Part shown: positions 1 to 64,000 of the stretch, piece after piece
Layout of the letters: every line of letters begins with the position of its first letter
How positions within the stretch are numbered: position 1 is the stretch's first letter
From: a phage
Direction: 5' to 3' (one strand)
Length of the DNA stretch: 64,000 bases
Sequence record: PZ179882.1
Position numbers and translations under genes: made by a program
Notes under the pieces: model-generated
The model's database searches: none
What the model was told of the DNA's origin: nothing
The model's input: only the letters and a program-made list of their open reading frames with translations

Positions 1-1185
1 TGATTCAAGAATAAATCCACCTGCTTTAGTAGGGTCTTTACGGTGAGGATAAATTCCTACAATTTTTAAATCAACATCAATTACTTCTTTAAATTTATAA
101 AGATTTTTTGAACGAGCATTTTCCCACAATCCATCGGTATTTTTGAGAATAATACCTTCAAGACCTTGGTCAATATATTTTTTATAAATTACCTTAGCTT
201 CATCTAGGTTATTTACTACTTGGTTTTCAATTAAAATTACTTTATCATATCCTGATGTCATTTGTTCTAGTTTAGAAAAACGTACATCATATTTTAAACG
301 AAACGCCGGAAGACCGTATATTTCTACCAACGGAACATAATCCCAGACCTGAAACTTCATGCATTTGGCTTCTTTTTCTGAAATAGTTCCCTTTAAAGAT
401 TTATTGGCGATTCCATTAGAAGCAGTACGAGATTCAGCTACTTCGGCAAACTCTTTAGCTTTACTATTTTCAGGAGCATCAAAAAGAAAATCTAGGCCTT
501 CTGGTTCCTTTTCAACTTGCTCATGGTATACCAATTCGCCATCGATTAACACGCCTTCTGGATGAATCTGGCGGGCTTCAGCAGTCATTTTGATTAACTC
601 TTCCTTAAGAAGATCTAATCCTAGGTATTCATTGCCAGCTCGCGATAAAAGACGAACATCATCTAATTCATCACCTCGGACTTCAGCAAAACACCGAGCT
701 CCATCTGCTTTTAACTGTGCAAAAGCTGGAAATTTTATATTCTTACTAATGCCTTTTTCATCATAAGAACTTGCCAGCATTTGAGGTTGTTCAGGAATTA
801 AACCTGGCCAAACTTTGTTTGCAATAGATACTGAAGCACCACATTCAAGGTCTCGCATCATAACTCGACGCAAAACTTCAACATCATCCTTTTTACCATC
901 GGTGATATAACCAGTTAATTCCTCAATTGCTGCATTGCCAGTTAATTTCCGAGTAGCTAACGTGAATTCAATGAAGTCAAGCATATCGGTAATAGTCAGC
1001 ATTCCAAAACTCTGGGTAGCAATACCAGGTTTAGGCCATTTCTTGATATAATACTGTAACCCACGAGAATAAGTCAGACGATATACTCGTTTAAGCAATT
1101 CATTATCTTTATTCTTTTCAAGAATTGCTTGCTTCTGTTTAGTTGATCCAATAGATGCTATTTCATTCAGAATTTTAAGAATCAT
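1..1185 (-). CDS. 30: ATP-dependent DNA ligase gp30, N-terminal ~395 codons (C-terminus lies beyond window start)
   Basis: Minus-strand ATG at 1185 reads MILKILNEIAS...; frame stays open to position 1 (…TKAGGFILES); matches T4 ligase from memory. Confidence 0.93.
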   Translation of the reverse strand, partial: MILKILNEIASIGSTKQKQAILEKNKDNELLKRVYRLTYSRGLQYYIKKWPKPGIATQSFGMLTITDMLDFIEFTLATRKLTGNAAIEELTGYITDGKKDDVEVLRRVMMRDLECGASVSIANKVWPGLIPEQPQMLASSYDEKGISKNIKFPAFAQLKADGARCFAEVRGDELDDVRLLSRAGNEYLGLDLLKEELIKMTAEARQIHPEGVLIDGELVYHEQVEKEPEGLDFLFDAPENSKAKEFAEVAESRTASNGIANKSLKGTISEKEAKCMKFQVWDYVPLVEIYGLPAFRLKYDVRFSKLEQMTSGYDKVILIENQVVNNLDEAKVIYKKYIDQGLEGIILKNTDGLWENARSKNLYKFKEVIDVDLKIVGIYPHRKDPTKAGGFILES

Positions 1186-1451
1186 TGCTCATCCTTCAAG
1201 GTTTGGTTTACAGCTCTATTATAAATCAATTCATCATTAAGCTCAGGCAAAGACCTATGATATGTAGTTCTAACTTTATTTCCTTGCATCCAGTGCTTGA
1301 CGTAAATGAAACCTTGCTCTACACATTTTTTAAAAATTCGTTCGTCTTTTTGAGCTCGGAATTCTGGATTGCATCTAAAAAATTGATTTACGTGACCGTA
1401 ATCACGTGTAGTATTACCTTCATTTTCATAAATAGTATGAACAACAAACAT
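1182..1451 (-). CDS. hypothetical protein, 89 aa (30.1 slot)
   Basis: Track ORF; stop overlaps ligase start; position matches T4 30.1. Confidence 0.55.
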   Translation of the reverse strand: MFVVHTIYENEGNTTRDYGHVNQFFRCNPEFRAQKDERIFKKCVEQGFIYVKHWMQGNKVRTTYHRSLPELNDELIYNRAVNQTLKDEQ

Positions 1452-2290
1452 TAGAATGCTCCTTGAAAAATATTATCACCACTAGTAGGTCTATTATACA
1501 AATACTCTATGCCACCAGGTTTAATATAGTTCCATGTCTGAAACGGATGTGTCTGATATGGATGATATGGATGATTATAAGGATTAAATCCAGGCGTTCT
1601 CCAGGTAGTATTCCAAGGAAAAGAATTGTTTTTAACCATTTTCTCAATTGCATCTTTTATAGCTTTTTCACTATCAAAACTTTCTTTATTTTCCTTTGAT
1701 GAAAAAAGCTTATTTTCTACATCATTCCATGTATAAACTCGCTGCGCAGTTTTTGGAATATTGTCACGCTCTCCTCGAGCCATCCAATAAACTGGAACAT
1801 TTAATATTTCACTCGCATGATCGCAGTGATGAGCGAGATCGTCAATATAACAAATTACGTTATATTTCTCTTTTGCCTTTTTGAACAGCTCTTCTTTTGA
1901 AGAATCATGACCACACATCATTACTTCTGAGAAGGCACCAGGAAAAAGAGCATTCAAATTAAATTGACGATTCAACAGAGCGTCAATAGAATCACCCAAT
2001 GCTGTAACAGCTACAAAATTATAATCTTCTTTTAATTTGTTAATTACACACAGGGCATCTTTATACGGAGACAAGTAACGAATAAAATCTGAACGATTGT
2101 ATTTTTCAATTAACTTGACGCCAAGTTCTTCGTCACAATTAAAGAGTTTACCAGGAGAAATAAATTTCTCATCTTGGATCATTTTTAAAATATGTTCTAA
2201 TGGAAGATTATATTTCTGAGCAAAATAAGGAAGGCCTGATTGCCAGCTTAAACATACTCCATCAATATCAGTTAAAATAGTAGGCTTCAT
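1451..2290 (-). CDS. HAD-superfamily phosphatase-like protein, 279 aa, with Pro/Tyr/His-rich C-terminal tail (30.2 slot)
   Basis: N-terminal ILTDIDGV motif (HAD motif I); C-terminal NPYNHPYHPYQTHPFQ low-complexity segment. Confidence 0.65.
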   Translation of the reverse strand: MKPTILTDIDGVCLSWQSGLPYFAQKYNLPLEHILKMIQDEKFISPGKLFNCDEELGVKLIEKYNRSDFIRYLSPYKDALCVINKLKEDYNFVAVTALGDSIDALLNRQFNLNALFPGAFSEVMMCGHDSSKEELFKKAKEKYNVICYIDDLAHHCDHASEILNVPVYWMARGERDNIPKTAQRVYTWNDVENKLFSSKENKESFDSEKAIKDAIEKMVKNNSFPWNTTWRTPGFNPYNHPYHPYQTHPFQTWNYIKPGGIEYLYNRPTSGDNIFQGAF

Positions 2291-2751
2291 AGAGAGTCTC
2301 TTAATAGGTTTAACACATCAATAAATTCAGCTTCAGTTAGTATTGTATCATCTTTTGTTAGACCACTAGCCATGCTGTGCTTCAAAACTTTTCCTTTCGA
2401 GGCTTGTAATGCATCGCGAAAGCCCCTGTTTTGGATCGCTGCTTCAAAATATGCATTTGTGTATAATTCTTTCCACGCTGGAGAGTATCTTGAAAACGGA
2501 ACTCCAAGCCAGAAGAGGGTCCCACGGTCCTGAGCTCTAGCATAAGACCTTCCAGCTTGTTGGGCGGCAAGCCCGGATAACCCAAATATACGACGTTGTT
2601 GTTCAGCATTTTTCACCTTACATCCTTGAAGGAATCCTTCGAGACCTCCAAATTGGATACCATCCATAACGAAAGGCCATTGGGCGAAATTGCTTAATGC
2701 ACATGATGGCCATCTAAAATTGCTTCTTATTTCTAGCTCAGACATTTTCAA
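2287..2751 (-). CDS. NADAR (YbiA-like) domain protein, 154 aa (30.3 slot)
   Basis: ALSNFAQWPF…DG…LEGFLQGCK resembles NADAR/DUF1768 N-terminal signature; ATGA overlap with downstream gene. Confidence 0.6.
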   Translation of the reverse strand: MKMSELEIRSNFRWPSCALSNFAQWPFVMDGIQFGGLEGFLQGCKVKNAEQQRRIFGLSGLAAQQAGRSYARAQDRGTLFWLGVPFSRYSPAWKELYTNAYFEAAIQNRGFRDALQASKGKVLKHSMASGLTKDDTILTEAEFIDVLNLLRDSL

Positions 2752-2944
2752 TACTTATAATTTCAACATCAGCCCAATGACCATAGCAAGGAAGACGAAA
2801 TTCAACTGGCCAGTTAGGGTCCTTTTCTAATATAATAGACTTAACTTGTGGTTCTTCATGTTCATCGGTATACGGACCTTTATACGTTACTTTATATGTG
2901 ACCTTAATGTACTGAATTCCAAAAATCTTATTAATTATATTCAT
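2738..2944 (-). CDS. hypothetical protein, 68 aa
   Basis: Track ORF in head-to-tail chain of minus-strand genes. Confidence 0.5.
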   Translation of the reverse strand: MNIINKIFGIQYIKVTYKVTYKGPYTDEHEEPQVKSIILEKDPNWPVEFRLPCYGHWADVEIISIENV

Positions 2945-3138
2945 ACTAATTCCTTTAATCCATAGATAGGAGATAATTCATCACCCATACGAAGGTCTTC
3001 ATTTCCATCTACCCAGGAAACAATATAAGCCTCTTTTATTTGAACGTCTCTCCATTTAAATGCAGGCAAAACCTTAGAAATTAATCCAGGTATACCGACT
3101 CCCTTTAATTCAACAGTTTGACCCAAAAAGAATTTCAT
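2941..3138 (-). CDS. hypothetical protein, 65 aa
   Basis: Track ORF; 4-nt overlap with neighbours. Confidence 0.5.
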   Translation of the reverse strand: MKFFLGQTVELKGVGIPGLISKVLPAFKWRDVQIKEAYIVSWVDGNEDLRMGDELSPIYGLKELV

Positions 3139-3476
3139 TAGAACCTCATCTGAAATCCGTGCGATTTAACATTACCACCACCAATGTCAGAAATATTAAT
3201 TTCACGCGCAATTGAAGGGTCAATGTCAATTTCACGATTGAGTTTAATGATTGCTAGAGTATCACGTCCACTTACAGTACGGAACTCTAAAGGACATACT
3301 ACATTAACGTAGTTTTTAATCGATTCACTGGTAGGTTGCAAATGAGCAGGAAGGCCTTTAGGCGCCTTTGAGAAAACCACTTCACAGAAATTTTTGCGGG
3401 TATCAAAATAAGTAGTCATAAACATAGTATTTTCCTCAGTAAGGGGCCGAAGCCCCTGTTTTATTTTAAATATCAA
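3138..3476 (-). CDS. hypothetical protein, up to 112 aa (start may be internal Met at 3425)
   Basis: Track ORF; GAGGAAAA Shine-Dalgarno precedes internal ATG at 3425. Confidence 0.5.
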   Translation of the reverse strand: MIFKIKQGLRPLTEENTMFMTTYFDTRKNFCEVVFSKAPKGLPAHLQPTSESIKNYVNVVCPLEFRTVSGRDTLAIIKLNREIDIDPSIAREINISDIGGGNVKSHGFQMRF

Positions 3477-3843
3477 ATTCGTTAAGAACTACATCAAAGA
3501 TTGCTTCAAGATGCTCAGGTTTAGCTCTGTTACTCAGAATATGACGAATCCAAGTTTTAACAAGAAGCTTACGATTAACGCCATTCCAGCAAGGATGAGT
3601 CCCTAAATCACGTTGACGGAAATCATCATCTAGTGCGATTTTAAAAGAAGAACCTTCTTTCGTGATTGAAACCGTAATGCCATTTTCAAATCGCATATAA
3701 ACGTAGTTAGGAGTCATATACTGCTCAATTTCGCATACTGATCCATTTTGATGTTTCCAAAGGCAAATAGTATCAATAGAACCTGCAATACCGTTAGAAA
3801 CATATTTACGTTCAAAGTTAATGTAGTTCATTTTATTCTCCAA
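3466..3843 (-). CDS. hypothetical protein, 125 aa
   Basis: Track ORF. Confidence 0.55.
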   Translation of the reverse strand: MENKMNYINFERKYVSNGIAGSIDTICLWKHQNGSVCEIEQYMTPNYVYMRFENGITVSITKEGSSFKIALDDDFRQRDLGTHPCWNGVNRKLLVKTWIRHILSNRAKPEHLEAIFDVVLNEFDI

Positions 3844-3898
3844 GATGTTTAATTGCGGTACAGGTATATAATATCATATCCTGTACCAAAGTAAACAA

Positions 3899-4231
3899 TT
3901 ATTTTACTAATTTCCAATGCTTCATGTCAAGTTTGCCAACTTTTTTCATCTTCTCAATTAAGCGTTCGGCACGTTGGCGAGCTGTAACATAATACCATTC
4001 ACCTAATTCATTTTGTTCAATTTTTCCAATGATTACTGTATTCAATTCATAAATCCAACCAGTAAAGAAATTATGAACTTGAATTGTAAAGGTGAAATCT
4101 GTTCCCATACCTTCTGTTGTTTCTACTTCAATAATATCACCTTCAACTGCCATTAAGAACCACATAGTTTCATCATATTTACCATTGAAGCATTTAGTTT
4201 TAACTGTAGCGTTCAGATTAATCGTTTTCAT
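3899..4231 (-). CDS. hypothetical protein, 110 aa
   Basis: Track ORF. Confidence 0.55.
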   Translation of the reverse strand: MKTINLNATVKTKCFNGKYDETMWFLMAVEGDIIEVETTEGMGTDFTFTIQVHNFFTGWIYELNTVIIGKIEQNELGEWYYVTARQRAERLIEKMKKVGKLDMKHWKLVK

Positions 4232-4312
4232 TTTATTCTCCTTTGTTTGTGTAAGATAATACTATCACAAAGGAACTATACTGTAAACAACTTTGTGCAA
4301 TCTTTGGAAAAT

Positions 4313-4340
4313 AAAAAAGGACTCCCGAAGGAGTCCTTAA
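4313..4340 (-). terminator. intrinsic terminator (GGACTCC-TTCG-GGAGTCC hairpin + T6 on minus strand)
   Basis: Perfect 7-bp GC-rich stem with UUCG loop followed by U-run, directly after stop of 4342..4518 ORF; identical copy at 57271..57298. Confidence 0.65.
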
Positions 4341-4341
4341 C

Positions 4342-4518
4342 TTATGCTTTCTGCTTACCAAAACGAGAAGCATCATCTCGAAGAACCGCACGTGCTCGGC
4401 GCATGATCTTCTCAACAGTTTGATTGATACGAGAGTTCGACCCACGCTTGTAACCAGCGCGTTTAGAATCACCAACTTTCTTTTCAACTGCTTTCTTTGC
4501 TTTAGCTTGTTTTGCCAT
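4342..4518 (-). CDS. small basic Lys/Arg-rich protein, 58 aa (30.9 slot)
   Basis: ORF from MAKQAKAKK…; Shine-Dalgarno upstream; track ORF extended to 4560 has weaker start. Confidence 0.5.
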   Translation of the reverse strand: MAKQAKAKKAVEKKVGDSKRAGYKRGSNSRINQTVEKIMRRARAVLRDDASRFGKQKA

Positions 4519-4638
4519 TATAAATTCTCTTTTAAATGAAAATGCAGGACTTATTGGCATTGCCTGCGAAAGCCCTCAAGGGGGTACTTAGGTTTTAAAT
4601 ATTTACCGACAGGATAACCATAAACCTCGTCAACATAA

Positions 4639-4887
4639 TTACTTCAGTGTTACCACAAAGTGACGAACTGCTTTTCGTGCGGCAGAAGCCAGAGGCTTAG
4701 CATACTTAAGTTCATCTTTTTCCTGAAGCTCAGCAGCTAGTGCAGTTTGAGCAGGATTCAGATGTTTGAAATAACGCAGGATTTCAAGAGCTTCGGCTTC
4801 AACATCAATAGATGCGCCATAGTTTTCGTGACCATTATTCCATGCGTTTCGTTGCAGTTCAAGAGCGTGTTGTAATTGTTTAATCAT
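4639..4887 (-). CDS. rIII: rIII lysis-inhibition accessory protein, 82 aa
   Basis: 82-aa ORF between the 30.x genes and gene 31, exactly as in T4; sequence matches remembered rIII. Confidence 0.8.
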   Translation of the reverse strand: MIKQLQHALELQRNAWNNGHENYGASIDVEAEALEILRYFKHLNPAQTALAAELQEKDELKYAKPLASAARKAVRHFVVTLK

Positions 4888-5034
4888 TTAAAAATTCTCG
4901 TTAGAGATTAAAACTCGGTAGTCACGTTCTTCTGAATTTCATCTTCTTTCGACAGATCTCTCAGTTGTAGACTACCACATAGAATTGTTCGGTTAACTTA
5001 TTATTCCGACACCCAATTCATATTATTATTTATA

Positions 5035-5370
5035 TCACTTATAAAGACACGGAATAGCTTTATAGTGACAGGTAACGAATTTTTGTTTAATTTCTTTTGG
5101 CTGCTTAAGACCCAGAGCTACAAAAGGGTGTGGAACGTTTCGAATTTGACCAACTGGAAGAGAAGTCAAATCACCAACTTCACAGAAACCTTCAGGAACA
5201 TCAGGACCGACAGAGTGAACTACACACAGTTCAGGAACTTCACCTTGAACACGTTTACCGATAATAAGTCCTGATTCTGTAACTTCTTCATCACCGGCTT
5301 GTGCAGGTTCAGAAACTAAAATAACATATTCACCGACAGCACGAATTGGTAGCTGTTGTACTTCAGACAT
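5035..5370 (-). CDS. 31: co-chaperonin gp31 (GroES analogue), 111 aa
   Basis: [22 protein letters not shown]… matches T4 gp31. Confidence 0.93.
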
Positions 5371-5426
5371 CGTTTTTCCTTTTTGTTAACAGATGAATTA
5401 ATAATAACAAATAATTCTTAAAGCAT

Positions 5427-5735
5427 TTATTTACCAATAAATTGGAGCAAATGTTCAACTTTCATACCATTAACGGAAATCAATTTGTCAATAGAAAAAC
5501 CTCGCCATGCACCAAGCTCAACATCAAATACTGGAATCATATCAGTAGATTCTTTCCGAGTAGATTCAGTCAATTTACCGGTTTGCATGGTTGGCATAAA
5601 GTCTGCATCACGAGTACCTTTCATAGTACGAATAGTACCATCAGACTTTTCAAAAACCACGTTTGAAATACCCATGGACAATTTAGTTTTCAAAATTTCA
5701 CGAATTGCTACTTTCTGTTCAGTTGTCAGTTTCAT
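5427..5735 (-). CDS. hypothetical protein, 102 aa (31.1 slot)
   Basis: Track ORF. Confidence 0.55.
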   Translation of the reverse strand: MKLTTEQKVAIREILKTKLSMGISNVVFEKSDGTIRTMKGTRDADFMPTMQTGKLTESTRKESTDMIPVFDVELGAWRGFSIDKLISVNGMKVEHLLQFIGK

Positions 5736-5972
5736 TTATTTACCTATCACAGTTTTAATATGAGTTGTTCCACGTTCTTTAAGAGTGGAAAGCAACTTTT
5801 GGCATTTTTCTAAATCAGATTTCCAACTATACGGCCTATCAATACAAACCCATTCTGACTTATAATACTGTTTCCATTTAGAGAAAAAATACTTCTTATA
5901 CTCTACAGCAAATGAAATGTTCTCGTTAGAATAAGAACTAATTGCTGTGAGCTGTACCAAACGAAATTTCAT
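5736..5972 (-). CDS. hypothetical protein, 78 aa (31.2 slot)
   Basis: Track ORF; start abuts cd stop. Confidence 0.5.
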   Translation of the reverse strand: MKFRLVQLTAISSYSNENISFAVEYKKYFFSKWKQYYKSEWVCIDRPYSWKSDLEKCQKLLSTLKERGTTHIKTVIGK

Positions 5973-6553
5973 TATTCACCACAGAATTCGTTGATATTTT
6001 CCCAGTTTAACTTATTCAAGTTTTTCTTAGGAACATTAAACACTTCAATACCCGCATTTCGCAGAATATCATCCCAGCCAGGTTTATTTTTATCGTATGT
6101 TTCGCAATAAACCAGCTTTTTAATTCCAGATTGAGCTATCGCTTTTGCACAATCTGGGCAAGGAGAAAGTGTTACATACATAGTAGCACCTTCAATTGAA
6201 GAACCATTTCGCGCAGCAAACAAAATCGCATTTAGTTCAGCATGAATTTCATTTTTAGACGACCACTCAGAGTGAGCACTACGATGTTCTTTCGCCAAGA
6301 CAAAACGATCAGTTGAACCAAACGATACACATTCGGGCTTATGACCTTGAATGATAGTGTGTTTAGGCTTATTCAGCAACCAACCTTGCTCGGCAGCATA
6401 ATCACAACAATTCACACCACCTGCCGGAGAACCGTTATATCCAGTAGAAATAATACGCCCATTCTTTTCAATTACTGCTCCTACCTTCCAGGAGCAACAT
6501 TTTGATTCTTGCGATACTAAATATGCAATTTGAAGTACTGTACTCGCTTTCAT
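5972..6553 (-). CDS. cd: dCMP deaminase, 193 aa
   Basis: Cytidine/dCMP deaminase zinc motifs (HAELNAI, PCPDC); matches T4 Cd. Confidence 0.93.
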   Translation of the reverse strand: MKASTVLQIAYLVSQESKCCSWKVGAVIEKNGRIISTGYNGSPAGGVNCCDYAAEQGWLLNKPKHTIIQGHKPECVSFGSTDRFVLAKEHRSAHSEWSSKNEIHAELNAILFAARNGSSIEGATMYVTLSPCPDCAKAIAQSGIKKLVYCETYDKNKPGWDDILRNAGIEVFNVPKKNLNKLNWENINEFCGE

Positions 6554-6888
6554 TTCATAATCACCAGATAAGCAGATTTAGCAGTTTCAACACGATAAAT
6601 TTCGTGACGAAGTTTAGTTATACTTTTAATAACAGAACTAATTATATTCTGCCCGTCTTTAAAGCGGTTTTTCTTATCAATAAAAATTGCACCAGCCATC
6701 TTTTTGTGAAGCTCAACTGGATACTTCGTCACAATAATAGCATCATACACAGAAGGATGAATACTGTTCACCAGAGTATCATTCATTAAAGTTATTCTAA
6801 TGAACTGTGCTGTTTCAGAGTCAAGCGCTCTATGATCGCCAGTATCATTTTCAAGACAATTATCAATTATATCAGTTAAATTCATCAT
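6550..6888 (-). CDS. hypothetical protein, 112 aa (cd.1 slot)
   Basis: Track ORF; overlapping stop/start. Confidence 0.55.
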   Translation of the reverse strand: MMNLTDIIDNCLENDTGDHRALDSETAQFIRITLMNDTLVNSIHPSVYDAIIVTKYPVELHKKMAGAIFIDKKNRFKDGQNIISSVIKSITKLRHEIYRVETAKSAYLVIMK

Positions 6889-7121
6889 AGTACGCCATAC
6901 ACCCTTTGTGCTTCAACTAATCCATCAAAATCCAGTTTAAGATGTGTTATTTGATCACCATCACCTGGATTCACAATTACTAATACTGAACGAGGAGTTT
7001 CGGTAATAACACGAACCGACGTTTCAGGAAATCGTTCAGAAACCTTATTTACTAATTCTTGAGCAAATAGTTTAACTTTTTCTTGGAATTCTTTAGTAGT
7101 AATTGGTTTTTCACTTAGCAT
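6885..7121 (-). CDS. hypothetical protein, 78 aa (cd.2 slot)
   Basis: Track ORF. Confidence 0.55.
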   Translation of the reverse strand: MLSEKPITTKEFQEKVKLFAQELVNKVSERFPETSVRVITETPRSVLVIVNPGDGDQITHLKLDFDGLVEAQRVYGVL

Positions 7122-7642
7122 GTTGATCCCAGCTCCTTACTTTCAACGTTTTTAACTAATTTGACAGAAACTAATTCGGCATCTTGGGTAATCATTACCG
7201 GGCCTTCTTCATACTCTTCAAGATATTCTAGAGCTTTCTTTTTAGCTTCTTCCTTCGTATCAGTTTGAGCATAGATATAGAACATACAACCAGTAATACC
7301 TACTACTTTCCACTTAATTTCTTTATCAGCTTTAATTTCAAATTTACTGACAGAATCATCTTTTTGAACTTCTTCGAAAAAAGAATATTCTAACATATAA
7401 GCAATTGAAAATAACGGACTAACTTTATAGGATTCGCCCATTACATCAACAGCTTTATACCAGCAGTCATCAATTTCACGTTTAATGCTAATAACATTTT
7501 TCGCAGGATCTATTTTTACTTTAAATGAATTTTCCCCAATAAACTGGGCAATTCGTTTATTAGCCCCGCAAGTTTCATTAAAAATATCTTTATATCCAGC
7601 TTTAAAGCGATAAACCTTATCTTCTTCAAACCATTCGCTCAT
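7115..7642 (-). CDS. hypothetical protein, 175 aa (cd.3 slot)
   Basis: Track ORF. Confidence 0.55.
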   Translation of the reverse strand: MSEWFEEDKVYRFKAGYKDIFNETCGANKRIAQFIGENSFKVKIDPAKNVISIKREIDDCWYKAVDVMGESYKVSPLFSIAYMLEYSFFEEVQKDDSVSKFEIKADKEIKWKVVGITGCMFYIYAQTDTKEEAKKKALEYLEEYEEGPVMITQDAELVSVKLVKNVESKELGSTC

Positions 7643-7704
7643 TTCAATTTCCTCATTTGTTTTGGTAGAGCTATAATATCACAACTCTACCGTAAAGTAA
7701 ACTA

Positions 7705-7980
7705 TTAAATTGCTTTGAATTCTGATGTCTGTGATTCAAAACGAATATCGCCTTTGATGACTAGCTCAGCATCAAGACCGAATACGACAATGATATGCGC
7801 AGAACCTGGATACAGTGTAATGGCGATAGAATCCACCTGGTCTGGAAGCAAAGTGTTCAATACATGAGTCACTTGAGCATGAATTCGAAGCTCAGCTGCG
7901 TTATCAAGCTTTTCAAACATATTATTAGCGATAATTTGGCTAAACACTACTTCTACGATTTTAGAATAAGTCGGAAACAT
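7705..7980 (-). CDS. hypothetical protein, 91 aa
   Basis: Track ORF; early-promoter-like element upstream at ~7660-7700. Confidence 0.5.
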   Translation of the reverse strand: MFPTYSKIVEVVFSQIIANNMFEKLDNAAELRIHAQVTHVLNTLLPDQVDSIAITLYPGSAHIIVVFGLDAELVIKGDIRFESQTSEFKAI

Positions 7981-7982
7981 AT

Positions 7983-8183
7983 TTACCTCACATAATTTTC
8001 TTCAAGCCAATCAATAACATCCAACGCATTATCAAAAGTTGAACCATCTACTTTGTCTTCTGTTTCATAATCAAGAACATCTAGGCCTACTCTTCCATCA
8101 ACAATAGGCCATAAACAAAATAGATATTTCCTTTCTTTTTCAATCTTATCGCAAAGACGATAAATCTTTTCTATATTATTCAT
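7983..8183 (-). CDS. hypothetical protein, 66 aa
   Basis: Track ORF. Confidence 0.5.
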   Translation of the reverse strand: MNNIEKIYRLCDKIEKERKYLFCLWPIVDGRVGLDVLDYETEDKVDGSTFDNALDVIDWLEENYVR

Positions 8184-8372
8184 AAGTTTTCCATGGTAAA
8201 GGCAGTTTAGTTTTCTTTACTGTTAGTTCAACATCAGGATTCTTTTCTCTTAATTTAAGGCATTCCTCCCAAGCTCTGATTTCACTAGTGAATATACAAA
8301 ATTGCCCATTACTAGTACCAACTAAACCACTATTTACAATAACAATAGCCCAAGTTTCATGATGCCAAGCCA

Positions 8373-8373
<1 letters not shown>
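8176..8373 (-). CDS. hypothetical protein, 65 aa
   Basis: Track ORF; stop overlaps pseT start region. Confidence 0.45.
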
Positions 8374-9594
<1,221 letters not shown>

Positions 9595-9598
<4 letters not shown>

Positions 9599-9825
9599 TT
9601 ATTTTTCTCAACTAATGATTGAATATAATCATGCAGGTCTTTAGATGCTTTACCCCACTTATTTTGATATTCATTTTTGAGATTAGCACGGGATTGAGCT
9701 AATAAAACATCATTAGTTGGAGGTAAAGATTCTAACCGCTGAATCTGGCGTCCATAAATCATTGCAGCCATCTCGGATTCATAAATCAATCCTTTGAGAT
9801 GTTCAAATTGATGCCATGAAATCAT
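9595..9825 (-). CDS. hypothetical protein, 76 aa
   Basis: Track ORF. Confidence 0.5.
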
Positions 9826-10121
9826 TTACATTTATCCTCTTTTAACTCTTGACGATAATAACATATCATAGTTTTTTGGTCATGTACATATCGTTTTACA
9901 TCATTAAGCCAAATACGAAATTCCTGGGAATCTTCAAATGGCATACCGACCCAAGCTTTACCATCAATAACTTTAACTTGCCAAGATAGTTTAGCTTCAT
10001 CATATGACTTTATCTGTACAGGCCAATTAGGATGAACTGTTTCTTTCTTTACTTCTAGAGGCTTTGTCGAACAACCAGCTAGAAGACCGATAGATAATAT
10101 TACTGCTGATAGTCTAATCAT
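9822..10121 (-). CDS. outer-membrane spanin lipoprotein (o-spanin), 99 aa
   Basis: Signal peptide with lipobox LLAGC; C-terminal Cys residues; 4-nt overlap with upstream i-spanin candidate; T4 pseT.2 equivalent. Confidence 0.75.
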   Translation of the reverse strand: MIRLSAVILSIGLLAGCSTKPLEVKKETVHPNWPVQIKSYDEAKLSWQVKVIDGKAWVGMPFEDSQEFRIWLNDVKRYVHDQKTMICYYRQELKEDKCK

Positions 10122-10471
10122 TTAGAAAGGTCCTGGATGTCTTCTGCGAACTTGTTGAAGGAGTTGTTGATTTGTTTTTCAACCAATCCTGGCTTACGAG
10201 CCACCACATCCGCCTTCTTTGCATCTTTGCGCAGTTTTTCATTTTCACGCTCAATAGCAGCAATCGCCTCACGATTTTTATTATTCATCGCATCAATATA
10301 ATTATACTGAATTCGCAAATTATTTAATGCTAAGGCGTTTTCATTGGCCGTTTTTGTAATTTCTACAACAGACGTTTCTAATCTTTCAATTTTATTTTTT
10401 AAAATTAAAGAAGTTCCGCCTAATGCAATTACAATTAATAGCAAACCTGCTGTCGTATTACTTAATTGCAT
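10118..10471 (-). CDS. inner-membrane spanin (i-spanin), 117 aa
   Basis: N-terminal TM helix then coiled-coil-like charged region; adjacent to lipoprotein partner; T4 pseT.3 equivalent. Confidence 0.75.
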   Translation of the reverse strand: MQLSNTTAGLLLIVIALGGTSLILKNKIERLETSVVEITKTANENALALNNLRIQYNYIDAMNNKNREAIAAIERENEKLRKDAKKADVVARKPGLVEKQINNSFNKFAEDIQDLSK

Positions 10472-10968
10472 AAAGTTTTAATAACCTCTATAATATCGTC
10501 TTTCTCAAGACCGTTAATTAAAATATGATGTTCAGCCGGAGATTTAGAAATTTTAAAGCATGCCTCAACATCTTCTGCCATATCCGATGCGCTACGATTT
10601 GGATTACTAATTCCAAGACGATGTTTTCCCGTTAAAGGATTAACGATGATATAGCATTTACAGTTGTTAATATGAACATTAGGTTGAGTCTGATTAATGA
10701 ACACATCGCAATCATATTTCGCAAGCTGATTTTCTAAAAAGACTTTCATCTCCTCAACCGCATCAGGAAGCATATCACGGGCTTGCTCAAGACGACGATT
10801 TCGATATTCTTTAATGGTCGTTTTCCGCTTGACTTGCTTAGCTAAATCTTTCTTAAGATCGGTGATATATCCAACTCGACGATTTCCTTTAAATACAGAA
10901 ATCCCATCTGTAGTATCACCATATGCTTCAACGACCATTTCAGTAGTAATAAGCTGCAAATCCATCAT
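10462..10968 (-). CDS. alc: Alc, inhibitor of host transcription on cytosine DNA, 168 aa
   Basis: Position between spanins and rnlA as in T4; size matches (~167 aa). Confidence 0.75.
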   Translation of the reverse strand: MMDLQLITTEMVVEAYGDTTDGISVFKGNRRVGYITDLKKDLAKQVKRKTTIKEYRNRRLEQARDMLPDAVEEMKVFLENQLAKYDCDVFINQTQPNVHINNCKCYIIVNPLTGKHRLGISNPNRSASDMAEDVEACFKISKSPAEHHILINGLEKDDIIEVIKTLCN

Positions 10969-11029
10969 AAAGTCCTCATGTTATGTCAGTAAGACTACTG
11001 TAACACAACACGAGGGACTTGTAAACAGC

Positions 11030-12617
<1,588 letters not shown>

Positions 12618-12624
12618 AATAAAA

Positions 12625-12640
12625 TGGGCCTTGCGGCCCA
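12625..12640 (-). other. GC hairpin (GGGCC-GCAA-GGCCC) between nrdB stop and denA start
   Basis: Perfect 5-6 bp stem with GNRA-type loop in the 27-nt intergenic gap. Confidence 0.4.
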
Positions 12641-12644
12641 CTCC

Positions 12645-13823
12645 TTAAAAATATTTTTTAAAACTCATCATAACTTTATCATCAACATCATTATCAATCT
12701 GTGCTACAAGGTAAGATGACAGTTCTACTTCTTGTGGCGCGGATTGAACATTATCAGAATTAAGGTATTCACGAATCCAAGGATATGGATGTTTAACCGG
12801 AGCATCGGTAATTGGGCATGGAAGACCGCACTGTTTCATACGAGATACAGTTAAGTAATCAATAAAGCTCCACATGCTATTTGTATTTAATCCAGGAACA
12901 TCGCCATCTTTAAATAAATGAACTGCCCAGTCTTTTTCTTGGCGGTTAACTTCCATGAAAATATCAACTGCTTCTTGTTCACACTCTTGAGCAATTTTAA
13001 CCCATTCATCACCGTCAGTGCCAAGTTGAAGTTGACGAATAATATATTGTGTACCTTTAAGATGAAGTTGTTCATCACGCGCAATGAACTTCATAATCTT
13101 GGCATTACCTTCCATGATTTCCATGTTCTTATGGAAGTTAAAGGTACATGCGAAAGATACATAAAAACGAATAGCTTCCAATGCATTGATTACATGGAGG
13201 CAAAGATAAAGAGATTTCATTAGTGCTCGTTTAGCTTCGGCTTCTTGTTTAATAGCTCGATTTAAACGAAAATCAGCATCAGGAGATTCTTTAGCTAGTT
13301 CTACAAATTCTTTAGCATTTTCCCATTCACGGGTCTTCTTAAGAACATCATCGTAATAGCGACCAATGGACTCAGCGCGTTTCATAATATCTTCATCTAA
13401 TACAATCTCATCAAATACCTTTGACGGATCAGTATAAAGATTTCGCATGATATGGGTATATGAACGGCTGTGAATAGTTTCACTAAAAGTCCATGTAGCA
13501 ACCCATGTATCAAGACTTGGATCTGAAATTAATGACATAAGTACTGCAGACGGTGCACGACCCTGAATGCTATCTAGAAGTGATTGATACTTCAGGTTAT
13601 TAGTAAAAATATCTTGCTGATATTGAGGAAGCTTGTTAAATTGTGCAGCATCCATCATTAAGTTTACTTCTTCAGGACGCCAGAAAAATGACAACTGCTT
13701 TTCGGTTAAATCTTCAAAAACTTTATGACGTTGAATATCGTAACGCGCAATACCAAGACCTGAACCGAAGAACATAGGTTCTTTTAAAACATCAACTGGA
13801 TTTGTATTAAAAACTGTGCTCAT
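12645..13823 (-). CDS. nrdB: ribonucleotide reductase class Ia beta subunit, 392 aa, uninterrupted
   Basis: Diiron/tyrosyl-radical R2 protein; matches T4 NrdB; single continuous ORF (no intron). Confidence 0.95.
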   Translation of the reverse strand: MSTVFNTNPVDVLKEPMFFGSGLGIARYDIQRHKVFEDLTEKQLSFFWRPEEVNLMMDAAQFNKLPQYQQDIFTNNLKYQSLLDSIQGRAPSAVLMSLISDPSLDTWVATWTFSETIHSRSYTHIMRNLYTDPSKVFDEIVLDEDIMKRAESIGRYYDDVLKKTREWENAKEFVELAKESPDADFRLNRAIKQEAEAKRALMKSLYLCLHVINALEAIRFYVSFACTFNFHKNMEIMEGNAKIMKFIARDEQLHLKGTQYIIRQLQLGTDGDEWVKIAQECEQEAVDIFMEVNRQEKDWAVHLFKDGDVPGLNTNSMWSFIDYLTVSRMKQCGLPCPITDAPVKHPYPWIREYLNSDNVQSAPQEVELSSYLVAQIDNDVDDKVMMSFKKYF

Positions 13824-13874
13824 AAATTTTCCGCTTAGTTAATAGATAGTGACTCGTCCGTGAGTCAAATTATA

Positions 13875-16139
13875 TCATAATTTACAGGATGAACAATCTT
13901 CAGCTTTTGGAGTTTCTATTTCATAATCATCAGTACCAGAACCATCGCGGGTATTATGATAATAGAAATTTTTTCCGCCAAAATACCAAAAATACAAAAG
14001 GTCATCAATCATTACAGACATTGGAACCTTTCCTTTTGGAAAAATCTGCGGGTCATAATATGTATTCGCTGAAGCTGATTGACATACCCATTTAAGCATA
14101 ATAGCTACCTGCGTAAGATAAGGTTTATTACCTTTCTTAGCTAATTTCCACGTATAATCATAGAGGTCTATGTTATGTTCAATATTGGGCACGACTTGAT
14201 TAAAGGAACCCTCTTTTGATTCTTTAACAGAGACTGGTCCACGTGGAGGCTCGATACCGTTTGTACTGTTAGAAACTTGGGAAGATGACTCACATGGCAT
14301 AAGTGCTGATAATGTGCTATTACGGATGCCAAAGAGCTTAAGGTCTTCCCGCAGCGCCGACCAGTCACAAACGTATTTTGGAGCTGCGATTTGGTCAATC
14401 TTTTTATTGTACCAGTCGATAGGTAATTCGCCTCGAGACCAACGAGTGTCTGAATAATATTCGCAAGGTCCTTTTTCTTTGGCGAGCTTAATGGATGCTT
14501 TAATGAGTCCATACTGTAATCTCTCAAATAGTTCATGTGTTAAATCGTTAGCATCTTCATAAGAAGCAAAGTTACTTGCTAGCCAAGCTGCATAGTTGGT
14601 AACACCTACGCCAAGATTACGACGCTTTTTAGCTTTTTCTGCTTCAGGAACTGGATATCCTTGGTAATCCAAAAGATTATCAAGAGCGCGAACTTGAACT
14701 TCTGCTAATTCATTAATTTTATCTTGGTCTTGCCAATCGAAGTTATCCAACACAAATGCAGATAACGTACACAATCCAATTTCAGCATCAGGACTATTCA
14801 CATCATTTGTTGGAATAGCAATTTCACAACACAAGTTACTCTGACGAATAGGTGCCTTTTCACGAATAAACGGAGTATAGTTATTCGTATTATCAATGAA
14901 CTGTACATAAATCCTTGCTGTTCCTGAGCGTTCAGTCATGAGCAATTCAAATAGTTCACGAGCTTTAATACGCTTTTTACGAATATTAGGGTCTTTTTCT
15001 GCGGCTTCGTATAATTCACGGAAACGGTCTTGGTCTTTAAAATAAGAATAATAAAGTTCGCCACCCATTTCATGCGGACTGAACAAAGTAATGTAGTCGT
15101 TCTTTCCAAAACGTTCCATCATTAGGTCATTCAGCTGGACGCCATAATCCATATGACGGATACGGTTTTCTTCTACACCTTTGTTATTTTTCAAAACGAG
15201 AAGATTTTCAACTTCCAAATGCCAAATAGGATAATAAGCAGTAGCAGCGCCGCCACGAATTCCGCCCTGTGAACATGATTTAACAGCAGTCTGAAAATGT
15301 TTCCAAAAAGGAATAACGCCAGTATGACGCACTTCACCTGTGCCAATCTTAGAACCTTCGGCACGAATCATACCAACGTTAATGCCGATTCCAGCTCGTT
15401 TAGAAATATACTCAACAATTGAAGCAGAAGCCTTATTGATAGACTTCAGCGAATCACCTGCCTCAATAACAACGCATGAACTAAATTGCCGAGTCGGAGT
15501 ACGACATCCAGCCATAATAGGAGTTGGCAATGAAATCTGTCGAGTAGATACTGCTTCATAAAAACGAATAACGTGTTTTAATCTATCAACAGTTTCATCT
15601 TGATGCAATGCCATTCCAATAGTCATAAATGCAAACTGTGGAGTTTCATAAATTTGACCAGTGGTTTTATCTTTAACGAGATATTTTTCTTTTAATTGCA
15701 TCGCCCCGGAATAAGTAAATTCCATATCCCGCTCGTGCTTAATTTTTGATTCTAAAAATGTAATTTCTTCTGCTGAATATTTTGACAACAATTCAGGGTC
15801 ATATTTACCTTCATTTACGCAGTAAGAAATATGGTCAATAAATGAACGTGGTTCATACTGCCCGTAAACATGCTTACGAAGAGCGAACATTAAACAGCGC
15901 GCAGCTACGTATTGATAATCAGGCTCTTCAACTGAAATAGAATTCGCAGCAGCCTTAATGACAATAGTCTGAATGTCATCAGTTGTCATTCCATCACGGA
16001 GATATGATTTAATATTTTCATATAATTCATAAGGATCTACAGATGTTCCTTCAGCTGCCCAAGATAAAACTTTAATAATTTTTTGCGGGTCAAAGCTCTG
16101 AGAAACACCACTACTTTTGATAACATTAATTAATTGCAT
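13875..16139 (-). CDS. nrdA: ribonucleotide reductase class Ia alpha subunit, 754 aa
   Basis: 754-aa ORF with RNR large-subunit sequence (…NLCCEIA…, C-terminal CSSCKL); matches T4 NrdA. Confidence 0.97.
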   Translation of the reverse strand: MQLINVIKSSGVSQSFDPQKIIKVLSWAAEGTSVDPYELYENIKSYLRDGMTTDDIQTIVIKAAANSISVEEPDYQYVAARCLMFALRKHVYGQYEPRSFIDHISYCVNEGKYDPELLSKYSAEEITFLESKIKHERDMEFTYSGAMQLKEKYLVKDKTTGQIYETPQFAFMTIGMALHQDETVDRLKHVIRFYEAVSTRQISLPTPIMAGCRTPTRQFSSCVVIEAGDSLKSINKASASIVEYISKRAGIGINVGMIRAEGSKIGTGEVRHTGVIPFWKHFQTAVKSCSQGGIRGGAATAYYPIWHLEVENLLVLKNNKGVEENRIRHMDYGVQLNDLMMERFGKNDYITLFSPHEMGGELYYSYFKDQDRFRELYEAAEKDPNIRKKRIKARELFELLMTERSGTARIYVQFIDNTNNYTPFIREKAPIRQSNLCCEIAIPTNDVNSPDAEIGLCTLSAFVLDNFDWQDQDKINELAEVQVRALDNLLDYQGYPVPEAEKAKKRRNLGVGVTNYAAWLASNFASYEDANDLTHELFERLQYGLIKASIKLAKEKGPCEYYSDTRWSRGELPIDWYNKKIDQIAAPKYVCDWSALREDLKLFGIRNSTLSALMPCESSSQVSNSTNGIEPPRGPVSVKESKEGSFNQVVPNIEHNIDLYDYTWKLAKKGNKPYLTQVAIMLKWVCQSASANTYYDPQIFPKGKVPMSVMIDDLLYFWYFGGKNFYYHNTRDGSGTDDYEIETPKAEDCSSCKL

Positions 16140-16456
16140 AAGTCCTCAACTTGAAAATCGTCTTTAAACAATCGGTTAACTATATGAGCTATTATATCAC
16201 CATGACACGGCTTTGGTTTACATGTGCATCCTAGCCTCATTCCACGTAAAGGCTCTAAATGTGCTTTAGTTATTTCTCCGGATTTAATTCGACGTATAAA
16301 ATCTTTTTTGAATAATTCAATGGCAGCCTCCCGGCTGCCAGCATCTTTACCGACGTAATTTCCCCAAAATGTACCACGGTGAATATTAACATCAAAGTCG
16401 GATTTATATTTATTCACTACCTGGCATAGACGGCCCGCGCGGTGATAATTCGTCAT
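16130..16456 (-). CDS. hypothetical protein, 108 aa (nrdA.1 slot)
   Basis: Track ORF; overlaps nrdA start. Confidence 0.55.
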
Positions 16457-16673
16457 ATTGTTTTTCCGTTAAAACAGTAATATCATAGTAACAATCTGAA
16501 GAAGTTTTAACTGTAGAAATTTTATTATCAAAATACTCACGAGTCATTTTATGAGTATAATATTTTTTGCCATAAATGATAATAGGCTGATTTGGTCCTG
16601 GAACTTCTAACTCACTTGGATTAGGAAGTGTAAAAAGAACTGCACCAGAAGTATCTTTAAATCGTAAAATCAT
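16410..16673 (-). CDS. hypothetical protein, 87 aa (nrdA.2 slot)
   Basis: Track ORF. Confidence 0.5.
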
Positions 16674-16696
16674 ATATCCTCACAATTAATAATTAA

Positions 16697-17008
16697 TTAC
16701 ACCGCCATTTTTCCTTTAATAGGAGGGTGTGATTCGTAACCTTTAAGAACGAAATCTTTAGGCCTGAGTTTAAGAACATATTCCAATTGTTCTTTAGTAG
16801 AAAGATAGCGGAATTTATAAGGCAATCCGCCTATTACCAGTTCACAAAGCTCTTTAGGTTCACGACGCAAAATTTCTTTACATTGTTCTACGTGATTCAT
16901 ATAGATATGAGTATTACCGCCAGAAAATATCAAATCTCCAGGAATAAGATTACACATCTTAGCTACGATATGAACTAACGCAGCATATGATGCAATATTA
17001 AATGGAAG
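16697..17008 (-). CDS. td: thymidylate synthase, exon 2 (C-terminal 103 aa)
   Basis: Reads LPFNIASYAALVHIV…KGKMAV*; continues exon 1 across the intron; upstream ATG at 17009-17011 belongs to intron 3' end. Confidence 0.93.
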   Translation of the reverse strand, partial: LPFNIASYAALVHIVAKMCNLIPGDLIFSGGNTHIYMNHVEQCKEILRREPKELCELVIGGLPYKFRYLSTKEQLEYVLKLRPKDFVLKGYESHPPIKGKMAV

Positions 17009-18024
17009 CATTATGTTCAGATAAGGTCGTTAATCTTATCCCGGAATTATATCCAGCTGCATGTCACCATGCAGAGCAGACTATATCTCCAACTTGTTAA
17101 AGCAAGTTGTCTATCGTTTCGAGTCACTTGACCCTACTCCCTAAAGGGATAGTCGTTAGGCATTTATGTAGAACCAATTCCACTTATCAGATTTTACACG
17201 GTAAGTAACTAATCCGGATGAAATTTCAAAATGTCTAGCTGCATCAGCTGCACATTCAAAAATAACCCCATCACATGAAATCTTTTTAATATTACTAGGC
17301 TTTTTACCTTTCATCTTTTCTGATATTTTAGATTTAGTTTTGTCTGAATGCTTATGATTAAAGAATGAATTATTTTCACCTGAACGATTTCTGCATTTAC
17401 TACAAGTATAAGCAGAAGTTTGTATACGAACACCACATTCACAAAACTTATGGGTTTCTGGATTCCAACGCCCATTTTTGCTTCCGGGTTTACCGTAAAG
17501 AGCTTTCCGACCATCAAGGCCAAGCTTAAGCATCTTAGCTTTAACAGTTTCAGAGCGTTTCTTAATAATTTCTTCTTTTAATGGATGTACAGAATATGTA
17601 TCACCAAACGTTGCATCAGCAATATTGTATCCATTAATTTTAGAATTAAGCTCTTTAATCCAAAAATTTTCTCGTTCAATAATCAAATCTTTCTCATATG
17701 GAATTTCTTCCAAAATAGAGCATTCAAACACATTACCATGTTTGTTAAAAGACCTTTGAAGTTTTATAGAAGAATGGCATCCTTTTTCTAAATCTTTAAA
17801 ATGCCTCTTCCATCTCTTTTCAAAATCTTTAGCACTTCCTACATATACTTTATCGTTTAAAGTATTTTTAATCTGATAAATTCCACTTTTCATAAATACC
17901 TCTTTAAATATAAAGGTATTTATTAAAGGGTAGTCCTACAATTTAGCACGGGATTGTCTACTAGAGAGGTTCCCCGTTTAGATAGATTACAAGTATAAGT
18001 CACCTTATACTCAGGCCTCAATTA
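17009..18024 (-). mobile_element. group I self-splicing intron in td (1016 nt) carrying homing-endonuclease gene
   Basis: Minus strand begins UAAUUGAGGCCUGAGUAUAAGGUGACUUAUACUUGUAAUCUAUCUAAACGGGGAACC… directly after exon-1 …GGU, as in T4 td intron; ends …UAAUG before exon 2. Confidence 0.93.
17156..17893 (-). CDS. I-TevI: intron-encoded GIY-YIG homing endonuclease I-TevI, 245 aa
   Basis: MKSGIYQIKNTLNDKVYVGSAKDFEKRWKRH… GIY-YIG N-terminal domain, zinc finger and C-terminal DNA-binding domain; matches I-TevI. Confidence 0.93.
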   Translation of the reverse strand: MKSGIYQIKNTLNDKVYVGSAKDFEKRWKRHFKDLEKGCHSSIKLQRSFNKHGNVFECSILEEIPYEKDLIIERENFWIKELNSKINGYNIADATFGDTYSVHPLKEEIIKKRSETVKAKMLKLGLDGRKALYGKPGSKNGRWNPETHKFCECGVRIQTSAYTCSKCRNRSGENNSFFNHKHSDKTKSKISEKMKGKKPSNIKKISCDGVIFECAADAARHFEISSGLVTYRVKSDKWNWFYINA

Positions 18025-18572
18025 ACCCAAGAAAACATCTACAGAACGTTGATACCACTGCAAATCCAAATAGCCATTACGCACATTAAACTGATAGAAC
18101 ATGTGACAAGGCGGTAATGCCATTTGCTTGAGTTCAGCTGGATTCCACGCCGACACAATTTGACGCCTATCGTTTGGAAATGTTTTAATACGATTAACAA
18201 CTTCTACAATTTGGTCTACACCGCCAAAATCACGCCATTGTTTTCCGTAAATTGGACCAAGTTCACCACTATGATAACCTAGGTCTTTGGCCTGATTTTC
18301 GTAGTTTTCATCCCAAATCGTTTTTCCAGCAATTAAAGATCCATGAGTACGTTTACGTAGATCATTTACGTTAGTACTTCCTGATAAGAACCACAATAAC
18401 TCAGAAATACACGCATTCCAGGCGAGCTTCTTAGTTGTTACTGCAGGAAAACCTTTAGTTAAATCCCAGCGTAATTTAGTACCGAACAAAGCAATTGTTC
18501 CTGTGCCTGTTCGGTCATCGGTTTCGTAGCCATTTTCTAGAATATCTTTAATTAAAAATTGGTATTGTTGCA

Positions 18573-18573
<1 letters not shown>
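18025..18573 (-). CDS. td: thymidylate synthase, exon 1 (N-terminal 183 aa)
   Basis: MQQYQFLIKDILENGYETDDRTGTGT…PPCHMFYQF…RSVDVFLG then in-frame stop at intron start; start taken at Met 5 of track ORF. Confidence 0.9.
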
Positions 18574-19366
<793 letters not shown>

Positions 19367-19609
19367 TCAAACAGACTTTTTCACAATTTTCCAATCAGCT
19401 TTAAACTGTTCAACGTCAGAATGGTAAATCCAGAATCCTGCGCTTTCTCCATCCTCATAAAGAGGGCATCCATCACATTCATCTTCCCATCCCATATCAC
19501 GTAAAAGATGTTCGGCTTTTTCAACGAGATCAGAATCTTTACCGATGATATTAAAATACCATTTACCTCTAACTTCTGAATCTTTAATGCTCTGGCGTTG
19601 TAATCTCAT
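19367..19609 (-). CDS. hypothetical protein, 80 aa
   Basis: AAGGAG SD 8 nt before ATG at 19609 (Met 20 of track ORF). Confidence 0.5.
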   Translation of the reverse strand: MRLQRQSIKDSEVRGKWYFNIIGKDSDLVEKAEHLLRDMGWEDECDGCPLYEDGESAGFWIYHSDVEQFKADWKIVKKSV

Positions 19610-19666
19610 TTTATTCTCCTTAGTTGATAAGGCTATAGTATCACTACCATAGCCCGTTGTAAACAA

Positions 19667-19969
19667 TTATTTTTGAATTTTATCGAGCCACTTACCAAGC
19701 TTAATCATTTCTTTAGTAGCCTTTTCCATACTTCTGAACTTAACCAATAGAGGATAGGTATCGACACCCATAACTAAACTGGTTACAAGACTGTGTTCAC
19801 CCACAAGCCATAACGAATACGTTTGAATATCGAGTCCGTAATTTCTGTCTTTATGGACCCGTACACCCATCACTTCAAATTTCTCACTAGCTTTTTCTAC
19901 CGCATCCAGGAAATCATCTTTAGTCATATTAGGCCTTAAAAGTTTTTCGCAAAAGTTCAATGATTTCAT
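19667..19969 (-). CDS. hypothetical protein, 100 aa
   Basis: Track ORF. Confidence 0.5.
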   Translation of the reverse strand: MKSLNFCEKLLRPNMTKDDFLDAVEKASEKFEVMGVRVHKDRNYGLDIQTYSLWLVGEHSLVTSLVMGVDTYPLLVKFRSMEKATKEMIKLGKWLDKIQK

Positions 19970-20315
19970 CTACATTGTTTTCGTCTACAATGCAGTGAAT
20001 TTTTGTTACGCCAGAAACCTTGTCTTCGACTTCATCTTCTTCAGAAGTCGGTTCTTTATACTCGCGGAAACAATAAAACTCTTCTTCACTAAGTTCAAAA
20101 TAATCATCACCTATGCCATCATCATTATAGATTTCGCCATTAGCACAAATGATTTCGGTTACATAATCAAAGCCATCTAAACTTGATATTGATTTAACTT
20201 CAAACCAACCGCCATTTTCTTGAATGATGCTGACCATATTAGCATTTGATGAACTAATATCAATGAAAGATTTAATACGGTGTGGATTTAACTCATATTT
20301 TTTGCCGATTTCCAT
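19929..20315 (-). CDS. hypothetical acidic protein, 128 aa
   Basis: Track ORF. Confidence 0.5.
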   Translation of the reverse strand: MEIGKKYELNPHRIKSFIDISSSNANMVSIIQENGGWFEVKSISSLDGFDYVTEIICANGEIYNDDGIGDDYFELSEEEFYCFREYKEPTSEEDEVEDKVSGVTKIHCIVDENNVDEIIELLRKTFKA

Positions 20316-20361
20316 TTTTGATTTTCCTCATTTTGATAGGGGCTTGACAGCCCCTTGATAA

Positions 20362-20589
20362 TTATTGTTCGATCAGTCCCATGTAAAATTCTGCGTCTTC
20401 AGCATCCATACCATCACAATATTCATTAGCCATAAAGCGGGTGAGGTCTTCAAGAGGACCTTCAATAACGATTTGAATGCTCCAAAACTTAGAATCTTGT
20501 ACGCTTGTGATACTAAGTTCAGGATAACGATTACGAATAATTTCTTCAATATATTCAAAATCAACGATGTCAATATCAACTTTAGCCAT
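20362..20589 (-). CDS. hypothetical acidic protein, 75 aa
   Basis: AAAGAGGAAA SD before ATG at 20589 ([16 protein letters not shown]…). Confidence 0.5.
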
Positions 20590-20632
20590 ATTATTTTCCT
20601 CTTTAATCATCAGCAGTATTGCCGATAGTTGT

Positions 20633-20662
20633 ATAGTACCATAGAAGAACAGAGATGTAAAC
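20633..20662 (-). promoter_or_regulatory. T4-type early promoter (-35 GTTTAC, 18-nt spacer, TGGTACTAT -10-like)
   Basis: Minus strand GTTTACatctctgttcttctaTGGTACTAT then conserved leader ACAACTATC; upstream of ORF starting 20589. Confidence 0.5.
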
Positions 20663-20683
20663 AGTTTTGTGAAAAATTTTTGA

Positions 20684-20712
20684 AATAAAAAAAGGGGACC
20701 TCTAGGGTCCCC
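20684..20712 (-). terminator. intrinsic terminator downstream of gene 32
   Basis: GGGGACC-loop-GGTCCCC hairpin followed by T8 on minus strand, 20 nt after gene 32 stop. Confidence 0.7.
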
Positions 20713-20734
20713 AATTAATTAGTAATATAATCTA

Positions 20735-21643
20735 TTAAAGGTCATTCAAAAGGTCATCCAGGTCCGTGTCATCAGCACTAGATGAACTGCCAGAGCTTGA
20801 GCTCATAAAATCATCTTCAGTTTTTGTTTTGAAGTCATCAACATTGAATGCATCCAAATCATCAGCAACTTTATCGGCTTTCTTAGCGGCAGTTGCTGCG
20901 GCACCACCCATAGCAGCAGTTCCCATAACTTGACTGAACTTAGTGCTCAGTTCTTCAAACGATTTGAATTTATCTTTAGAAGTCATTTCAGAAAGGTCAA
21001 CCATTTGTTCGAACAGTTCTTTCTGGAAAGATTCATCATCAATGTTTGGAATCGCAGATTGATTCAGGAATTTAGATTCGTCGTAGTTACTAAAACCAGA
21101 AACTTGTTTAACTTTCAGTACAAAGTTAGCACCTTCCCACGGACAAGTTACATCAACCGGAGTTTCACCCATTTCAACATCAACTGCAATCATTGCATTG
21201 ATTTTATCCCAGATTTTCTTACCGAAACGGTATTTAAATACTTTACCTTCATTTTCTGGAGCAGCTGGGTCTTTTACTACAAGAATGTTAGCCCAGTAAG
21301 AAGTTTTACGTTTAACAAGACCATACTCTTTATTGTCAGTGTTGTACAAATCATTTTTACTGATGTACTGACATACTGGACAAGAATCGTAATCACCGTA
21401 GGTAGATGAGCATGTTTCAATATACCATTTACCATTTTTCTTGAAACCGTGATTTACAAGAAGTGCGAATGGTGCTTGTTCATCATTTTTAGACGGAAGA
21501 AAACGAATTACTGCTTGACCGTTACCCGCATTATCGAGTTTCAGTTTCCACTCGCCTTTATCTTCAGAAGAAAAACCACCTTTATTTCCAGCCAGTTTAG
21601 CCATTTGTGCAGCGAGTTCAGCAGTAGATTTACGTTTAAACAT
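20735..21643 (-). CDS. 32: single-stranded DNA-binding protein gp32, 302 aa
   Basis: [19 protein letters not shown]…, zinc-binding Cys/His, acidic Ser/Asp C-tail; matches T4 gp32. Confidence 0.97.
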
Positions 21644-21717
21644 TTTTATTTCCTTTTTAATTTAATTAACAGTTGGTGCTATGACGATGTATGACCTCAT
21701 AGCTGGTCAGTGAGATA

Positions 21718-21741
21718 ATTATAATCTATTTATAATAAGCA
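21718..21741 (-). promoter_or_regulatory. gene 32 middle promoter (MotA box TGCTTA, 12 nt, TATAAT) overlapping late-promoter TATAAATA
   Basis: Minus strand …aatTGCTTAttataaatagatTATAATtat…; TATAAATA at 21734..21727. Confidence 0.5.
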
Positions 21742-21742
21742 A

Positions 21743-22396
21743 TTAATACTTGCATGATTTCACAGTTTCAATGAAAACACTTTTAGCTTTCTGTGAATCA
21801 ATATTTAAAATTTTTCTATAAGCTTTTAACTTTATAGAATAATTATTCCAGACTAAATTATCAGTCTGTTCATCATGTTTATCAATTATATTTAAAAACG
21901 AATCAAGCAAGATAAACGTCTCAAACGAAATTATATTCGATTGAAGTAGTTTAAAAATATAACTTGATTGAACTTTTGGATTATACTCAAAGATTTCTTT
22001 AAAAGCAGAAACTTCAACTTTTTTACTAAAATAATAAATGTTGCGAATATCTTCTTCAAACTTAAATTTAATTTGCTTTAAGCGTCCGATATATTCACGA
22101 TAAAACACAAGTGCATCAGCATCAGAGATGTCACCAATCCAAGCATCCTGGTTAGCAACAAGATTGCTTATAAAGATTAAAGCAAGTTCCTTTAATTTAT
22201 ATTTTTCTGATAACTTCTGGAAAAAATACTTATCCCTTCGCTTTTGATAAGCGGCATCAGACACCCGCATGCACCAATTATACTTAATTACATCATACTT
22301 TCCATTCATATGTTGTTTTATCATTAAGTATAATTTATAAACTGATTTACCATCAATGTATCTTTCACCACCAGCAGGCATGCGGAGTTTAATCAT
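21743..22396 (-). CDS. 59: helicase loader gp59, 217 aa
   Basis: MIKLRMPAGGERYIDGKSVYKLYLMIKQH… matches T4 gp59. Confidence 0.95.
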   Translation of the reverse strand: MIKLRMPAGGERYIDGKSVYKLYLMIKQHMNGKYDVIKYNWCMRVSDAAYQKRRDKYFFQKLSEKYKLKELALIFISNLVANQDAWIGDISDADALVFYREYIGRLKQIKFKFEEDIRNIYYFSKKVEVSAFKEIFEYNPKVQSSYIFKLLQSNIISFETFILLDSFLNIIDKHDEQTDNLVWNNYSIKLKAYRKILNIDSQKAKSVFIETVKSCKY

Positions 22397-22731
22397 AGTA
22401 GAAAATCTAATGTATTAGTTTTTTCGCAACGAACAACAGAAGGACGTAAAAGATTTTCGTCAATAGCTTCTGACTGAATTTTTTCAATTATACCAGAAGG
22501 AATAAATTTAGCAAATTGAGTTTCAGGAATAGAATTTTCTTCTAAGAATGCTGTTGTAGCTTCAAGATAACTCATTCCAAACTCTTCTACCATTTTTTCA
22601 ATAATAAATCCATTTTCTTGGCGGTCAAGAAGTTTTGCTATTTCATCCTTTTCTTTCTTAATTGAAAGTTCTTTTTCTGAAAGACCGGTCTCATCGACCG
22701 GACGAATATCATTTAGAGAAAACTGTGTCAT
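22393..22731 (-). CDS. 33: late transcription co-activator gp33, 112 aa
   Basis: MTQFSLNDIRPVDETGLSEKELS… ; start taken at Met 4 of track ORF. Confidence 0.85.
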   Translation of the reverse strand: MTQFSLNDIRPVDETGLSEKELSIKKEKDEIAKLLDRQENGFIIEKMVEEFGMSYLEATTAFLEENSIPETQFAKFIPSGIIEKIQSEAIDENLLRPSVVRCEKTNTLDFLL

Positions 22732-22978
22732 AAAGTTCAACTACCTCTTCAGTTTCAGCTTCAAACACATCACGGTTATCTTTATGATACAAAGCTAATA
22801 GACGATTAAACATCTTACCATCAACACCAAGTTCATCTTTGGCACGAATTCGAATGTCTTTAATCAATTCATTATAACCAGAAATTTTCAGTTTATGATC
22901 AGATGCTTCTTTGATAAATTTGGCCAAGTCTTCGCCATGAATAGCTTCGTCAAATTCAACCATTTCTTTTTTAGCCAT
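22709..22978 (-). CDS. dsbA: double-stranded DNA-binding protein DsbA, 89 aa
   Basis: 89-aa ORF between rnh and 33 as in T4. Confidence 0.85.
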   Translation of the reverse strand: MAKKEMVEFDEAIHGEDLAKFIKEASDHKLKISGYNELIKDIRIRAKDELGVDGKMFNRLLALYHKDNRDVFEAETEEVVELYDTVFSK

Positions 22979-22986
22979 TATTCACC

Positions 22987-23904
22987 TCAAAATTCATTAA
23001 TGCTATTAGTTAATTTAGAAAGACCCGCTTTTACAAAATATGAATAAATTTTGCCACGCGGTGGTAATTTATATGAATTATAGTAATTCACAATGTTTGA
23101 AGCAATATTATCAGGAATATAATCAAAGTCAATTAGAACTAAATTTTCTTTATATCGATTATATTCAGATTCAGTGAGAAGCACCTTAGCTTGCTCACGG
23201 TCATTAGCAATAGCTTCAACAATAGATGTTTTCATTGAAGGAGTTCGTTCACCTTCAACTCTGGTAAACCAAAAGTCAGATCGTACTTTAACTGAAGCAA
23301 CGTTATCCTTTTTGTCGCCTTTAAGGATTTTAGTCATGCAATCAATTTCAGCAGAACCGCTTTTAATTTTAACCCATTTCTTATGCATCGGTGACCATTG
23401 CTTAACATTTGGATACTTGTGAAGTTGAGTAAAGTCACCATCCGATGAAATGATTAAAATTTTATGTCCTTCTAAAGAGAACTTTTTAACAAGCACAGCA
23501 ATGTGGTCATCTGCTTCATACTTATCAATATCCATAACAATGTATGGCATATAAGCTTTCAATTCATCTATAACTTTATGACTGGATTCAAAATAACCTT
23601 CCCAGTCCCAAGTAGATTCTTCTCGTGCTTTTCCACGGTTTTTCTTATAATAATAAGCAAAATCACGACGCCAGTATCCGGATTTTGCGTTATCGATACA
23701 CAATACAATTTTAGTGTATCCAAGAGTTTTTGCTTTTTTGACATTAAACTTAATTGAGTTCAATATCAAATGACGAACCATTGATAAGTTAATTTTTTCT
23801 TTATCTGGAAAGTTTACTAAAGCAGTTGAAAGCGCAATTTGACTAAAGTCAATTAAGCAAATTCCTTCTTTGTAATCTTCATCCAGCATCATTTCTAAAT
23901 CCAT
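22987..23904 (-). CDS. rnh: RNase H / FEN-type 5'-3' exonuclease, 305 aa
   Basis: MDLEMMLDEDYKEGICLIDFSQIALS… matches T4 RNase H; start at Met 6 of track ORF. Confidence 0.93.
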   Translation of the reverse strand: MDLEMMLDEDYKEGICLIDFSQIALSTALVNFPDKEKINLSMVRHLILNSIKFNVKKAKTLGYTKIVLCIDNAKSGYWRRDFAYYYKKNRGKAREESTWDWEGYFESSHKVIDELKAYMPYIVMDIDKYEADDHIAVLVKKFSLEGHKILIISSDGDFTQLHKYPNVKQWSPMHKKWVKIKSGSAEIDCMTKILKGDKKDNVASVKVRSDFWFTRVEGERTPSMKTSIVEAIANDREQAKVLLTESEYNRYKENLVLIDFDYIPDNIASNIVNYYNSYKLPPRGKIYSYFVKAGLSKLTNSINEF

Positions 23905-23966
23905 ATGAACCTCGTTCAATTAGTGAGATTTCTATTATATACTATCCAAATCTTAAAGTAAACAAG

Positions 23967-23974
23967 TATAAATA
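23967..23974 (+). promoter_or_regulatory. late promoter TATAAATA upstream of gene 34
   Basis: Exact TATAAATA 35 nt upstream of gene 34 ATG. Confidence 0.55.
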
Positions 23975-24008
23975 CTTATTATTGAAAACACAATAGGAGC
24001 CCGGGAGA

Positions 24009-27000
24009 ATGGCCGAGATTAAAAGAAAGTTCAGAGCAGAAGATGGTCTGGACGCAGGTGGCGATAAAATAATCAACGTAGCTTTAGCTGATCGTACCGT
24101 AGGAACTGACGGTGTCAACGTTGATTACTTAATTCAAGAAAACACAGTTCAACAATATGATCCAACTCGTGGATATTTAAAAGATTTTGTAATCATTTAT
24201 AATAATCGTTTTTGGGCAGCAACGGATAATATTCCAAAACCTGCTGGAAGTTTTAATAGAATTCGTTGGAAAGCATTACGTACTGATGCCGTATATACAA
24301 CCGTATCATCTGGACCATATCAATTAAAATCCGGAGAAGCAATTTCAGTAGATACATCAGTTGGTAATGACATTGAGTTTAATTTACCACCTTCTCCGCT
24401 TGATGGAGAGACCGTAATAATTCAAGATATTGGTGGAAAACCTGGTATAAATCAGGTTAAAATAAATTCTTCAAATCAGAGTATTGTTAATTTTAGAGGT
24501 GAACAGGTACGTTCAGTTCTAATGACTCATCCAAAGTCACAAATGATATTCATTTTTAATAATCGTTTGTGGCAAATGTATGTTGCTGATTATAGCAGAG
24601 AAGCTGCGATTGTTACTCCATCGACTGCATATCAAGCACAATCTAATGATTTTATTGTGCGTAGATTTACTTCCGCTGCGCCGATTAATATTAAACTTCC
24701 GAGATTTGCTAATCATGGCGATATTATTAATTTCGTTGATTTAGATAAATTAAATCCACTTTATCATACAATTGTCACGACATATGATGAAACAACTTCA
24801 GTACAAGAAGTTGGAACTCATTCTATTGAAGGCCGTACATCGATTGACGGTTTCTTGATGTTTGATGATAATGAAAAATTATGGAGATTGTTTGACGGGG
24901 ATAGTAAAGCACGTTTACGCATTATAACAACTAATTCTAATATTCGTCCAAATGAAGAAGTTATGGTATTTGGTGCGAATAACGGAACAGCCCAAACAAT
25001 TGAACTTCAACTTCCAACCGATATTTCCATTGGTGATACTGTTAAAATTTCCATGAATTACATGAGAAAAGGACAAACAGTTAAAATCAAAGCTGCCGGT
25101 GAAGATAAAATTGCTTCTTCAGTTCAATTGCTGCAATTCCCAAAACGTTCAGAATATCCACCTGAAGCTGAATGGGTGACTGTTCAAGAATTAGTTTTTA
25201 ACGGCGAAACCAATTATGTTCCAGTTTTACAACTTGCTTATATAGAAGATTCTGACGGAAAATACTGGGTTGTACAACAAAACGTTCCAACGGTTGAAAG
25301 AGTCGATTCTTTAAATAATTCTACTAGAGCAAGATTAGGCGTAATTGCTTTAGCTACACAAGCTCAAGCTAACGTCGATTTAGAAAATTCTCCACAAAAA
25401 GAATTAGCAATTACACCAGAAACATTAGCTAACCGTACTGCTACAGAAACTCGTAGAGGTATCGCAAGAATAGCAACTACTGCTCAAGTGAATCAGAACA
25501 CCACATTCTCTTTTGCTGATGACCTTATCATCACTCCTAAAAAGCTGAATGAAAGAACTGCTACAGAAACTCGTAGAGGTGTCGCTGAAATTGCTACGCA
25601 GCAAGAAACTAATACAGGTACTGATGATACTACAATCATCACTCCTAAAAAGCTTCAAGCTCGTCAAGGTTCTGAATCATTATCTGGTATTGTAACCTTT
25701 GTATCTACTGCAGGAGCTACTCCAGCTTCTAGTCGTGAATTAAATGGTACAAATGTTTATAATAAAAACACTAATAATTTAGTTGTTTCGCCTAAAGCTT
25801 TGGATCAGTATAAAGCTACTCCAACGCAACAAGGTGCAGTAATTTTAGCAGTTGAAAGTGAAGTAATTGCTGGACAAAGCCAAGAAGGATGGGCAAATGC
25901 GGTTGTAACGCCAGAAACGTTACATAAAAAGACATCAACTGATGCAAGAATTGGTTTAATTGAAATTGCTACACAAAGTGAAGTTAATACAGGAACTGAT
26001 TATACTCGTGCAGTCACTCCGAAAACTTTAAATGACCGTAGAGCAACTGAAAGTTTAAGTGGTATAGCTGAAATTGCTACGCAAGTTGAATTCGACGCAG
26101 GCGTCGACGATACTCGTATCTCTACACCATTAAAAATTAAAACCAGATTTAATAGTACTGATCGTACTTCTGTTGTTGCTCTATCTGGATTAGTTGAATC
26201 AGGAACTCTCTGGGACCATTATACCCTTAATATTCTTGAAGCAAATGAGACACAGCGTGGTACACTTCGTGTAGCTACACAAGTTGAAGCTGCTGCAGGA
26301 ACATTGGATAATGTTCTAATAACTCCTAAAAAGCTTTTAGGTACTAAATCTACTGAAGCACAGGAAGGCGTTATTAAAGTTGCAACTCGGTCTGAAACTG
26401 TAGCTGGAACGTCAGCAAATACTGCTGTATCCCCAAAAAATTTAAAATGGATTGTGCAGAGTGAACCAACTTGGGCAGCTACTACCCTGGTAAGAGGTTT
26501 TGTTAAAACTTCATCTGGTTCAATTACATTCGTTGGTAATGATACAGTTGGTTCTACGCAGGACTTAGAACTATATGAGAAAAATAACTATGCAGTATCA
26601 CCATATGAATTAAACCGCGTATTAGCAAATTATTTGCCGTTAAAAGCAAAAGCTGTAGATAGTAATTTATTAGATGGTTTAGATTCACTCCAGTTCATTC
26701 GTAGGGATATTGCGCAGACGGTTAATGGTTCACTAACCTTAACACAGCAAACGAATCTGAGTGCCCCTCTTGTATCATCTAGTACTGCTACATTTGGTGG
26801 ATCAGTTTCAGCAAATAGTACATTAACTATTTCTAATACTGGAACGGCAACTCGTCTGATTTTTGAGAAAGGACCTCAAACTGGAACAAACCCGGCTCAA
26901 ACGATGACAGTCAGAGTGTGGGGAAATCAATTTAGTGGGGAGTCAGACACAACACGTTCTACTGTATTTGAAGTTAGTGATGAAACTTCTAGTCATTTTT

Positions 27001-27878
27001 ATTCTCAGCGTAATAAAGCTGGTAATATAACATTTAATATCAACGGTACAGTAACACCGATAAATGTGAATGCTTCAGGAACATTGAATGCGAATGGCGT
27101 TGCAACATTTGGTAATTCAGTCACTGCAACTGGTGAAATTATTTCTCGAAGCGCAAATGCTTTCCGTGCTATTAATGGAAATTACGGTTTCATTATTCGT
27201 AATGACGGGTCAGTAACGAATTTTATGCTTACTGCATCAGGCAATCAAACTGGTGGATTTAATGGATTGCGTCCATTGTCCATTAATAATCAATCTGGGC
27301 AGGTCACAATTGGTGAAAGCTTGATCATTGCTAAAGGTGCTACTATAAATTCAGGTGGTTTAACTGTTAACTCGAGAATTCGTTCTCAAGGTGTTAAAAC
27401 ATCTGATTTATATACCCGTGCGCCGACATCTGATACTGTAGGATTCTGGTCAATCGATATTAATGATTCAGCCACTTATAACCAGTTCCCGGGTTATTTT
27501 AAAATGGTTGAAAAAACTAATGAAGTTACTGGACTTCCATACTTAGAACGTGGCGAAGAAGTTAAATCTCCTGGTACATTGACTCAGTTTGGTAACACAC
27601 TTGATTCACTTTACCAAGATTGGATTACTTATCCAACGACTCCAGAAGCACGTACCACTCGCTGGACACGTACATGGCAAAAAACTAAAAACTCTTGGTC
27701 AAGTTTTGTTCAGGTATTTGACGGAGGTAACCCTCCTCAACCTTCAGATATAGGAGCGATCCCATCTGATAATGGAATAATAGGTAATCTTACTATTCGT
27801 GATTTCTTACGAATTGGTAATGTTCGCATTATTCCTGACCCAGTGAATAAAACTGTTAAATTTGAATGGGTTGAATAA
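24009..27878 (+). CDS. 34: long tail fiber proximal subunit gp34, 1289 aa
   Basis: 1289-aa plus-strand ORF; internal repeats (…TETRRGxAxIATxxExNxGTDxTxxITPKKL…); matches T4 gp34 length and sequence. Confidence 0.95.
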   Translation: MAEIKRKFRAEDGLDAGGDKIINVALADRTVGTDGVNVDYLIQENTVQQYDPTRGYLKDFVIIYNNRFWAATDNIPKPAGSFNRIRWKALRTDAVYTTVSSGPYQLKSGEAISVDTSVGNDIEFNLPPSPLDGETVIIQDIGGKPGINQVKINSSNQSIVNFRGEQVRSVLMTHPKSQMIFIFNNRLWQMYVADYSREAAIVTPSTAYQAQSNDFIVRRFTSAAPINIKLPRFANHGDIINFVDLDKLNPLYHTIVTTYDETTSVQEVGTHSIEGRTSIDGFLMFDDNEKLWRLFDGDSKARLRIITTNSNIRPNEEVMVFGANNGTAQTIELQLPTDISIGDTVKISMNYMRKGQTVKIKAAGEDKIASSVQLLQFPKRSEYPPEAEWVTVQELVFNGETNYVPVLQLAYIEDSDGKYWVVQQNVPTVERVDSLNNSTRARLGVIALATQAQANVDLENSPQKELAITPETLANRTATETRRGIARIATTAQVNQNTTFSFADDLIITPKKLNERTATETRRGVAEIATQQETNTGTDDTTIITPKKLQARQGSESLSGIVTFVSTAGATPASSRELNGTNVYNKNTNNLVVSPKALDQYKATPTQQGAVILAVESEVIAGQSQEGWANAVVTPETLHKKTSTDARIGLIEIATQSEVNTGTDYTRAVTPKTLNDRRATESLSGIAEIATQVEFDAGVDDTRISTPLKIKTRFNSTDRTSVVALSGLVESGTLWDHYTLNILEANETQRGTLRVATQVEAAAGTLDNVLITPKKLLGTKSTEAQEGVIKVATRSETVAGTSANTAVSPKNLKWIVQSEPTWAATTLVRGFVKTSSGSITFVGNDTVGSTQDLELYEKNNYAVSPYELNRVLANYLPLKAKAVDSNLLDGLDSLQFIRRDIAQTVNGSLTLTQQTNLSAPLVSSSTATFGGSVSANSTLTISNTGTATRLIFEKGPQTGTNPAQTMTVRVWGNQFSGESDTTRSTVFEVSDETSSHFYSQRNKAGNITFNINGTVTPINVNASGTLNANGVATFGNSVTATGEIISRSANAFRAINGNYGFIIRNDGSVTNFMLTASGNQTGGFNGLRPLSINNQSGQVTIGESLIIAKGATINSGGLTVNSRIRSQGVKTSDLYTRAPTSDTVGFWSIDINDSATYNQFPGYFKMVEKTNEVTGLPYLERGEEVKSPGTLTQFGNTLDSLYQDWITYPTTPEARTTRWTRTWQKTKNSWSSFVQVFDGGNPPQPSDIGAIPSDNGIIGNLTIRDFLRIGNVRIIPDPVNKTVKFEWVE

Positions 27879-27886
27879 GAGGTATT

Positions 27887-29002
27887 ATGGAAAAATTTAT
27901 GGCAGAGTTTGGACAAGGATATGTCCAAACGCCATTTTTATCGGAAAGCAATTCAGTAAGATATAAAATAAGCATAGCGGGCTCTTGCCCGCTTTCTACT
28001 GCAGGGCCATATGTTAAATTTCAGGATAATCCCGTTGGAAATCAAACATTTAGTGCAGGTCTTCATTTAAGAGTTTTTGACCCTTCTACGGGAGCATTAG
28101 TTGATAGTAAGTCATATGCTTTTTCTGCTTCAAACAATACAACATCTGCCGCTTTTGTCAGTTTTATGAATTCTTTGTCAAACAATAGACTTGTTGCTAT
28201 ATTAACTAGCGGAAAGGTTAATTTTCCTCCTGAAGTGGTATCTTGGTTAAGGGGAGCAGGAACTTCAGTTTTTCCATCAGATTCAGTATTGTCAAGATTT
28301 GACGTATCATATGCTGCTTTTTATACTTCTTCTAAAAGAGCTATTGCATTAGAGCATGTTAAACTAAGTAATAGAAAAAGCACAGATGATTATCAAACTA
28401 TTTTAGATGTTGTATTTGATAGTTTAGAAGACGTCGGAGCTACGGGATTTCCTAAAAGAACATATGAAAGTGTCGAGCAATTTATGTCAGCGGTTGGTGG
28501 AACTAACAACGAAATTGCGCGATTGCCAACTTCAGCTGCTATAAGTAAACTATCTGATTATAATTTAATTCCTGGTGATGTTCTTTATCTTAAAGCACAG
28601 TTATATGCTGATGCTGATTTACTTGATCTTGGAACTACAAATATATCTATCCGTTTTTATAATGCATCAAATGGATATATTTCTTCAACACAGGCTGAGT
28701 TTACTGGGCAAGCTGGATCTTGGGAATTAAAGGAAGATTATGTAGTTGTTCCTGAAAATGCAGTCGGATTTACTATATATGCGCAGAGAACTGCTCAAGC
28801 TGGTCAAGGCGGAATGAGGAATTTAAGCTTTTCTGAAGTATCAAGAAATGGCGGCATTTCAAAACCTGCCGAATTTGGCGTCAACGGTATTCGTGTTAAT
28901 TATGTCTGTGAATCGGCTTCACCTCCAGATATAATGGTACTTCCTACACAAGCCTCTTCTAAAACTGGCAAAGTGTTTGGGCAAGAATTTAGAGAAGTTT
29001 AA
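27887..29002 (+). CDS. 35: long tail fiber hinge connector gp35, 371 aa
   Basis: Follows gene 34 by 8 nt; size matches T4 gp35. Confidence 0.9.
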   Translation: MEKFMAEFGQGYVQTPFLSESNSVRYKISIAGSCPLSTAGPYVKFQDNPVGNQTFSAGLHLRVFDPSTGALVDSKSYAFSASNNTTSAAFVSFMNSLSNNRLVAILTSGKVNFPPEVVSWLRGAGTSVFPSDSVLSRFDVSYAAFYTSSKRAIALEHVKLSNRKSTDDYQTILDVVFDSLEDVGATGFPKRTYESVEQFMSAVGGTNNEIARLPTSAAISKLSDYNLIPGDVLYLKAQLYADADLLDLGTTNISIRFYNASNGYISSTQAEFTGQAGSWELKEDYVVVPENAVGFTIYAQRTAQAGQGGMRNLSFSEVSRNGGISKPAEFGVNGIRVNYVCESASPPDIMVLPTQASSKTGKVFGQEFREV

Positions 29003-29007
29003 ACTGA

Positions 29008-29030
29008 GGGAGCCTTCGGGTTCCCTTTTT
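29008..29030 (+). terminator. intrinsic terminator after gene 35
   Basis: GGGAGCC-TTCG-GGTTCCC hairpin followed by TTTTT on plus strand. Confidence 0.6.
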
Positions 29031-29033
29031 CTT

Positions 29034-29041
29034 TATAAATA
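29034..29041 (+). promoter_or_regulatory. late promoter TATAAATA upstream of gene 36
   Basis: Exact TATAAATA 24 nt upstream of gene 36 ATG. Confidence 0.55.
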
Positions 29042-29064
29042 ATATTAAAATAAAGGGGCATATA

Positions 29065-29715
29065 ATGGCTGATTTAAAAGTAGGTTCAACTGTGGGTGGA
29101 TCTGTCATTTGGCATCAAGGAAATTTTCCATTGAATTCAGCCGGTGACGATGTACTCTACAAATCATTTAAAATATATTCAGAATATAATAAACCACAGG
29201 CAGCTGATAACGATTTCGTTTCTAAAGCTAATGGTGGTACTTACACCGGTCCAATTACTATTAATTACGGGGTAAATAGTTATCTTCAATTAAGTAATAA
29301 TGAAACCCCCATTCGAATTCGTTCTGGTGGCGGTACCGGCAATACTCTTGTAGTTGGCGGCTCTTCTGGCGGTATTAGTTTTAGACCTGCAGGTAGTGAA
29401 ATCACTACTGGACAAATTACTATTACGCCAGAAGGTTTGACAACATTTACCAGGGCTGTAACGGCTCCATCTGTAACTGTTACATCTACTCCTTCAGCAG
29501 CATCTGATGTTACTCGTAAAGATTATGTCGATGGAGCAATAAATACTGTTACGGCAAATGCGAATTCTAGAGTTTTGCGTAAAGGTGACACCATGACAGG
29601 TAATTTAACAGCGCCAAACTTTTTCTCGCAGAATCCTGCATCTCAACCCTCGCATGTTCCACGATTTGACCAAATCGTAATTAAGGATTCTGTTCAAGAT
29701 TTCGGCTATTATTAA
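29065..29715 (+). CDS. 36: long tail fiber distal connector gp36, 216 aa
   Basis: Position and size match T4 gp36. Confidence 0.9.
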
Positions 29716-29723
29716 GAGGACTT

Positions 29724-32700
29724 ATGGCTACTTTAAAACAAATACAATTTAAAAGAAGCAAAACCGCAGGTCAACTTCCTGCTGCTTCAGTATTAGCCGA
29801 AGGTGAATTGGCTATTAATTTAAAAGATAAAACAATTTTCACAAAAGATGACTCAGGCAATGTTATAGAATTAGGTTTAAAATATGGAGGAACAATTGAT
29901 GGTTCTTTAACTGTTAATGGAAATATAATTGGAAATTTAACAGGTAACGCTGCAACTGCAACGAAATTAAAAACAGCACGAAAAATTAATGGTATATCAT
30001 TTGATGGGTCAAAAGATATCACGCTAACTCCATCTGACATAAATGTCAATAGCACAACGTTTATAAAAAATAACGGCGAATTACCGGTTGATGCTAATTT
30101 AGATGAGTATGGGCCTGTTGAAGAATATCTTGGGGTTTGGTCGAAATCTACTTCAACAAATGCGCAACCGGCAAATAAATTCCCAGAAGAAAATGCCGTA
30201 GGTGTACTAGAAGTATTTGTGGCCGGTCAATTTGCTGGTACTCAGAGATATACTGTAAGATCTGGTAACGTATATGTTCGATCTTTGTCTGCTAAATGGA
30301 ACGGTGTTAACGGTCCGTGGGGAGTTTGGCGTAATGTTCAAGCGTCAACTCGTCCACTTTCACAAACGATTGACCTTGATAGTTTGGGAGAATTAGAACA
30401 TTGCGGCTTATGGCGAAATAGTTCAAGTGCTATTGCATCGTTTGATCGCCATTATCCAGAAGAAGGATCAGCCGCACAAGGATTTTTAGAAATATTTGAA
30501 GGTGGTTTATACGCGAGAACTCAGCGTTATACAACTAGATCTGGTGTTGTTTATACTCGCTGTCTTGCTGCTGCATGGGATGCATCTGCGCCTAAATGGG
30601 GACCGTGGCAACAAGTCGGTAATGTCACACCAGCGACTTTCTATGACGGAAACCTGAATGATTTTAAAACTCCTGGGTTATATAATATTTTAGGCACTGA
30701 TGCCGTTATTAATTGTCCTACAGGCGAAGGTTTACCAGCCGTTATTGTTGGTTTGCTGGAAGTTAAACAGCGTGCTTCTGGTGGTGCTATTTTCCAAAAA
30801 TTTACTACTGCCGGAACGGGAACTACTACCCGTGGTCGTATTTTTGAGCGTGCATATACTGGTGGTGCGTGGGGTACATGGAACGAAGTATATACATCTT
30901 ACTCTCTGCCAATTACTTTGGGTATGGGCGAGCGTGCAATTGAACTTACTTCTATGGATTGGCAACAACAAGAATTTCTTTCTGGTGGGATCTATAGCGT
31001 CGGTGCTAAGGATATGACAAACACGCCAAGTGGGATGACCTTTGCTGATGTTGCTGTTTATATCTCCGTTATTGGTCGTTCTGGTAGTGCTTTAGAATTA
31101 AGCGTAATACCACGCACGTCAAATGATAAAAACTATCATTGTTATAATGTTAGGAGTACTGGTGCTAAAGGATCTCGAACGTTTTATGTAAGGAAGTTTG
31201 CAACCACGTCTACCCAACACACATGGACAGCACAGCAAGATTTTAATGGCGCAGTTAACTTCGGTGCTCCTACCAATTTTAACTCTACTGTTAACCTTAA
31301 TAACACTACCACTTTTAAAACAGAAGTTAAATTTCGCTCATCTAATGCATTCCGTATGTATGGCAGAAAATTTGGTACAATTTTCCGTAATGATGGAGAG
31401 AGTCTTTATATTCTTTCTACCGACGAAGATGACCAAGATGGAAACTTTAATACAAATAGACCTTTCCGTTATGAATTAAGAACTGGCGATGTTACTTTAG
31501 GTGGTGCTAGTGGTGCTAACGTTTTAAAATTAGAACGTAGTTCGCTTGCTGCCACCTTTGGTGGTGATGTTAACTTAAATAAAGGTACACTGACGTTTGA
31601 AGCTGGTCGCTTAAACTCCCGCGATTATTTTAAATTTAACCATTGGGGTGATAGTAATAATGCTCGTGATAACATCATCCAGTTAGAAGATAGTCAAGGC
31701 GCCCATTTTTCCACTGAACGTACTTTAGCGACAGGTGCAATTAAAACTCGTTTCTTTGGCGAAACATTCACTGATGGTACATTATACCTAAATCAGATGA
31801 ATAATAGCTCTGAACGATTCTCTATTAATAATTGGGGAAATTCAGAAGTTGGTCGCGCGGCAGTGATGGAAGTCAGTGATTCCAAAGGTTATCACTTCCA
31901 TACGGAACGCAGGACAGATAACAGTTTGAATTTTGATGTTGCTGGCAATTTTACTGCGCATGGACCTTCCGGAATAACCATCAAAAACTCAACTGGTGCA
32001 CGACATATCTGGTTTAGAGATGATAGCGATGCAGAAAAGGCTGTTATCTGGGCTACAGATGAGGGTATTTTACATATTCGCAATAATCATGGGGGTTCAT
32101 TTAGTCATCACTTCCAGGGTGCAATGATTAAAGCGGGAGAGCGTGTTCCATATAATGGTGAATACGCTCTTATCCGTGGTGATATTTCAGGTGGTGCATG
32201 GGTAGACTGGCGAGAGCGTCCGGCTGGATTGTTGGTAGACTGTCAGGACTCACGAAATCAAGCATATAACATTTGGAAAGCTACTCATTGGGGCGAACAG
32301 CACCTTGCGGCGATGGGTGTTCATGCTGACGGTGGTAATCCTCGTGTTGTATTGCATGTGGGTGGGAATGATTATGCATTTGCATTTAACGGTGATTTTA
32401 CTGCTGGTGCTGCTGTATATTGTAACGACGTTTATATTCGTTCTGACCGTCGTCTGAAAATTAATGTTGAAGACTACGAAGAGAATGCGGTGGATAAGGT
32501 AAATAAACTCAAAGTTAAAACCTATGATAAAGTTAAATCTCTTTCTGACCGCGAAGTTATCGGCCATGAGATTGGTATTATCGCACAGGATTTGCAAGAA
32601 GTATTACCGGAAGCTGTTAGCACTTCTAGTGTCGGATCTCAGGATAACCCAGAAGAAATTTTAACAATTTCAAACTCTGCTGTGAACGCGCTTTTAATTA

Positions 32701-32795
32701 AGGCCATTCAGGAAATGAGCGAAGAAATTAAAGAATTGAAAACGCCTCTCTTTACTAAAATTGCTCGCAAAATTAGTAAATATTTTAAATTCTAA
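29724..32795 (+). CDS. 37: long tail fiber distal subunit gp37, 1023 aa, with C-terminal self-cleaving intramolecular chaperone domain
   Basis: Large fibre protein; C-terminal 117 aa from [13 protein letters not shown]…[16 protein letters not shown] resemble Peptidase_S74 chaperone domain. Confidence 0.93.
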
Positions 32796-32801
32796 CAACA
32801 A

Positions 32802-32819
32802 GGGGGAAATGCCCCCTTT
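32802..32819 (+). other. GGGGG-loop-CCCCC hairpin between genes 37 and 38
   Basis: 5-bp G/C stem with weak U-tract; possible attenuator. Confidence 0.35.
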
Positions 32820-32831
32820 GGAGTATAAATT

Positions 32832-33614
32832 ATGGCAGTAGTTGGAGTTCCTGGCTGGATTGGAAGTTCAGCCGTAAATGAAACGGGCCAGCGCTGGATG
32901 AGTCAAGCGGCTGGTCAATTAAGATTAGGTGTTCCTTGCTGGATGAGTCAATTTGCAGGTCGCTCAAGAGAAATTATTCATACACTTGGAGCAGATCATA
33001 ACTTCAATGGTCAATGGTTCCGAGATAGGTGTTTTGAGGCAGGTAGTACACCTATAGTGTTTAATATCACTGGAGATTTAGTATCATATTCTAAAGATGT
33101 TCCTTTATTCTTCATGTACGGAGATACACCGAATGAATATGTTCAACTGAATATACATGGTGTAACGATGTATGGCCGTGGCGGGAATGGCGGTAGCAAT
33201 AGTCCTGGCTCAGCTGGGGGTCATTGTATTCAAAATGATATTGGTGGGAGACTAAGAATTAATAATGGCGGAGCTATTGCTGGCGGTGGCGGTGGCGGTG
33301 GCGGCGGATATTATTCTCCTTTTTCACAAATGAGATTGACCTTTGGCGGTGGCGGCGGTCGTCCGTTTGGCGCTCCGGGCGGATCTATTGATATGCAATC
33401 AGGAGCAACTGCTGGTACTATTTCTGCGCCTGGCGCAGGGTCTGTGAACGGTATCTACAACGGCGGGTCTGGTGGTGAAGTTGGCTCCGCAGGAGGTAGA
33501 TGTAATATTCGTGGTCAAGGATATGAATACGATGGCGGAGCTGCTGGTTATGCCGTCATAGGGTCTACACCGACATGGCAAAACGTTGGAGCAATATATG
33601 GTCCAAGAGTATAA
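32832..33614 (+). CDS. 38: gp38 receptor-recognising adhesin of the T2 type (glycine-rich motifs), 260 aa
   Basis: Multiple poly-Gly motifs ([24 protein letters not shown]) separating short variable segments; unlike the 183-aa T4 gp38 chaperone. Confidence 0.88.
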
Positions 33615-33644
33615 TGTGAATAAATATCCTTAAAAGGAGGGTCT

Positions 33645-34301
33645 ATGGCAGCACCTAGAATATCATTTTCGCCCTCTGATATTCTGTTTGGTGTTCTAGA
33701 TCGCTTGTTCAAAGATAATGCTACCGGGGAAGTTCTTGCTTCCAGGGTAGCTGTCGTAATTCTTTTGTTTATAATGGCGATTGTTTGGTATAGGGGAGAT
33801 AGTTTCTTTGAGTACTATAAGCAATCAAAGTATGAAACATACAGTGAAATTATTGAAAAGGAAAGAAATGCACGCTTTGAATCTGTCGCCCTGGAACAAC
33901 TCCAGATAGTTCATATATCATCTGAGGCAGACTTTAGTGCGGTGTATTCTTTCCGCCCTAAAAACTTAAACTATTTTGTTGATATTATAGCATATGAAGG
34001 AAAATTACCTTCAACAATAAGTGAAAAAACACTTGGAGGATATCCTGTTGATAAAACTATGGATGAATATGCAGTTCATTTAAATGGACGTCATTATTAT
34101 TCCAACTCAAAATTTGCTTTTTTACCAACTAAAAAGCCTACTCCCGAAATAAACTACATGTACAGTTGTCCATATTTCAATTTGGATAATATCTATGCTG
34201 GAACAATAACCATGTACTGGTATAGAAATGATCATATAAGTAATGACCGCCTTGAATCAATATGTTCTCAGGCGGCCAGAATATTAGGAAGGGCTAAATA
34301 A
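33645..34301 (+). CDS. t: holin t, 218 aa
   Basis: MAAPRISFSPSDILFGVLDRLF…, single TM segment then large periplasmic domain; matches T4 holin. Confidence 0.93.
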   Translation: MAAPRISFSPSDILFGVLDRLFKDNATGEVLASRVAVVILLFIMAIVWYRGDSFFEYYKQSKYETYSEIIEKERNARFESVALEQLQIVHISSEADFSAVYSFRPKNLNYFVDIIAYEGKLPSTISEKTLGGYPVDKTMDEYAVHLNGRHYYSNSKFAFLPTKKPTPEINYMYSCPYFNLDNIYAGTITMYWYRNDHISNDRLESICSQAARILGRAK

Positions 34302-34574
34302 TTATTTGTTTGTATACATCTCTAGATATCGATATACACCCTCAAAACCCTCGTTGAATTCGTCGATGAGGGTTTTCTTATCTTCTTGGGTTAATTCAGA
34401 AACAATTTTACGGAATGAATTCTGATTTAACTTTCTACCTTCATGCGTTACTCCAATCTCATTCAGAAATGCAATAAAATTAGCACGATTCTCAACAATA
34501 TCTTCTCTGGAAAATTTAATCAAAATAGACGCAACAGTAATAATTTCACGAACTGTATCAATGTTTTTATTCAT
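34302..34574 (-). CDS. asiA: anti-sigma70 factor AsiA, 90 aa
   Basis: MNKNIDTVREIITVASILIKFSREDIVENRANF… matches T4 AsiA. Confidence 0.95.
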   Translation of the reverse strand: MNKNIDTVREIITVASILIKFSREDIVENRANFIAFLNEIGVTHEGRKLNQNSFRKIVSELTQEDKKTLIDEFNEGFEGVYRYLEMYTNK

Positions 34575-34586
34575 TAACTATACCAC

Positions 34587-34739
34587 TCAATTAGTTGACT
34601 TTATTATAATATCATCAGACGTTTGATTTGTAAACTGGTCTGTATTATTTTCTTCAAAAATTTTTTCTACGAATTCCTTGAACGACTCGCGTTCCTGAGC
34701 TACATTATGCTCGATTACCTTTTCAAGATTATGACTCAT
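34587..34739 (-). CDS. small acidic protein, 50 aa
   Basis: ATG overlaps arn stop (ATGA); below track threshold; contains early-promoter-like GTTTAC…TATAAT for asiA. Confidence 0.4.
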   Translation of the reverse strand: MSHNLEKVIEHNVAQERESFKEFVEKIFEENNTDQFTNQTSDDIIIKSTN

Positions 34740-35014
34740 TCGAAATAATCTTCAATTTCGTAATCATGGACGTAAAACATTATAGTTTTTAATACATCAT
34801 CAATACTTTTTCCTGGAGCTGGAATTACATAAAAATATCCCGCCTTTGAGTTATCTTTATAAGTTCCAACCAAGAAATCATTATTCTCGAGATGTAGTTC
34901 TTCAACTAATTCATTAACAATTGAGTGGTATAAATTTGGTAGAAGCTTATATAGCTTTTCTAGAATATCAATTTTGATTGTATATTGAACCACAGATTGA
35001 GAATCAATAATCAT
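34736..35014 (-). CDS. arn: Arn, anti-restriction inhibitor of McrBC, 92 aa
   Basis: 92-aa acidic protein adjacent to asiA as in T4. Confidence 0.88.
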   Translation of the reverse strand: MIIDSQSVVQYTIKIDILEKLYKLLPNLYHSIVNELVEELHLENNDFLVGTYKDNSKAGYFYVIPAPGKSIDDVLKTIMFYVHDYEIEDYFE

Positions 35015-35119
35015 AGACCTTCCCCTTATGTTTCTGTTTGCGATTAGATTCTTTAAACGCTTTCTTCTTATCCTTATGGACAGAAGCTTTATTAAAATTA
35101 TGTTTTGCGACTAAATTGT

Positions 35120-35317
35120 TCATAGTGCTGAATTACCCTCTCTCAAACATTTGCATGTGAATGAAAACTTTTTAGCTACACCACATTCAAATATATGTTC
35201 TCTTAAATCACGTGTGTCAGTATATCCCATCTCAACAATAAAATGCCGTATTAGATTTTTATCTTTATCATTGAGAGAGTTAAAATAATCAGATTTTGAA
35301 TTAATTTCCCTGGCCAA
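35120..35317 (-). CDS. hypothetical protein, 65 aa (arn.1 slot)
   Basis: Track ORF. Confidence 0.5.
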   Translation of the reverse strand: MAREINSKSDYFNSLNDKDKNLIRHFIVEMGYTDTRDLREHIFECGVAKKFSFTCKCLREGNSAL

Positions 35318-35597
35318 ATTGAATCACCTTCAGTTGACGTTTTAGTTCTTTTATCATTTCTTCGTTCATCGCAATATAAAGATCGCGTAAAGCGGGTTTT
35401 AACATTCCATTTACTGGAGAACTAAATGGACATACATAATCTTTTCCTACGAGCTTTTTAGTTAATTCCATGTCACAAAACTGAAATGCTGGTTCATTGG
35501 CATAAATTCCCCAATTAGTTGACATCATTTTATTGGCATATTCCAATGCTTGGATTTGATTAGTAATTCCATCAATTTGAAACTTTTTAATATTCAT
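35301..35597 (-). CDS. hypothetical protein, 98 aa (arn.2 slot)
   Basis: Track ORF. Confidence 0.5.
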   Translation of the reverse strand: MNIKKFQIDGITNQIQALEYANKMMSTNWGIYANEPAFQFCDMELTKKLVGKDYVCPFSSPVNGMLKPALRDLYIAMNEEMIKELKRQLKVIQFGQGN

Positions 35598-36058
35598 TAG
35601 TAAAGGTCCTCAGAGTAAAGTTCTTTTTCACTACCACCGCGTTCAATACGTACTTGTCCAGCGTAAGTTGCAATAATCATTGCTTCTTCACGTGTCCAAT
35701 AATTACTATATTGGTCAATAAACCCTTGATCATCATCACAAACTTGCTGAGTAACTAATTGAGGTTTAACTACATCTAAAACTTCTGCCATATCTTTAGA
35801 ATAATGACGAGCACCCGGAATAATAAGAGTTCGTCCATCTTTTAATCTAAAACGGTTGGCTGCGCAAACAATCCGTCGTTGGTACTTTTGGTTTTCATCC
35901 CAGTATGCAGACTGCCAACAGATTTCCGGAACTTCTTTTAAAATATCTTCTTCTGTGCATTTATAACCATGTGCTTTAAATTTTTGAACAAGACTTTCTG
36001 GAGTTTCACGAGATAAAGGAACATTCAGCATTTTTAAACGATTAATAAATGGGTTCAT
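35597..36058 (-). CDS. hypothetical protein, 153 aa (arn.3 slot)
   Basis: Track ORF. Confidence 0.55.
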
Positions 36059-36384
36059 TTAAACCATCCTTTAATACGCTGCCACAAAGTTTTCTGTTGA
36101 GCTTTGTTAACACCAATTGAGCGAATAACTGGTTGAGATTCCTGGAATTCTTTATAATCAGCAAGGTAAATTTCGTAAGCTGAATCCGTAAAGGAACTTA
36201 TCGCTGCCATGAAATTATTGCGAATACCTACTGGAGCATCTTTACTTTCACGAATAATCATGTATTTGCCAGTCTTAATCTTTACAATAGTTCCAAGATA
36301 AGCCCCATGGTACCAGATGTCCCATCCCTCTTGAGTAGGTTCTGCGCAACGACGAAGTTCATTGACAATTTCTAACTTGTTCAT
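36055..36384 (-). CDS. hypothetical protein, 109 aa (arn.4 slot)
   Basis: Track ORF. Confidence 0.55.
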
Positions 36385-36394
36385 TATTTATTCC

Positions 36395-37030
36395 TCACAG
36401 TTCAGATGCTACGGTGATTACAGCTTCAATGTTTTCTGCTGAACGTTTAATGTCAAGATACACATTACCGTTTTTAGCGATTTTACATGACATTCCGATA
36501 TCAGTAAATTTCTGAATATGATGTTCCATCATTTTGTATCCAAAAATTCGCATATTTCCATTATTGTTAATTTCAAAATTACGAATTCCGTGAGTGCGTT
36601 TTTCTAAAATAGCAAGATAGTTACTGCGGTAAGTTTCAACCTTTTTGAGAACAAATCCATTTTCATCTAAAAGTTTTAGCATGTGGTCTTTATCTTCTTC
36701 CATATCGGAAGTAATCTCACGAGCTTTACGAGTTGCTCGTTTTTTCAGCAGTTCAGGAGCGTTTTCCTGTGCGTATAAAGTTGCTGCATTTGAAATAATA
36801 TCCTGAGCTTCACCAGTAATGATTAATCCATCACCAGATTTCTCCACCAGGCCTTTTTTAATCAATACCCCAATATTACTATTAACTACTGCATTACCTA
36901 AATCTGGATGCACCTCACGAACTTCTGCAGCTGTAATGAAATCTTTCTTAGCAATGGTAATTAAAATCGCAGCAGTTTTTTCATTCAGAACATCGTTAGA
37001 AGCTTTGATGATGTAAGTTACTTTAGACAT
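36395..37030 (-). CDS. motA: middle-transcription activator MotA, 211 aa
   Basis: MSKVTYIIKASNDVLNEKTAAILITIAKKDF… matches T4 MotA. Confidence 0.95.
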   Translation of the reverse strand: MSKVTYIIKASNDVLNEKTAAILITIAKKDFITAAEVREVHPDLGNAVVNSNIGVLIKKGLVEKSGDGLIITGEAQDIISNAATLYAQENAPELLKKRATRKAREITSDMEEDKDHMLKLLDENGFVLKKVETYRSNYLAILEKRTHGIRNFEINNNGNMRIFGYKMMEHHIQKFTDIGMSCKIAKNGNVYLDIKRSAENIEAVITVASEL

Positions 37031-37135
37031 TTTAATCTCCGTTTCAGTTCATTTATTTGATAGGTCTATAGTATCATGTTTAAAGCAGAAGTAAACACTT
37101 TTTTGCACTCTTTTTCAAGAGCTCTAATAAAGTAC

Positions 37136-37363
37136 TTACTTAATGTTCAGATTACGAACTTCGATTTCGTCTTCATGGGCAAAATCAAACTGTTTGAATT
37201 CTGTGTCACCTTTAAATTTAAAAATCATTGTGAAGAAAGTCAGAACACCAGGTTTTTCTTCACGAACTCCACAGATATCATATTCAATACCATCTACAAC
37301 CAGTTTGTTAGCAGTCAGAGCATTTTTAGCTTTAACGATTTCGTTTTCGATTTTAAATTTCAT
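37136..37363 (-). CDS. hypothetical protein, 75 aa (motA.1 slot)
   Basis: Track ORF with GGAGAT SD; preceded by early promoter cassette. Confidence 0.55.
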   Translation of the reverse strand: MKFKIENEIVKAKNALTANKLVVDGIEYDICGVREEKPGVLTFFTMIFKFKGDTEFKQFDFAHEDEIEVRNLNIK

Positions 37364-37412
37364 TTTTTGTATCTCCGGGTTGTTTGTTTCAGTTCATTTA
37401 TTTGATAGTTGT

Positions 37413-37442
37413 ATAGTACCACAGTATGCTTTGGTTGTAAAC
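37413..37442 (-). promoter_or_regulatory. T4-type early promoter (-35 GTTTAC, 18 nt, TGGTACTAT)
   Basis: Minus strand GTTTACaaccaaagcatactgTGGTACTAT + conserved leader ACAACTATC. Confidence 0.5.
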
Positions 37443-37463
37443 CGTTTTGTGAAAAAATTTTTG

Positions 37464-37493
37464 AAATAAAAAAGGGAGAGCCGAGGCTCTCCC
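37464..37493 (-). terminator. intrinsic terminator
   Basis: GGGAGAG-loop-CTCTCCC hairpin followed by T6 on minus strand. Confidence 0.65.
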
Positions 37494-37498
37494 TAAAA

Positions 37499-37648
37499 TT
37501 ACTGCATGACTGTGATAACTGTCATGATAACACGTTGAATTCCGAACGCAAGAAGACCTCCTGCTACGGCAGGAACAACACCTAAACCCGCCAGTAAAAT
37601 TCCACCAGATACTAATGCAGCGCTTGTGATACCAATGAATGGACTCAT
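37499..37648 (-). CDS. small Gly/Ala-rich hydrophobic peptide, 49 aa
   Basis: MSPFIGITSAALVSGGILLAGLGVVPAVAGGLLAFG…; ATG overlaps gene 52 stop (ATGA). Confidence 0.45.
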   Translation of the reverse strand: MSPFIGITSAALVSGGILLAGLGVVPAVAGGLLAFGIQRVIMTVITVMQ

Positions 37649-38973
37649 TTGATTTCCTCTAAATCTTTGGTGTATTCTGTAACTACATCAGTAGTTTTCC
37701 AATATTCGTTTTCTTCTTTTTTGGCTTTAGCTTCTTCAGCAAGTTTCTTTGCTTCGTCGGAAGTCATATGAAAAATGTTCATTCCAACTAGTTTATCAAC
37801 ATAAGAAGAATACATATCAATTTTAGAAAGTTCTTCGGTCAGTTCTTTGCGAGTTTTACCTTGTACAACAATTTCACCTGAAATTACTTTCTTAATGAAA
37901 TGTGCCTTGGCAAAAGCTAAACGAAATGCTGATTCAGTTTCTTTGATTTTGTTATCAATTCGTTTTTGGACATAAGTTTTACGAACTTCAACGAAGTCTT
38001 TGATTAAATCAACTACATTATCGTAAACTTGCAGCTTTCCTTTCTCATTAATGACGGTAATATTCTGGGAACGACGCTCAATCAACCCGAAGTCTTTCAT
38101 AATTTTTGCATGGCGTTCTTCTTCATTATCGCTCAAAGAGTATTCTTTTCGGAATTTAACTTTGAAGCCAAAGCCATGCTCACCACAAGCATCATCCCAT
38201 GTAATGAAGCCTTTATCTTCAAGCGGGTCTAAGATTTTACTCACATAAGTTTCACGATCATACTTATATGGAATCTCAGTGATATGCATTTGAGTTCGTG
38301 AAGTAAACTTATATGTTCCACGAATTTCATATTGCCCATCAATTTCAACGACTTCACCACGAAATTCTGGGAATTCTACCTTCGGTTTAGTTACTTTCTT
38401 TCCTTGAAGAGCTTGCAGTACAGCTTTCTTGACAGAAGAAACACTATGAGGAAGAATGTAAGTTGCATAACCAGTTGCAATACCGGAAACGCCATTAAGA
38501 AGAACAGTAGGAATAATAGGCAAATAGAAAGCAGGCGGAATGTGTTCTTTATCTTGATGTACTGGAGCATATTCAGTATCTTTATATACGTTATAGAAAT
38601 TTTTACTTACACGAGCAAAAATATAACGACTTGCTGCTGCCTTTTGGACAGTACGAGAACCAAAGTTTCCTTGACCGTCTAACAGAGGAAAGTTATTATT
38701 CCAAGTGTTAGCCATCAAAGCACCTGCGTCTTGCGCAGAGTTTTCACCGTGATGATATCCAAGGTCCGCTACACCGCCTGCGATAGAAGCGAGTTTGTGA
38801 AACTTATCTTTATTTCCTCGTGCCAAATCAAGAGCTCGAGCAATAACAAATCGTTGAACTGGCTTAAATCCGTCAATCATATTTGGAATGGCACGATTTT
38901 CAACCGTGTACATAGCATAAGCCAATGCTTCATTATCAATGATACTTTTTAAATCACGATTATTCAGTTGCAT
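37645..38973 (-). CDS. 52: DNA topoisomerase II medium subunit gp52 (GyrA-like), 442 aa
   Basis: MQLNNRDLKSIIDNEALAYAMYTVENRAIPNMIDGFKPVQR… matches T4 gp52. Confidence 0.95.
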   Translation of the reverse strand: MQLNNRDLKSIIDNEALAYAMYTVENRAIPNMIDGFKPVQRFVIARALDLARGNKDKFHKLASIAGGVADLGYHHGENSAQDAGALMANTWNNNFPLLDGQGNFGSRTVQKAAASRYIFARVSKNFYNVYKDTEYAPVHQDKEHIPPAFYLPIIPTVLLNGVSGIATGYATYILPHSVSSVKKAVLQALQGKKVTKPKVEFPEFRGEVVEIDGQYEIRGTYKFTSRTQMHITEIPYKYDRETYVSKILDPLEDKGFITWDDACGEHGFGFKVKFRKEYSLSDNEEERHAKIMKDFGLIERRSQNITVINEKGKLQVYDNVVDLIKDFVEVRKTYVQKRIDNKIKETESAFRLAFAKAHFIKKVISGEIVVQGKTRKELTEELSKIDMYSSYVDKLVGMNIFHMTSDEAKKLAEEAKAKKEENEYWKTTDVVTEYTKDLEEIK

Positions 38974-38977
38974 AAAT

Positions 38978-39118
38978 TTACCATACTAGTGAATGTAGTG
39001 CCATAATAACATCAGAAATGAAAAGCACGACTTGAATTAATCCGAACATTACTCCATAATATAGCGCTACCAATAAAGTAGCAAGGGCTAATGAATAGCC
39101 CAAGATTTTCTTAATCAT
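38978..39118 (-). CDS. small membrane peptide, 46 aa (52.1 slot)
   Basis: MIKKILGYSLALATLLVALYYGVMFGLIQVVLF…; single TM helix. Confidence 0.45.
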   Translation of the reverse strand: MIKKILGYSLALATLLVALYYGVMFGLIQVVLFISDVIMALHSLVW

Positions 39119-39269
39119 TGGTAGATAACAACACAAATGTTAAATATGCACACATACCCTGGGCTAAAGCTTGTGAAAACACACTGCTAGCATCAATACA
39201 GATAGTTAAAACACATGCTACTATCCAACAAATAAATGAAATAACTCCTAATAGTTTCGCAATATTCAT
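39111..39269 (-). CDS. small membrane peptide, 52 aa (ac-like, acridine-resistance slot)
   Basis: GAGGAAAA SD then MNIAKLLGVISFICWIVACVLTIC…; adjacent to stp as ac is in T4. Confidence 0.5.
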   Translation of the reverse strand: MNIAKLLGVISFICWIVACVLTICIDASSVFSQALAQGMCAYLTFVLLSTND

Positions 39270-39276
39270 ATTTTCC

Positions 39277-39357
39277 TCACTGGCGTCCGAAGACGCCTTT
39301 AGTTTTAAGATTGTTACGATAGAACTGCATTACATGTTCGTTATGGAAATTACTCAT
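39277..39357 (-). CDS. stp: Stp peptide (suppressor of three-prime phosphatase; PrrC-EcoprrI effector), 26 aa
   Basis: Translates [26 protein letters not shown]; ATG overlaps ndd stop. Confidence 0.8.
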
Positions 39358-39812
39358 TAATATGCCTGCAAAACAAATTTAAAGTTATCAGCCAACATAC
39401 GATTCATTTCTTCAAGCGTTTGATACTCAGAATGATGATTACGAGTAAACGCTAAAGCTAACTGACCTTTTCCAAATCCCGTCGTCAGAGGTTTCATCTT
39501 AGAAGCAGGTAGATAAAATACCGTGTATGGAACATTGTTATTTGCAATAGTACGCGCAAGCTGAGATCGACGCTGGCGAATATGACTTAGAACTGCACTG
39601 AATCCTTGCTTAGAACGCTGATTACCTACATAAAATCGTGCAGATACACACGGACTATCAAATGGACCACCAAATTTGCTCACTAAAAAGTAAAATCCAG
39701 GTTTAGATAAAATATCTTTATGCGGAGTTCCCAAAAACCACTCACCGCCCTTGATTGTACCAATAACAGTAGCGCCTGCGTTGTTCAGATCAGTAACAGT
39801 CATGTATTTCAT
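39357..39812 (-). CDS. ndd: nucleoid disruption protein Ndd, 151 aa
   Basis: [33 protein letters not shown]… matches T4 Ndd; start at Met 19 of track ORF. Confidence 0.9.
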
Positions 39813-39870
39813 ATTAATTTCCTCTAAATTATTTTCTACTCCATGGCCGCATGAATACGCGGCCATTAAA

Positions 39871-40086
39871 TTAATCGTCGCAGTCGACGCTCAATTCCCA
39901 AAACTCTTCTACAGTATAAGTTTCAGTATCATTTTCAATACAGAAACGTTCATTACTGTTATTTGCTAAAGTAGCATTAACTGTCGGTTTCTCGTTAGTG
40001 CTCTTAAGAGGTGAAATACGAATTAACTGATCACCGTTATCTAAACAAAAAATTTCACCAACTTTTACATCTTTAAAACTTTTCAT
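39871..40086 (-). CDS. hypothetical protein, 71 aa (ndd.1 slot)
   Basis: Track ORF. Confidence 0.5.
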
Positions 40087-40094
40087 AATTCACC

Positions 40095-40202
40095 TCAAGG
40101 AGTATAAAATCCAAACGCAGTTGTTGACCATCCCATCCAATATGGGAAATTTGCACCAATGTAAAACATAAGAATATAAAACCAAATGCTTAGTAAATTC
40201 AT
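40095..40202 (-). CDS. tiny hydrophobic peptide, 35 aa
   Basis: MNLLSIWFYILMFYIGANFPYWMGW…; start overlaps upstream stop; no clear SD. Confidence 0.35.
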   Translation of the reverse strand: MNLLSIWFYILMFYIGANFPYWMGWSTTAFGFYTP

Positions 40203-40420
40203 CATTTTACACCATTCCAAATTGTTTCAACCACAGATTTTAAACCATTTTGATGAATATCAATTCCGACTACTGTCATCAAATAGATTCCAACTACAAC
40301 TGAACCTAAGGCAAAAATCAGCATGAAAATGAATAAAGCCGGAAAAATATTATCGAAAAACCACTCAATAAATGTAAAAGCACTGCGTTTACGCTTCATA
40401 TTTTCCTCACATAAATCCAA
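40202..40420 (-). CDS. small membrane protein, 72 aa
   Basis: Track ORF; two hydrophobic segments. Confidence 0.55.
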   Translation of the reverse strand: MDLCEENMKRKRSAFTFIEWFFDNIFPALFIFMLIFALGSVVVGIYLMTVVGIDIHQNGLKSVVETIWNGVK

Positions 40421-40520
40421 AGTAAACGTTTAATACATCAATCATTAAAACGATTGGGAATATACTCAAAACTATTAGTATTATAACTACATTCCATATA
40501 GCTTTAACAATCTTTTTCAT
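40407..40520 (-). CDS. tiny membrane peptide, 37 aa
   Basis: MKKIVKAIWNVVIILIVLSIFPIVLMIDVL…; lies just downstream of early promoter cassette; track ORF N-terminal extension judged spurious. Confidence 0.45.
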   Translation of the reverse strand: MKKIVKAIWNVVIILIVLSIFPIVLMIDVLNVYFGFM

Positions 40521-40534
40521 TTTCTGTTCTTCCG

Positions 40535-40578
40535 TAGTTGATAGTTGTATAGTACCACGGAAGAACAGTCTTGTAAAC
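40535..40578 (-). promoter_or_regulatory. T4-type early promoter with conserved leader (PeSL-like cassette copy)
   Basis: Minus strand GTTTACaagactgttcttccgTGGTACTATACAACTATCAACTAC. Confidence 0.5.
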
Positions 40579-40585
40579 AACTTTT

Positions 40586-40684
40586 TTAAAAATATTCGTA
40601 ATAAATGTGAATACCAACTACTACCGCTGAAACCTGTGCAACCCACCACGCACAAGCAATAAGTACAGAATTCAAAATTTTCAT
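40586..40684 (-). CDS. tiny membrane peptide, 32 aa
   Basis: GAGG SD then MKILNSVLIACAWWVAQVSAVVVGIHIYYEYF. Confidence 0.4.
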   Translation of the reverse strand: MKILNSVLIACAWWVAQVSAVVVGIHIYYEYF

Positions 40685-40767
40685 AATAACCTCATCACAA
40701 AAGTAAATGTTAAACAAATTACTGGAATACTAATTAACCAAACAAAACACCACCATAATGAACTCAT
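40681..40767 (-). CDS. tiny membrane peptide, 28 aa
   Basis: MSSLWWCFVWLISIPVICLTFTFVMRLL; ATGA overlaps on both sides. Confidence 0.4.
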   Translation of the reverse strand: MSSLWWCFVWLISIPVICLTFTFVMRLL

Positions 40768-41027
40768 AGTTCAATCTCAATGATTTCAAGATTATTTTCT
40801 TTAATAGCTTTCTTTAAATCATCGTAAATAAGAACTTCCCAAGAATTGTTTAAATCACCATTCAACAAACGCTCTTGTTGCAATTTATCAGTAAGATATG
40901 GTTGGTCTGATTCATATTTAGACAATCCCAATGAAATAAATGATGTTGCATCGTCAATTTCAGAATATTGTACATGAACAAATTCACCTGTGATTTTATG
41001 TTTAACATAAAAGAATTTAAATTTCAT
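40764..41027 (-). CDS. hypothetical protein, 87 aa
   Basis: Track ORF preceded by early promoter cassette. Confidence 0.55.
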   Translation of the reverse strand: MKFKFFYVKHKITGEFVHVQYSEIDDATSFISLGLSKYESDQPYLTDKLQQERLLNGDLNNSWEVLIYDDLKKAIKENNLEIIEIEL

Positions 41028-41039
41028 TTTTGTTCCTCT

Positions 41040-41084
41040 GTAGTTGATAGTTGTATAGTACCACGGTCCTTGTAGTATGTAAAC
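41040..41084 (-). promoter_or_regulatory. T4-type early promoter with conserved leader (PeSL-like cassette copy)
   Basis: Minus strand GTTTACatactacaaggaccgTGGTACTATACAACTATCAACTAC then SD and ATG at 41027. Confidence 0.5.
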
Positions 41085-41100
41085 TAGTTTATGAAATTTT

Positions 41101-41658
41101 TTAGATGGAAAGATACCATCCGTTGTAGTTGCTTTTTCGCACTACCTTACGAAGGTCTTCTCTATCACCAATGAACTTCGGAGTGTACTGGATGACACCT
41201 GGATGAATTTCTTTAGTGTTGAATATAATTATACAGTCCGCGACTTGATGATTCAGAATGGGCCCTAGATTTATTCCAGAACCATATGGATACTCTCCGC
41301 TGCATCCTGTTGTTACCGAAATCCAACGTGAGTCAGTTTGATGGGTTTTGACTTCTACGCGAAGTCCGCAGTATCTTGGGTGCGCCAATACATCCCATGC
41401 ATATGTATACGGGTCATTAACATCCTCTTGGCCTTTGTTAACATACCCGCTCAGCCAATCTGCTACAAAAAACTCTGCATACACAGCGATACGGCATCTT
41501 TCGATGACTTCTGCTTTATCCTGATTAGGATTTTGTTTTAAAGAGTATCTTGCTGTATCAGCAATTTTGACCTTCATTTCACTAGTCAAATCATTGTTCG
41601 ATAGGGTAAATGTCGGAATCTGAAATAGTCTCTGTAAACCTGGATTCGTTTTCTGCAT
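41101..41658 (-). CDS. denB: endonuclease IV, 185 aa
   Basis: 185-aa ORF directly after rIIB/denB.1 as in T4. Confidence 0.8.
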   Translation of the reverse strand: MQKTNPGLQRLFQIPTFTLSNNDLTSEMKVKIADTARYSLKQNPNQDKAEVIERCRIAVYAEFFVADWLSGYVNKGQEDVNDPYTYAWDVLAHPRYCGLRVEVKTHQTDSRWISVTTGCSGEYPYGSGINLGPILNHQVADCIIIFNTKEIHPGVIQYTPKFIGDREDLRKVVRKSNYNGWYLSI

Positions 41659-41723
41659 TAAACTTTCCTTTTACGTCGGAATCACTGATATTCATATAAT
41701 AAATCATAGTTTCTCTTAAAACA

Positions 41724-41741
41724 AAAGGGCCGAAGCCCTTT
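41724..41741 (-). terminator. GC hairpin (AGGGC-TTCG-GCCCT) + U-run after 64-aa ORF
   Basis: Hairpin followed by TTTTGTTTT on minus strand; near-identical hairpin at 41954..41970. Confidence 0.5.
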
Positions 41742-41744
41742 ACT

Positions 41745-41939
41745 TTATTTGAATTGTGCAATTCTTTTTTCTAAACAATCTGCATAAGATTTCATTGAGA
41801 TGAACTGTGAAAGCAGTAATTCTTGCTCAACTGCATTAACCGTTGAAAACTTTTCACTTTCTAAAAATTTGCTCAATGCATTAATTTTGAGCATTAATTG
41901 ATCGTATTCTTCTTTTACTCGTGCTTGATAACCTAACAT
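41745..41939 (-). CDS. hypothetical protein, 64 aa (denB.1 slot)
   Basis: Track ORF; AAGGAAA SD. Confidence 0.55.
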   Translation of the reverse strand: MLGYQARVKEEYDQLMLKINALSKFLESEKFSTVNAVEQELLLSQFISMKSYADCLEKRIAQFK

Positions 41940-41967
41940 AATTTTCCTTAGTTAAGGGCCGAAGCCC

Positions 41968-42906
41968 TTATTTGAATTGTTCAGTAACGTCTTCAACTAC
42001 TTCGTATTGACAGGTACGCATTTTAGCATCGTTGTAATCAATCGGAATTGATACTACATCGCGAGGATGAACTTTAACTTTTACAACTCGGCTGGTTGAA
42101 CTGCCAAAGTGACGAATATAAGATTTAGAACACACATGCAGACCACGAGAACAAGTTTGTGTATCATCGTCATTCACACGAGTGCGTGGCATTTTAACTA
42201 CTTTACCAGGACTGTTATCAAAAGTATTTGAATGACAGTCAAAGTAATTACTGCGAACTACTTTCCAAGCATAGAAGTAACCATCTTCTGTAATTTCAAT
42301 ATCGTTTGCTACCAAGAAATCAAAGAGTCGAGATACCGCTTTTTGGCTCGGGTTTTCCAACAGATTTTCCAAGAACGGAAAATAAAATTCAAAGTTTTCG
42401 CCTTTTTCCATCGAATCGAGAATACGATCAACTAAACCAGACCGCAATTCAATGTTTTGATAGAACAAGCTTCCACCTTCAATTCGAACATCACCCGAAA
42501 TATATTTTTCAACAGCGCGACGAACGTTAATTTTTTGTGCCGCTTCTTCCAATTTATCTGCAACAAGCAGGTTAAGAATTTCCTGGAAGTTTGAATGAGT
42601 ATTAGGAGTTGCGTTATAAGTTACGCCGTCAACAGTAATTGAAATGAATTTTTTAGATGCATTCCAAATAATGTCAGATTTAGCAACTGGAGCAATAACT
42701 ACATCGCTATTAACTTTAACTGTAATATCACCGCTAATAGTAACTTTAGAGCGTTTAGCTTCTTCAGCATTTTTCAAAACACGACGGATTGTGTCAACCG
42801 ATACACCTTGCCAATCAGCCAATTCCTGTTGGGTGTAATTACCACTTGAATACAGCTTAACAATTTCAGCTTGTTCGTTTTTGGTCAGGCATTTAATATT
42901 GTACAT
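41968..42906 (-). CDS. rIIB: rIIB membrane-associated protein, 312 aa
   Basis: MYNIKCLTKNEQAEIVKLYSSGNYTQQELADWQG… matches T4 rIIB. Confidence 0.95.
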   Translation of the reverse strand: MYNIKCLTKNEQAEIVKLYSSGNYTQQELADWQGVSVDTIRRVLKNAEEAKRSKVTISGDITVKVNSDVVIAPVAKSDIIWNASKKFISITVDGVTYNATPNTHSNFQEILNLLVADKLEEAAQKINVRRAVEKYISGDVRIEGGSLFYQNIELRSGLVDRILDSMEKGENFEFYFPFLENLLENPSQKAVSRLFDFLVANDIEITEDGYFYAWKVVRSNYFDCHSNTFDNSPGKVVKMPRTRVNDDDTQTCSRGLHVCSKSYIRHFGSSTSRVVKVKVHPRDVVSIPIDYNDAKMRTCQYEVVEDVTEQFK

Positions 42907-42917
42907 AATTTTCCTTA

Positions 42918-45095
42918 TTAGGCCGCAAGGGCCTTCATAGTTTTAGCGATTTGAGAAACTTCATCATCACTTAAAGAGTTGCGATAACCGATGAAGTCGG
43001 AAACAATACGGAATTTCTTGGTAAACTCAGCAACCATTTTATCACTGTTTTTTGAAGCATTATTTGATAATACATCAAAAAGATTAGTTACTGTCCAGAT
43101 GTCATGACCGATGGTATCTTTTCCACCATTAAAATATACACCGCGCAATGAACTAACTATATTAGCGAGTCGTGTATATTCTTCAGAAACTTCATCTGTA
43201 CTGAAGTACTTCATCATAAAATCTAGTTCAGGATACTTGATAATTTTATCAATATATCGTTGAGCTGAACTTGAATAACCTACGTACTTATCATAATCTA
43301 CATCATCAAAAGCATCTACATATAAATCACGCAGAGTTTCAAAAATACATTGGCACTGACCGAGTTCTTTTACCTTTTTCTGCAAAAGCGGACGAATAAC
43401 ATAAAATTCATTAATGCCAATAATATTAGCCATACGAGTCAAAATATTCGTAGATGGATGACAAAGCGATGTAGTACCATCCATAGAGAAAATATCAGAA
43501 CGATGCATGTATGCTACATAACCAGTAATTTCATCTGCTTCTGACGTAAGTGTAAACAGTTCCTCTTTTTCCCAACGCCCGTCTTTAATTTCAAACTTAA
43601 ATGCAGTAGCAGTTTTAGGACGAGGAGCTGTACTTTTTACTGCCTTTGGAATATAACTTTTAACTAAAGCTTCAATTTCTGACAAATAATGAATGTTAAC
43701 TTCATCACTTTCAAACATTGCCATAATATCAGGGAGTAAATCAATTTGTGATTCTACTTCCGGATTAATAAACAGAAGGCGTTCGTTGTGATGAATATTC
43801 AAAGTGTTATTAAATTCATTATCATCTAACGCACGTGCTAATCCACGGACAATATTAACACGATTTTTAATATTATCAATAACGATATTAATTTTTGTTG
43901 TATTAATACCAAACAGACGATAACTTGATGCAACGGCTGAAGTTTCATGGCTTTGCTTAATGCGCTTCAGTCGAGGGTCAAGATTTACTTCATACACAAC
44001 TCCTGCATTGCATAACTTACTATCAGGTTCAAACATACTCTGCATCTTCTTATATGACAGATTTTTAGTCGTGAATTTGACTGAATTGCTAATCATATAA
44101 TCTCGAGCAGAATATCCCATCTTCATCAATTCACGGTATGTATGACGAGGAGATGTAGATTCTTTAAATCGTTTTACATCTTCATTAAATGCCTTCTCAC
44201 TGAGCTCTTTAACACGCTCAATAATATTTTTACGAGTACGATCATCTAGTGAAAGAGCCTCGCGAGATGGAGCAATATCAAGTGAACCCATTGGAAACTT
44301 AATGTAATTCACTTCATTGCGAATGCTTAGCCAGTTACGGTCTCTAATAACACCATCGATAGGATAAACAATACCGCCATAGATAGCATATAATCCACCA
44401 CGATCAGGCCAGTATCTTTCTGGATTTACACCGTAATAGTCATCAAAATCCGGAAAATAATCAATTTCGCGGTCAAGACCATTAACGATAGCCAAATCTT
44501 TGAATGGTCGCATGATATAAGAAACTTCATAAGCAAAGTTTCTAAAATCTTTTTCTTCAACTGGAACTACGATTTCAATGCCAGTTTTATCGTCTGGACC
44601 CATTTCTTTTACGAATGTAGGTTTAATCTGTGGACCATCACCATCCATGTAAGCTACATAACCACGAATTTCACCTTTATGATATGAAGTAATACTAAAT
44701 GTATCAGTATAACTAAACGGAGATTTAGAACCTAAACCAAATCCGCCAATGAAATCGTTGGATTCAGCCTTAGATGAACTGAAGTATGAATTATACAACC
44801 CAGGAGAATTATCATCACCCTGAATATCAAAATCACTCATACCTGGACCAAAATCTCGGCAAACAAATCGCGGATCTAAACGCCCAGGAACTTGTATGAT
44901 AAATTTTTCAGGATTTCCATTAAGAGCATGGGCATCAATCATGTTGGTAATCAATTCACGAACCACTGCGCGAATCTTGTTTGTATACAAATCAGATGAC
45001 AGAATTTTAAATACTTTAGGAGACGCTGTGATGCTAAATGCTTTTGATTTAGAACCATTGCCAAGAATTGTTTCTTTTTCAGTGGTGATAATCAT
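42918..45095 (-). CDS. rIIA: rIIA protein, 725 aa
   Basis: [40 protein letters not shown]… matches T4 rIIA. Confidence 0.95.
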
Positions 45096-45105
45096 AATTT
45101 CCTCA

Positions 45106-45309
45106 TTAATTCATATTACGCTTAATAACTTCAGCAACTTCTAGTAATTCATCTTTAGTTGCAGTGTCGGATTGAATTTTATCTCTAATATCTTTAAAGC
45201 GGTTTTTAAATTCTTCGGCTTCTCCCATATCGAAAAAGCGTTGAATGATTCTATATTCTCGATGAACTGCTTTATCAAAAAGTTCTAAATTTACTTTATA
45301 TGATTTCAT
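45106..45309 (-). CDS. hypothetical protein, 67 aa (rIIA.1 slot)
   Basis: Track ORF. Confidence 0.55.
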
Positions 45310-45334
45310 TTCAATATCCTCATTTGCCCAATTA

Positions 45335-45364
45335 ATTATACCACATCCTTGTGGTAAAGTAAAC
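45335..45364 (-). promoter_or_regulatory. T4-type early promoter (-35 GTTTAC, 18 nt, TGGTATAAT)
   Basis: Minus strand GTTTACtttaccacaaggatgTGGTATAAT upstream of rIIA.1/rIIA; -35 overlaps gene 39 stop. Confidence 0.55.
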
Positions 45365-47181
45365 TACTGGCTCATCCATTCTTTACGAAGGTCAGCATTA
45401 TCTCCCATGAGCATTTCAAAAAGCTCTTTCCAGTTCTCAGGAAGTTTAACAACATCATATACTGGATTTTGAATCATCTCACGATATTCAGATTTTTCCA
45501 AAGAGCCAAGTCCTTTAATATAACGGATGCTATGTTTAGGTAGAGCATCTTTAGCACTCTCATATTCAGCGACTGTATAAAACCATTCTTGTTTTTTACC
45601 AATCTGTGCGATGATTACAGGAGTTTTGACAAAGCGAATTCGTCCTTGCTCAAACAGTTCTGGCCAATTACTAAAAAATCCAAGCAGAGAAGGATAAATG
45701 CTTCCTAGACCATCATGGTCAGCATCAGTCATAATAGCAATATTATGATAATTCAAGTTTTCAGCTTTTTCACCGAGAACTAATCCAGTGATTGCGCAAA
45801 TATCAAACAGTTCTTTGTTTTTAAGCATGTCAGCATATGACATACCCCAACTGTTGAGAACTTTACCACGTAATGGATAACCACCGTGAAGTTCTTTATC
45901 ACGAACATCAATAAGATATCCGATAGCCGAATCACCCTCAGTCAAGAAAAGAGTAGTATCAGCATCTTTACCACAAAGATTCGCTTTAATATGTTTATGA
46001 ACCTTAGCTTTAGAAGCCTTTTTAGCTGCTTTAGTTTCTGCTGCTTTTTCTGCCGCTAATTTACGAGCCAAAGCAGCTTCAATAATCGGCATTAGAATTG
46101 CTTCATTATTTAGAATAGCACGTGAAATCTTTTTAGCATCAAGTTGAATATGACTACGGATTTCACCAAATGGAGAAGTCAAACGCTCTTTAGTTTGAGA
46201 ATCAAATCGCATGTTTTTCATATCACGGACAAACATAACGATAGTCAAACATTCTTTAACGCGTGCTTTAGTCACATCAATTTTGAACTTACGTTTGATT
46301 TGTGGAATAAGGTCTTCACAAATATCATCCATAACACAGTCAATGTGATGGCCACCATTCTTAGTGTGAATGTTATTCACATAAGTTAATTGACGAAAAC
46401 CATCCGGTGAACGACCAACCGCAATAGAGCAATTTTCTTGTTCTTGAACGATAGCATGCTCATCATATTGGCGTGCATATTTCTTAAAATTGCCCTGAAC
46501 CTTTTTACCATTAAAGGTAAATTGAATATCAGGATAAACTACTGCAAGTGTCTGGAGACGATCTAGTGTAATGTCAAGATAAACTTGGGACAGCTCATTA
46601 GTTTCAAATGACATAAAATCAGGAATGAAAGTAACACGAGTTCCTTTCCATTTTCCTGGAATAGTTTCCCATGATTTATTTTCCATGCCATTTGAACAAC
46701 GAACTACAATATTATTTTGACCATCACCAGTTTCACCGACAAACATCACAGAAAAAATGTTTGTCAAACTAGAACCAACACCATTCATACCGCCAGTGAC
46801 GCGTTCTTTATCATCACCAAAGTTACCACCTGCTTTTGGAATAGTCCATGCAGCAACAGGACCAGGAATTTCTTCACCAGTAGGTGTTTTAACCATCGCC
46901 TGTGGAATACCGCGACCGTTATCTTCAACTGTTACTTGATTGTTTTTAATAGTAACATTAATTTTATTTGCGAATTTAAACTTAGTACGAATACCTTCAT
47001 CTACTGAGTTATCGATAATTTCATCAATAAGCTTAACAAGACCAGGTACATACTGAACACTTTCCCATTTACCAAACAGAAAGCGCTCATGCATTTCATT
47101 AGCGGAAGAGCCAATGTACATGCCGCTACGCTTTTTGATATGTTCAATATCGCTCAGAATTTTAATTTCATTCTTAATCAT
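45364..47181 (-). CDS. 39: DNA topoisomerase II large subunit (GyrB-like), unsplit 605 aa
   Basis: GHKL ATPase then TOPRIM (…TEGDSA…DADHDG…) in one continuous ORF; no separate gene 60. Confidence 0.93.
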   Translation of the reverse strand: MIKNEIKILSDIEHIKKRSGMYIGSSANEMHERFLFGKWESVQYVPGLVKLIDEIIDNSVDEGIRTKFKFANKINVTIKNNQVTVEDNGRGIPQAMVKTPTGEEIPGPVAAWTIPKAGGNFGDDKERVTGGMNGVGSSLTNIFSVMFVGETGDGQNNIVVRCSNGMENKSWETIPGKWKGTRVTFIPDFMSFETNELSQVYLDITLDRLQTLAVVYPDIQFTFNGKKVQGNFKKYARQYDEHAIVQEQENCSIAVGRSPDGFRQLTYVNNIHTKNGGHHIDCVMDDICEDLIPQIKRKFKIDVTKARVKECLTIVMFVRDMKNMRFDSQTKERLTSPFGEIRSHIQLDAKKISRAILNNEAILMPIIEAALARKLAAEKAAETKAAKKASKAKVHKHIKANLCGKDADTTLFLTEGDSAIGYLIDVRDKELHGGYPLRGKVLNSWGMSYADMLKNKELFDICAITGLVLGEKAENLNYHNIAIMTDADHDGLGSIYPSLLGFFSNWPELFEQGRIRFVKTPVIIAQIGKKQEWFYTVAEYESAKDALPKHSIRYIKGLGSLEKSEYREMIQNPVYDVVKLPENWKELFEMLMGDNADLRKEWMSQ

Positions 47182-47208
47182 CACTTATCCTCGTTTGGTT
47201 TCGGGAAT

Positions 47209-47232
47209 ATTATACTCCGGTAATCATAAAGC
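47209..47232 (-). promoter_or_regulatory. middle promoter (MotA box aGCTTTA, 12 nt, TATAAT) upstream of gene 39
   Basis: Minus strand AGCTTTAtgattaccggagTATAAT ~25 nt before gene 39 ATG. Confidence 0.5.
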
Positions 47233-47250
47233 TAAAGGCCCGAAGGCCTT

Positions 47251-47511
47251 TTATTTAAAACGAATAGTTGAATCCTTAAAGAACAGCCCAGAACATACTG
47301 TTCCTTCTACTTTCTGCCCAGTAGGTCCAATAGCACGAAATCCAGTATGTTGGAAATCATTTTCAGAACAACCGAACCAATTATATCCAGTGATTTCAAT
47401 ATTAGTAAAACCACTTGAAGACAAAACTTTGGTTGCATTATCAGCATCAGTACATCCTACTAAAGACACTGCTAATACTAATGCTGCAATAGAACGATTA
47501 ATATATTTCAT
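47251..47511 (-). CDS. putative lipoprotein, 86 aa (39.1 slot)
   Basis: Signal peptide with lipobox LVGC. Confidence 0.6.
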   Translation of the reverse strand: MKYINRSIAALVLAVSLVGCTDADNATKVLSSSGFTNIEITGYNWFGCSENDFQHTGFRAIGPTGQKVEGTVCSGLFFKDSTIRFK

Positions 47512-47513
47512 AA

Positions 47514-47690
47514 TTACCCTTTAAGCAAGTCGTAAAATCCACCATTCACATGCTTAGGGGCAGAGACTAACCGAATAGCAATCCGATGACAATCAGGACA
47601 TACATCAGTATCTCTTTCAGAAATTTTCTTGATTTTTTCGTATTCTTTTGCGCAGTCTTTGGATTGACATTTATAATCATAAAGCGGCAT
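47514..47690 (-). CDS. FmdB-like zinc-ribbon protein, 58 aa (39.2 slot)
   Basis: MPLYDYKCQSKDC…CPDCH zinc-ribbon signature; below track threshold. Confidence 0.5.
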   Translation of the reverse strand: MPLYDYKCQSKDCAKEYEKIKKISERDTDVCPDCHRIAIRLVSAPKHVNGGFYDLLKG

Positions 47691-47692
47691 AA

Positions 47693-48118
47693 TTATTCCT
47701 TAAAGTGAGCTTTCAACATCTGATACAAGGACCATGCTTGTTCATTATTTTCAATAGTAACTTTCATTACCGGGAATTCTGTGAAATCTTCTATTTGTTC
47801 TTGCTCTTTCTCTTCCTGCTCTTGCTCTTCAGCTGCCTGGTATGGATTTTCAACTTCATCAAAGAATTCAGCTTCGCTAGTAGAAAGCCAAATAAAATCT
47901 TCATCCAAAATATCTTTACCGGAGGATAATGCCAATCTTCCAGTAGATGTCACAATTTTAGTAGGACGACCAAGATAGTCAATATCTATAACTTTAAAAG
48001 GTTCCATACCTAAACGTCGTGCATAAATTCCGTTTTCAGTATGATATTTAATAAATTTTTCTTGAGCTTGTTTATTTTTAAATTGATACCATTTATTAAC
48101 TTCAAATTTAATAGCCAT
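47693..48118 (-). CDS. goF: GoF-like (comC-alpha) protein, 141 aa
   Basis: 141-aa ORF in the goF slot; acidic [12 protein letters not shown] stretch. Confidence 0.55.
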
Positions 48119-48333
48119 TAATAAATTTCCTTCCAGTAAGTTGTGCCGTCTTCAGTAATTTCACGAAATACACCGTAAATTGGCTGTTTATCACCGACTT
48201 TCTCATACACATAAACAGAAGTCAAGTGAGTAAACTTGCTAGTATGTTCCTTTTGAACTACTACCAAATTTGGATCAAATAATACATCTTCAAATTCATC
48301 ATTAGTGCAATTCTGAACAATTTTACGTTTCAT
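48118..48333 (-). CDS. cef: Cef-like protein, 71 aa
   Basis: 71-aa ORF in the cef slot. Confidence 0.5.
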
Positions 48334-48425
48334 TACAATTTCCTCATTAATTGAACATTGGAGCGATGCGTTTCAGAAGAGTATCAGCACCTTTAACGAA
48401 TTATCCATTTTATTCTCCAAGTTGT

Positions 48426-48464
48426 TTTCTGTATCAGTAGTTGATATTGATATAGTACCATAAT
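48426..48464. repeat. perfect 11-bp inverted repeat (CAGTAGTTGAT / ATCAACTACTG) with 17-nt loop containing -10-like TATAGTACCA
   Basis: Read directly in intergenic region upstream of the cef-like gene. Confidence 0.6.
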
Positions 48465-48504
48465 CAACTACTGATGTATATAGTTTTATGAAAAATTTTA
48501 AACT

Positions 48505-49002
48505 TTATGCACAGCGAGCTTTGCTATAGTGTTTAATCCAACTTTCAGGAATGACTTTGTATGTTCCTAAAAATACCGCGTTGTACAACTTAACGCCATC
48601 TTCTACCCACTGATCGGTAATGTATGCGCACATAGCACGAGTACGGTGTTTTTGAACAACCCCTTCCTCATCTTCAGTAAATTCGAATTCATAAGGAGCA
48701 ATGAACTTAATAGCTTGACCGAGTTTCCACTTAAAGTCTACACCTACATGCGAAGTATCAATCGTTTCAATTCCTTTAGCAGGAACAGCTTTCAAAAACG
48801 CAGGCTCAAGAAATTTCCATCGAACATAACCAAACTGAGGTTTAGACTTTCCATCTTTAGGAATGATACGCACTTTTACTTCAGAATCTTCATCTTTAAC
48901 GCCGTGTTTAAGCTGAATGCTTACAATTTCGACCAATTTTCCTGCTGCTTTAGAACGGGATTTATCAGATACACGAGCAATTTCACCAATATTAATAATC
49001 AT
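48505..49002 (-). CDS. motB: MotB-like protein, 165 aa
   Basis: Size/position match T4 MotB; C-terminal motif shared with next gene. Confidence 0.55.
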   Translation of the reverse strand: MIINIGEIARVSDKSRSKAAGKLVEIVSIQLKHGVKDEDSEVKVRIIPKDGKSKPQFGYVRWKFLEPAFLKAVPAKGIETIDTSHVGVDFKWKLGQAIKFIAPYEFEFTEDEEGVVQKHRTRAMCAYITDQWVEDGVKLYNAVFLGTYKVIPESWIKHYSKARCA

Positions 49003-49078
49003 AGTTATCTCTCACTTGTTAAAAAGATTTTATACTCCACGGAACCATTATACTCTGGTCCCAAGAGTTTGTAAACTA

Positions 49079-49624
49079 TTAATTTAAAATAGCTACCACC
49101 GCACTACGAGGTACTACACTAAAATCTCCTGCATGGACAACGTTCAGAAGCTCAACACCATCTTCAATCCACTGGTCTGTTACCCAACCACAGATAGGAT
49201 TATCAAAAGGACGACGGATAGACACAGCAGCACACAACAGGTCTGTAGGGTCTTGTTCTTCAACTTCTTGGAACAGGATGAACTCATCTTCATAAACCAG
49301 GTTTTTCTTTATTTTGTTATTATCTAACCGGCGACCGTGGATGACGTAAGATTTGTCAAACCACTCACTTTTGGCAAATTCTTCAACAATAAATTCGCCT
49401 TCGCCAAAAACATCAGTCAGAGTTTTATGACCAGAAATCAAGGCATTAGTTTTAATTTTAGGTTCAACCAGTTTGTAGGTTTTGCCGATTTCAATAGCGG
49501 TAGTCATAGTAGGTTCCTTAATTTCCAGTGGTTTAACAGGGCATACATAAGTGCTTACAACATCAAAATCAATCAGTTTAGCTACCGGATTTGGTGTGTA
49601 TTCAGGATTATAATTAAATTTCAT
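49079..49624 (-). CDS. paralog of MotB-like protein, 181 aa
   Basis: Shares C-terminal TDQW[VI]EDGV[KE]L[YL]N[AV]V…V[IV]P motif with 48505..49002. Confidence 0.55.
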   Translation of the reverse strand: MKFNYNPEYTPNPVAKLIDFDVVSTYVCPVKPLEIKEPTMTTAIEIGKTYKLVEPKIKTNALISGHKTLTDVFGEGEFIVEEFAKSEWFDKSYVIHGRRLDNNKIKKNLVYEDEFILFQEVEEQDPTDLLCAAVSIRRPFDNPICGWVTDQWIEDGVELLNVVHAGDFSVVPRSAVVAILN

Positions 49625-49626
49625 AA

Positions 49627-50166
49627 TTATCTCATTTCAATAAAATCTACGAGTTCAGCATGCGATTTGCGGAACATTACTTGGTGCCTGCCAATGATAA
49701 CTTGATCATCTGGAACTTCGTATACAGCGAGATAAAATCCTTTAGAAGATAATTCTTCCCGCTCTTCTCGTGTGAACCATCTCATCATATCATATTCACT
49801 AGCGAAAGCAAAATGATAAAGAGCTATAAACCATCCTGGAATATGATATTCTACTCCAACATAATCTTTCTTGAACTTAGTATTAATTACTATATTAGCG
49901 TTTTTAACTAATAGTTTATCTTCGTGTGGTAAAGGAATTCTTTTATTATTATCGCTATGATGCATAAAATTAGGTCTGTCATAACCTACGTGTAATAGCC
50001 ACTCTTCGCTCCATGAATCTATTATACTCCTGTACGGCGTTATTTGAACACAAAGATTTCGACGTATTGTTATAGCATCTTCACAATCAAGAATACTAAA
50101 CGATGATTCAACACGATAAATTTTCATTTTATTATCCTCAGTAGCTATGGTGTTATAATACCACAA
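49627..50166 (-). CDS. hypothetical protein, 179 aa
   Basis: Track ORF. Confidence 0.55.
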   Translation of the reverse strand: MWYYNTIATEDNKMKIYRVESSFSILDCEDAITIRRNLCVQITPYRSIIDSWSEEWLLHVGYDRPNFMHHSDNNKRIPLPHEDKLLVKNANIVINTKFKKDYVGVEYHIPGWFIALYHFAFASEYDMMRWFTREEREELSSKGFYLAVYEVPDDQVIIGRHQVMFRKSHAELVDFIEMR

Positions 50167-50190
50167 CTAACCGAGGAAGTAAATAACTTT

Positions 50191-50874
50191 TTATCGTTTT
50201 GTTGGAAGAGATAGAGGATCGCACTCTTCCTCTGACGGAGCGTCTTCAAGACCCATAGCATATCGCAAAGCATACTTCATCATCAGGATGTCTTTCGCAC
50301 AGTCATGAATAGAATCATGTGCAACGAATCCATCTAAAGTTCCCTTTGGAAGAGGACACGTGGTCATATCACGAACAAGAAGAAGTGCTTCAATTCTGGT
50401 ACGAATATCACGCTGATTCCAGAATTTACATGGTTCTAACTTAAATGTGTCAAGCTCATTCTCAGAAACACCATTAAGACGTTGAATATCGCGAATGAGA
50501 TCGACTAAAATGGGAAAATCAAACGACATTCCACGGCACCAGCCTTGAGATTTCCAAGGATCGATATTATGTGCATTGATGTAATCATTAAATTTTGCAA
50601 TACCATCGATGGTGCTTACATCTTCATCTGATGGTGCAATATTTTTTCGAGCTTCAGGAGACTGATTTTTCCACCATTCGATAGTGCTTTTAGTAAAAAG
50701 ACGATGTCCTTTTTGACTTTTTAAATCAAATTTGATTTTAATGCCGCGTGAAACTAATTCATCAAATGATTCAACTACTTCTGGGTTAGGGTCAAAAGCA
50801 ATTACAGCTAAATCAATAACAGCTGCTTTTTCACCACTTCCCATTGTTTCAAAATCTATAATAAAATCAAACAT
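50191..50874 (-). CDS. dexA: exonuclease A (DnaQ-like 3'-5' exonuclease), 227 aa
   Basis: MFDFIIDFETMGSGEKAAVIDLAVIAF… DEDD exonuclease motif I; matches T4 DexA. Confidence 0.9.
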   Translation of the reverse strand: MFDFIIDFETMGSGEKAAVIDLAVIAFDPNPEVVESFDELVSRGIKIKFDLKSQKGHRLFTKSTIEWWKNQSPEARKNIAPSDEDVSTIDGIAKFNDYINAHNIDPWKSQGWCRGMSFDFPILVDLIRDIQRLNGVSENELDTFKLEPCKFWNQRDIRTRIEALLLVRDMTTCPLPKGTLDGFVAHDSIHDCAKDILMMKYALRYAMGLEDAPSEEECDPLSLPTKR

Positions 50875-51149
50875 TAAATTTTCCTTGCTAAATCGCGAAT
50901 TTGACCTACAGTATAATCTTGGATATAAACTTTATTAATAGGCTCATCAATAAATTTTGCCATAGATTCAATATCTTTTTGTATCTCTTCAAGACTGTAT
51001 ACTATCTTTGAAGCTTTTTCGCGAATAGTAACATTATCAGGTCCTGAATTTTCTTGAATGACAGCTTTAACATTTGCCATAAGAGATTTAAACTGATGCA
51101 AACTTAATTCAATCATTAATAACCGCCTTATAAAGATGGCTAATTTCAC
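50874..51149 (-). CDS. hypothetical protein, 91 aa (dexA.1 slot)
   Basis: Track ORF; paralogous to next ORF. Confidence 0.5.
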   Translation of the reverse strand: MKLAIFIRRLLMIELSLHQFKSLMANVKAVIQENSGPDNVTIREKASKIVYSLEEIQKDIESMAKFIDEPINKVYIQDYTVGQIRDLARKI

Positions 51150-51369
51150 CTAAAATATAATCACTAATTGTAACAGTTTTCACTTCACCGCAAAAGAATT
51201 CTAACGCAATCAAATCTCGTTCAATTTCTTCCAATTGAAGCATTAACTTGCCTGATTCAATTTTTACATTTCTGCGATTTTTACTATAAGCTATTTCATA
51301 TATTTCGCTCACTTTATCTTGGAGCAGATAAAACTGGTCTTTAGTTATTTCCACGAATAGCTTCCTCAA
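51109..51369 (-). CDS. hypothetical protein, 86 aa (dexA.2 slot)
   Basis: Track ORF; shares LEEI[EQ][KR]D…[VI]SDY[IT][LV]G[EQ]I motif with 50874..51149. Confidence 0.5.
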   Translation of the reverse strand: MRKLFVEITKDQFYLLQDKVSEIYEIAYSKNRRNVKIESGKLMLQLEEIERDLIALEFFCGEVKTVTISDYILGEISHLYKAVIND

Positions 51370-51375
51370 ATTTAA

Positions 51376-52695
51376 TCATACATAAAACACATCATAACGA
51401 CCACGTGTTACACCAACATAAAGAAGCTGCTGAGCTAGTTCAACATCTGCATAATGAATACAAGGAGTATAAATGAATGCACGGTCTACAGACATACCCT
51501 GAGCTTTGTGGAATGTTGATGCAGGAAGTGCTTTCACTTTACTGAACTGTGATTTAGCATCCCAAAAATCACTCCATGGAGCTTTTCCACCTTTATTCCA
51601 ATTTTTGTACGTTTCTGCCGTTTTACCTAAAAATAGGTTAAACTTATACAGCTCTTCATCAGATGAAATTATTTTAATCTTTTCACGATAATATTCATCA
51701 TCGCCGTAAGTTTCTACTGTTAAATCCCAATGACGAATTAGATATTCTCCAGGAACACCACGAGCTTTAACAAATGTTGATGTATATTCTGCTTCTATAA
51801 TACGAACTAACTGTCCGTTATTAAAAATAATTTCTGACACAGGCTTTCCATCAATTTTATATGTTTTAATTAATGGTTCCTGCATTACAATAATTTCACC
51901 GACAATAAAATCTTTATCAGTTTCAAAAATCTTTTTACGAATAATGCTATTTAACTTATCAACAGATTTATTCGTAAATGCCATTACACGATTTTCAAAC
52001 AAATCATCTAGTGATTTTACGATTGAAAAATAATTTACCATAAAATCGCGTAAAGCGGTATCACCAGTAAATCCACGTACTCCATGTCCGTCAACAATTT
52101 TATCATAAATCCACTTACCGTTGCGAACATCAGTAGCTACATCAATAATAGGAGCATTACTGCGTTTAACTTCAGTGAGTTCACATTGATAAAAATCTTT
52201 GTGCGTAAAGAATGGACTGATATAAGCAGTGTTTTCTCCTGGGTCAACAGGTCTAATTTGCTTATTATCGCCTATTCCAATTATAGTACACCAAGGTGGA
52301 ATAGTTGAAAGCAGAATTTTAAATAGCTTTCTATCATACATTGATACTTCGTCGCAGATTAATACTCTGCATTTAGCTAAATCCGGTACTTCTTTTTGTT
52401 CAAAAAGAACGTTTTCTTCGTATGTTACTGGGTTAATTTTAAGAATACTGTGAATAGTACTCGCTTCTTTCCCTGATAGTTTTGAAAGAATCTTTTTAGC
52501 TGCATGTGTAGGAGCTGCTAAAATAATTCCAGTTTCGCCCGTAGATATTAAAGCTTCAATGATGAACTTAGTAAGAGTAGTCTTACCAGTACCAGCAGGT
52601 CCATTAATAGTTACATGGTGTTTCTTTTCTTTGATAGCCCTCATAACGATGTTAAAGGCATTTTTCTGGCCTTCGGTCAAATCATCAAATGTCAT
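51376..52695 (-). CDS. dda: Dda SF1B DNA helicase, 439 aa
   Basis: Walker A GPAGTGKTT; matches T4 Dda. Confidence 0.95.
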   Translation of the reverse strand: MTFDDLTEGQKNAFNIVMRAIKEKKHHVTINGPAGTGKTTLTKFIIEALISTGETGIILAAPTHAAKKILSKLSGKEASTIHSILKINPVTYEENVLFEQKEVPDLAKCRVLICDEVSMYDRKLFKILLSTIPPWCTIIGIGDNKQIRPVDPGENTAYISPFFTHKDFYQCELTEVKRSNAPIIDVATDVRNGKWIYDKIVDGHGVRGFTGDTALRDFMVNYFSIVKSLDDLFENRVMAFTNKSVDKLNSIIRKKIFETDKDFIVGEIIVMQEPLIKTYKIDGKPVSEIIFNNGQLVRIIEAEYTSTFVKARGVPGEYLIRHWDLTVETYGDDEYYREKIKIISSDEELYKFNLFLGKTAETYKNWNKGGKAPWSDFWDAKSQFSKVKALPASTFHKAQGMSVDRAFIYTPCIHYADVELAQQLLYVGVTRGRYDVFYV

Positions 52696-53003
52696 CGTAA
52701 ATTCCCTGCAATTGGTATACTAACAATACGCCCAGTATCTAAAATTCGCCGATATAATCTTTGTGTGTCTACATCAGGCTTAACGCGTTTAACTTCTATT
52801 TTATTAAACCAAAACTTGCGTGGAGTCTCAACTAATCTCGGAATTCCCATACCTAAAGCTAGTTGATACTGCTCTTTAAGAGTTGTAAATACTTTATCAG
52901 CAATCTCCCTTTCAAAAAATACAGCAGGACGATGTTCATCAAGAGGAACAGGCACCGCAAATCCATCTTTATCTCTATATACTATCGCATATACATAAAA
53001 CAT
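52692..53003 (-). CDS. hypothetical protein, 103 aa (dda.1 slot)
   Basis: Track ORF. Confidence 0.55.
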   Translation of the reverse strand: MFYVYAIVYRDKDGFAVPVPLDEHRPAVFFEREIADKVFTTLKEQYQLALGMGIPRLVETPRKFWFNKIEVKRVKPDVDTQRLYRRILDTGRIVSIPIAGNLR

Positions 53004-53004
53004 A

Positions 53005-53751
53005 TTATCCTCGGATAAGTTTAAAAATTGAACAATTTAGCGGGTATCCTCTTTTCAGTTTAAGTTTATCAATAAAAGACAAGTTTTGATACCGCTCTAC
53101 ACCTTGAATAATTTTATCACACATATCATATTGCATTTCTGCTTCTGACAACTTTTTCACGGTTTTCCAATCTGAGCCTTTAAGAAGAACGTTCAATTTA
53201 ACAACTTCAGCGCCTTCTGCTATACGAGAACCATCAATACGAGCTTTAAGTGCTATAATCGTTAGCTTAACGTCAGAAGTTTGTTTTGATTTAGAAAGCT
53301 GAGAAATATGCTCAATTCGGTTTTCACGTTTTTTCTGTATAGCTTTAATTTGATTAAAAGTCTTTTTGATTTTAGCCCATTTCTTTTCATCTAAATTTAG
53401 TTTATGAACTTTTTTCGCAGATGAACGACCAATTCGCAAAGCAAATAAATCACGCTTTTCAATCAACTCTTCTAAAGTATAATCAGAACGAAATGTATTA
53501 TACTTTTTCTTTACTGCAATAACATTCCCTTTAATGTATCCAACGTTATTGTCAAAACGTTCTAATGATAATTTCTCTCCTTCAATACGATTATCAAAAG
53601 GTTCTCCTGAGTAAGCGCAAACTTTCTGATCTAAAATGTTCTTAATGTAATTGAAGTCTAAGTTAAAATCTTTAGAACGTCTTTTAGCTGATGCCTGAGT
53701 GTGCTCTAAACGACGTGTAATTTTACGAATTTGATTTTTAGACAGTTTCAT
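53005..53751 (-). CDS. srd: Srd-like basic protein, 248 aa
   Basis: Lys/Arg-rich 248-aa ORF in the srd slot between dda.1 and modA. Confidence 0.55.
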   Translation of the reverse strand: MKLSKNQIRKITRRLEHTQASAKRRSKDFNLDFNYIKNILDQKVCAYSGEPFDNRIEGEKLSLERFDNNVGYIKGNVIAVKKKYNTFRSDYTLEELIEKRDLFALRIGRSSAKKVHKLNLDEKKWAKIKKTFNQIKAIQKKRENRIEHISQLSKSKQTSDVKLTIIALKARIDGSRIAEGAEVVKLNVLLKGSDWKTVKKLSEAEMQYDMCDKIIQGVERYQNLSFIDKLKLKRGYPLNCSIFKLIRG

Positions 53752-53867
53752 ATTTTTCTCACGGACGGGTTAACTACTTATACTATAACATTTTTACTTC
53801 AGCTTGTAAACAACTTTATGAAAAATGCTTTAAAACTTTCATGGTATAATGAATCTAAGTCCTTCCA

Positions 53868-54470
53868 TTATAGATTAAATCCTTCAAAATCAAGAGTATA
53901 GATAGTGTATGTTGAATACTTTTTATACTCGTATCTATCCGCAATTCTAAATACACTTCCAGCTGGTATCATTACTTCTTGTTCATCTGAAACTAATTCC
54001 ATATTACGATAACGATGGCTATCTGGAAACTTAAAACTCGGACTATATTCTTTACAACGTAGAGCTTTTATAGCATACTCCTGGAAATTAAATACCATAG
54101 GAGCTTTGAATTCAAAAATAACTTGTGTGTTGTATTCTAATCCAGAAGCAAAATGTAGAGCTATATTTTTATCATATGAAGCTGATACTACTTTATCAAA
54201 TGTAATAATATCAATTCCTTGATTTAACACTTGCTTAGTCTCAACTGGAACACCTCTCCAAAGAGGTTTATCGTTTGGAACCAAACGAGATTTGATTATT
54301 TCATTTAACCAAGAGTGGTCGTCTGGCTTATTAGTAATACAATGAATTAAAAGTTCAATTTCGGATAAATTAAATCCTTCAGAAAGTAATTCTTCACGAA
54401 TAGAAGCACGCACCGATGCATCCATTGATTTGATTTTAAAATCTTTTAATTGCATTGCTGAATATTTCAT
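53868..54470 (-). CDS. modA: ADP-ribosyltransferase ModA, 200 aa
   Basis: R…S…E ART signature (WRG, SAS, EQEVMIP); 200 aa. Confidence 0.85.
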   Translation of the reverse strand: MKYSAMQLKDFKIKSMDASVRASIREELLSEGFNLSEIELLIHCITNKPDDHSWLNEIIKSRLVPNDKPLWRGVPVETKQVLNQGIDIITFDKVVSASYDKNIALHFASGLEYNTQVIFEFKAPMVFNFQEYAIKALRCKEYSPSFKFPDSHRYRNMELVSDEQEVMIPAGSVFRIADRYEYKKYSTYTIYTLDFEGFNL

Positions 54471-55090
54471 TCAACTACCTCAATATCATACACTTTAAAT
54501 GTTCCAAATGAATCGTGTAATTTTTCTTTTGAAATAGAAGTTATTTTATACTTTCCAATTGGAATCATCCATTCTTGTTCACGCACAATCATCATTAAGT
54601 TATCAGTACGTTCTGAATCTAATCCATCAGTATCTTCATATGTATACTTAAACTCAGTGTTAGGAGAAGAAAGTATAATATCGCTAATATGGTCAGAATA
54701 ATTAAAAGCTTTATCAGTTTTTAAGCGAAATATTATTTCAGTGAAATACTCAACATAAGAAAAACCGCATGCTGTGTGCAAACTAGTAGTAAATGAATCT
54801 ACTCTGTTCGTTGAAAACACTTCTCCGACTTGTAAATCTTTAATGAGCTCTTTTGTCGATTTTGATATACCACGATATAACTGATAAGGTGATTCAGTTA
54901 AATGCTTTTTAATGATTTTATTCAACTGCCGATGAAGAGCTTCATTCTTTTTGGCTTCCATACATTGCCAAAGAATTGACTGTTCAAAGTCAGTAAATTT
55001 TTCACAGACCTTTTTATACATATCATATTGAAAATCAACGCTTTCAGCTTTTATAGATAACTGTTCAACATCTGCAAGATTAATAATCAT
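54467..55090 (-). CDS. modB: ADP-ribosyltransferase ModB, 207 aa
   Basis: Paralog of ModA (YRG, EQEWMIP); 207 aa. Confidence 0.85.
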   Translation of the reverse strand: MIINLADVEQLSIKAESVDFQYDMYKKVCEKFTDFEQSILWQCMEAKKNEALHRQLNKIIKKHLTESPYQLYRGISKSTKELIKDLQVGEVFSTNRVDSFTTSLHTACGFSYVEYFTEIIFRLKTDKAFNYSDHISDIILSSPNTEFKYTYEDTDGLDSERTDNLMMIVREQEWMIPIGKYKITSISKEKLHDSFGTFKVYDIEVVE

Positions 55091-55157
55091 GATAGCCTCC
55101 GTATACTTCAGAAGCTATCATATCATCGTTAGAAAGGAAAGTAAACAACTTTTTGAA

Positions 55158-55340
55158 TTATTTTGCCCAGGGAGCCCAAGGCGGAGGGTCAAGATGGTAT
55201 GAAGCTAGTTCTTCTAGAAGAGCATCTGGGGCTTCAATTCCATAATTCTGTAATACTATACGGTACTCTTTCTTATAATCACTAGAATCATTCTGGTTAT
55301 TCGTAGAATGATTATCTTCTAACATCTCAAATAAATCCAT
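55158..55340 (-). CDS. hypothetical protein, 60 aa
   Basis: Track ORF. Confidence 0.45.
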   Translation of the reverse strand: MDLFEMLEDNHSTNNQNDSSDYKKEYRIVLQNYGIEAPDALLEELASYHLDPPPWAPWAK

Positions 55341-55348
55341 ATTAATTC

Positions 55349-55831
55349 CTAGCGATAAAAACCAAAATAACGATTAGCTTCAATAATTTTTCTTTCTTCT
55401 TCGGACATTCTCCAGCGTAGTCCAACATCAAAATGAGCCCAGACCATCTTAACAAATGCATTTATATCTTTAATATCTTCAATAATGAATGTTTTACTTT
55501 TAGAAGGTTGACCTGCTAAATTAAGTGCTAATTTAACGTTATCATCTTCAAACAGGCTAAAAAGACCATATTCATGAGCTCTTTTATAGCCTTTGATAGT
55601 TAAAGCTTCAGAAGAAGAAAATGGTGAATCAGTATTCTGCAAAATATCTTCAGTATGCTTTATAATTAGAATAACATTTTCTGGATATTTTCTTTCTTTT
55701 ATATCTTTAATTAAAATATCCGGATTTTCTGCTAAAGGAATAATTAATGAGCACTTTTTATCAAGTGTATTTACTGATTTACCTTCTTTAGACATAAATT
55801 CTATTGAATAATGTTTTGCTACTTCAATCAT
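55349..55831 (-). CDS. hypothetical protein, 160 aa
   Basis: Track ORF. Confidence 0.55.
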
Positions 55832-55984
55832 ATGATTTCCTCTTGCCTACTAATGGACCGTCAGGAATTTTGTTTTCCTGGATATATTTCTCATTTTCTT
55901 CCATCATTTTACTGCCAATTTTAAGAAGCAAATCCAATGCTTCATTTGCTTTAGCCTTAGCCTCTTCTAGCATCATATCTTTGT

Positions 55985-56188
55985 TCATGATTTATCCCCA
56001 TAGATGTCTCTCATCAATTTAAGCGCTGAGCGTTCTAATTTCTTTTCTTTCTCAACGCTAATCATTGATTTCATCCATTCTTCTGATTCGTTCTGCATTT
56101 CTTTATTTGCTTGTTCAACCCAACCATCATCAATGTACATTGAGTTTGGTCTACTGAACCATTCAAACATTTTCTTCAGAACTTTCAT
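55985..56188 (-). CDS. hypothetical protein, 67 aa
   Basis: Track ORF. Confidence 0.45.
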
Positions 56189-56660
56189 TTATTTTACCTA
56201 AAACAACAGTAGGAGCATCATCAAATTTATGAATTTTTAGCAAATTTGGATTTAAATTATTCCATAAAGAGGTAATAAAATATGATAGCGCATTTTTTTC
56301 CGTAATTATAAATTTATTTCCCTTATCTATTTTCCAGTCATATATTGAATCATATGAATATAATGGCAACGGTTTATTGTTATAATATGCTTCAGCAACA
56401 TCAATATAGTTAGATTTAGTAAATGCCTGAATTGACATAAATGGAGAATTTCGTACAGTTTCAATAATTCCGATCTTTTTAAGTTTTATTTCAACATCTT
56501 CTGGAACTGGCATTGAAATAAAATCTTCTACTAGATACATGTTATTATCATATCTTTTATCAATCATTACTGCTACTGTAATTGGAACGTCTTTAGCAAA
56601 CGACATACTATTACTGCTAATATACATTTCAAACAAAATCGCTTCCATAATTTTCCTCAA
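56163..56660 (-). CDS. hypothetical protein, 165 aa
   Basis: Track ORF. Confidence 0.55.
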
Positions 56661-56998
56661 TCACAAGATGTAGATGAACAACTAGAATCACAAGAACTTC
56701 CACATGAATCTCCCGCCCATACATGAACAGGAACATTAGTATCATATGAATCAGAACTAGACTGTGTATTCTGTGTGTTAGATGATGTAGTAGGTGTTGA
56801 CCAGCGCCAAGGATTTTTATAATATTCTTGGGCTTCTTCATAAGTCATAGTAACTGCTTCTACTGTTCCATCTCCCATATAAACATATTCAACTACAGTT
56901 AAAGGGAGGTAGTCATTTGAAATAGGAACTACACCTTCTCCGGGAGTTGTAGAGAAAAAATCCGTAAAGAAACTTTTAAACCAATTAAAGATAAACAT
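56657..56998 (-). CDS. hypothetical protein with Cys/Ser-rich C-terminal tail, 113 aa
   Basis: Ends …[18 protein letters not shown] encoded by imperfect TCTTGTGAT repeats. Confidence 0.5.
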
Positions 56999-57204
56999 TA
57001 CAAAAAGCCTCTTTTGAATTCAACTTGCTTCTCGCCATAATCATAACGAATCTCTGCATTAAATTCGACAGAACCATCTGCGTACATCATAAATGAATGC
57101 ACAACAACTTCTGTAGACCATGGCTGTAGTTCATATTTCTTCATTACATACCGTGAAATGATAATATCTAAATCTTCATTTGGTTTAATCCAGCGATTTA
57201 ACAT
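56998..57204 (-). CDS. hypothetical protein, 68 aa
   Basis: Track ORF. Confidence 0.5.
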   Translation of the reverse strand: MLNRWIKPNEDLDIIISRYVMKKYELQPWSTEVVVHSFMMYADGSVEFNAEIRYDYGEKQVEFKRGFL

Positions 57205-57270
57205 AGTGCTCTCCTCTATAAGATAATTCTATTATACCATACTCATTGTGGAAAGTAAACCGGTAAAATG

Positions 57271-57298
57271 AAAAAAGGACTCCCGAAGGAGTCCTTTA
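57271..57298 (-). terminator. intrinsic terminator after soc (GGACTCC-TTCG-GGAGTCC + T6)
   Basis: Identical 26-nt sequence to the terminator at 4313..4340. Confidence 0.65.
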
Positions 57299-57302
57299 AT
57301 TA

Positions 57303-57539
57303 TTAACCATCTATTGCTGTAGGTGTGAACATTGCAGCATTCTTAGTTTTCCAATCAGCTGCATCAGAAACTACAGTAGAATATGCTGCCTTTTCTGACG
57401 GAAAGATTTGATAATGAGAATCTGCGATACGATGCTCGTTAGAATAAATTTCAAACGGAACAGAAACTTCCATACCTTTAACTTCTTTGCCTTCACCCGC
57501 TGGATGAGTAAAGGTCTTGATATTAACGAAACCACCCAT
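57303..57539 (-). CDS. soc: small outer capsid protein Soc homolog, 78 aa
   Basis: …VNIKTF…FPSEKAAYSTV… shared with T4 Soc; otherwise diverged. Confidence 0.8.
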   Translation of the reverse strand: MGGFVNIKTFTHPAGEGKEVKGMEVSVPFEIYSNEHRIADSHYQIFPSEKAAYSTVVSDAADWKTKNAAMFTPTAIDG

Positions 57540-57570
57540 AATAAACTCCTTTATTGTTTAATTACAGGTG

Positions 57571-57578
57571 TATTTATA
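57571..57578 (-). promoter_or_regulatory. late promoter TATAAATA upstream of soc
   Basis: Minus-strand TATAAATA ~30 nt before soc ATG, followed by AGGAG SD. Confidence 0.5.
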
Positions 57579-57747
57579 TCAATCTTCAATGAAAACTTGT
57601 GCTAGGAATTCGTGTTCATCATGATTTGTTTATATAAAGCCATTATAGCATTTATATTAGAGCTATCTACTTTAAGTTGATAAGCATACCACTCGTGTAA
57701 ATTAATTAAAGCTTTTTGACGTCTAATAAGTTCTTCTTTGGATATTT

Positions 57748-57951
57748 TCATTTTGAATGCTCTATAATTAATTTTAAGGCTTCTTCACTGACAAAAATTT
57801 CATCAGGACCTTCTTCTACAACCCAATCAACCACACGAAGCTGATTAGATAAGAGCTCACATACGAGCTCTTTGTCATAATTTTTAAATAGCTGGTCAAT
57901 ACGTTTCTTACGGGCTTTCTTAAGCTGGCGTTTATTTAAACGAGTCATCAA
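57748..57951 (-). CDS. hypothetical basic protein, 67 aa
   Basis: Track ORF; ATGA overlap with gene 56 stop. Confidence 0.5.
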   Translation of the reverse strand: MMTRLNKRQLKKARKKRIDQLFKNYDKELVCELLSNQLRVVDWVVEEGPDEIFVSEEALKLIIEHSK

Positions 57952-58466
57952 TAACCTCGGTCTTGACGAGCGAAGTTTTCAGCATTTTTCAGATAATAAA
58001 GTTTAAAGATTTCTTCAGCCGTAAGACCGAGACCTTGGAACATATTAAGAACGAAATGAAGAATATCAATCATTTCAAATTTAATTTCCAACTGGTCTTG
58101 TGGAGACAAATCAGTAATTAGAGTTTCACGGCGTTCACCGTGTTGAGCTTTCCAAGGCTTCCATACAGCAGATGCATCTTTTTCACCATTGCTCATACCG
58201 CCAAGAGATGTCAGAAGTTCACGGAATTCATCGTCAATATAATCTTTCTGATTACGTAGCCAATCAACAACTTCACCTGCAGTAGCCAAATCATCAGGAT
58301 GACGGTTATATTCAGGTTTATCTTTAGCTAAACGAACCTGTAAAGATTTCTGCATATCAAGCATAACCTGCAGCGGGTCTTTTTCATCACCGAGAATATC
58401 CCAGTATTCGTTTTGAGCTTTATCAGCGCCTTCAATCAGTTGTGAACATTCATTAAAGTAAGCCAT
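57948..58466 (-). CDS. 56: dCTP pyrophosphatase (dCTPase-dUTPase) gp56, 172 aa
   Basis: MAYFNECSQLIEGADKAQNEYWDILGDEKDPL… MazG-like; start at Met 32 of track ORF. Confidence 0.85.
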   Translation of the reverse strand: MAYFNECSQLIEGADKAQNEYWDILGDEKDPLQVMLDMQKSLQVRLAKDKPEYNRHPDDLATAGEVVDWLRNQKDYIDDEFRELLTSLGGMSNGEKDASAVWKPWKAQHGERRETLITDLSPQDQLEIKFEMIDILHFVLNMFQGLGLTAEEIFKLYYLKNAENFARQDRGY

Positions 58467-58537
58467 TATTTTTCCTTTCAATTCATGGATTAGTAGATTA
58501 ATTATACAATAAATATATAAAGCAATAAGGAGGACAT

Positions 58538-58738
58538 ATGGTACAAAAATTAATGGCACTTGTTAATGCCATCAAAGGTAATAAGAAACGTATAGCTTTT
58601 ACTATTTCTGCTATGGTAGGAATTTTACTCTGGAACTTTATTTTATCACCAATTGCAATTGCGCATGGTGTTAATATTCCAGTAGTTACTCTTGATACAT
58701 TCGTAGATCTAGCATTTGCTTTAGTTGGGTTAATTTAA
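58538..58738 (+). CDS. small membrane protein, 66 aa, on the opposite strand to its neighbours
   Basis: Strong SD AAGGAGG 4 nt before ATG; hydrophobic TM segment; stop overlaps gene 61 stop convergently. Confidence 0.5.
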   Translation: MVQKLMALVNAIKGNKKRIAFTISAMVGILLWNFILSPIAIAHGVNIPVVTLDTFVDLAFALVGLI

Positions 58739-59763
58739 ATCTTGGCATATTTAGATAACCGCATTTTAGCCATTAACCCCTGGGCAATATTATTTTTCAT
58801 ATATTCCATAATTTGTTCAGGGGTTGCACCTTCCTTTCTAATCATATCATTAACATCTTTTGATTTCCAGGGAGATTTATCCCAAAACATAACCCTTTCT
58901 CCTGCATCAACTAATTTAGTCATTCGCTTGATAGTGTCAGGGTGACGAGGTTCATTATCTAAAACCCACACTCGTCTATCTTTAAATGGAACAACTTCTA
59001 GGTCTAATTGACCACCCGTAATAGCTATACCATTTTCAATAAAAAGTGAATCTATAGGTCCTTCTAGAACATATACATCGCCATCTTTAACTCGTTCGAC
59101 TCCATATATTTTTGTTGCCTCAGGATAAGCTTTGATGGTGATATATTTTTGAGGAGCATCTTTCTTTAATGCGCGTCCTTGAAAAGACTCAGCTTTTCCA
59201 TTAGCATTATAAATTGGAATAACAAGACGAGGCTCAGGTATTTCCTTTTTATATGTTCCTGGTGCTATGCTATTAACTAATTTAGGCCATTCAGTTGTAA
59301 ACCAAAGATATTTCCATTTATCCTTTGGAATGCAGCGAGCTTTTACGTATTTTATAATTGGATGGTCTTCCGCCAGTTTATCTAATCTAATGCATGACGG
59401 AAGAGATTTAATTATTTTCTTCTCAGGTTGTTTAGGAAGTTCTTTAGGTTTTTCTACTGGACGACTTTTACCTTTTTCTTTTCTTATTTCAAAGATATAC
59501 TCACGATATAAATCAGGTTCAAACTCCTTTAAATATATTCCTATTGGTGCATGATAGTTACAGTTATAACAGTGAATATTTCCTTCATTATTATCACCAT
59601 AATACCATCCACGGGCTTTATTTTGGTCGGTTTTTGAATCTCCACAAACAGGACATCTAAACCGTAATTTAAAAGTTGAACTATTATTTACTTGTGCGAA
59701 TTTAGGTAAATGAGCTAGCGCACGATATGCAAACTCATTATCAATCCAAGGTATTGATGACAT
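58735..59763 (-). CDS. 61: DNA primase gp61, 342 aa
   Basis: Zinc ribbon CPVCGDSK…HCYNCNYH and TOPRIM region; matches T4 gp61. Confidence 0.95.
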   Translation of the reverse strand: MSSIPWIDNEFAYRALAHLPKFAQVNNSSTFKLRFRCPVCGDSKTDQNKARGWYYGDNNEGNIHCYNCNYHAPIGIYLKEFEPDLYREYIFEIRKEKGKSRPVEKPKELPKQPEKKIIKSLPSCIRLDKLAEDHPIIKYVKARCIPKDKWKYLWFTTEWPKLVNSIAPGTYKKEIPEPRLVIPIYNANGKAESFQGRALKKDAPQKYITIKAYPEATKIYGVERVKDGDVYVLEGPIDSLFIENGIAITGGQLDLEVVPFKDRRVWVLDNEPRHPDTIKRMTKLVDAGERVMFWDKSPWKSKDVNDMIRKEGATPEQIMEYMKNNIAQGLMAKMRLSKYAKI

Positions 59764-59765
59764 TT

Positions 59766-59930
59766 TTACTCTTCTTTTTCTTTAGATTCCTCTTTTTTCT
59801 TTTTAGGAATCTGTTCAGGACCTTTATTTACTACAGCGCCTGACGTTGTTCCAGTGGAGATATTTTCAGGATTACCACCTGAATCTCCAGCTACCATATC
59901 TTCTTTAATAAATTCTTTATATGTTTTCAT
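59766..59930 (-). CDS. small hydrophilic Lys/Glu-rich protein, 54 aa
   Basis: AGAGG SD 5 nt before ATG; start abuts upstream stop, stop 2 nt before gene 61 ATG. Confidence 0.4.
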   Translation of the reverse strand: MKTYKEFIKEDMVAGDSGGNPENISTGTTSGAVVNKGPEQIPKKKKEESKEKEE

Positions 59931-59931
59931 A

Positions 59932-60288
59932 TTAACCTCTATTCATAAAAGCATTAAAAATTTGGTCATCAATCGATGGAATAGCAACCTTTTCGGCATC
60001 ATTTAGCAAATCATTAATTTCATCAGATAGCATAACGCATGTACCTTTATTTCCTGTAATTGTTACTGCGCAATTACGAACGTTTTCTTTATCAAATTTT
60101 AGGTTAATATTTTCGTAGTGAAAATCCTTTAATGCCGAATATATCTTTAAAATGAAATTGTCTTTTACTACAATAAAACCGACTTCACTGTTAAAACGCG
60201 GCTCATGAAAACTGTAATAAACCTTTTCATCTATAAAATCGTATGAAATTTTTTCCATTTTTAAATATGGAAATTCAGAACTATACAT
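59932..60288 (-). CDS. hypothetical protein, 118 aa
   Basis: Track ORF. Confidence 0.55.
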   Translation of the reverse strand: MYSSEFPYLKMEKISYDFIDEKVYYSFHEPRFNSEVGFIVVKDNFILKIYSALKDFHYENINLKFDKENVRNCAVTITGNKGTCVMLSDEINDLLNDAEKVAIPSIDDQIFNAFMNRG

Positions 60289-60300
60289 ATTAACCTCTAA

Positions 60301-60594
60301 TTATTCACCTACCACTTCAGCGATGATATTTTTATTATTGAAGTTTTTATCACAATACAGAACGTAATTATACTGCATTACACCACCAGACTTAAGCTGT
60401 TTTTGTACTTCAGCTTTCATTTCAGGGCGATCACGCTCAACGATATTCATAATATCTGCTTCAATCTGAGTTTCAACCTCAGTCTGATCTGCGGTCATAG
60501 ACCATTCACACAAATCTTTATCATAACCTGCCATAGCAGGCTGAGCAGCACAAGAAGCCAAAGCAAAAATTGCAGCAAAAACAAATTTTTTCAT
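60301..60594 (-). CDS. sp: Spackle periplasmic protein (superinfection exclusion / lysozyme inhibitor), 97 aa
   Basis: Cleavable signal peptide MKKFVFAAIFALASCAAQPAMA; 97 aa as T4 Sp; position between 61 and dmd. Confidence 0.75.
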   Translation of the reverse strand: MKKFVFAAIFALASCAAQPAMAGYDKDLCEWSMTADQTEVETQIEADIMNIVERDRPEMKAEVQKQLKSGGVMQYNYVLYCDKNFNNKNIIAEVVGE

Positions 60595-60651
60595 GATAAT
60601 CTCCTCAGTAGTTTATGTTTATATAATATCTCAATTTCCAACAAAAGTAAA

Positions 60652-60906
60652 CTATTTTATTTCCTCAAGTTCGTTAATCAATAAAAGTTCTCTGACGCTA
60701 AAAACAAAGAAAAATGTGTTCCCATCAACCAGAGCATGACCGCTAATAGAACACCCTCTGCGGAATTTAGAAACTTCACAATCTAGAACTGTAAAGGGTT
60801 TTAATCCTATGACTTTAGCTGTGCGTCTATTCAGTTCACAACCACTTGCGAATTTTTCCAAATCTTCTTCTGATTTAAACTGATATTCTCTATTAACTAG
60901 CATCAT
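60652..60906 (-). CDS. hypothetical protein, 84 aa
   Basis: Track ORF. Confidence 0.5.
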   Translation of the reverse strand: MMLVNREYQFKSEEDLEKFASGCELNRRTAKVIGLKPFTVLDCEVSKFRRGCSISGHALVDGNTFFFVFSVRELLLINELEEIK

Positions 60907-60969
60907 TTTCTTTTCTCCGCGATTAGCTGATAGAATTACTATAACACAACTCTATCAGCTTGTAAACTA

Positions 60970-61254
60970 CTATTTTACTAGCATCAATAACTGTTTCTCT
61001 AACTTGACGATTTTACGAAAGTATCTTTTGCATTGGCGAATCTGTCGCTTCGTAGGGCGCACAGCAAACTTAATAAATTCCACTCGACCAAATGGAGGAC
61101 TTTCTTCTGCTGGAATATCTAACACCAATTCCCACGTATCTGCAACAAGTGCTTTGAATTGAGTATTTTTCCTGACATTATACGGAGTAGGTTTAAATAA
61201 AACAATATGCATATTATCCTCGGCAATCCACTTCACATACTTTCTTGTCATCAA
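60970..61254 (-). CDS. hypothetical basic protein, up to 94 aa (start possibly Met 15 at 61212)
   Basis: Track ORF; 5' end overlaps dmd unless internal start used. Confidence 0.45.
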   Translation of the reverse strand: MMTRKYVKWIAEDNMHIVLFKPTPYNVRKNTQFKALVADTWELVLDIPAEESPPFGRVEFIKFAVRPTKRQIRQCKRYFRKIVKLEKQLLMLVK

Positions 61255-61396
61255 TGAAAGCTTTAACTAATGCTTTATTAACTTCAGCATATTGAGTAGT
61301 AGCCCATTGAACGTCATCTTTCATCATTGTGATTTCTTTAGTAAACATGCTTTCATTCTTAAACCACCCCATAAAAACTACCTTTACCAATTCCAT
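61214..61396 (-). CDS. dmd: Dmd antitoxin (inhibitor of host RnlA/LsoA RNases), 60 aa
   Basis: MELVKVVFMGWFKNESMFTKEITMMKDDVQW… 60 aa immediately downstream of gene 41 as in T4. Confidence 0.85.
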   Translation of the reverse strand: MELVKVVFMGWFKNESMFTKEITMMKDDVQWATTQYAEVNKALVKAFIDDKKVCEVDCRG

Positions 61397-61454
61397 AACA
61401 ATCTCCTCATTTAACCGACAAGACTACTATACCATAGTCTTGTCAGCTTGTAAA

Positions 61455-62882
61455 CTAAAATTTTAATTCATTCGCTAAAGCATCTAACTGGGCTCGGGCT
61501 GATTCGTTTCTTTGATAGCGATTCTGCTCAGCCTGAATCTGCTGTGAACCTGCTACTTCGTTCACTTCAGTTGGAGTAGAATCTTGTTCAATTTCTACCC
61601 ATTTCTGATTTCCTTTTTGAACACCCATCAAAAACTTATTCCATTTATTCTTATCACCATATCGTGATTTGATTTGCTTAATTAGTTGTTGTTCAGCAGT
61701 TGCTAACTCCTCGGTTTCAATGACCGCAAGCATAAAATCGGCTGTTGCTGGAAGACCGGCAGATTCTGCAATATCGCTCATGTTAACATCAGAAGAATCC
61801 CAAGCTTGTTTACCAACCTGTGCTGCGGTCCAAAGAACAGTTTCAGTTTCAACAGCCAGAGCACGCAATTCCTCTGCGATGGCTTTAACAGTTGTGTAAC
61901 TATTTTCTGAATACACTCTGATACGGCAAGATTTACAAATACCAAGATAGTCGACAATAATGATTGTTGGAACAAAATTCTTCTTGAGCTTTAATTCGTT
62001 TAAAAGAGATCGAAATGTATTAGCGTCTGCTCCACCAGTAGGATATTGCTTAACGATTAAACGACCGAGAGTAGATTTCTCACGCCATTTTTCCATTTTT
62101 CCTTTATACTCAGCATAAGAAATATGCCCATCATCAATGTCATCAAGAGAAACATCAAGCATATTAGCGTCAATACGTTTAGCACAGACTTCTTCTGCCA
62201 TTTCCATGGAAATGTAAAGAACATTATGTCCGAGCTGCAAATAATCTGCTGCCAATGAACAAAGTCCTAATGATTTACCAACGTTAACACCAGCCATTAA
62301 AACGTTCAGTGTTCCTGTCTCAGCTCCGCCTTTAGTAATTTTATTTAGAATTTTGAGTTTAAATGGAACCTTACGAGCTTTATTCATATAAGATAGCCAG
62401 CGTGCTTCGTAGTCATCCATCCAATCATGACCAACGTAGTTATCAAATGAAATTGATAATGCTTGGCGCATGATGTCAGGAATAGCACCTACATCTGGCA
62501 TTTTCTTATTTCGTTTTTCCGGAGGAAGCTCAGCATTAGTTTGAATTTCGATTATTTTAGACGTAGCATTAAACATCGCCCTTTGTTGAACATATTTTTC
62601 TGTTTCTTTTACTAACCAACTGTGGTCTTCTGGAGAATCGGCTAGTTTTGAAATAAGTGTTTTTACACCAGAATATTCTGTTTCAGTAAATGAACTATTT
62701 TCTAATGCAACATTTAACGCATTAATAGATGGAACGCTATGGTACTCATTAACATGAGATTTAATTAATTTGAACGTATTTTTAGCTGGACCACTTTCAA
62801 AATATTCTGAATCCATATATGGCCAAACTTTTGAAAAATAAGCTTGATCAAATATGAGATGAGAAAGAATAATTTCTACCAC
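61455..62882 (-). CDS. 41: replicative DnaB-like helicase gp41, 475 aa
   Basis: Walker A GVNVGKS; matches T4 gp41. Confidence 0.97.
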   Translation of the reverse strand: MVEIILSHLIFDQAYFSKVWPYMDSEYFESGPAKNTFKLIKSHVNEYHSVPSINALNVALENSSFTETEYSGVKTLISKLADSPEDHSWLVKETEKYVQQRAMFNATSKIIEIQTNAELPPEKRNKKMPDVGAIPDIMRQALSISFDNYVGHDWMDDYEARWLSYMNKARKVPFKLKILNKITKGGAETGTLNVLMAGVNVGKSLGLCSLAADYLQLGHNVLYISMEMAEEVCAKRIDANMLDVSLDDIDDGHISYAEYKGKMEKWREKSTLGRLIVKQYPTGGADANTFRSLLNELKLKKNFVPTIIIVDYLGICKSCRIRVYSENSYTTVKAIAEELRALAVETETVLWTAAQVGKQAWDSSDVNMSDIAESAGLPATADFMLAVIETEELATAEQQLIKQIKSRYGDKNKWNKFLMGVQKGNQKWVEIEQDSTPTEVNEVAGSQQIQAEQNRYQRNESARAQLDALANELKF

Positions 62883-62891
62883 ACTTACTCC

Positions 62892-63254
62892 TTAAAAGAA
62901 TTTAAATTTTTTCTTTGACCTTTTATTAAATGCATCTTGTAGTTGCATTGTAATACATTTTTCTACATGAGGAGCTAACTCAGCTTTTCTTTCTTGGTCA
63001 AGAACAGCAAAGTCCATTACAACCTTTCCATCAACCCAATCTAATTTTGTCACATACACAATGTGTGTAGAACCATCTTCTAGTTTAATGACAATCTCCT
63101 GGATAACATTTTCCATGGCAGATTTAATTATCTTAAGAGACTCATTAAAAAGACGTTCTTTTCTTTCTTCTTCCCCCTCCGAAGAGGGGGATTCGTCGAT
63201 AATTTCTAGATCTAAATCTAAATCATCTTTATTCATTAAATTCTTCCATATCAC
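62892..63254 (-). CDS. 40: head vertex assembly chaperone gp40, 120 aa
   Basis: 120-aa ORF between 41 and uvsX as in T4. Confidence 0.7.
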   Translation of the reverse strand: MIWKNLMNKDDLDLDLEIIDESPSSEGEEERKERLFNESLKIIKSAMENVIQEIVIKLEDGSTHIVYVTKLDWVDGKVVMDFAVLDQERKAELAPHVEKCITMQLQDAFNKRSKKKFKFF

Positions 63255-64000
63255 TTAACTGTTCGAGGTCAGTTTCTAAATCAGCAGCTGATTTACTTTT
63301 ACTTTCTGGAGATTTAAATTTTTCAACCTTTGAGTTAATCAATTCATCAACTTCAGCTTCAACAATTTCATTACTATCAATAGCACCTAACTGATAAGCA
63401 CGTTTAATAGCATCTCGGAATGGTTGATGCTTAAATAAAGGACCCCAGAATGTAGTGCAGTTGGTATCTTTTGCACGCCAAGATTTTTCTTCGCGAATCA
63501 TCTCACCGGTTTCTTCATCAAGAAATTCACGGGCATACCAGCCATTTTTAGGTTTTACTACAAATCCTAATTCTAGAGCCATATCTAACAATCCAGAATA
63601 AGGATCGATACCACCGTCAAATTTAACATCAATAAAGAATTTACTTTTTTCTTTAACGGTACGAGATTTTTCTACATTTAGAACAAATTGATACCCTTGA
63701 AGATCAGAACCATCTTTAATCTGACGTTTACCGATAATGAATACAGTATCAGCCGAATACATTACGCCTGTACCACCTGTCATCACGGTTTTACTAAACA
63801 TTTCAATTGTTTCAATTGTATGGTTAACCGCAACACACGGAATATTTTTAATGCTAAAATAAGGAGTAACGATACGGAATAATGACTTCAGTGATTTAGC
63901 ACGAGTCATATCTGCAACAGATTTTTCATTCAAGGCATCTTCCGTTTCTTTCTTAGAAGCCATATTACCGATTGAGTCGATGAATACAATAACCTTTTCG
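63229..64000 (-). CDS. uvsX: UvsX RecA-like recombinase, C-terminal ~257 codons (N-terminus beyond window end)
   Basis: Frame open to window end; …MASKKETEDALNEK…LETDLEQLSDMEEFNE matches C-terminal part of T4 UvsX. Confidence 0.93.
   Translation of the reverse strand, partial: EKVIVFIDSIGNMASKKETEDALNEKSVADMTRAKSLKSLFRIVTPYFSIKNIPCVAVNHTIETIEMFSKTVMTGGTGVMYSADTVFIIGKRQIKDGSDLQGYQFVLNVEKSRTVKEKSKFFIDVKFDGGIDPYSGLLDMALELGFVVKPKNGWYAREFLDEETGEMIREEKSWRAKDTNCTTFWGPLFKHQPFRDAIKRAYQLGAIDSNEIVEAEVDELINSKVEKFKSPESKSKSAADLETDLEQLSDMEEFNE

Follow-up and report, generated by a model that had tools for sequence, protein, structure and literature searches.

The td intron with its endonuclease I-TevI is the founding example of self-splicing introns in bacteria and their phages and of intron homing. 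The self-splicing of the T4 td intron has been studied experimentally (reviewed in PMC2988022), and in the T4T genome annotation td appears as a two-piece join with a 1016-nt intron that holds I-TevI. Here we analysed a stretch of phage DNA of 64,000 nucleotides from sequence record PZ179882.1 (hereafter, the window), whose 25-kb blocks find their best megablast matches, at 95-97%, in T4-like phages (Tequatrovirus). With a probability that we put at about 95%, the element that interrupts td in this DNA is a functional allele of the T4 td group I (IA2) intron with I-TevI, residing in the td gene of a T4-like phage. Such an element is already known and is among the best-studied mobile introns. 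The window shares with T4 the host gene, the insertion site, the intron length of 1016 nt, the lengths of both exons (549 and 312 nt) and the placement of the open reading frame in the P6a loop, as well as a hairpin that sequesters the Shine-Dalgarno sequence of this frame, an operator-like sequence and a CAACG motif. The two introns differ by 32 substitutions in 1016 positions without a single insertion or deletion (96.85% identity); 27 of these are in the open reading frame and the other five are found in the L6a region (one), the Shine-Dalgarno hairpin (two), the L7.1 loop (one) and P9.2 (one), the last being a G.U to A-U change that preserves pairing. The neighbours of td, namely frd, nrdA.2, nrdA.1, nrdA and nrdB, follow the T4 gene order. 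In T4, frd and td overlap, whereas in the window an open reading frame of 68 aa (18573..18779, minus strand; phrog_9550, function unassigned in PHROG) is found between them, with a stop codon that overlaps the start of td in TAATG. At this spot, directly upstream of td, a CDS of 207 nt is present in each of the phages PD112, PYps55T and sutha.

All features of td, the intron and I-TevI are on the minus strand of the window. Exon 1 of td (18025..18573; 549 nt, 183 codons) starts with the ATG at 18573..18571 and ends with ...GTT TTC TTG GGT, its last base being 18025. The group I intron (17009..18024, 1016 nt) starts with U at 18024, where it reads UAAUUGAGGCCUGAGUAUAAGG (in a longer reading, UAAUUGAGGCCUGAGUAUAAGGUGACUUAUACUU), and its 3' end reads ...ACAUAAUG (in a longer reading, ...CUGAACAUAAUG), so that the final ...AUAAUG places the terminal G of a group I intron at 17009. 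Exon 2 (16697..17008; 312 nt including the stop codon) opens from 17008 with CTT CCA TTT AAT, CTT being the codon of Leu184. According to both the list of open reading frames and the sequence itself, the frame of exon 1 is closed in frame by UAA, the first three nucleotides of the intron. A sequence-only reading of this DNA had placed a td intron with I-TevI at 17009-18024 and had exon 2 begin with CTT (Leu); these boundaries proved exact to the base, giving 1016 nt, and the identity of the element is upheld by its 96.9% identity to the T4 intron, the T4 geometry, the recognition of ORF-less orthologues by a covariance model (67-74 bits), covariation and the solved domains of I-TevI.

An insertion that splits a gene in this manner could also be a dead one, which leaves td as two separate genes and involves no RNA splicing, and many GenBank records of related phages do annotate two 'thymidylate synthase' CDSs. 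Neither exon alone, however, encodes a complete thymidylate synthase fold: the Pfam Thymidylat_synt profile is matched by exon 1 at positions 3-175 and by exon 2 at positions 176-266, and it runs unbroken across the 175|176 split. The spliced product has 286 aa, and its residues 1-286 align without gaps to residues 1-286 of PDB 1TIS (E 5e-185), the crystal structure of T4 thymidylate synthase. Because the profile is continuous at this point and the alignment is gapless, ligation of the exons restores an intact td. The exons are, moreover, under purifying selection (dN/dS 0.10), which also argues against a gene that was broken in two.

The other observation that would suit a dead insertion is the outcome of an Rfam scan of the whole window, which returned no group I intron match at the gathering score and none at E of 1 or below. 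In a local scan, the alignment of the window intron to RF00028 (Intron_gpI) was confined to the 3' half and reached 34.4 bits (E 9.5e-7), the gathering score being 50. The ORF-less td introns of related phages, on the other hand, pass with 73.8, 72.7 and 66.9 bits in alignments that span model positions 1-253, and their cores are nearly base-identical to the segments of the window core that flank the open reading frame. The score of the window copy is below the threshold because the 738-nt open reading frame splits the core; the local score and the passing orthologues led us to reject the Rfam miss as a proof that the intron is absent. When a custom model (R1) of the contiguous 3' half of the core (P7 to P9), made from seven td introns and the T4 nrdB intron, was run with filters off, it recognized a group I catalytic core at 17055-17164 with 138.7 bits. 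The sequence-only reading had proposed a covariance-model search as a check and would have counted a failure to place P1-P9 against the intron. In this check, plain Rfam is negative on the ORF-bearing copy of the window and positive on the ORF-less orthologues, and the rule, applied naively, would have produced a false negative.

The RNA pairing expected of a group I ribozyme is present in full on both sides of the open reading frame. The 5' half (17933..18028) comprises P1, P2, the 5' strand of P3, P4, P5 and the 5' strands of P6 and P6a; every pair in its helix map is standard, and it is 100% identical to T4. The 3' half (17020..17174) contributes the 3' strands of P6a and P6, then P7, P7.1, P7.2, the 3' strand of P3, P8, P9, P9.1 and P9.2. 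P1 is made by exon GGGU (18028-18025) pairing with GCCU (18016-18013), which leaves a U.G pair at the 5' splice site, and this U(-1).G is invariant in 8/8 td intron sequences. P7 (17154-17150 with 17083-17079) forms a pseudoknot with P3, whose 3' strand is at 17115-17110. The minimum free energy fold of the ORF-deleted window intron contains P1, P2, P3, P4, P5, P6/P6a, P7.1, P7.2, P8, P9, P9.1 and P9.2; the P7 pseudoknot, which RNAfold cannot draw, and P10 were then added manually and checked, and a spurious 4-bp hairpin proposed by RNAfold was rejected. Over P1-P10 of the window intron, 80/80 pairs are standard. In a small alignment of eight related td introns, including copies that are 79% and 91% identical, 99.0% of the cells are paired compared to 32-44% in slid controls, in which the 3' partners were shifted by 1-3 columns; the structure under test came from a member of the alignment, so that the paired percentage is inflated while the compensatory counts are unaffected. 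Five pairs changed on both sides, compared to none in every slid control: a U-A to C-G change in P7.2, an A-U to U-A change in P8, two changes in P9.2 and one in P10. P3, P4, P5 and P7 are invariant across the eight introns and are uninformative for covariation. With the full pairing of the ribozyme preserved, compensatory changes included, and with the ORF-less orthologues passing Rfam, a dead insertion without RNA splicing is extremely improbable.

The I-TevI open reading frame (17893..17156; 738 nt) is located in the loop closed by P6a, and the 3' strands of both P6a and P6 come from its last codons. In the T4 literature, this arrangement is linked to the need for ribosomes to be kept away from the core of the intron (PMC2988022). 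The GIY-YIG endonuclease of 245 aa that had been read inside the intron is indeed encoded there, as evidenced by a match to PF01541 of 64.9 bits. This is one of four Pfam domains, all well over threshold, the others being the I-TevI zinc finger (PF22635, 71.9 bits), NUMOD3 and the DNA-binding domain (PF20987, 110.4 bits). Residues 1-97 match the solved catalytic domain (1MK0/1LN0) and residues 130-245 match the solved DNA-binding domain (1I3J/1T2T). The protein is 96.3% identical to T4 I-TevI and differs from it by nine substitutions, among them C100Y/T102V in the linker and K152E, which is flanked by two of the zinc-binding cysteines.

These nine substitutions, with K152E being within the zinc finger, can be read as signs that the intron still splices but that its endonuclease is inactive or decaying, as is T4 I-TevIII, so that the element is no longer mobile. 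That relatives have td introns without the frame means that such a loss does occur. Against this, the frame is of full length, the four domains are all recognized, and the catalytic and zinc-binding residues are all kept: G4/I5/Y6, Y17/V18/G19, R27, E75 and N90 are intact, and so are the cysteines C151, C153, C164 and C167. The dN/dS of the gene is 0.135 when compared to T4 and 0.132 when compared to phage sutha, and therefore I-TevI is under purifying selection. The hairpin that would regulate its translation has also been kept, by changes that preserve its pairs. We consider the loss of endonuclease activity highly improbable and the functional allele the much better reading of the open reading frame.

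The linker sets the cleavage distance of I-TevI. The substitutions in I-TevI, taken together with the exon 2 side of the junction, which reads CTTCCA in the window and CTACCG in T4, might conceivably make up a co-adapted pair of nuclease and target with altered cleavage preference or spacing, which we regard as very unlikely. If such a pair did exist, it would be a natural specificity variant of the nuclease domain used in genome-editing fusions.

The features outside the coding sequence of I-TevI suggest the same mode of regulation and movement as in T4. The CAACG sequence at 18047..18051 (minus strand), a predicted CNNNG cleavage motif of I-TevI, is located in exon 1 at -27..-23 from the insertion site, which is its position in T4, and the reconstituted exon junction, i.e., the homing site TATCAACGTTCTGTAGATGTTTTCTTGGGTCTTCCATTTAATATTGCATC, is identical to the T4 homing site at 50/55 positions. 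I-TevI was shown to cut 23/25 nt upstream of the insertion site (PMC2988022), and judging by its sequence, an intron-less td junction with this CAACG should be an I-TevI target. A hairpin at 17892..17923 (minimum free energy -13.4 kcal/mol, z -4.9) covers the Shine-Dalgarno sequence of I-TevI (GAGG, 17902..17899) and its start codon; the corresponding T4 hairpin folds with -13.0 kcal/mol. The two hairpins differ at intron nucleotides 110 and 112, and pairing is kept at both, one change being U.G to C-G and the other C-G to U.G. Upstream of I-TevI, an operator-like and late-promoter-like region occupies 17917..17941 and has kept the element TAATAAATA at 17925..17917; the operator-like sequence is identical to the window's own homing site at 14/20 positions, an equal count being found in T4. 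In T4, these elements have roles in late transcription, autorepression and translational masking (PMC2988022), and by analogy the hairpin and the operator with the late promoter would play the same roles in the window.

The divergence from T4 is distributed unevenly over the locus. The synonymous divergence (dS) is 0.128 in the I-TevI frame and 0.499 in the td exons, i.e., about fourfold lower in the frame, and the intron is 96.9% identical to T4 compared to 88.4% for the flanking exons. Within exon 1, identity to T4 is highest next to the insertion site, with 0.96 over the nearest 100 nt, and it is lower farther away (0.58-0.98 per 50-nt bin). A co-conversion bias toward exon I was described for I-TevI (PMC2988022), and the pattern would be the expected one for a mobile element with co-conversion. 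The lower synonymous divergence of the intron than of the exons is a clean sign of horizontal spread, though an expected one and not new.

Close relatives of this intron are numerous. About 200 Tequatrovirus records have a full-length td intron with the open reading frame at 96-98.5% identity, the intron of phage LH2 (OQ378934) being 98.5% identical to that of the window, and about 199 phage records cover at least 80% of the window intron. In megablast, the best match to the whole td region in the phage collection is at about 96%, and therefore the combination of exons and intron in the window is an unsampled mosaic. The ORF-less td introns of PD112, HMD-9 and PYps55T are inserted at the same site and have a near-identical core, that of PD112 differing from the window core at two natural positions, but they are devoid of I-TevI and are only 254-320 nt long. 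More distant are the T4 nrdB intron with I-TevIII and the nrdD introns of phages, which have a homologous 3' catalytic core (95.6 bits by R1, 72.5% identity by blastn), although they reside in other host genes, carry endonucleases of other families (I-TevIII is an HNH enzyme) and are absent from the window. Parts of the core also occur elsewhere. A 74-nt segment (intron nucleotides 938-1011, 17087..17014) has a 93% match inside the DNA polymerase gene of phage 4HA13, and 42 nt of the 5' core (intron nucleotides 43-84, 17982..17941) have 100% matches at unannotated sites in other Tequatroviruses; both are probably other group I introns or variants of the td intron that share core modules. In the nrdD intron of phage PNJ-9 (Mosigvirus; locus L008), the core match is at 1557..1673 and an annotated homing endonuclease frame is at 1720..2490, so that the frame starts downstream of the P7-P9 core, whereas in td it is upstream of the core, in P6a.

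The sequence-only reading had further held that td carries the only intron of the window, that nrdB is intron-less and that I-TevI is the only intron-borne homing endonuclease, and all three statements stood within the reach of our searches. The nrdB gene (12645..13823, minus strand) is a single open reading frame of 392 aa with one Pfam Ribonuc_red_sm match, and the T4 nrdB region aligns to it as two abutting pieces from which the roughly 600-nt intron of T4 is precisely missing. Compared to T4, nrdB is itself a mosaic, being 83.5% identical upstream of the T4 intron insertion site and 96.6% identical downstream of it. In the 64-kb window, R1 found no second intron core, the td intron scoring 138.7 bits and the next match 13.1 bits (E 0.14). 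The same model gave 95.0 bits to the DNA polymerase intron of Yepe2, 89.1 to a Felixounavirus nrdD intron, 82.2 to a phiKZ-like thymidylate synthase intron and 68.1 to a Mosigvirus nrdD intron, these four control introns being outside its training set. Rfam, which would detect an ORF-less group I intron, found none in the window at the gathering score. Thus, td contains the only intron of the window as far as R1, Rfam and the nrdB alignment can tell, very divergent intron classes being outside their reach. At 4303..4386 (minus strand), Rfam matches the Rhizobiales sRNA Atu_C8 below threshold, with 32.5 bits (E 0.012) where the gathering score is 50, most likely by chance.

To look for other homing endonucleases, all open reading frames of at least 140 aa that are not nested antisense in a larger gene were surveyed by Pfam or PHROGs, with the exception of the tail-fibre frames at 24009..32795 and of some large genes whose names are based on size and T4 gene order only; ModA and ModB, the two frames at 53868..55090, lack a Pfam match and were likewise named by size and T4 position. 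No other homing endonuclease was found among the surveyed frames, and tblastn of T4 SegG, MobE and I-TevIII against the window returned noise only. Of the free-standing homing endonuclease genes of T4, neither mobE, which lies between nrdA and nrdB, nor segG, which lies between genes 32 and 59, is present in the window, the gaps at their sites (13823..13875 and 21643..21743) being only about 50 and 100 nt. I-TevI is thus the only homing endonuclease, intron-borne or free-standing, found in the 64 kb by the Pfam/PHROGs survey and tblastn, families outside the libraries being beyond their reach.

Three candidates for an interrupted gene or a homing endonuclease were considered and rejected. The 244-aa frame at 63229..63963, which comprises only the C-terminal domain of uvsX, could have been part of an interrupted gene, but it is open to the window edge, where the gene is cut. 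The product of 53005..53751 has weak secondary PHROG matches to HNH endonucleases, yet it is matched far better by the Srd anti-sigma factor. The denA gene (12207..12641) has a GIY-YIG domain and corresponds to T4 endonuclease II by its size and its adjacency to nrdB; T4 endonuclease II is neither intron-borne nor a homing enzyme. Two further genes were noted along the way. A 606-aa frame at 45364..47184 (minus strand) combines a GyrB-type ATPase domain and a TOPRIM_C domain in a single piece, so that the large topoisomerase subunit (gene 39) appears unsplit in the window, unlike in T4, where the arrangement is 39, mobA, 60 (in part after Table 1 of PMC2988022). The gp38 gene (32832..33614, plus strand) encodes a 260-aa adhesin with the Pfam domains GP38 (PF05268) and Gp38_N.

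By analogy with T4, the splicing, the timing of expression, the cleavage and the homing of this element may be pictured as follows. The early td transcript would fold into a P1-P9.2 ribozyme, in which exogenous guanosine would attack the 5' splice site marked by the U.G pair, and the terminal G of the intron would then dock and the exons would be ligated, giving the mRNA for the 286-aa thymidylate synthase. Translation of unspliced RNA would end at the UAA with which the intron begins. In early transcripts, the hairpin would mask the ribosome-binding site of I-TevI, whereas late transcripts, starting inside the intron, would lack the 5' arm of the hairpin and could be translated; I-TevI would also repress its own late promoter. 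When an intron-less relative infects the same cell, I-TevI would bind across the exon junction of that relative and cut it 23/25 nt upstream at CAACG, and repair from the intron-bearing genome would copy the intron together with nearby exon sequence into the recipient.

Since about 200 phage records hold a near-identical copy of this element, its presence in the window has little significance beyond correct annotation. A practical lesson is that group I introns that bear open reading frames are missed by a standard Rfam scan, which is fixed by scanning with the contiguous 3' catalytic half. For the phage itself, td is to be annotated as a single joined CDS and not as two 'thymidylate synthase' genes.

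Follow-up and report, generated by a model that had tools for sequence, protein, structure and literature searches.

Between gene 32, which encodes the ssDNA-binding protein and ends at position 20735, and the small gene frd.3, the phage DNA examined here (record PZ179882.1; the whole stretch of 64,000 nucleotides is called the window) contains a minus-strand block of sequence that recurs at several other loci, which raises the question of what this block is and why it is repeated. The earlier note on this DNA had read it as a cassette consisting of a terminator, an early promoter, and a leader, had placed each copy directly upstream of a small minus-strand ORF of unknown function, and had likened the copies to the promoter-early stem-loops (PeSLs) that act as hotspots of modular gene shuffling in T4-type genomes. 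From the analysis described below, the repeated element of 70–100 nt is very probably a strong early promoter of T4-type phages that also serves as a recombination joint for small genes. The window belongs to a T4-like phage (Tequatrovirus) and shares 98–99.8% identity with many T4-like phages; the region around the block is 98–99% identical to many Tequatrovirus genomes, with Escherichia phage a51 as the top match. The ORF at 21743..22396 is gene 59, and segG is absent from the window. The phages phiE142 (121 kb) and SHP1 (63 kb), considered as carriers of the cassette outside the T4 group, were rejected because both belong to the Straboviridae.

The core of the repeat is the 18-mer TGGTACTATACAACTATC, which occurs exactly at four places (20641..20624, 37421..37404, 40557..40540, and 41063..41046) and with three mismatches at two more (37076..37059 and 48460..48443). 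All six matches are on the minus strand, and only 0.03 were expected (100 shuffles). The exact matches at 40557..40540 and 41063..41046 agree with the earlier claim that the leader recurs at around 40.5k and 41.0k. The approximately 70 nt said to be shared in the same order by 20712..20621 and 37493..37402 were also borne out: 74 of 95 aligned columns were identical, whereas shuffled sequences gave 52 on average and 59 at most. In these two long copies, the identical stretch begins at the T-run and extends through TTTCAAAAATTTTT(T)CACAAAAC to GTTTACA; the 15-nt spacers that follow are unrelated, and identity returns in the 18-mer. Both copies also have the hairpin that had been taken as part of the repeat, but the stems are different sequences of the same kind, that is, analogous rather than homologous, and the common sequence starts only at the T-run. 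Similarly, the GTTTAC element and its spacer are present, but the spacer that had been given as 18 nt is the canonical 17 bp when the −35 hexamer is read as TTTACA. Some of the positions reported earlier are shifted by 1 nt, although the sequences there are as described. The placement of each copy before a small ORF of unknown function needs amendment at two sites: the gene driven by the copy at 37076..37059 is motA, whose function is known, and the copy at 48.4k, with the leader ATCAACTACTGATACAGAAAACAACTTGGAG, is followed directly only by an 11-codon remnant ORF (48408..48373) and then by cef. In other phages, the 48.4k-type leader stands before a full gene starting with MDNYGEL.

Table 1. 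Genes, terminators, and early promoter cassettes of the window. Genes were named by comparison with the T4 record; start sites (+1) are predictions.
Feature	Position	Strand	Elements and remarks
frd.3	20589..20362	minus	named by comparison with the T4 record
T4 motA.1 homolog	37648..37499	minus	named by comparison with the T4 record
motA	37030..36395	minus	named by comparison with the T4 record
denB	41658..41101	minus	named by comparison with the T4 record
ndd.4 homolog	40520..40407	minus	named by comparison with the T4 record
motB	49002..48505	minus	named by comparison with the T4 record
cef	48333..48118	minus	named by comparison with the T4 record
Gene 32 intrinsic terminator	20694..20712	minus	hairpin GGGGACC-CTAGA-GGTCCCC; T-run 20693..20687; −14.3 kcal/mol
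frd.3 early promoter cassette	20590..20693	minus	T-run/A-T tract, UP-like; GTTTAC 20662..20657; TG 20641..20640; TACTAT 20638..20633; predicted +1 A 20626; SD AGAGGA
Intrinsic terminator after the motA.1 homolog	37473..37494	minus	−18.6 kcal/mol, z = −4.8; T-run follows
Early promoter cassette before the 75-aa ORF (37363..37136)	37364..37472	minus	GTTTAC 37442..37437; −10 37418..37413; predicted +1 37406; SD GGAG; ORF lacking in T4
Second, diverged cassette driving motA	37031..37135	minus	GTTTAC 37096..37091; 16-bp spacer; TACTAT 37073..37068; predicted +1 37061; SD GGAG
Early promoter cassette between denB and the 87-aa ORF (41027..40764)	41028..41100	minus	GTTTAC 41084..41079; −10 41060..41055; predicted +1 41048
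Early promoter cassette before the ndd.4 homolog	40521..40600	minus	GTTTAC 40578..40573; −10 40554..40549; predicted +1 40542
Degenerate cassette between motB and cef	48409..48500	minus	−35 ATATAC 48481..48476; −10 TACTAT 48457..48452
Terminator directly upstream of early promoter (−10 at 57236)	57262..57310	minus	−17.7 kcal/mol, z = −4.4
Terminator directly upstream of early promoter (−10 at 4264)	4290..4340	minus	−15.0 kcal/mol

The GC hairpins described at the two long copies both fold (Table 1), and a hairpin followed by a U-run was found at 20712..20687 and 37494..37467. These are the two best minus-strand terminator-like sites within 19000–38999; the gene 32 terminator is identical in T4, where it also lies downstream of gene 32, and the terminator after the motA.1 homolog is conserved in T4. 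No intrinsic terminator was found at the copies at 41.0k, 40.5k, 37.1k, and 48.4k, and the terminator is thus an optional part of the cassette. The composite described earlier therefore holds for the promoter and the leader, but an adjacent terminator accompanies only two of the six copies. When stem-loops of the PeSL type are considered more broadly, they comprise the terminators at 20.7k, 37.5k, 57.3k, and 4.3k, a small loop at 37.1k, where the motA cassette carries an upstream stem-loop (AGAGCTCTTGAAAAAGAG...), and inverted repeats bracketing the −10 box at 40.5k and 48.4k. The copy at 41.0k showed neither a terminator nor a convincing stem-loop. Searches with the Rfam covariance models found no family at the gathering score anywhere in the window.

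A generic sigma-70 scan did not discriminate promoters in this DNA (66 sites versus 69 expected), and a T4-specific pattern was needed. With this pattern, 22 promoters in the window were judged convincing; every one of them is read from the minus strand and precedes a minus-strand ORF. They are built alike: a tract rich in A and T is followed by GTTTAC(A/T), a spacer of 17 bp, TGn, TA...T, and finally a leader that closes with a Shine–Dalgarno (SD) sequence and ATG. Their consensus is ..aaaaa.attt.A.AaA.ttGTTTACa-N-taTG.TAttATA.aa.TaTcaa, in which the weak TaTcaa lies within the first transcribed bases. An intrinsic terminator stands directly upstream of four of the 22 (20.7k, 37.5k, 57.3k, and 4.3k); the terminator and promoter at 57.3k have the same composite architecture with a different sequence. 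The mean pairwise identity of the 22 promoters over 89 nt was 0.45 ± 0.06, and the six copies of the repeat formed the most similar pairs, with identities of 0.55–0.67 over the same length. Judging from these values, the copies are the tightest subfamily among the early promoters of the window and not a separate element. GTTTAC occupies the −35 position in all of them except the 48.4k copy (ATATAC), the spacers are 17 bp (16 bp for the −10 box at 37073), TG is present in all six, and the −10 box is TACTAT. The UP-like tract upstream of the copies is TTTCAAAAATTTTTCACAAAAC or a close variant, and an A-rich consensus extends throughout the family. In the leaders before the 75-aa ORF (ORF75), motA, and the remnant on the cef side, GGAG is followed by an A-rich sequence. 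The six subfamily copies and the 22 family members in 64 kb are distributed among frd.x, ndd.x, motB–cef, and similar small ORFs.

The identification as early promoters is supported by T4 itself, in which orthologous cassettes occur before frd.3, motA, ndd.6, ndd.4, and cef. The T4 frd.3 cassette, located after gene 32, is identical to that of the window except for a replaced 15-nt spacer. The T4 motA cassette, located after motA.1, matches the window at 37493..37404, with identity through ...ACAACTATCAA, and drives motA directly. The T4 cassette between motB and cef has the same ATATAC as its −35 box and the same 13-bp inverted repeat. The two T4 cassettes in the ndd region, one between denB and ndd.6 (the ortholog of the 41.0k copy) and one before ndd.4 (the ortholog of the 40.5k copy), are annotated in X75802 as promoters with −35 and −10 signals, and the promoter feature in that record ends 7 nt past the −10 box; the start sites in Table 1 were predicted from this spacing. 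The RNA of frd.3 has been reported among the most abundant NAD-capped RNAs of T4 (bioRxiv 10.1101/2024.04.04.588121), and it is therefore a primary transcript starting with +1A. The T4 early promoters have been described as 'uber' UP/−35/TGn/−10 promoters with extra consensus positions, which outcompete host promoters (PMC2988021), and the RegB nuclease cleaves GGAG followed by an A-rich sequence in the SD sites of early mRNAs (PMC3014915). All the elements of the T4 early promoter class were found in the copies, as were all the features of that class and of PeSLs that can be tested on sequence.

The clearest case of a gene gained or lost between cassettes is the slot before motA. In T4, a single cassette stands directly before motA, whereas in the window, the same cassette is followed by ORF75, a second cassette, and motA. 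The second cassette repeats the −10 box and leader of the first (TACTATAGACCTATCAAATAAATGAACTGAAAC); its leader ATCAAATAAATGAACTGAAAC repeats that of the cassette 345 bp upstream, with an identity of 0.87 to the leader of the cassette with its −10 box at 37418. The arrangement with ORF75 was found in 128 other records, and in phage Manna, a different 71-aa ORF occupies the same cassette-flanked slot. Hundreds of T4-type records showed 68% query coverage, and the sampled ones were about 342 bp shorter, the cassette period being 345 bp. In PhiZZ23, there is a tandem duplication ending in the UP tract. Homologs of ORF75 also occur in unrelated neighborhoods in a Gelderlandvirus and a Jiaodavirus. 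Comparing relatives had been proposed as a check on whether ORFs flanked by cassettes come and go as units, and the slot proved to be empty in T4 and the T4-type records, filled with ORF75 in the window and the 128 records, and filled with another ORF in Manna.

Other comparisons delimit this picture. The 50,697 phage records examined contained no simple recombinant of the cassettes on either side of ORF75, and a search with the hypothetical recombinant returned only two-piece matches containing ORF75 or matches of the T4 type. The T4 motA allele has a different leader and therefore did not arise from the window allele by simple deletion. No loss of the 506 bp between the cassettes at 41.0k and 40.5k was found in 40 sampled records, among which coverage was never <84% in near-full matches, and denB-based retrieval from IMG/VR yielded eight loci. 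The loss of the 87-aa ORF after denB in T4 was an internal deletion that left an 8-codon remnant and not a cassette-to-cassette event. On a synteny map of the window against T4, five of the 18 indel or replacement events touch a cassette, and seven of the 36 indel boundaries lie in cassettes, compared with 1.5 expected at random (P ~0.003). There are two further clean cases: a promoter-plus-ORF unit is inserted just upstream of the sp promoter, and in the cd.3–cd.2 insertion, an ORF joins precisely at the ATG that follows the leader of Pe133295, as this promoter is named in T4. The remaining events involve introns, homing-endonuclease genes, dam, and tail-fiber genes. Because indel boundaries are expected to be intergenic anyway and most intergenic DNA of T4 carries promoters, the breakpoint enrichment by itself does not prove that the cassettes recombine; stronger arguments come from the repeated flanks and the mosaic structure of the cassettes.

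This mosaic structure was observed among T4-like contigs of IMG/VR, in which an exact copy of the 18-mer was found upstream of 12 or more different genes. The spacer allele aagcataaagcttta is that of frd.3 in T4 and recurs elsewhere upstream of two further genes, and the spacer atccctgttcttcYa stands before frd.3 in the window and before three other genes. The leader aactgatacggatttggagaataaaATG is common to at least six different genes, up to the ATG. One of the IMG/VR contigs has a 37.4k cassette that is devoid of T-run, UP tract, and −35 box. Furthermore, two spacer alleles (S2 and S3) and two leader alleles (La and Lc) occur in all four possible combinations, and crossover is therefore placed within the invariant TGGTACTATACAACTATC core. 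Together with the three alleles at the motA slot and the enrichment of breakpoints in cassettes, this mosaic agrees with the modular shuffling that had been proposed for the repeat, and these comparisons support a role of the cassettes in shuffling small genes.

The copies could instead have become alike by independent convergence under selection for maximal promoter strength, with no exchange between loci and no role in shuffling. In line with such convergence, the consensus of the 22 promoters extends past the classical elements and weakly into the first transcribed bases, and 'additional regions of consensus' have been noted in the T4 literature (PMC2988021). However, the identity also spans segments with no known polymerase contact, namely the 15-nt spacers shared by unrelated loci and the leader shared up to the ATG by at least six genes, and convergence accounts neither for the four combinations of spacer and leader alleles nor for an ORF enclosed by direct repeats of the leader, at a slot that relatives leave empty or fill differently. 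Convergence is largely refuted by the mosaic pattern, and we regard it as improbable. A second alternative is that the cassettes are the ends or targets of a dedicated mobile element, whose specific recombinase or nuclease recognizes the invariant core or the stem-loop. The invariant 18-mer coincides with the inferred crossover region, and Arbiol et al. speculated on a protein that recognizes the stem-loop of PeSLs and reported mini-circles (PMC2839356). Nevertheless, no recombinase gene accompanies the cassettes, the inserted units are single small ORFs, the junctions vary in position (at the ATG, inside the leader, or upstream of the −35 box), the stems differ from copy to copy, and the homing-endonuclease events of the comparison with T4 are located elsewhere; a dedicated element is thus very improbable.

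There is next to no chance that the repeat is conserved as the coding sequence of a small protein: a TTG-initiated 34-aa ORF at 20714..20610 is annotated in phage a51 as hypothetical protein a51_75 (OQ067376), but it covers the terminator hairpin and the promoter, the T-run varies in length among close relatives and so shifts the frame, and no frame is kept in the other copies of the cassette, on which grounds this reading was rejected. Equally negligible is the possibility that these are MotA-dependent middle promoters, despite the 25 MotA-box-like sites in the window versus 12 expected and the presence of TCTGCTTTA in the spacer of the motA cassette: no cassette contains any of the listed MotA-box matches, the copies have GTTTAC at −35 instead of the box (a/t)(a/t)TGCTT(t/c)A that is centered at −30 in middle promoters (PMC2988021), and the TGCTTTA in the spacer at 37.07k is ~7 nt too near the −10 box.

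As a strong early promoter that doubles as a recombination joint, the cassette has well-documented counterparts, and its principle was published decades ago for T4 early promoters and in 2010 and 2014 for PeSLs. The interpretation in the earlier note was therefore right, and the phenomenon was already known, with only local detail added here. Accounts of the T4 early promoters (Pe) are reportedly given by Miller et al. in 2003 and by Wilkens and Rueger in 1996. The window copies are orthologous to these promoters, which are used immediately after infection (Hinton 2010, PMC2988021), and do not differ from them in kind; the differences are the spacer allele before frd.3 and the extra promoter–ORF unit before motA in the window. 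PeSLs were described in T4 and PST by Comeau, Arbiol and Krisch (2014), with the consensus TTTACW-N17-TAYWAT and the ndd region as an example (PMC4122927). The window shares with them the phage group, the consensus, the AT-rich tract upstream, a stem-loop immediately preceding the promoter, an SD sequence and start codon at the 3' end, adjoining small ORFs that are variable, and the same ndd region. There is no essential difference from the T4 and PST elements; the window adds ORF75 before motA and an intact 87-aa ORF after denB, and what goes beyond the published account is that its copies form one tight subfamily of the promoter family. The PeSLs of RB49 and phi1 were defined by Arbiol et al. 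(2010, PMC2839356), and their stem-loops can precede the −35 and −10 boxes, separate them, or overlap them (PMC2839356). They likewise combine a strong sigma-70-type promoter with a stem-loop and are dispersed in hyperplastic regions with flanking ORFs that vary among close relatives, and the repeats bracketing the −10 box in the window match the subclass in which the stem-loop overlaps that box. The window differs from RB49, in which the boxes are near-perfect TTGACA and TATAAT and the stems consist of G-runs and C-runs. Mini-circles and terminator activity were shown experimentally for RB49 and phi1.

Lambdoid morons are a more distant parallel. A moron is a gene with its own promoter and terminator, whose insertion leaves the neighboring genes undisturbed, and morons are thought to be inserted by illegitimate recombination, without a shared conserved linker. 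In the window, by contrast, the regulatory cassette itself would provide the homology. Morons have been discussed together with PeSLs (PMC2839356).

Some cassettes have a further structural feature, an inverted repeat around the −10 box, which occurs in roughly one third of the early promoters. Six of the 22 promoters contain a perfect repeat (8 nt or more) whose 5' arm is part of the spacer and whose 3' arm is part of the leader, whereas 0.32 were expected, with a maximum of 3 in 200 shuffles, and T4 has the same repeats. In the ndd.4 cassette, a 12-bp inverted repeat (CTGTTCTTCCGT / ACGGAAGAACAG) encloses the −10 box and the leader, its 3' arm lies over the SD sequence, and its fold has an energy of −19.4 kcal/mol (z = −5.2). 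The related copy that had been placed in a hairpin loop at 48.4k was found there: its −10 box is in the loop of a perfect 13-bp inverted repeat (48475..48463 / 48445..48433; −20.2 kcal/mol, z = −5.3). Transcripts from a cassette's own promoter begin downstream of the 5' arm, and such a hairpin can therefore form only in RNA that reads through from upstream. We consider it possible, albeit doubtful, that these repeats insulate the cassettes at the RNA level, the read-through RNA folding so as to hide the ribosome site, that of ndd.4 for instance, or form a barrier. If so, the ORF of a cassette would be translated only from its own promoter, and the promoter–ORF unit would be autonomous wherever it landed. 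At one position of the ndd.4 stem, the window has the pair T-A, T4 and two further contigs have T.G, and other relatives have C-G; this series hints at selection at the RNA level, with approximately nine sequences and one informative pair only.

A similar arrangement is known from the T4 genes e, soc, 49, and I-TevI: in their read-through RNA, the ribosome site is masked by a hairpin, whereas a promoter within the hairpin yields a translatable RNA. Some cassettes of the window resemble these genes in having the 5' arm upstream of the start and the 3' arm over the SD sequence. In addition to ndd.4 (40.5k), the promoter with its −10 box at 4264 has a perfect 8-bp repeat of this kind, and that with its −10 box at 11002 has an imperfect one, whose perfect core of 6 bp can be extended only by allowing a bulge. 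The promoter inside the hairpin is of the late or middle class in the T4 genes and early in the window, and the parallel is no more than a resemblance.

These observations can be combined into a scheme of how a cassette would work, with the activities of the promoters, the terminators, and RegB taken from the literature. Where present, the hairpin and T-run would terminate the upstream transcript (that of gene 32 or motA.1), and the A/T tracts that start in the T-run would serve as a UP-like element. GTTTAC(A), the 17-bp spacer, TGn, and TACTAT would together constitute an exceptionally good sigma-70 promoter for the unmodified host RNA polymerase right after infection, with transcription most likely starting at the A seven nt past the −10 box. 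The short leader would end in an SD sequence, often GGAG followed by an A-rich sequence, which is a known target of the T4 RegB nuclease, and the small downstream gene would receive a burst of expression that is quickly shut off. The cassette would also be a homology patch for the phage recombination system. Because its 40–100 nt are nearly identical at many loci, the small genes between cassettes could be inserted, lost, replaced, or moved as ready-to-express units, and segments of the cassettes themselves would be exchanged between loci. We infer that this exchange would proceed by general homologous recombination on patches of 20–100 nt, and the hairpins may insulate the units.

Cassettes of this kind would explain how phages of the T4 type can switch on dozens of small accessory genes only seconds after infecting a cell. 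These genes, many of which are likely to act in host takeover or anti-defense, could be swapped between phages without disturbing their neighbors, which is relevant to the reading of phage pan-genomes and to phage engineering.

The slot between motA.1 and motA, in which the window carries ORF75 (a 75-aa ORF), has at least four alleles, which are listed with the other features in the table below. In addition, a natural deletion was found in the IMG/VR contig IMGVR_UViG_2974787500_000001 (L017), where, in the cassette orthologous to that preceding ORF75, the terminator stem is fused directly to the promoter spacer, with the junction ggctctcc|aaagcatactgTGGTACTAT. The deletion takes out the -35 together with the UP tract and the T-run, so that in this phage ORF75 would lack both a promoter and a terminator upstream.

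Positions of the features in the window and alleles of the motA.1-motA slot
Feature	Position	Strand	Remark
motA.1-motA slot, window	37136..37363	minus	75-aa ORF
motA.1-motA slot, T4			empty
motA.1-motA slot, phage Manna (L033)			71-aa ORF, unrelated to the 75-aa ORF of the window
motA.1-motA slot, PhiZZ23 (L034)			end of motA.1 and terminator duplicated in tandem (128 bp)
Cassette before ORF75	37493..37404		orthologous to the L017 cassette
motA promoter spacer	37076..37096	minus	contains TCTGCTTTA
87-aa ORF after denB	40764..41027	minus	intact
Remnant MDNSLKVLILF	48373..48408	minus	11 codons
a51_75	20610..20714	minus	3211..3315 in L001
Promoters with repeat bracketing the -10 (first base of -10)	61431, 60943, 48457, 40554, 4264, 3873 (and 7678)	minus	perfect repeat
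Promoter listed with the T4 136312/123069 pair	-10 at 11002
Allele site 3' of the ndd.4 -10	40548..40540
Insertion upstream of sp promoter	60659..60989		promoter plus ORF
Insertion at Pe133295	7120..7640		ORF
Divergent tail-fibre genes	~29.2-33.6 kb

Relative to T4, two further insertions were identified in the window: one is a promoter-plus-ORF unit immediately upstream of the sp promoter, and the other places an ORF exactly at the ATG following the leader of promoter Pe133295 (T4 name), with cd.2 having a new SD. The whole-window comparison also showed that T4's segG, nrdB intron with I-TevIII, mobE with nrdB.1, gene 60/39 split with mobA, and dam are absent from the window, and that the tail-fibre genes are divergent.

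The 87-aa ORF after denB is reduced in T4 (167000-167040, L004) to an eight-codon in-frame remnant, MKIAEIEL, which has no annotation in the T4 record; its stop codon and the start codon of ndd.6 overlap as ATGA. Between motB and cef, the cef-side promoter is followed by the remnant MDNSLKVLILF, which T4 shares. In other T4-like phages (L009 and L022), a full-length gene that begins MDNYGEL has a leader and first 10-11 nt matching those of the remnant. The remnant appears to be a cassette-borne gene that has decayed or been truncated. In phage a51, a 34-aa hypothetical protein, a51_75, is annotated across the frd.3 promoter and the terminator of gene 32; this annotation almost certainly reflects a false gene prediction.

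Within the promoters themselves, the -10 is flanked in six of the 22 early promoters of the window by the arms of a perfect 8-13-nt inverted repeat (expected, 0.32; maximum in 200 shuffles, 3), with the 5' arm within the spacer and the 3' arm within the leader. The same repeats are present in T4. In the ndd.4 promoter, the SD is covered by the 3' arm; among relatives, a single position of the stem reads T-A, T.G, or C-G. The MotA-box-like sequence in the motA promoter spacer, also found in phage Manna, lies approximately 7 nt too near the -10 for a MotA box, and could be either a chance occurrence or a site of MotA autoregulation.

The subfamily recognised in the earlier note is not the sole duplicated one, because T4 has another near-identical pair of early promoter cassettes (GTTTACAagtccctcgtgttgtgtTATAGTagtcttact...catgagga) at distant loci (136312 and 123069, L149). 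Furthermore, two alleles, ACAAC and TACCC, were distinguished immediately 3' of the -10 when the ndd.4 promoter of the window was compared with T4 and L141-L145. Each occurs at several loci (ndd.4, the Manna motA slot, and T4 146119), a further sign of patchy exchange among cassettes.

Follow-up and report, generated by a model that had tools for sequence, protein, structure and literature searches.

The phage DNA analyzed here (sequence record PZ179882.1, 64,000 nucleotides in full, hereafter the window) contains a long tail fiber block of typical T-even organization, with the gene order g34-g35-g36-g37-g38 followed by an ORF in the position of t (Table 1). Over approximately 24 kb around the fiber locus, identity to several Tequatrovirus genomes (OES_C-1, vB_YepM_ZN18 and YUEEL01 among them) is 95-96.5%. 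The gp37 fiber shaft is a mosaic, the best match to the g37-g38 DNA having 95.5% identity over 93% of the query. The source phage is a T2-type Tequatrovirus. Its gp37 belongs to PHROG 1699 ('long tail fiber protein distal subunit', E=7.6e-165), and residues 108-325 are additionally matched by PHROG 4618 ('tail collar fiber protein'). Neither gp37 nor gp38 had a match in NCBIfam, which is uninformative, since this library is aimed at cellular proteins.

Table 1. Genes of the long tail fiber block and features of gp37, with their positions in the window
Feature	Coordinates	Strand	Remarks
g34	24009-27878	+	1289 aa
g35	27887-29002	+	371 aa
g36	29065-29715	+	216 aa
g37	29724-32795	+	1023 aa, ORF without interruption
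Predicted mature gp37	29724-32441	+	residues 1-906, 99.0 kDa, final strand DVYIR (902-906)
GAHFSTERT motif	31698-31724	+	residues 659-667, in gp34-like repeat module
GYHFHTERR motif	31887-31913	+	residues 722-730, in gp34-like repeat module
Predicted scissile bond Arg906-Ser907	32439-32444	+	from alignment with T2, S16, T5 pb1 and K1F endosialidase
C-terminal intramolecular chaperone (Peptidase_S74) domain	32442-32795	+	gp37 residues 907-1023 (117 aa, 13.2 kDa) and stop codon
Lys912, predicted general base	32457-32459	+	5 residues past Ser907, aligns with Lys1269 of T5 pb1
G-I-I-A-Q motif	32574-32588	+	residues 951-955, conserved S74 core
Long C-terminal helix	32673-32783	+	residues 984-1020, from AlphaFold model by DSSP, includes basic tail
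g38	32832-33614	+	260 aa
218-aa ORF	33645-34301	+	sits where T2 and S16 have their annotated t holin gene

The C-terminus of gp37 is a Peptidase_S74 (intramolecular chaperone) domain according to four independent tests, namely a profile HMM, a match to a solved structure, a catalytic residue pair and its predicted fold. The first-pass annotation had described the last 117 residues as Peptidase_S74-like, quoting two peptides that are indeed present (residues 907-920 and 950-965), and had proposed an HMM search with Pfam PF13884 as a check. This search gave a significant match to residues 907-965 (profile positions 1-57 of 58), with E=1.2e-14 and 54.7 bits for the whole of gp37, and E=5.4e-16 and 59.1 bits for the 117-aa piece alone, compared to a gathering cutoff of 22. 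On these scores, the similarity is far beyond chance. Codon 907 begins at 32442, and the TAA stop codon occupies 32793-32795.

Among proteins of known structure, phmmer identified gp37 of Salmonella phage S16 (6F45_A, E=1.7e-11). In this alignment, SDRRLK lies opposite SDRRIK, and GIIAQ opposite GLIAQ. A PDB sequence search with the gp37 C-terminus also returned the MyRF ICA (7DC3, E=0.012) and the fiber 8JOV. The GIIAQ core is kept in S16, T2, K1F and MyRF, and only the Ala differs in T5 pb1 (GLTVQ). Gly951, Ile953, Ala954 and Gln955 were invariant in an alignment with 26 database homologues (alignment A1, columns G79, I81, A82 and Q83). A large protein search yielded 30 relatives only, mostly fragments, which suffices for conservation and for a usable model rather than for a broad survey. 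Wider distribution was apparent from phage data. The domain matched 36 PHROG families. In each of the 25 that were listed, it aligned with the extreme C-terminus, and 21 of these 25 are annotated as tail, fiber or baseplate proteins. Matches by tblastn came from 1696 phage records, ranging from T-even and T5-like phages to PblB proteins of pneumococcal prophages. To judge by these alignments, the S74 domain is a modular unit.

An AlphaFold2 model of a monomer comprising residues 873-1023 (151 aa) had a mean pLDDT of 83.7. Values mostly exceeded 90 in the domain core and fell at the very end of gp37. The model predicts an alpha/beta unit that is followed by the long C-terminal helix (DSSP helix 112-148 of the query). 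Foldseek found three PDB entries only at E<0.1, namely 7DC3, 3GUD and 3GW6. The best match was the MyRF ICA 7DC3 (E=6e-6, TM 0.59-0.65), and the other two are entries titled intramolecular chaperone. In T5 pb1 and in K1F, three chaperone domains form a central coiled coil and assist the folding of the preceding trimeric beta-structure (PMC4690869). The coiled coil of the T5 chaperone is the counterpart of gp37 helix 984-1020. In the model, this helix is the predicted stalk of what may be a trimeric coiled coil, and by analogy a chaperone function would be expected for the gp37 domain as well.

The catalytic residues are conserved. In a five-way alignment, Ser907 and Lys912 of gp37 correspond to S1243 and K1248 of T2, S638 and K643 of S16, S1264 and K1269 of T5, and to the Ser/Lys pair of the K1F endosialidase. 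Lys912 was invariant in the 26 homologues (alignment A1, column K40), and Ser907 and Asp908 were found in at least 90%. In T5 pb1 and K1F, the Ser is activated by the Lys at position +5, cuts the bond directly before itself and leaves together with the chaperone (PMC4690869). The scissile bond of T5 pb1 is Thr1263-Ser1264, and the S1264A exchange blocks cleavage (PMC4690869). An Arg of a neighboring chain and an Asp upstream of the site act as a folding sensor in K1F and T5, so that only the correct trimer is cleaved (PMC4690869). S16 gp37 removes its own last 113 residues at DLNVS^SDRRIKK (the caret marks the site) and thereby exposes the docking surface for gp38 (PMC7917993).

The equivalent junction reads DVYIR^SDRRLKI in the window and NVYIR^SDIRLK in T2. 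Arg occupies P1 in these two proteins, whereas S16 has Ser at this position and both T5 and K1F have Thr. For the variant with Arg at P1, the evidence for processing comes from older work on T2 and T6, which is mentioned in the relevant part of a review with no site quoted (PMC3157838). For gp37 of the source phage, processing is likely by analogy with these homologues, and cleavage is expected N-terminal to Ser907, at the bond that follows Arg906. Ser907 would depart with the chaperone because the scissile bond lies on its N-terminal side, as in T5 pb1 and S16. The predicted masses are 112.2 kDa for the precursor, 99.0 kDa for the mature protein (906 aa) and 13.2 kDa for the fragment. The mature length of 906 aa given in the first-pass annotation is therefore in agreement with homology, but its placement of the cut after the Ser is not, as the expected position is before Ser907.

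The gene directly downstream of g37 encodes an adhesin-type gp38 (Pfam GP38, E=2e-71; Gp38_N, E=1.2e-20) and not, according to Pfam, of the T4 chaperone type. W9, W22 and W37, together with the glycine-rich motifs, do not vary between gp38 of the window and gp38 of T2 and S16. In S16, a single gp38 docks through its N-terminal helical bundle using three conserved tryptophans (PMC7917993, PMC6851490). For T2 and T6, the same part of the review (PMC3157838, citing Drexler et al. 1986) states that gp37 is proteolytically processed and then capped by gp38. The earlier suggestion that the fiber tip is capped by gp38 is in line with the Pfam assignment of the adjoining gene product as an adhesin of the T2/S16 type and with its three conserved tryptophans, and gp38 of the source phage would probably cap the processed gp37 trimer in the same way.

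We consider it highly probable that gp37 is a precursor with an S74 chaperone, which cleaves itself at Arg906-Ser907 and is then capped by gp38. It is very unlikely that the chaperone fold, although genuine, is kept on the mature fiber, with gp38 binding to the chaperone or elsewhere. Cleavage in the source phage is deduced from homologues, and a retained domain would suit the basic tail (residues 1007-1023), which reaches past the ends of T2 gp37 and of many homologues. However, the Ser907/Lys912 pair is intact and conserved, the docking surface for gp38 in S16 becomes exposed only upon chaperone removal (PMC7917993), and gp37 of T2 and T6 is known to be processed, as the review says in the part cited (PMC3157838). 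Moreover, the N-terminal attachment domain and the Trp prongs are both retained in gp38 of the window.

Cleavage might also be the work of a separate host or phage protease that removes the C-terminal piece, with the domain acting as a trimerization module only. The cited part of the review is compatible with this, as it describes gp37 of T2 and T6 as 'proteolytically cleaved' and gives no mechanism (PMC3157838). We nevertheless regard a separate protease as extremely doubtful, since recombinant domains of the K1F endosialidase, T5 pb1 and S16 cleave themselves and Ser-to-Ala exchange blocks the reaction (PMC7917993, PMC4690869), and the same Ser/Lys pair is conserved in gp37.

The first-pass annotation had also pointed to repeated His-containing motifs near the tip of gp37. 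Both motifs exist, but upstream of 32442-32795, at a distance of 177-248 residues from the predicted mature C-terminus. The more distal one, GYHFHTERR, aligns with T4 gp34 '...DTSHHFYSQRNKDG', including its 'SHHFYSQRN' segment (4UXE, 5NXF). BLASTP of gp37 against gp34 of the window detected similarity between residues 460-593 and gp34 984-1102 (E=6e-12), between residues 694-790 and gp34 961-1060 (E=1.5e-6), and between residues 606-669 and gp34 923-1004 (E=4e-4). Pfam Gp34_trimer matches gp37 484-582. We note that a module similar to the gp34 C-terminal region thus occurs up to three times in gp37 (gp37 460-790, 31101-32093; gp34 923-1102, 26775-27314). The His motifs sit in the distal two of these copies, at 606-669 and 694-790. 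A BLASTP comparison of gp37 with itself identified no internal repeats at E<=1, and the repeat relationship of the His modules is visible only through their common similarity to gp34. In addition, three diverged tandem copies of a segment of about 50 residues can be seen by eye in the translation at gp37 ~145-395 (30150-30900), where the BLASTP self-comparison is silent as well.

A role of the motifs as T4-like iron or metal sites was considered and rejected. PDB sequence matches for gp37 693-1023 were to gp34, S16 gp37, MyRF and 8JOV, with no T4 gp37 chain among them, and neither needle homology nor repeated HxH, as in a T4-type tip, was found. That the motifs form a T4-like metal-binding needle at a tip that itself binds the receptor has next to no probability, despite an HFH triplet (residues 724-726) and a similar HF motif (residues 661-662), because the whole of gp37 has a single HxH and no solved T4 gp37 tip chain was matched by sequence at E<=1; in addition, the motifs align with a module of gp34, a protein that is no receptor-binding tip, and the neighboring gene encodes a gp38 adhesin of the T2 type.

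The DNA of the chaperone domain (354 nt) is 100% identical to that of vB_EcoM_SQ17 and 97-99% identical to that of several other deposited phages. Many T-even phages match only the final 132 nt (nt 223-354, residues 980-1023) at 91-97%, and the first 220 nt diverge. In comparison with RB14, identity is 42-75% across 32433-32702, versus 93-100% from ~32673 onward, in a stretch that takes in the stop codon, the spacer and the 5' end of g38. There is a sharp mosaic boundary within the chaperone domain (32660-32880), and the conserved stretch resembles a linker for swapping adhesin modules by recombination. Judging from the alignments, the chaperone mosaic would fit the known recombination-driven shuffling at the g37/g38 junction.

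The basic tail of gp37 (32742-32792) is amphipathic and was found in the window, in RB14 and in two homologues from the database. T2 gp37 and many other homologues lack it and terminate in a short coiled-coil-like sequence (for example, AELKATK). A spacer of 36 nt separates g37 from g38 and contains a G+C-rich hairpin, GGGGAAATGCCCCC, at 32803-32816. The terminator scan made a single call of an intrinsic terminator in the spacer, for this hairpin on the minus strand. Read on the plus strand, the hairpin is followed by TTT only, and then by GGAG and the g38 start codon. TATAAAT directly before the g38 start was considered as a late promoter and discarded, since it abuts the ATG and could not serve g38. 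One may speculate that the last 44 codons of the chaperone with the basic tail, the spacer with its hairpin and the start of g38 form a single ultra-conserved cassette that does more than complete the coiled coil, either as a recombination linker for adhesin swaps or with the tail handing the fresh tip over to gp38. We think that this is unlikely.

For the self-cleaving precursor, the following sequence of events can be proposed. gp37 would be synthesized as a 1023-aa (112 kDa) protein, the final 117 residues of which are the Peptidase_S74 chaperone. The C-terminal helices would associate three chaperone domains, providing nucleation and register as the trimeric beta-helical tip folds. After correct folding of the tip, Lys912 would activate Ser907 for its attack on the Arg906-Ser907 bond. 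The 13-kDa chaperone, including Ser907, would then be released and leave a flat trimeric end of DVYIR strands exposed. On this end, a single gp38 molecule would dock with its N-terminal helical bundle, via three conserved tryptophans.

The domain, the cleavage site and their role have already been described for near-identical proteins, the feature being known from T2, T6, S16 and relatives, and there is nothing new in kind about it. The significance of the assignment goes little beyond correct annotation. In practice, fiber engineering or mass-mapping should expect a 99-kDa mature gp37 that ends with Arg906, and a released 13-kDa fragment that is missing from virions, and recombinant fiber or gp38-swap constructs must keep the chaperone domain.

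Among known systems, the T2/T6/fPS group has the same architecture, with a gp37 that carries a C-terminal chaperone, followed by a gp38 adhesin. The chaperone has 99 aa in T2 versus 117 aa here, and is longer here because of the extra basic tail. In the fPS phages, which are also Tequatroviruses, the predicted cleavage sequence is DVYIR^SDGRLKI (PMC7917993). DVYIR is identical to the sequence in the window, and the one difference is at the third chaperone residue, which is R here versus G in these phages.

The S16 fiber (6F45, Dunne et al. 2018) is homologous in the C-terminal region, and the SDRR(I/L)K cleavage motif is common to both proteins. Its gp38 is ~51% identical to gp38 of the window, with conserved Trp prongs and glycine-rich motifs. 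S16 differs in the residues before the cleavage site (DLNVS versus DVYIR), in the length of the fiber, which is shorter (749 aa), and in its genus, Gelderlandvirus.

The K1F endosialidase (3GW6), the GA-1 neck appendage (3GUD) and T5 pb1 belong to the same Pfam family as the gp37 domain, and have in common with it the Ser and the Lys at +5, the core of G-hydrophobic-hydrophobic-A/V-Q and the terminal helix. The gp37 domain is much more compact, without the long insertions of K1F and T5 (beta-hairpin 'tentacles' in T5). In K1F, GA-1 and T5, the end exposed by cleavage is the functional tip, whereas the end of gp37 would recruit a separate adhesin. The MyRF ICA (7DC3), the best structural match to the gp37 chaperone and detectable by sequence too, is part of a eukaryotic membrane-bound transcription factor. 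There, cleavage frees the transcription factor and does not serve fiber maturation.

Follow-up and report, generated by a model that had tools for sequence, protein, structure and literature searches.

A T6/RB3-type gp38 adhesin gene of a Tequatrovirus: a length-conserved polyglycine tract whose GGCGGT periodicity is incidental to codon choice

Structures have been solved for two gp38 adhesins, those of S16 (PDB 6F45; Dunne et al. 2018) and PP01 (PDB 9V85; PMC12892980), both of which bind OmpC. In S16, three tryptophan prongs plug gp38 into gp37, and the glycine-rich motifs (GRM) form ten polyglycine-II (PGII) helices arranged in a three-layer sandwich, in which helix 3 is an unusually long PGII helix with its main chain hydrogen-bonded to neighbouring helices (PMC6851490). 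In PP01, distal loop B is required for OmpC recognition and residues 208 and 230 (in the numbering of PP01 itself) cross-link to the receptor (PMC12892980). T6, RB3, RB5, RB6, RB7 and RB14 use Tsx on E. coli, and no viable T6 was recovered when GRM2, GRM3, GRM4 or the hypervariable segments HVS1-3 were deleted (PMC3157838; Trojet et al. 2011). Modular shuffling mediated by the GRMs is attributed in PMC3157838 to Tetart 1998, and the idea that these motifs are recombination hotspots is stated in print both there and in PMC12032242. In engineered CM8xEV240 recombinants, exchange within gp38 was confined to the part 'from HVS2 onwards' (bioRxiv 10.64898/2026.04.02.716166).

We analysed a stretch of 64,000 nucleotides of phage DNA (sequence record PZ179882.1), called the window below, which contains gene 38 of a T-even phage (Tequatrovirus), an open reading frame that encodes a gp38 adhesin of the T6/RB3 type. 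The features of the locus are listed in Table 1. A Pfam scan of the 260-amino-acid product matched GP38 (PF05268) with 240.7 bits over profile positions 1-218 of 218 and Gp38_N (PF21721) with 73.7 bits over positions 1-40 of 40 (E 1.2e-20), the cut-off being 25 for each, and detected no Pfam family beyond these two. A sequence search of the PDB returned the PP01 gp38 receptor-binding domain (9v85, E 1.3e-79) and S16 gp38 within the gp37-gp38 tip complex (6f45_D, E 4.8e-50). An AF2 model built from 72 homologues (pLDDT 87.6, pTM 0.80) matched the same two structures when compared with the PDB by Foldseek (9v85_C, E 4.5e-27 and a target-normalised TM of 0.88; 6f45_D, E 4.6e-21), with nothing else in the PDB at E < 1. 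The beta-helix and PGII sandwich are thus present in the predicted structure of the window protein, which is 67% identical to PP01 gp38 and 43% identical to S16 gp38 and differs from both in its distal loops.

Table 1. Coordinates of gene 38, its subdivisions and its neighbours in the window
Feature	Position	Strand	Basis
Gene 37, distal long-tail-fibre subunit, 1023 aa, tip capped by gp38	29724..32795	+	ORF, Pfam
Putative autocleavage motif DVYIR^SDRRLKI, gp37 aa 902-913	32427-32462	+	Motif position
Intercistronic hairpin GGGGG-AAATG-CCCCC, between g37 stop and g38 ribosome-binding site	32802..32816	+	Sequence
Shine-Dalgarno GGAG, 8 nt 5' of g38 ATG	32820..32823	+	Sequence
Gene 38, T6/RB3-type receptor-recognizing adhesin, 260 aa, ATG start	32832..33614	+	ORF, Pfam, PDB, fold match
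N-terminal attachment domain Gp38_N, aa 1-42, W9/W22/W37	32832..32957	+	PF21721, Trp positions
GP38 domain, aa 47-260, predicted beta-helix and PGII sandwich with hypervariable loops	32970..33611	+	PF05268, AF2, Foldseek
Nine-glycine tract, aa 151-159, core of GRM2 (Trojet numbering)	33282..33308	+	Codons, alignment
First copy of 15-nt exact direct repeat TGGCGGTGGCGGCGG	33293..33307	+	Sequence
HVS2 / distal loop B, aa 160-171, segment duplicated in ZN18 and PYps47T	33309..33344	+	Alignment
Second copy of 15-nt repeat TGGCGGTGGCGGCGG, 51 nt downstream of first	33344..33358	+	Sequence
Five-glycine tract, aa 172-176, GGGGG then RPFG, GRM3	33345..33359	+	Codons
Holin gene t, regularly found next after g38 in T-even phages	33645..34301	+	Phage_holin_T, E 2e-116

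The agreement of Pfam, PDB sequence matches and predicted fold bears out the first-pass annotation, which had recognised a T2/T6-type tip adhesin and not a chaperone of the T4 kind. The opposite reading, in which the frame would encode a gp38 of the T4 type, hence an assembly chaperone not found in the virion, draws only on the gene name and on the position downstream of gene 37, both of which T4 gp38 shares with the window protein. We give it practically no chance of being correct, as the T4 protein has 183 amino acids, belongs to an unrelated sequence family and lacks the GRM/HVS architecture of the 260-residue window protein. The adhesin families are the only ones that Pfam finds, sequence and predicted fold both match the solved adhesins, and gp37 of the window, like that of S16 and fPS, has a cleavable S74 chaperone domain at its end (PMC7917993); on these matches the T4-type chaperone was rejected. 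The gene is already known, as is its family, and its exact sequence is public: the identical protein is present in the databases in a cluster of 155 members (P0001). UGKSEcP1 gp38 differs from it by 2 amino acids, RB3/RB5 gp38 by five substitutions (A14S, T73A, N210S, S213G and Y231S), and T6 gp38 is 92% identical. The gp38 proteins of T6, RB3, RB5, RB6, RB7 and RB14 have 260-261 amino acids with the same GRM/HVS layout and gene order as in the window; HVS2 is exactly that of RB3/RB5 and matches T6 at 11 of 12 residues (S165P).

The surroundings of the gene are those of a T-even phage. The gene order is g36-g37(S74)-g38-t-asiA, and about 20 kb around the gene are ~96% identical to several Tequatrovirus genomes. 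In gp37, Pfam matches Gp34_trimer and Peptidase_S74 (E 1.2e-14, aa 907-965), the latter corresponding to the C-terminal intramolecular chaperone. A motif like the putative autocleavage motif of gp37 has been aligned to the autocleavage site of S16 (PMC7917993). The stop codon of g37 is separated from the start of g38 by 36 nt, and the hairpin found there has counterparts in relatives with other stems and loops (e.g. GGGCC-TTCG-GGCCC and GGGGC-TTCG-GCCCC). Two minus-strand open reading frames lie inside or overlap g38 (33399..33581 and 33548..33712), and were set aside as presumed by-products of the glycine-rich coding strand.

The properties of the protein are compatible with a model in which gp38 would cap the tip of gp37 once the C-terminal chaperone domain of gp37 has been cleaved. 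The attachment domain with its three tryptophans is shared with S16, and among 72 gp38 homologues W9 is invariant and W22 nearly so. The C-terminal half would fold into a beta-helix with a PGII sandwich, in which the PGII helices would be supplied by the glycine-rich motifs, and the distal loops that would touch the outer-membrane porin by the hypervariable segments. The protein contains 62 glycines among its 260 residues, with one run of nine, one run of five and ten GG pairs, and several glycine columns are invariant (G115-G120, G129-130, G183, G201 and G218, together with G152-G156 of the nine-glycine tract and G173-G176 of the five-glycine tract, the last two sets being invariant among the 72 homologues), with variable stretches between them. 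Because the window protein is close to the Tsx-using group of T6, RB3 and RB5, its receptor is most likely Tsx, a prediction from sequence that would set it apart from the OmpC-binding S16 and PP01 adhesins. The HVS3-HVS4 stretch holds three of the five substitutions that separate the window protein from RB3/RB5 (N210S, S213G and Y231S), and with residues 208 and 230 of PP01 gp38 cross-linking to its receptor, the receptor specificity could differ from that of RB3/RB5.

The nine-glycine tract can be placed on the S16 structure, since PGII helix 3 of S16 (151-GGGGGGGG-158) aligns to residues 151-159 of the window protein in the 6f45_D alignment, and judged from this alignment the tract is the long PGII helix at the centre of the receptor-binding domain. 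Nearly the same length is kept across the family. Between a conserved I-[A/C] anchor and HVS2 there are nine slots in ~95% of the representatives of 120 clusters, even at identities as low as 53%, and where the run of G is shorter (5-8) among these representatives this is due to substitutions at the first and last slots (S, A, C; I, A, Y) and not to indels. The likeliest cause of this constancy is the structural constraint that a central PGII helix would impose.

At the nucleotide level the tract reads GGC GGT GGC GGT GGC GGT GGC GGC GGA, in which Tandem Repeats Finder detects TGGCGG x4.0 as a perfect array of period 6 at 33281..33304. Open reading frame, codons and repeat search therefore agree with the first-pass description of a 260-residue protein with poly-Gly blocks and a near-perfect GGCGGT repeat. 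The array exceeds chance only weakly. When nine-codon tracts were simulated by drawing glycine codons at the frequencies of gp38 glycine runs (GGC 42%, GGT 50%), a period-6 stretch of at least 23 nt was obtained in 3% of tracts, and in 0.5% under the overall glycine codon usage of the window gene. Among 53 homologous tracts a perfect period-6 stretch most often measures 11 nt; just 3 tracts attain 23 nt, the class of the window tract and the longest one.

The codon usage of the family explains how such a pattern arises. In the gp38 family, GGC and GGT make up 92% of glycine codons in runs of at least four, compared with 70% elsewhere. GGA and GGG represent 10.5% of glycine codons when the next codon is also glycine and 32.6% otherwise (chi2 = 363, a value inflated by sequence kinship), while the share of GGC climbs from 18% to 40% when a glycine codon follows. 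The GGCGGT periodicity is then a by-product of writing a glycine run with essentially two codons. GGA or GGG before glycine may be avoided in that they would create GGAGG, which resembles a Shine-Dalgarno sequence, or homopolymer runs of five or more G. This avoidance is a plausible reason for the scarcity of the two codons in that position, although some tracts begin with GGA-GGT, which counts against it.

The register of the hexamer varies even in close relatives, which have for example GGC GGC GGC GGT GGC GGT..., GGA GGT GGC GGC GGT GGT... or GGC x5 GGT..., and in six T6-like genes the diversity at third positions is 0.30 in the tracts compared with 0.17-0.21 at other fourfold sites. The possibility that the hexamer is a conserved DNA element was rejected on the shifting register, the unconstrained third positions and the 3% chance expectation. 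Because register, third-position diversity and chance figure all lack any sign of conservation at the DNA level, we conclude that the hexamer repeat is incidental and is not maintained.

The repeat had been presented in the first-pass annotation as a plausible site of in-frame expansion or contraction, and of recombination affecting host range. Taken in its strongest form, this would make (GGCGGT)n a selected, hypermutable contingency repeat whose frequent in-frame length changes alter host range by creating adhesin diversity. Clean products of slippage do exist in relatives: in L085, a metagenomic contig, the whole gene agrees at 100% with the widespread allele P0119 apart from (GGTGGTGGC)x4 where that allele has x3, giving 12 glycines (+9 nt), and L084 has one GGTGGC unit fewer than L058, with 6 glycines in place of 8 (-6 nt). 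In addition P0054 has 6 glycines and P0112 has 4 where their relatives have 9, and the window tract, as described above, is among those with the longest perfect period-6 stretch. However, these four variants are all singletons from uncultured assemblies and from non-T-even contexts, none of them in the T6-like group, and the repeat unit is not kept at the DNA level beyond the need of the protein. None of the 58 best-matching phage isolates with listed coordinates showed a change of tract length, and the nine slots are held in ~95% of the representatives. These figures refer to the 58 best of ~400 g38 genes in the phage collection, ~120 cluster representatives and ~70 fetched loci; a search of genome contigs for g38 yielded just three partial N-terminal matches and no usable full-length gene. 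An 823-nt gene range given for P0119 in L102/L103 was considered as a frameshift and dismissed as a coordinate artefact, the reading frame having the normal 261 codons. The scrambling of the register by synonymous changes in close relatives, the 3% chance expectation, the role of the tract as a structural core helix (PMC6851490) and the failure to recover viable T6 without GRM2 (PMC3157838) all argue in the same direction, and we consider a selected contingency repeat very improbable. What stands of the earlier proposal is that slippage and loop rearrangements at glycine repeats do occur in relatives; what finds no support is length variation as a frequent or selected mechanism, the tract being fixed in frame in ~95% of the representatives and, by alignment, the central PGII helix of the fold.

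A different role for the glycine-rich motifs is that of the Tetart 1998 / Trojet 2011 model, in which they would be selected at the DNA level as recombination hotspots that shuffle loops between alleles. In its favour, the alignment of the window gene with BF15-like and M1-like alleles breaks directly after the last glycine codon of the tract. Nucleotide divergence from these alleles is 5-7% over codons 51-150 (4-5% over codons 111-150), 7-15% in the tract, 58-67% in HVS2 from codon 160, 21-44% through codon 240 and 10-15% over codons 241-260. The junctions of loop duplications and deletions fall inside glycine tracts, the exchange in the CM8xEV240 recombinants is consistent with a boundary at this position, and the hotspot idea has, as noted, been put forward in two publications. 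On the other hand, the third positions of the tracts show no extra conservation, and codons for identical residues differ more often inside the tract (a fraction of 0.22-0.44) than in the upstream block (0.12-0.19); there is therefore no conservation at the DNA level beyond the protein constraint. The boundary may moreover be simply the end of ~300 nt of upstream homology. We regard selected hotspots as a doubtful explanation, though less so than the contingency repeat. In the reading that we prefer, the hexamer is a by-product of codon choice and the tract marks the edge of a conserved block at which alleles with different loops join. The first-pass suggestion that recombination occurs here holds to the extent that the tract is a mosaic boundary, and is not supported as a frequent or selected mechanism.

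Rearrangements of the neighbouring loop are seen in two close relatives. The g38 gene of Yersinia phage vB_YepM_ZN18 (ZN18), 97% identical to that of the window at the nucleotide level, carries an exact 51-nt tandem duplication (+17 aa), and the g38 gene of PYps47T, 92% identical and written with other glycine codons, carries a 54-nt duplication (+18 aa) with a hybrid 6-Gly junction. PMC8762354 mentions the PYps47T insertion only as a '15 amino acid' insertion. Both proteins have the HVS2 sequence of the window protein and the same kind of flanking glycine-codon direct repeats, but HVS2 and a glycine tract are doubled, whereas the window gene has the single-copy layout. Each duplication has the length that separates the two copies of the longest shared glycine-codon repeat in its own background: 51 nt in ZN18, which is also the spacing of the 15-nt repeat in the window, and 54 nt in PYps47T, which is the spacing of the 14-nt repeat of that gene. 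Because they differ in length and lie in different glycine-codon repeat backgrounds, the two duplications are independent events. The window pair at 33293 and 33344 would itself yield a 17-aa duplication like that of ZN18.

ZN18 and PYps47T were both isolated on Y. pseudotuberculosis. The Yersinia-infecting relatives PYps14T, PYps15T, PYps32T and fPS-65 have no such duplication. Among the 58 best-matching phage records with listed coordinates, gene length differs from that of the window only in ZN18 and PYps47T (three records). Reciprocal deletions of HVS2 are present in raw assemblies, in L015 and in L017/L018, the latter two coming from two different assemblers. The deletion and tract-length variants from uncultured assemblies could represent defective genomes or sequencing errors.

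The short exact repeats, within the nine-glycine tract and between it and the five-glycine tract, are a side effect of spelling glycine with two codons, and in relatives such microhomologies have at times given rise to slippage, adding or removing a few glycines, and to unequal exchange by which HVS2 is doubled or lost. Experimental precedent for a short in-frame tandem duplication that alters host range in a T-even adhesin comes from T4, where duplications in the tip of gp37 expand host range (Tetart et al. 1996, as cited in PMC3157838). That case concerns gp37 and not gp38, and the gp38 loop duplication is known from sequence comparison. One may go further and suppose that the microhomologies around HVS2 serve to vary the number of loop copies, unequal exchange between the two glycine tracts repeatedly duplicating loop B, with the doubled loop helping T6-type phages to use receptors other than Tsx on Y. 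pseudotuberculosis; this we think unlikely, with somewhat less in its favour than the hotspot model. Host-range mutants of gp38 studied in the Henning laboratory may include duplications.

In conclusion, the account as a whole, in which the gene encodes a T6/RB3-type adhesin, the glycine tract forms a PGII helix, the hexamer is a by-product of codon usage and rearrangements arise occasionally in relatives, appears to us highly probable. For the phage of the window its value lies in the annotation and in the prediction of a receptor, and it otherwise matters little. For the family, it carries the caution that clustering at 90% identity conceals loop-length and slippage variants, and it offers in the spacing of glycine-codon repeats a simple rule for the sites at which gp38 would rearrange spontaneously and in frame, which may be useful to phage engineers.

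The distal loop HVS2 of the gp38 adhesin (aa 160-171 in the window protein) is duplicated together with a Gly tract, in tandem, in two Yersinia phages, vB_YepM_ZN18 and PYps47T, both isolated on Y. pseudotuberculosis. The insertion is 51 nt in ZN18 and 54 nt in PYps47T, a length that in each sequence equals the distance between the copies of its longest shared repeat, and the duplication junctions of both phages lie within Gly-codon repeats. The two duplications are independent events. For PYps47T, the literature merely mentions a '15 aa insertion' (PMC8762354). Smaller length changes occur in the long Gly tract itself: (GGTGGTGGC)x3 of L104 has become x4 in L085, the rest of the gene being 100% identical, and the tract of L084 is shorter than that of L058 by one GGTGGC unit. 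L085 and L084, each represented by one metagenomic contig, are clean in-frame slippage variants.

HVS2 is missing altogether from three gp38 genes (L015, L017 and L018), which encode proteins of 238 and 242 aa in which both Gly tracts are fused. Their sources are raw SRA/ENA assemblies; two different assemblers yielded one of these variants. The gp37 encoded on the L015 contig is unusually short (477 aa). Because Trojet et al. (PMC3157838) found T6 with HVS2 deleted to be non-viable, L015, L017 and L018 may represent minority variants or genomes that are defective.

Full-length homologues of the gp38 adhesin are also found beyond T-even phages, in L102-L104 (e.g. JBIGVW010000002.1, 133 kb) and in L033, L047, L052 and L079-L081, on contigs of about 105-114 kb. 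They sit after a gene for a 1129-aa tail fibre with a Peptidase_S74 end. The Enterobacteriaceae contigs on which they lie resemble prophage or phage-plasmid elements, and genes for ParA/ParB and toxin-antitoxin systems as well as IS genes are present there too. The collection has 126 blocks in which the widespread allele P0119 is listed. A public copy of the window protein (P0001), PJZ22119.1, is labelled 'receptor-recognizing protein [Bacillus cereus]'; it is encoded on a 171.5-kb contig, almost certainly a T-even phage genome that is a contaminant of, or mislabelled within, a bacterial assembly. In L095, a match at 44% identity covers no more of gp38 than its first 145 residues; it lies on a 178-kb contig, a size typical of T4-like phages, attributed to the genome of a marine Bacteroidota, Flagellimonas marina.

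Stable C(UUCG)G hairpins have long been known in T4 intercistronic regions. Between the g37 stop codon and the g38 Shine-Dalgarno sequence, a hairpin is present in all lineages compared, at the same position in the window and in L098, L099, L101, L003, L006 and L013; its stems and loops differ, several versions have a UUCG tetraloop, and the stem changes are compensatory.

Coordinates of gp38-associated features
Feature	Locus	Position	Detail
Protein P0001	window	32832-33611	identical
g37-g38 hairpin	window	32802-32816	GGGGG-AAATG-CCCCC in the window; forms elsewhere GGGCC-TTCG-GGCCC, GGGGC-TTCG-GCCCC, GGGC-TTCG-GCCC
Conserved segment 5' of Gly tract	window	33222-33281	60 nt, 20 residues
Counterpart of duplicated segments	window	33293-33358	
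gp38 with duplication, ZN18	L001	1501-2331	
gp38 with duplication, PYps47T (MT515755)	L014	1501-2337	
Slippage pair	L085	601-1395	
Slippage pair	L104	5001-5786	
No HVS2	L015	1501-2217	
No HVS2	L017	309-1037	
No HVS2	L018	143-871	
N-terminal match	L095 (NZ_JBHSCL010000010.1)	3001-3465	

In the alignment of the window with its homologues (A3), the segment immediately 5' of the Gly tract has only 3 variable positions, among alleles whose downstream loops are unrelated. It lies within codons 51-150, a conserved stretch some 300 nt long, which gives crossovers far more homology than the Gly tract itself.

Follow-up and report, generated by a model that had tools for sequence, protein, structure and literature searches.

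Gene organization of the stp-ac-52.1 region

The minus strand of the window (the whole 64,000-nt stretch of DNA analyzed, from a Tequatrovirus) carries three tightly packed small ORFs at 38978..39357. We identified these as stp (39277..39357), encoding the 26-aa Stp, a putative inhibitor of type IC restriction and trigger of PrrC; ac (39111..39269), encoding the 52-aa membrane peptide Ac, which by analogy with T4 would confer acriflavine sensitivity on infection; and 52.1 (38978..39118), encoding the hydrophobic gp52.1, 46 aa when counted from its ATG. A preliminary description of this DNA had reported ORFs of 46, 52, and 26 aa at this place, and all three are present on the minus strand, far beyond what chance would give. 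It had also placed them downstream of gene 52, which is true in plus-strand coordinates only: transcriptionally they lie upstream of 52, in the order ndd, stp, ac, 52.1, 52, motA.1. The gene directly upstream of stp is ndd, which encodes the nucleoid disruption protein (39357..39812, minus strand, with its start taken as the T4-like MKYMTV). After 52.1, the next gene of the operon is gene 52, encoding the medium subunit of topoisomerase II (37645..38973, minus strand), and the final gene ahead of a terminator is motA.1 (37499..37648, minus strand), which encodes a 49-aa hydrophobic peptide. In the T4 annotation (NC_000866), motA.1, 52, 52.1, ac, stp, and ndd likewise lie on one strand, with identical order and overlaps.

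A 1.2-kb query around the cluster matched 570 phage records (best identity ~97%). The 380-nt cluster itself occurs in 466 records at 95% identity or more, with a 100% match in Shigella phage ESh28. The flanking proteins are similarly close to those of T4, with 441 of 442 residues identical for gp52 and 48 of 49 for MotA.1 (phrog_3487, E = 7e-31). Ndd aligns to T4 Ndd and, in its 151-aa form, matches Pfam PF06591 with E = 1e-90. We also observed a longer ndd ORF extending to 39866, in which the first ATG of a perfect palindrome (ATGGCCGC-N8-GCGGCCAT, 39843..39866, minus strand, between ndd.1 and ndd) is in frame and would give 169 aa. Phage ACG-C40 is annotated with the corresponding long Ndd of 170 aa; T4 Ndd has 151 aa and starts at MKYMTV, corresponding to 39812 here. 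An 80-aa ORF on the opposite (plus) strand, at 39118..39360, has no PHROG family match and was treated as spurious.

The junctions within the cluster are compact. The ndd stop and the stp ATG have one base in common (TAATG), as in T4, and the stp stop codon, TGA, lies within the ribosome-binding site of ac (UGAGGAAAAUAUG), where the Shine-Dalgarno sequence GAGGAAAAU overlaps it. Next, ac shares 8 nt with 52.1 (AUGAUUAA), the same as in T4, and 4 nt separate the end of 52.1 from the ATG of gene 52. Because 52.1 has no visible Shine-Dalgarno sequence of its own and shares these 8 nt with ac, we infer that the two genes are translationally coupled, and the TAATG junction suggests the same for ndd and stp. 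A TTG at 39136, 18 nt upstream of the 52.1 ATG, would give a product of 52 aa and is the start used in the mechanical ORF list.

Upstream of the cluster, the minus strand has two sites that match the consensus GTTTACA-17-TGGTACTAT, the nearest at 40549..40577 and a second one at 41055..41083. A third, near-identical site (GTTTACA, 17 nt, TGGTACTAT) lies at 37413..37441 on the same strand. We take sites of this type to be T4 early-promoter-like. At the other end, just past motA.1, an intrinsic-terminator-like hairpin consists of a 9-bp GC-rich stem followed by a T run (37473..37494, minus strand). Use of these candidate promoters is suggested by their sequence, in which case transcription would probably start ~1.2 and ~1.7 kb upstream and end at the strong terminator past motA.1. 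Most simply, ndd.x, ndd, stp, ac, 52.1, 52, and motA.1 would share one polycistronic early transcript, which would fit the reported “delayed early” expression of stp (PMC3014915). Searching the minus strand from 37300 to 42000 with the regular expression TGCTTnA-N11-13-TAnnnT returned no full match to a MotA-box middle promoter.

The 26-aa ORF encodes a T4-type Stp

The preliminary description had proposed that the 26-aa ORF encodes Stp and had named a mismatch with the authentic peptide as the observation that would speak against this. Protein alignment to T4 Stp (NP_049878) gives 26 of 26 identical residues and hence zero mismatches. The ORF also matches Pfam PF08133, the anticodon nuclease activator family (Nuclease_act), over its full length (residues 1-26 of the 26-position profile, 75.3 bits against a cut-off of 25, E = 2e-21) and phrog_6763 (E = 4e-21). 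Its genomic position is that of T4 stp, between ndd and ac and upstream of 52.1 and 52, and the 1-nt overlap with ndd is the same; at the nucleotide level the two genes differ at two positions, both synonymous. The identical 26-aa peptide is found by tblastn in 423 of 50,697 phage records. Its computed properties are a mass of 3.2 kDa and a basic pI of 10.3, and the 18-residue N-terminal core defined in T4 (PMC3014915) is intact, residues 4-14 included.

Between codons 1-18 of stp here and those of the Kagunavirus K1ind2, we counted nine synonymous and no non-synonymous changes; the same comparison with T4 gives two and none. The core of Stp is thus under purifying selection, and stp is a real protein-coding gene. 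By its sequence and placement, the 26-aa ORF is an authentic T4-type Stp, and every defining feature of Stp that can be read from DNA is present. Ac and gp52.1 likewise align as T4 genes. The stp-ac-52.1 cluster is therefore correctly identified, and it is already known: these are well-known T4 genes.

Stp relatives in other phages

Diverged Stp peptides from T2, TOPO13, VR7 (Gaprivervirus), NC-G (Dhakavirus), RB68, K1ind2, ZL19, and XT34 all score above the Pfam cut-off. Across diverged alleles, residues S2, H5, N6, H8, M10, Q11, R14, and K18 are invariant, with only tblastn-derived alleles counting for the positions within HNEHVMQ, as the IMG/VR alleles were fetched with a pattern that fixes these letters.

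Members of the Stp family also occur in siphoviruses that are not T4-like, from Kagunavirus (K1ind2) and Drexlerviridae (ZL19 and XT34); they score above the Pfam cut-off where tested and are mostly unannotated. The stp-like genes lie at 2501..2578 in K1ind2 (L003), 2986..3078 in ZL19 (L012; ZL19 is also L004), 801..878 in XT34 (L010), and 8214..8294 in a ~49-kb IMG/VR contig (L016). On an almost invariant core, the siphovirus peptides carry one of three classes of tail (…KGVFGK, …SLGRLGK, and …RIKKILNSTNC). In K1ind2, the stp stop overlaps the ATG of the downstream gene (ATGA), and in one IMG/VR contig (L025, from 238) a Kagunavirus-type stp has lost its stop and reads through in frame into the gene that follows (…KGVFGGMKITDIEAF…). 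Dhakavirus-type stp genes (NC-G, L008 768..875; also L034 and L039) are missing the canonical codon-1 ATG and read as a longer ORF. The NC-G version has 35 aa, beginning MIKKSWATVLRSNFHNEH…, and its immediate upstream neighbor is an Ac-like gene instead of ndd.

Within ~0.5 kb of the stp-like gene, both ZL19 (L012 1998..2537) and the ~49-kb contig (L016 8724..9296) carry a homolog of the phosphatase domain of PNKP. The ZL19 homolog matches Pfam HAD_PNKP (E = 1e-17), and the call in the contig was made by eye from a shared DxDGT motif. The two carry different Stp alleles. In the T1-like phage ZL19, tblastn with T4 Rnl1 found no Rnl1 ligase, and the PNKP phosphatase-domain homolog is present with no kinase domain.

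We considered horizontal transfer of the exact T4 stp allele into siphoviruses, as two ~50-kb IMG/VR contigs carry the exact T4-type Stp together with the hairpin described below. This was rejected because the ORF content of both contigs is that of T4-like genome fragments, with the same ndd-stp-ac-52.1 order.

Ac and gp52.1 are small hydrophobic proteins with contrasting conservation

The 52-aa ORF corresponds to ac: all 51 residues of T4 Ac (NP_049877) are identical, with a single Thr inserted near the C-terminus (…LLSTND here and …LLSND in T4, hence the length of 52 aa), and the protein matches phrog_2501 with E = 3.7e-25. As in T4, ac sits between stp and 52.1 and overlaps the latter by 8 nt. 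The allele with the extra Thr is also found in ACG-C40 (identical), TOPO13, and one further sequence (L022). In T4, loss of ac makes the phage acriflavine-resistant, and expression of Ac sensitizes E. coli (bioRxiv 10.1101/2025.06.30.662393; cited in PMC13250531); the current proposal is that membrane-inserted Ac interferes with AcrAB-TolC efflux (bioRxiv 10.1101/2025.06.30.662393). Carried over to this phage, Ac would be a two-helix membrane peptide through which infected cells accumulate acriflavine, possibly by a block of efflux via AcrAB-TolC. In the T2 record PV958097 (L005, about 900..1050), we observed that codon 11 of ac is an in-frame stop (MNIAKLLGVI*), and this T2 stock is probably an ac-null, acridine-resistant lineage. 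Neither ac nor stp is annotated in that record.

For gp52.1, 45 of 46 residues are identical to T4 (NP_049876), both proteins having 46 aa; the one difference, A14T, is shared with TOPO13 and VR7. It matches Pfam DUF7396 over residues 1-46 of 46 (81.9 bits against a cut-off of 27, E = 3.5e-23) and phrog_3595 (E = 1e-25). The protein hardly varies among Tequatrovirus, Gaprivervirus, and Dhakavirus (L006-L009), while the adjoining Ac diverges almost beyond recognition. This near-invariance in three genera indicates strong constraint on the 46-aa sequence.

The preliminary description had called both the 46- and the 52-aa product single-TM peptides. Simple single-pass topologies for both Ac and gp52.1 would suit their strong hydrophobicity (GRAVY 1.42 and 1.68, respectively), and the single-sequence AF2 model of gp52.1 is one continuous helix over residues 2-45 (pLDDT 94.5). 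We nevertheless consider that pair of topologies rather unlikely. Ac has a strong hydrophobic segment at residues ~6-25 and a moderate one at ~33-49, and in diverged homologs the two are split by a conserved polar loop, D/E-x-S-S-V-F-x-Q (DASSVFSQ or GETSVFLQ). Its single-sequence AF2 model has helices at 3-24 and 28-51 joined near D26/A27 (pLDDT 76.5), in agreement with the two helices of a published ESMfold model (bioRxiv 10.1101/2025.06.30.662393). A single-TM Ac appears unlikely. In gp52.1, the stretch of uncharged hydrophobic residues that follows KK3-4 is broken only by D36 and runs for ~40 residues, twice the length of one TM span. The predicted helix would be compatible with either a long tilted TM helix or a hairpin, between which a single-sequence AF2 model cannot separate.

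A CUUCGG hairpin in the last codons of stp

A CUUCGG tetraloop hairpin (GGCGUC-UUCG-GACGCC, 39282..39297, minus strand) spans stp codons 21-25 plus the first base of codon 26 and ends 3 nt upstream of the ac Shine-Dalgarno sequence. The MFE and centroid folds both contain it, and its local folding energy is -11.5 kcal/mol. Hairpins of the CUUCGG type are a known hallmark of T4 mRNAs (PMC4371310). The stp hairpin is shared by T4, RB68, NC-G, and VR7 (the last with a UUUG loop) and is absent from T2-type alleles, whose tail reads NFGILGFKK, and from siphovirus alleles (GVFGK, with other codons). In the plus-strand orientation, a T-rich run comes after the palindrome, and the score is terminator-like. 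The stem is unchanged where it occurs, which is not statistically distinguishable from the rate in the core, given only four synonymous sites in the stem and few independent lineages.

Across the window, CTTCGG occurs at 24 sites, compared with 13.6 expected from shuffled sequences. Complementary stems of 4-10 bp flank ten of the 24, several of these with A-rich/T-rich ends (e.g. AAAGGGCTTCGGCCCTTT); examples are at 41735, 41964, 47245, 57288, and 63184 on the minus strand and 29014 on the plus strand. A search of Rfam with positions 37000..42000 (E <= 1) returned only a chance-level match, at the terminator.

Such a hairpin could act as a barrier to mRNA decay, as a folding nucleus that sets translation of ac, 52.1, and 52, or as a terminator of antisense transcripts. 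We regard it as improbable, though, that the hairpin is a selected RNA element rather than a consequence of encoding GVFGR, and we hold the same of a separate idea, that Stp and the phosphatase-only PNKP homolog of T1-like phages make up a portable module combining an anti-restriction trigger with partial repair.

The window encodes the tRNA repair enzymes

Two further genes connect stp to tRNA repair, both intact in the window and both on the minus strand. The pseT gene, encoding polynucleotide kinase/3′-phosphatase, lies at 8376..9278 (95% identical to T4 PseT over 301 aa by tblastn; Pfam HAD_PNKP and AAA_33), and rnlA, encoding RNA ligase 1, lies at 11033..12154 (98% identical to T4 Rnl1 over 374 aa by tblastn; Pfam RNA_lig_T4_1 and T4_Rnl1_C). 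As judged from these homologies, the window holds the complete phage side of the Stp/PrrC/repair system.

Small genes of the cluster are rarely annotated

According to the preliminary description, a six-frame track had omitted all three genes. The ORF lister used has a default of 60 aa, and the lengths of 26, 46, and 52 aa, all below this value, are a plausible account of the omission. Public records have a similar gap. Of the 28 records with an identical Stp that were sampled, one names Stp, six give only a hypothetical protein there, and in 21 the sole feature is ndd, which has one base in common with stp. In Shigella phage ESh28, no feature is annotated under the 100% identical cluster. Micro-genes of this size fall under the usual ORF-length thresholds and are routinely missed, so explicit checking for them is warranted.

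Discussion

We hold with high confidence that this region is a T4-type early-operon segment that encodes Stp, an inhibitor of type IC restriction sensed by PrrC, together with Ac and gp52.1, with the resulting damage repaired through Pnk and Rnl1. The functional steps are all carried over from experiments in T4 by way of sequence identity, and they would proceed as follows. Stp, a 26-residue cytoplasmic peptide, would block DNA cleavage, but not methylation, by type IC enzymes, EcoprrI and EcoR124I among them. In prr hosts, the anticodon nuclease PrrC would be kept latent on EcoprrI. On sensing the block, and with GTP hydrolysis and dTTP, PrrC would cut tRNA-Lys 5′ of the wobble base. Pnk and Rnl1, encoded by the phage, would then heal and reseal the tRNA, cancelling the damage done by PrrC.

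The T4 literature bears directly on the peptide found here. In prr+ E. coli, Stp alone is necessary and sufficient to activate the latent tRNA-Lys anticodon nuclease (PMC3014915, PMC1484252), and activation of PrrC additionally requires GTP hydrolysis, dTTP, and unmodified EcoprrI target DNA (PMC3014915, PMC1484252). T4 Stp relieves restriction, not modification, by EcoprrI and the type IC enzyme EcoR124I, and leaves type IA enzymes unaffected (PMC3014915). Loss-of-function suppressor mutations fall at residues 4-14, within a conserved N-terminal stretch of 18 residues, and removal of the last eight codons lowers both activities only moderately (PMC3014915). The role that the preliminary description had given to Stp, inhibition of EcoprrI leading to activation of PrrC, agrees with these reports (PMC3014915, PMC1484252, PMC12707154) and, by analogy, would hold for the identical peptide of this phage. 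A 2025 review calls the manner in which Stp inhibits EcoprrI “unknown” (PMC12707154), and no structure of the complex turned up in our literature search on Stp, PrrC, and cryo-EM.

The hairpin raises the question of whether the 81-nt stp ORF could be conserved mainly as RNA, as a hairpin and an operon spacer, rather than as a translated peptide. A stable CUUCGG structure does fill its last codons, 3 nt before the ac Shine-Dalgarno sequence, and the eight C-terminal codons are largely dispensable for activity (PMC3014915). The purely synonymous divergence of the core from K1ind2, however, is that of a translated sequence, and siphovirus and T2-type alleles retain the peptide core without the hairpin. 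Moreover, T4 genetics and work with synthetic or plasmid-expressed Stp identify the peptide as the active agent (PMC3014915), and no Rfam family matches the stp region. The synonymous pattern, the hairpin-less alleles, and T4 genetics effectively refute an RNA-only reading of the whole ORF, which we regard as vanishingly improbable.

A different doubt concerns what the authentic peptide is selected for. T4-type phages have glucosyl-hydroxymethylcytosine in their DNA, and this DNA already resists type I restriction, so it is not obvious what selective advantage Stp would give them. Its role in T4-like phages might then lie with another target, activation of PrrC and inhibition of type IC enzymes being side effects. 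That the core is almost invariant in Tevenvirinae, Kagunavirus, and Drexlerviridae suggests an interaction under strong constraint, and the mechanism and direct target of Stp are undefined (PMC12707154). Against such another target, expression of Stp by itself relieves restriction by EcoprrI and EcoR124I and not by type IA enzymes, and its loss-of-function mutations lie at the conserved residues 4-14 (PMC3014915). The presence of Stp in siphoviruses is also what would be expected of an anti-restriction gene, assuming ordinary DNA in those phages. We consider a different selected target very unlikely and favor Stp as the type IC inhibitor that PrrC senses.

As an anti-restriction protein, Stp can be compared with several better-known factors. 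Ocr and ArdA mimic DNA and are large and acidic. Stp is instead a 3.2-kDa basic peptide that is specific for type IC enzymes, and it has no sequence relation to Ocr, ArdA, or ArdB/KlcA. The outcome is nonetheless the same as for T7 Ocr, ArdA, and ArdB/KlcA, in that type I restriction is relieved and modification kept (PMC12707154).

Stp, EcoprrI, PrrC, Pnk, and Rnl1 are a classic example in which a host “guard” detects the anti-restriction factor of a phage and the phage mends the tRNA damage that follows. The biology of this system gains nothing new from an identical stp in a T4-like genome. The prediction for the phage is that it would grow on prr+ hosts, pseT or rnlA mutants would fail there, and mutations in stp would suppress that failure.
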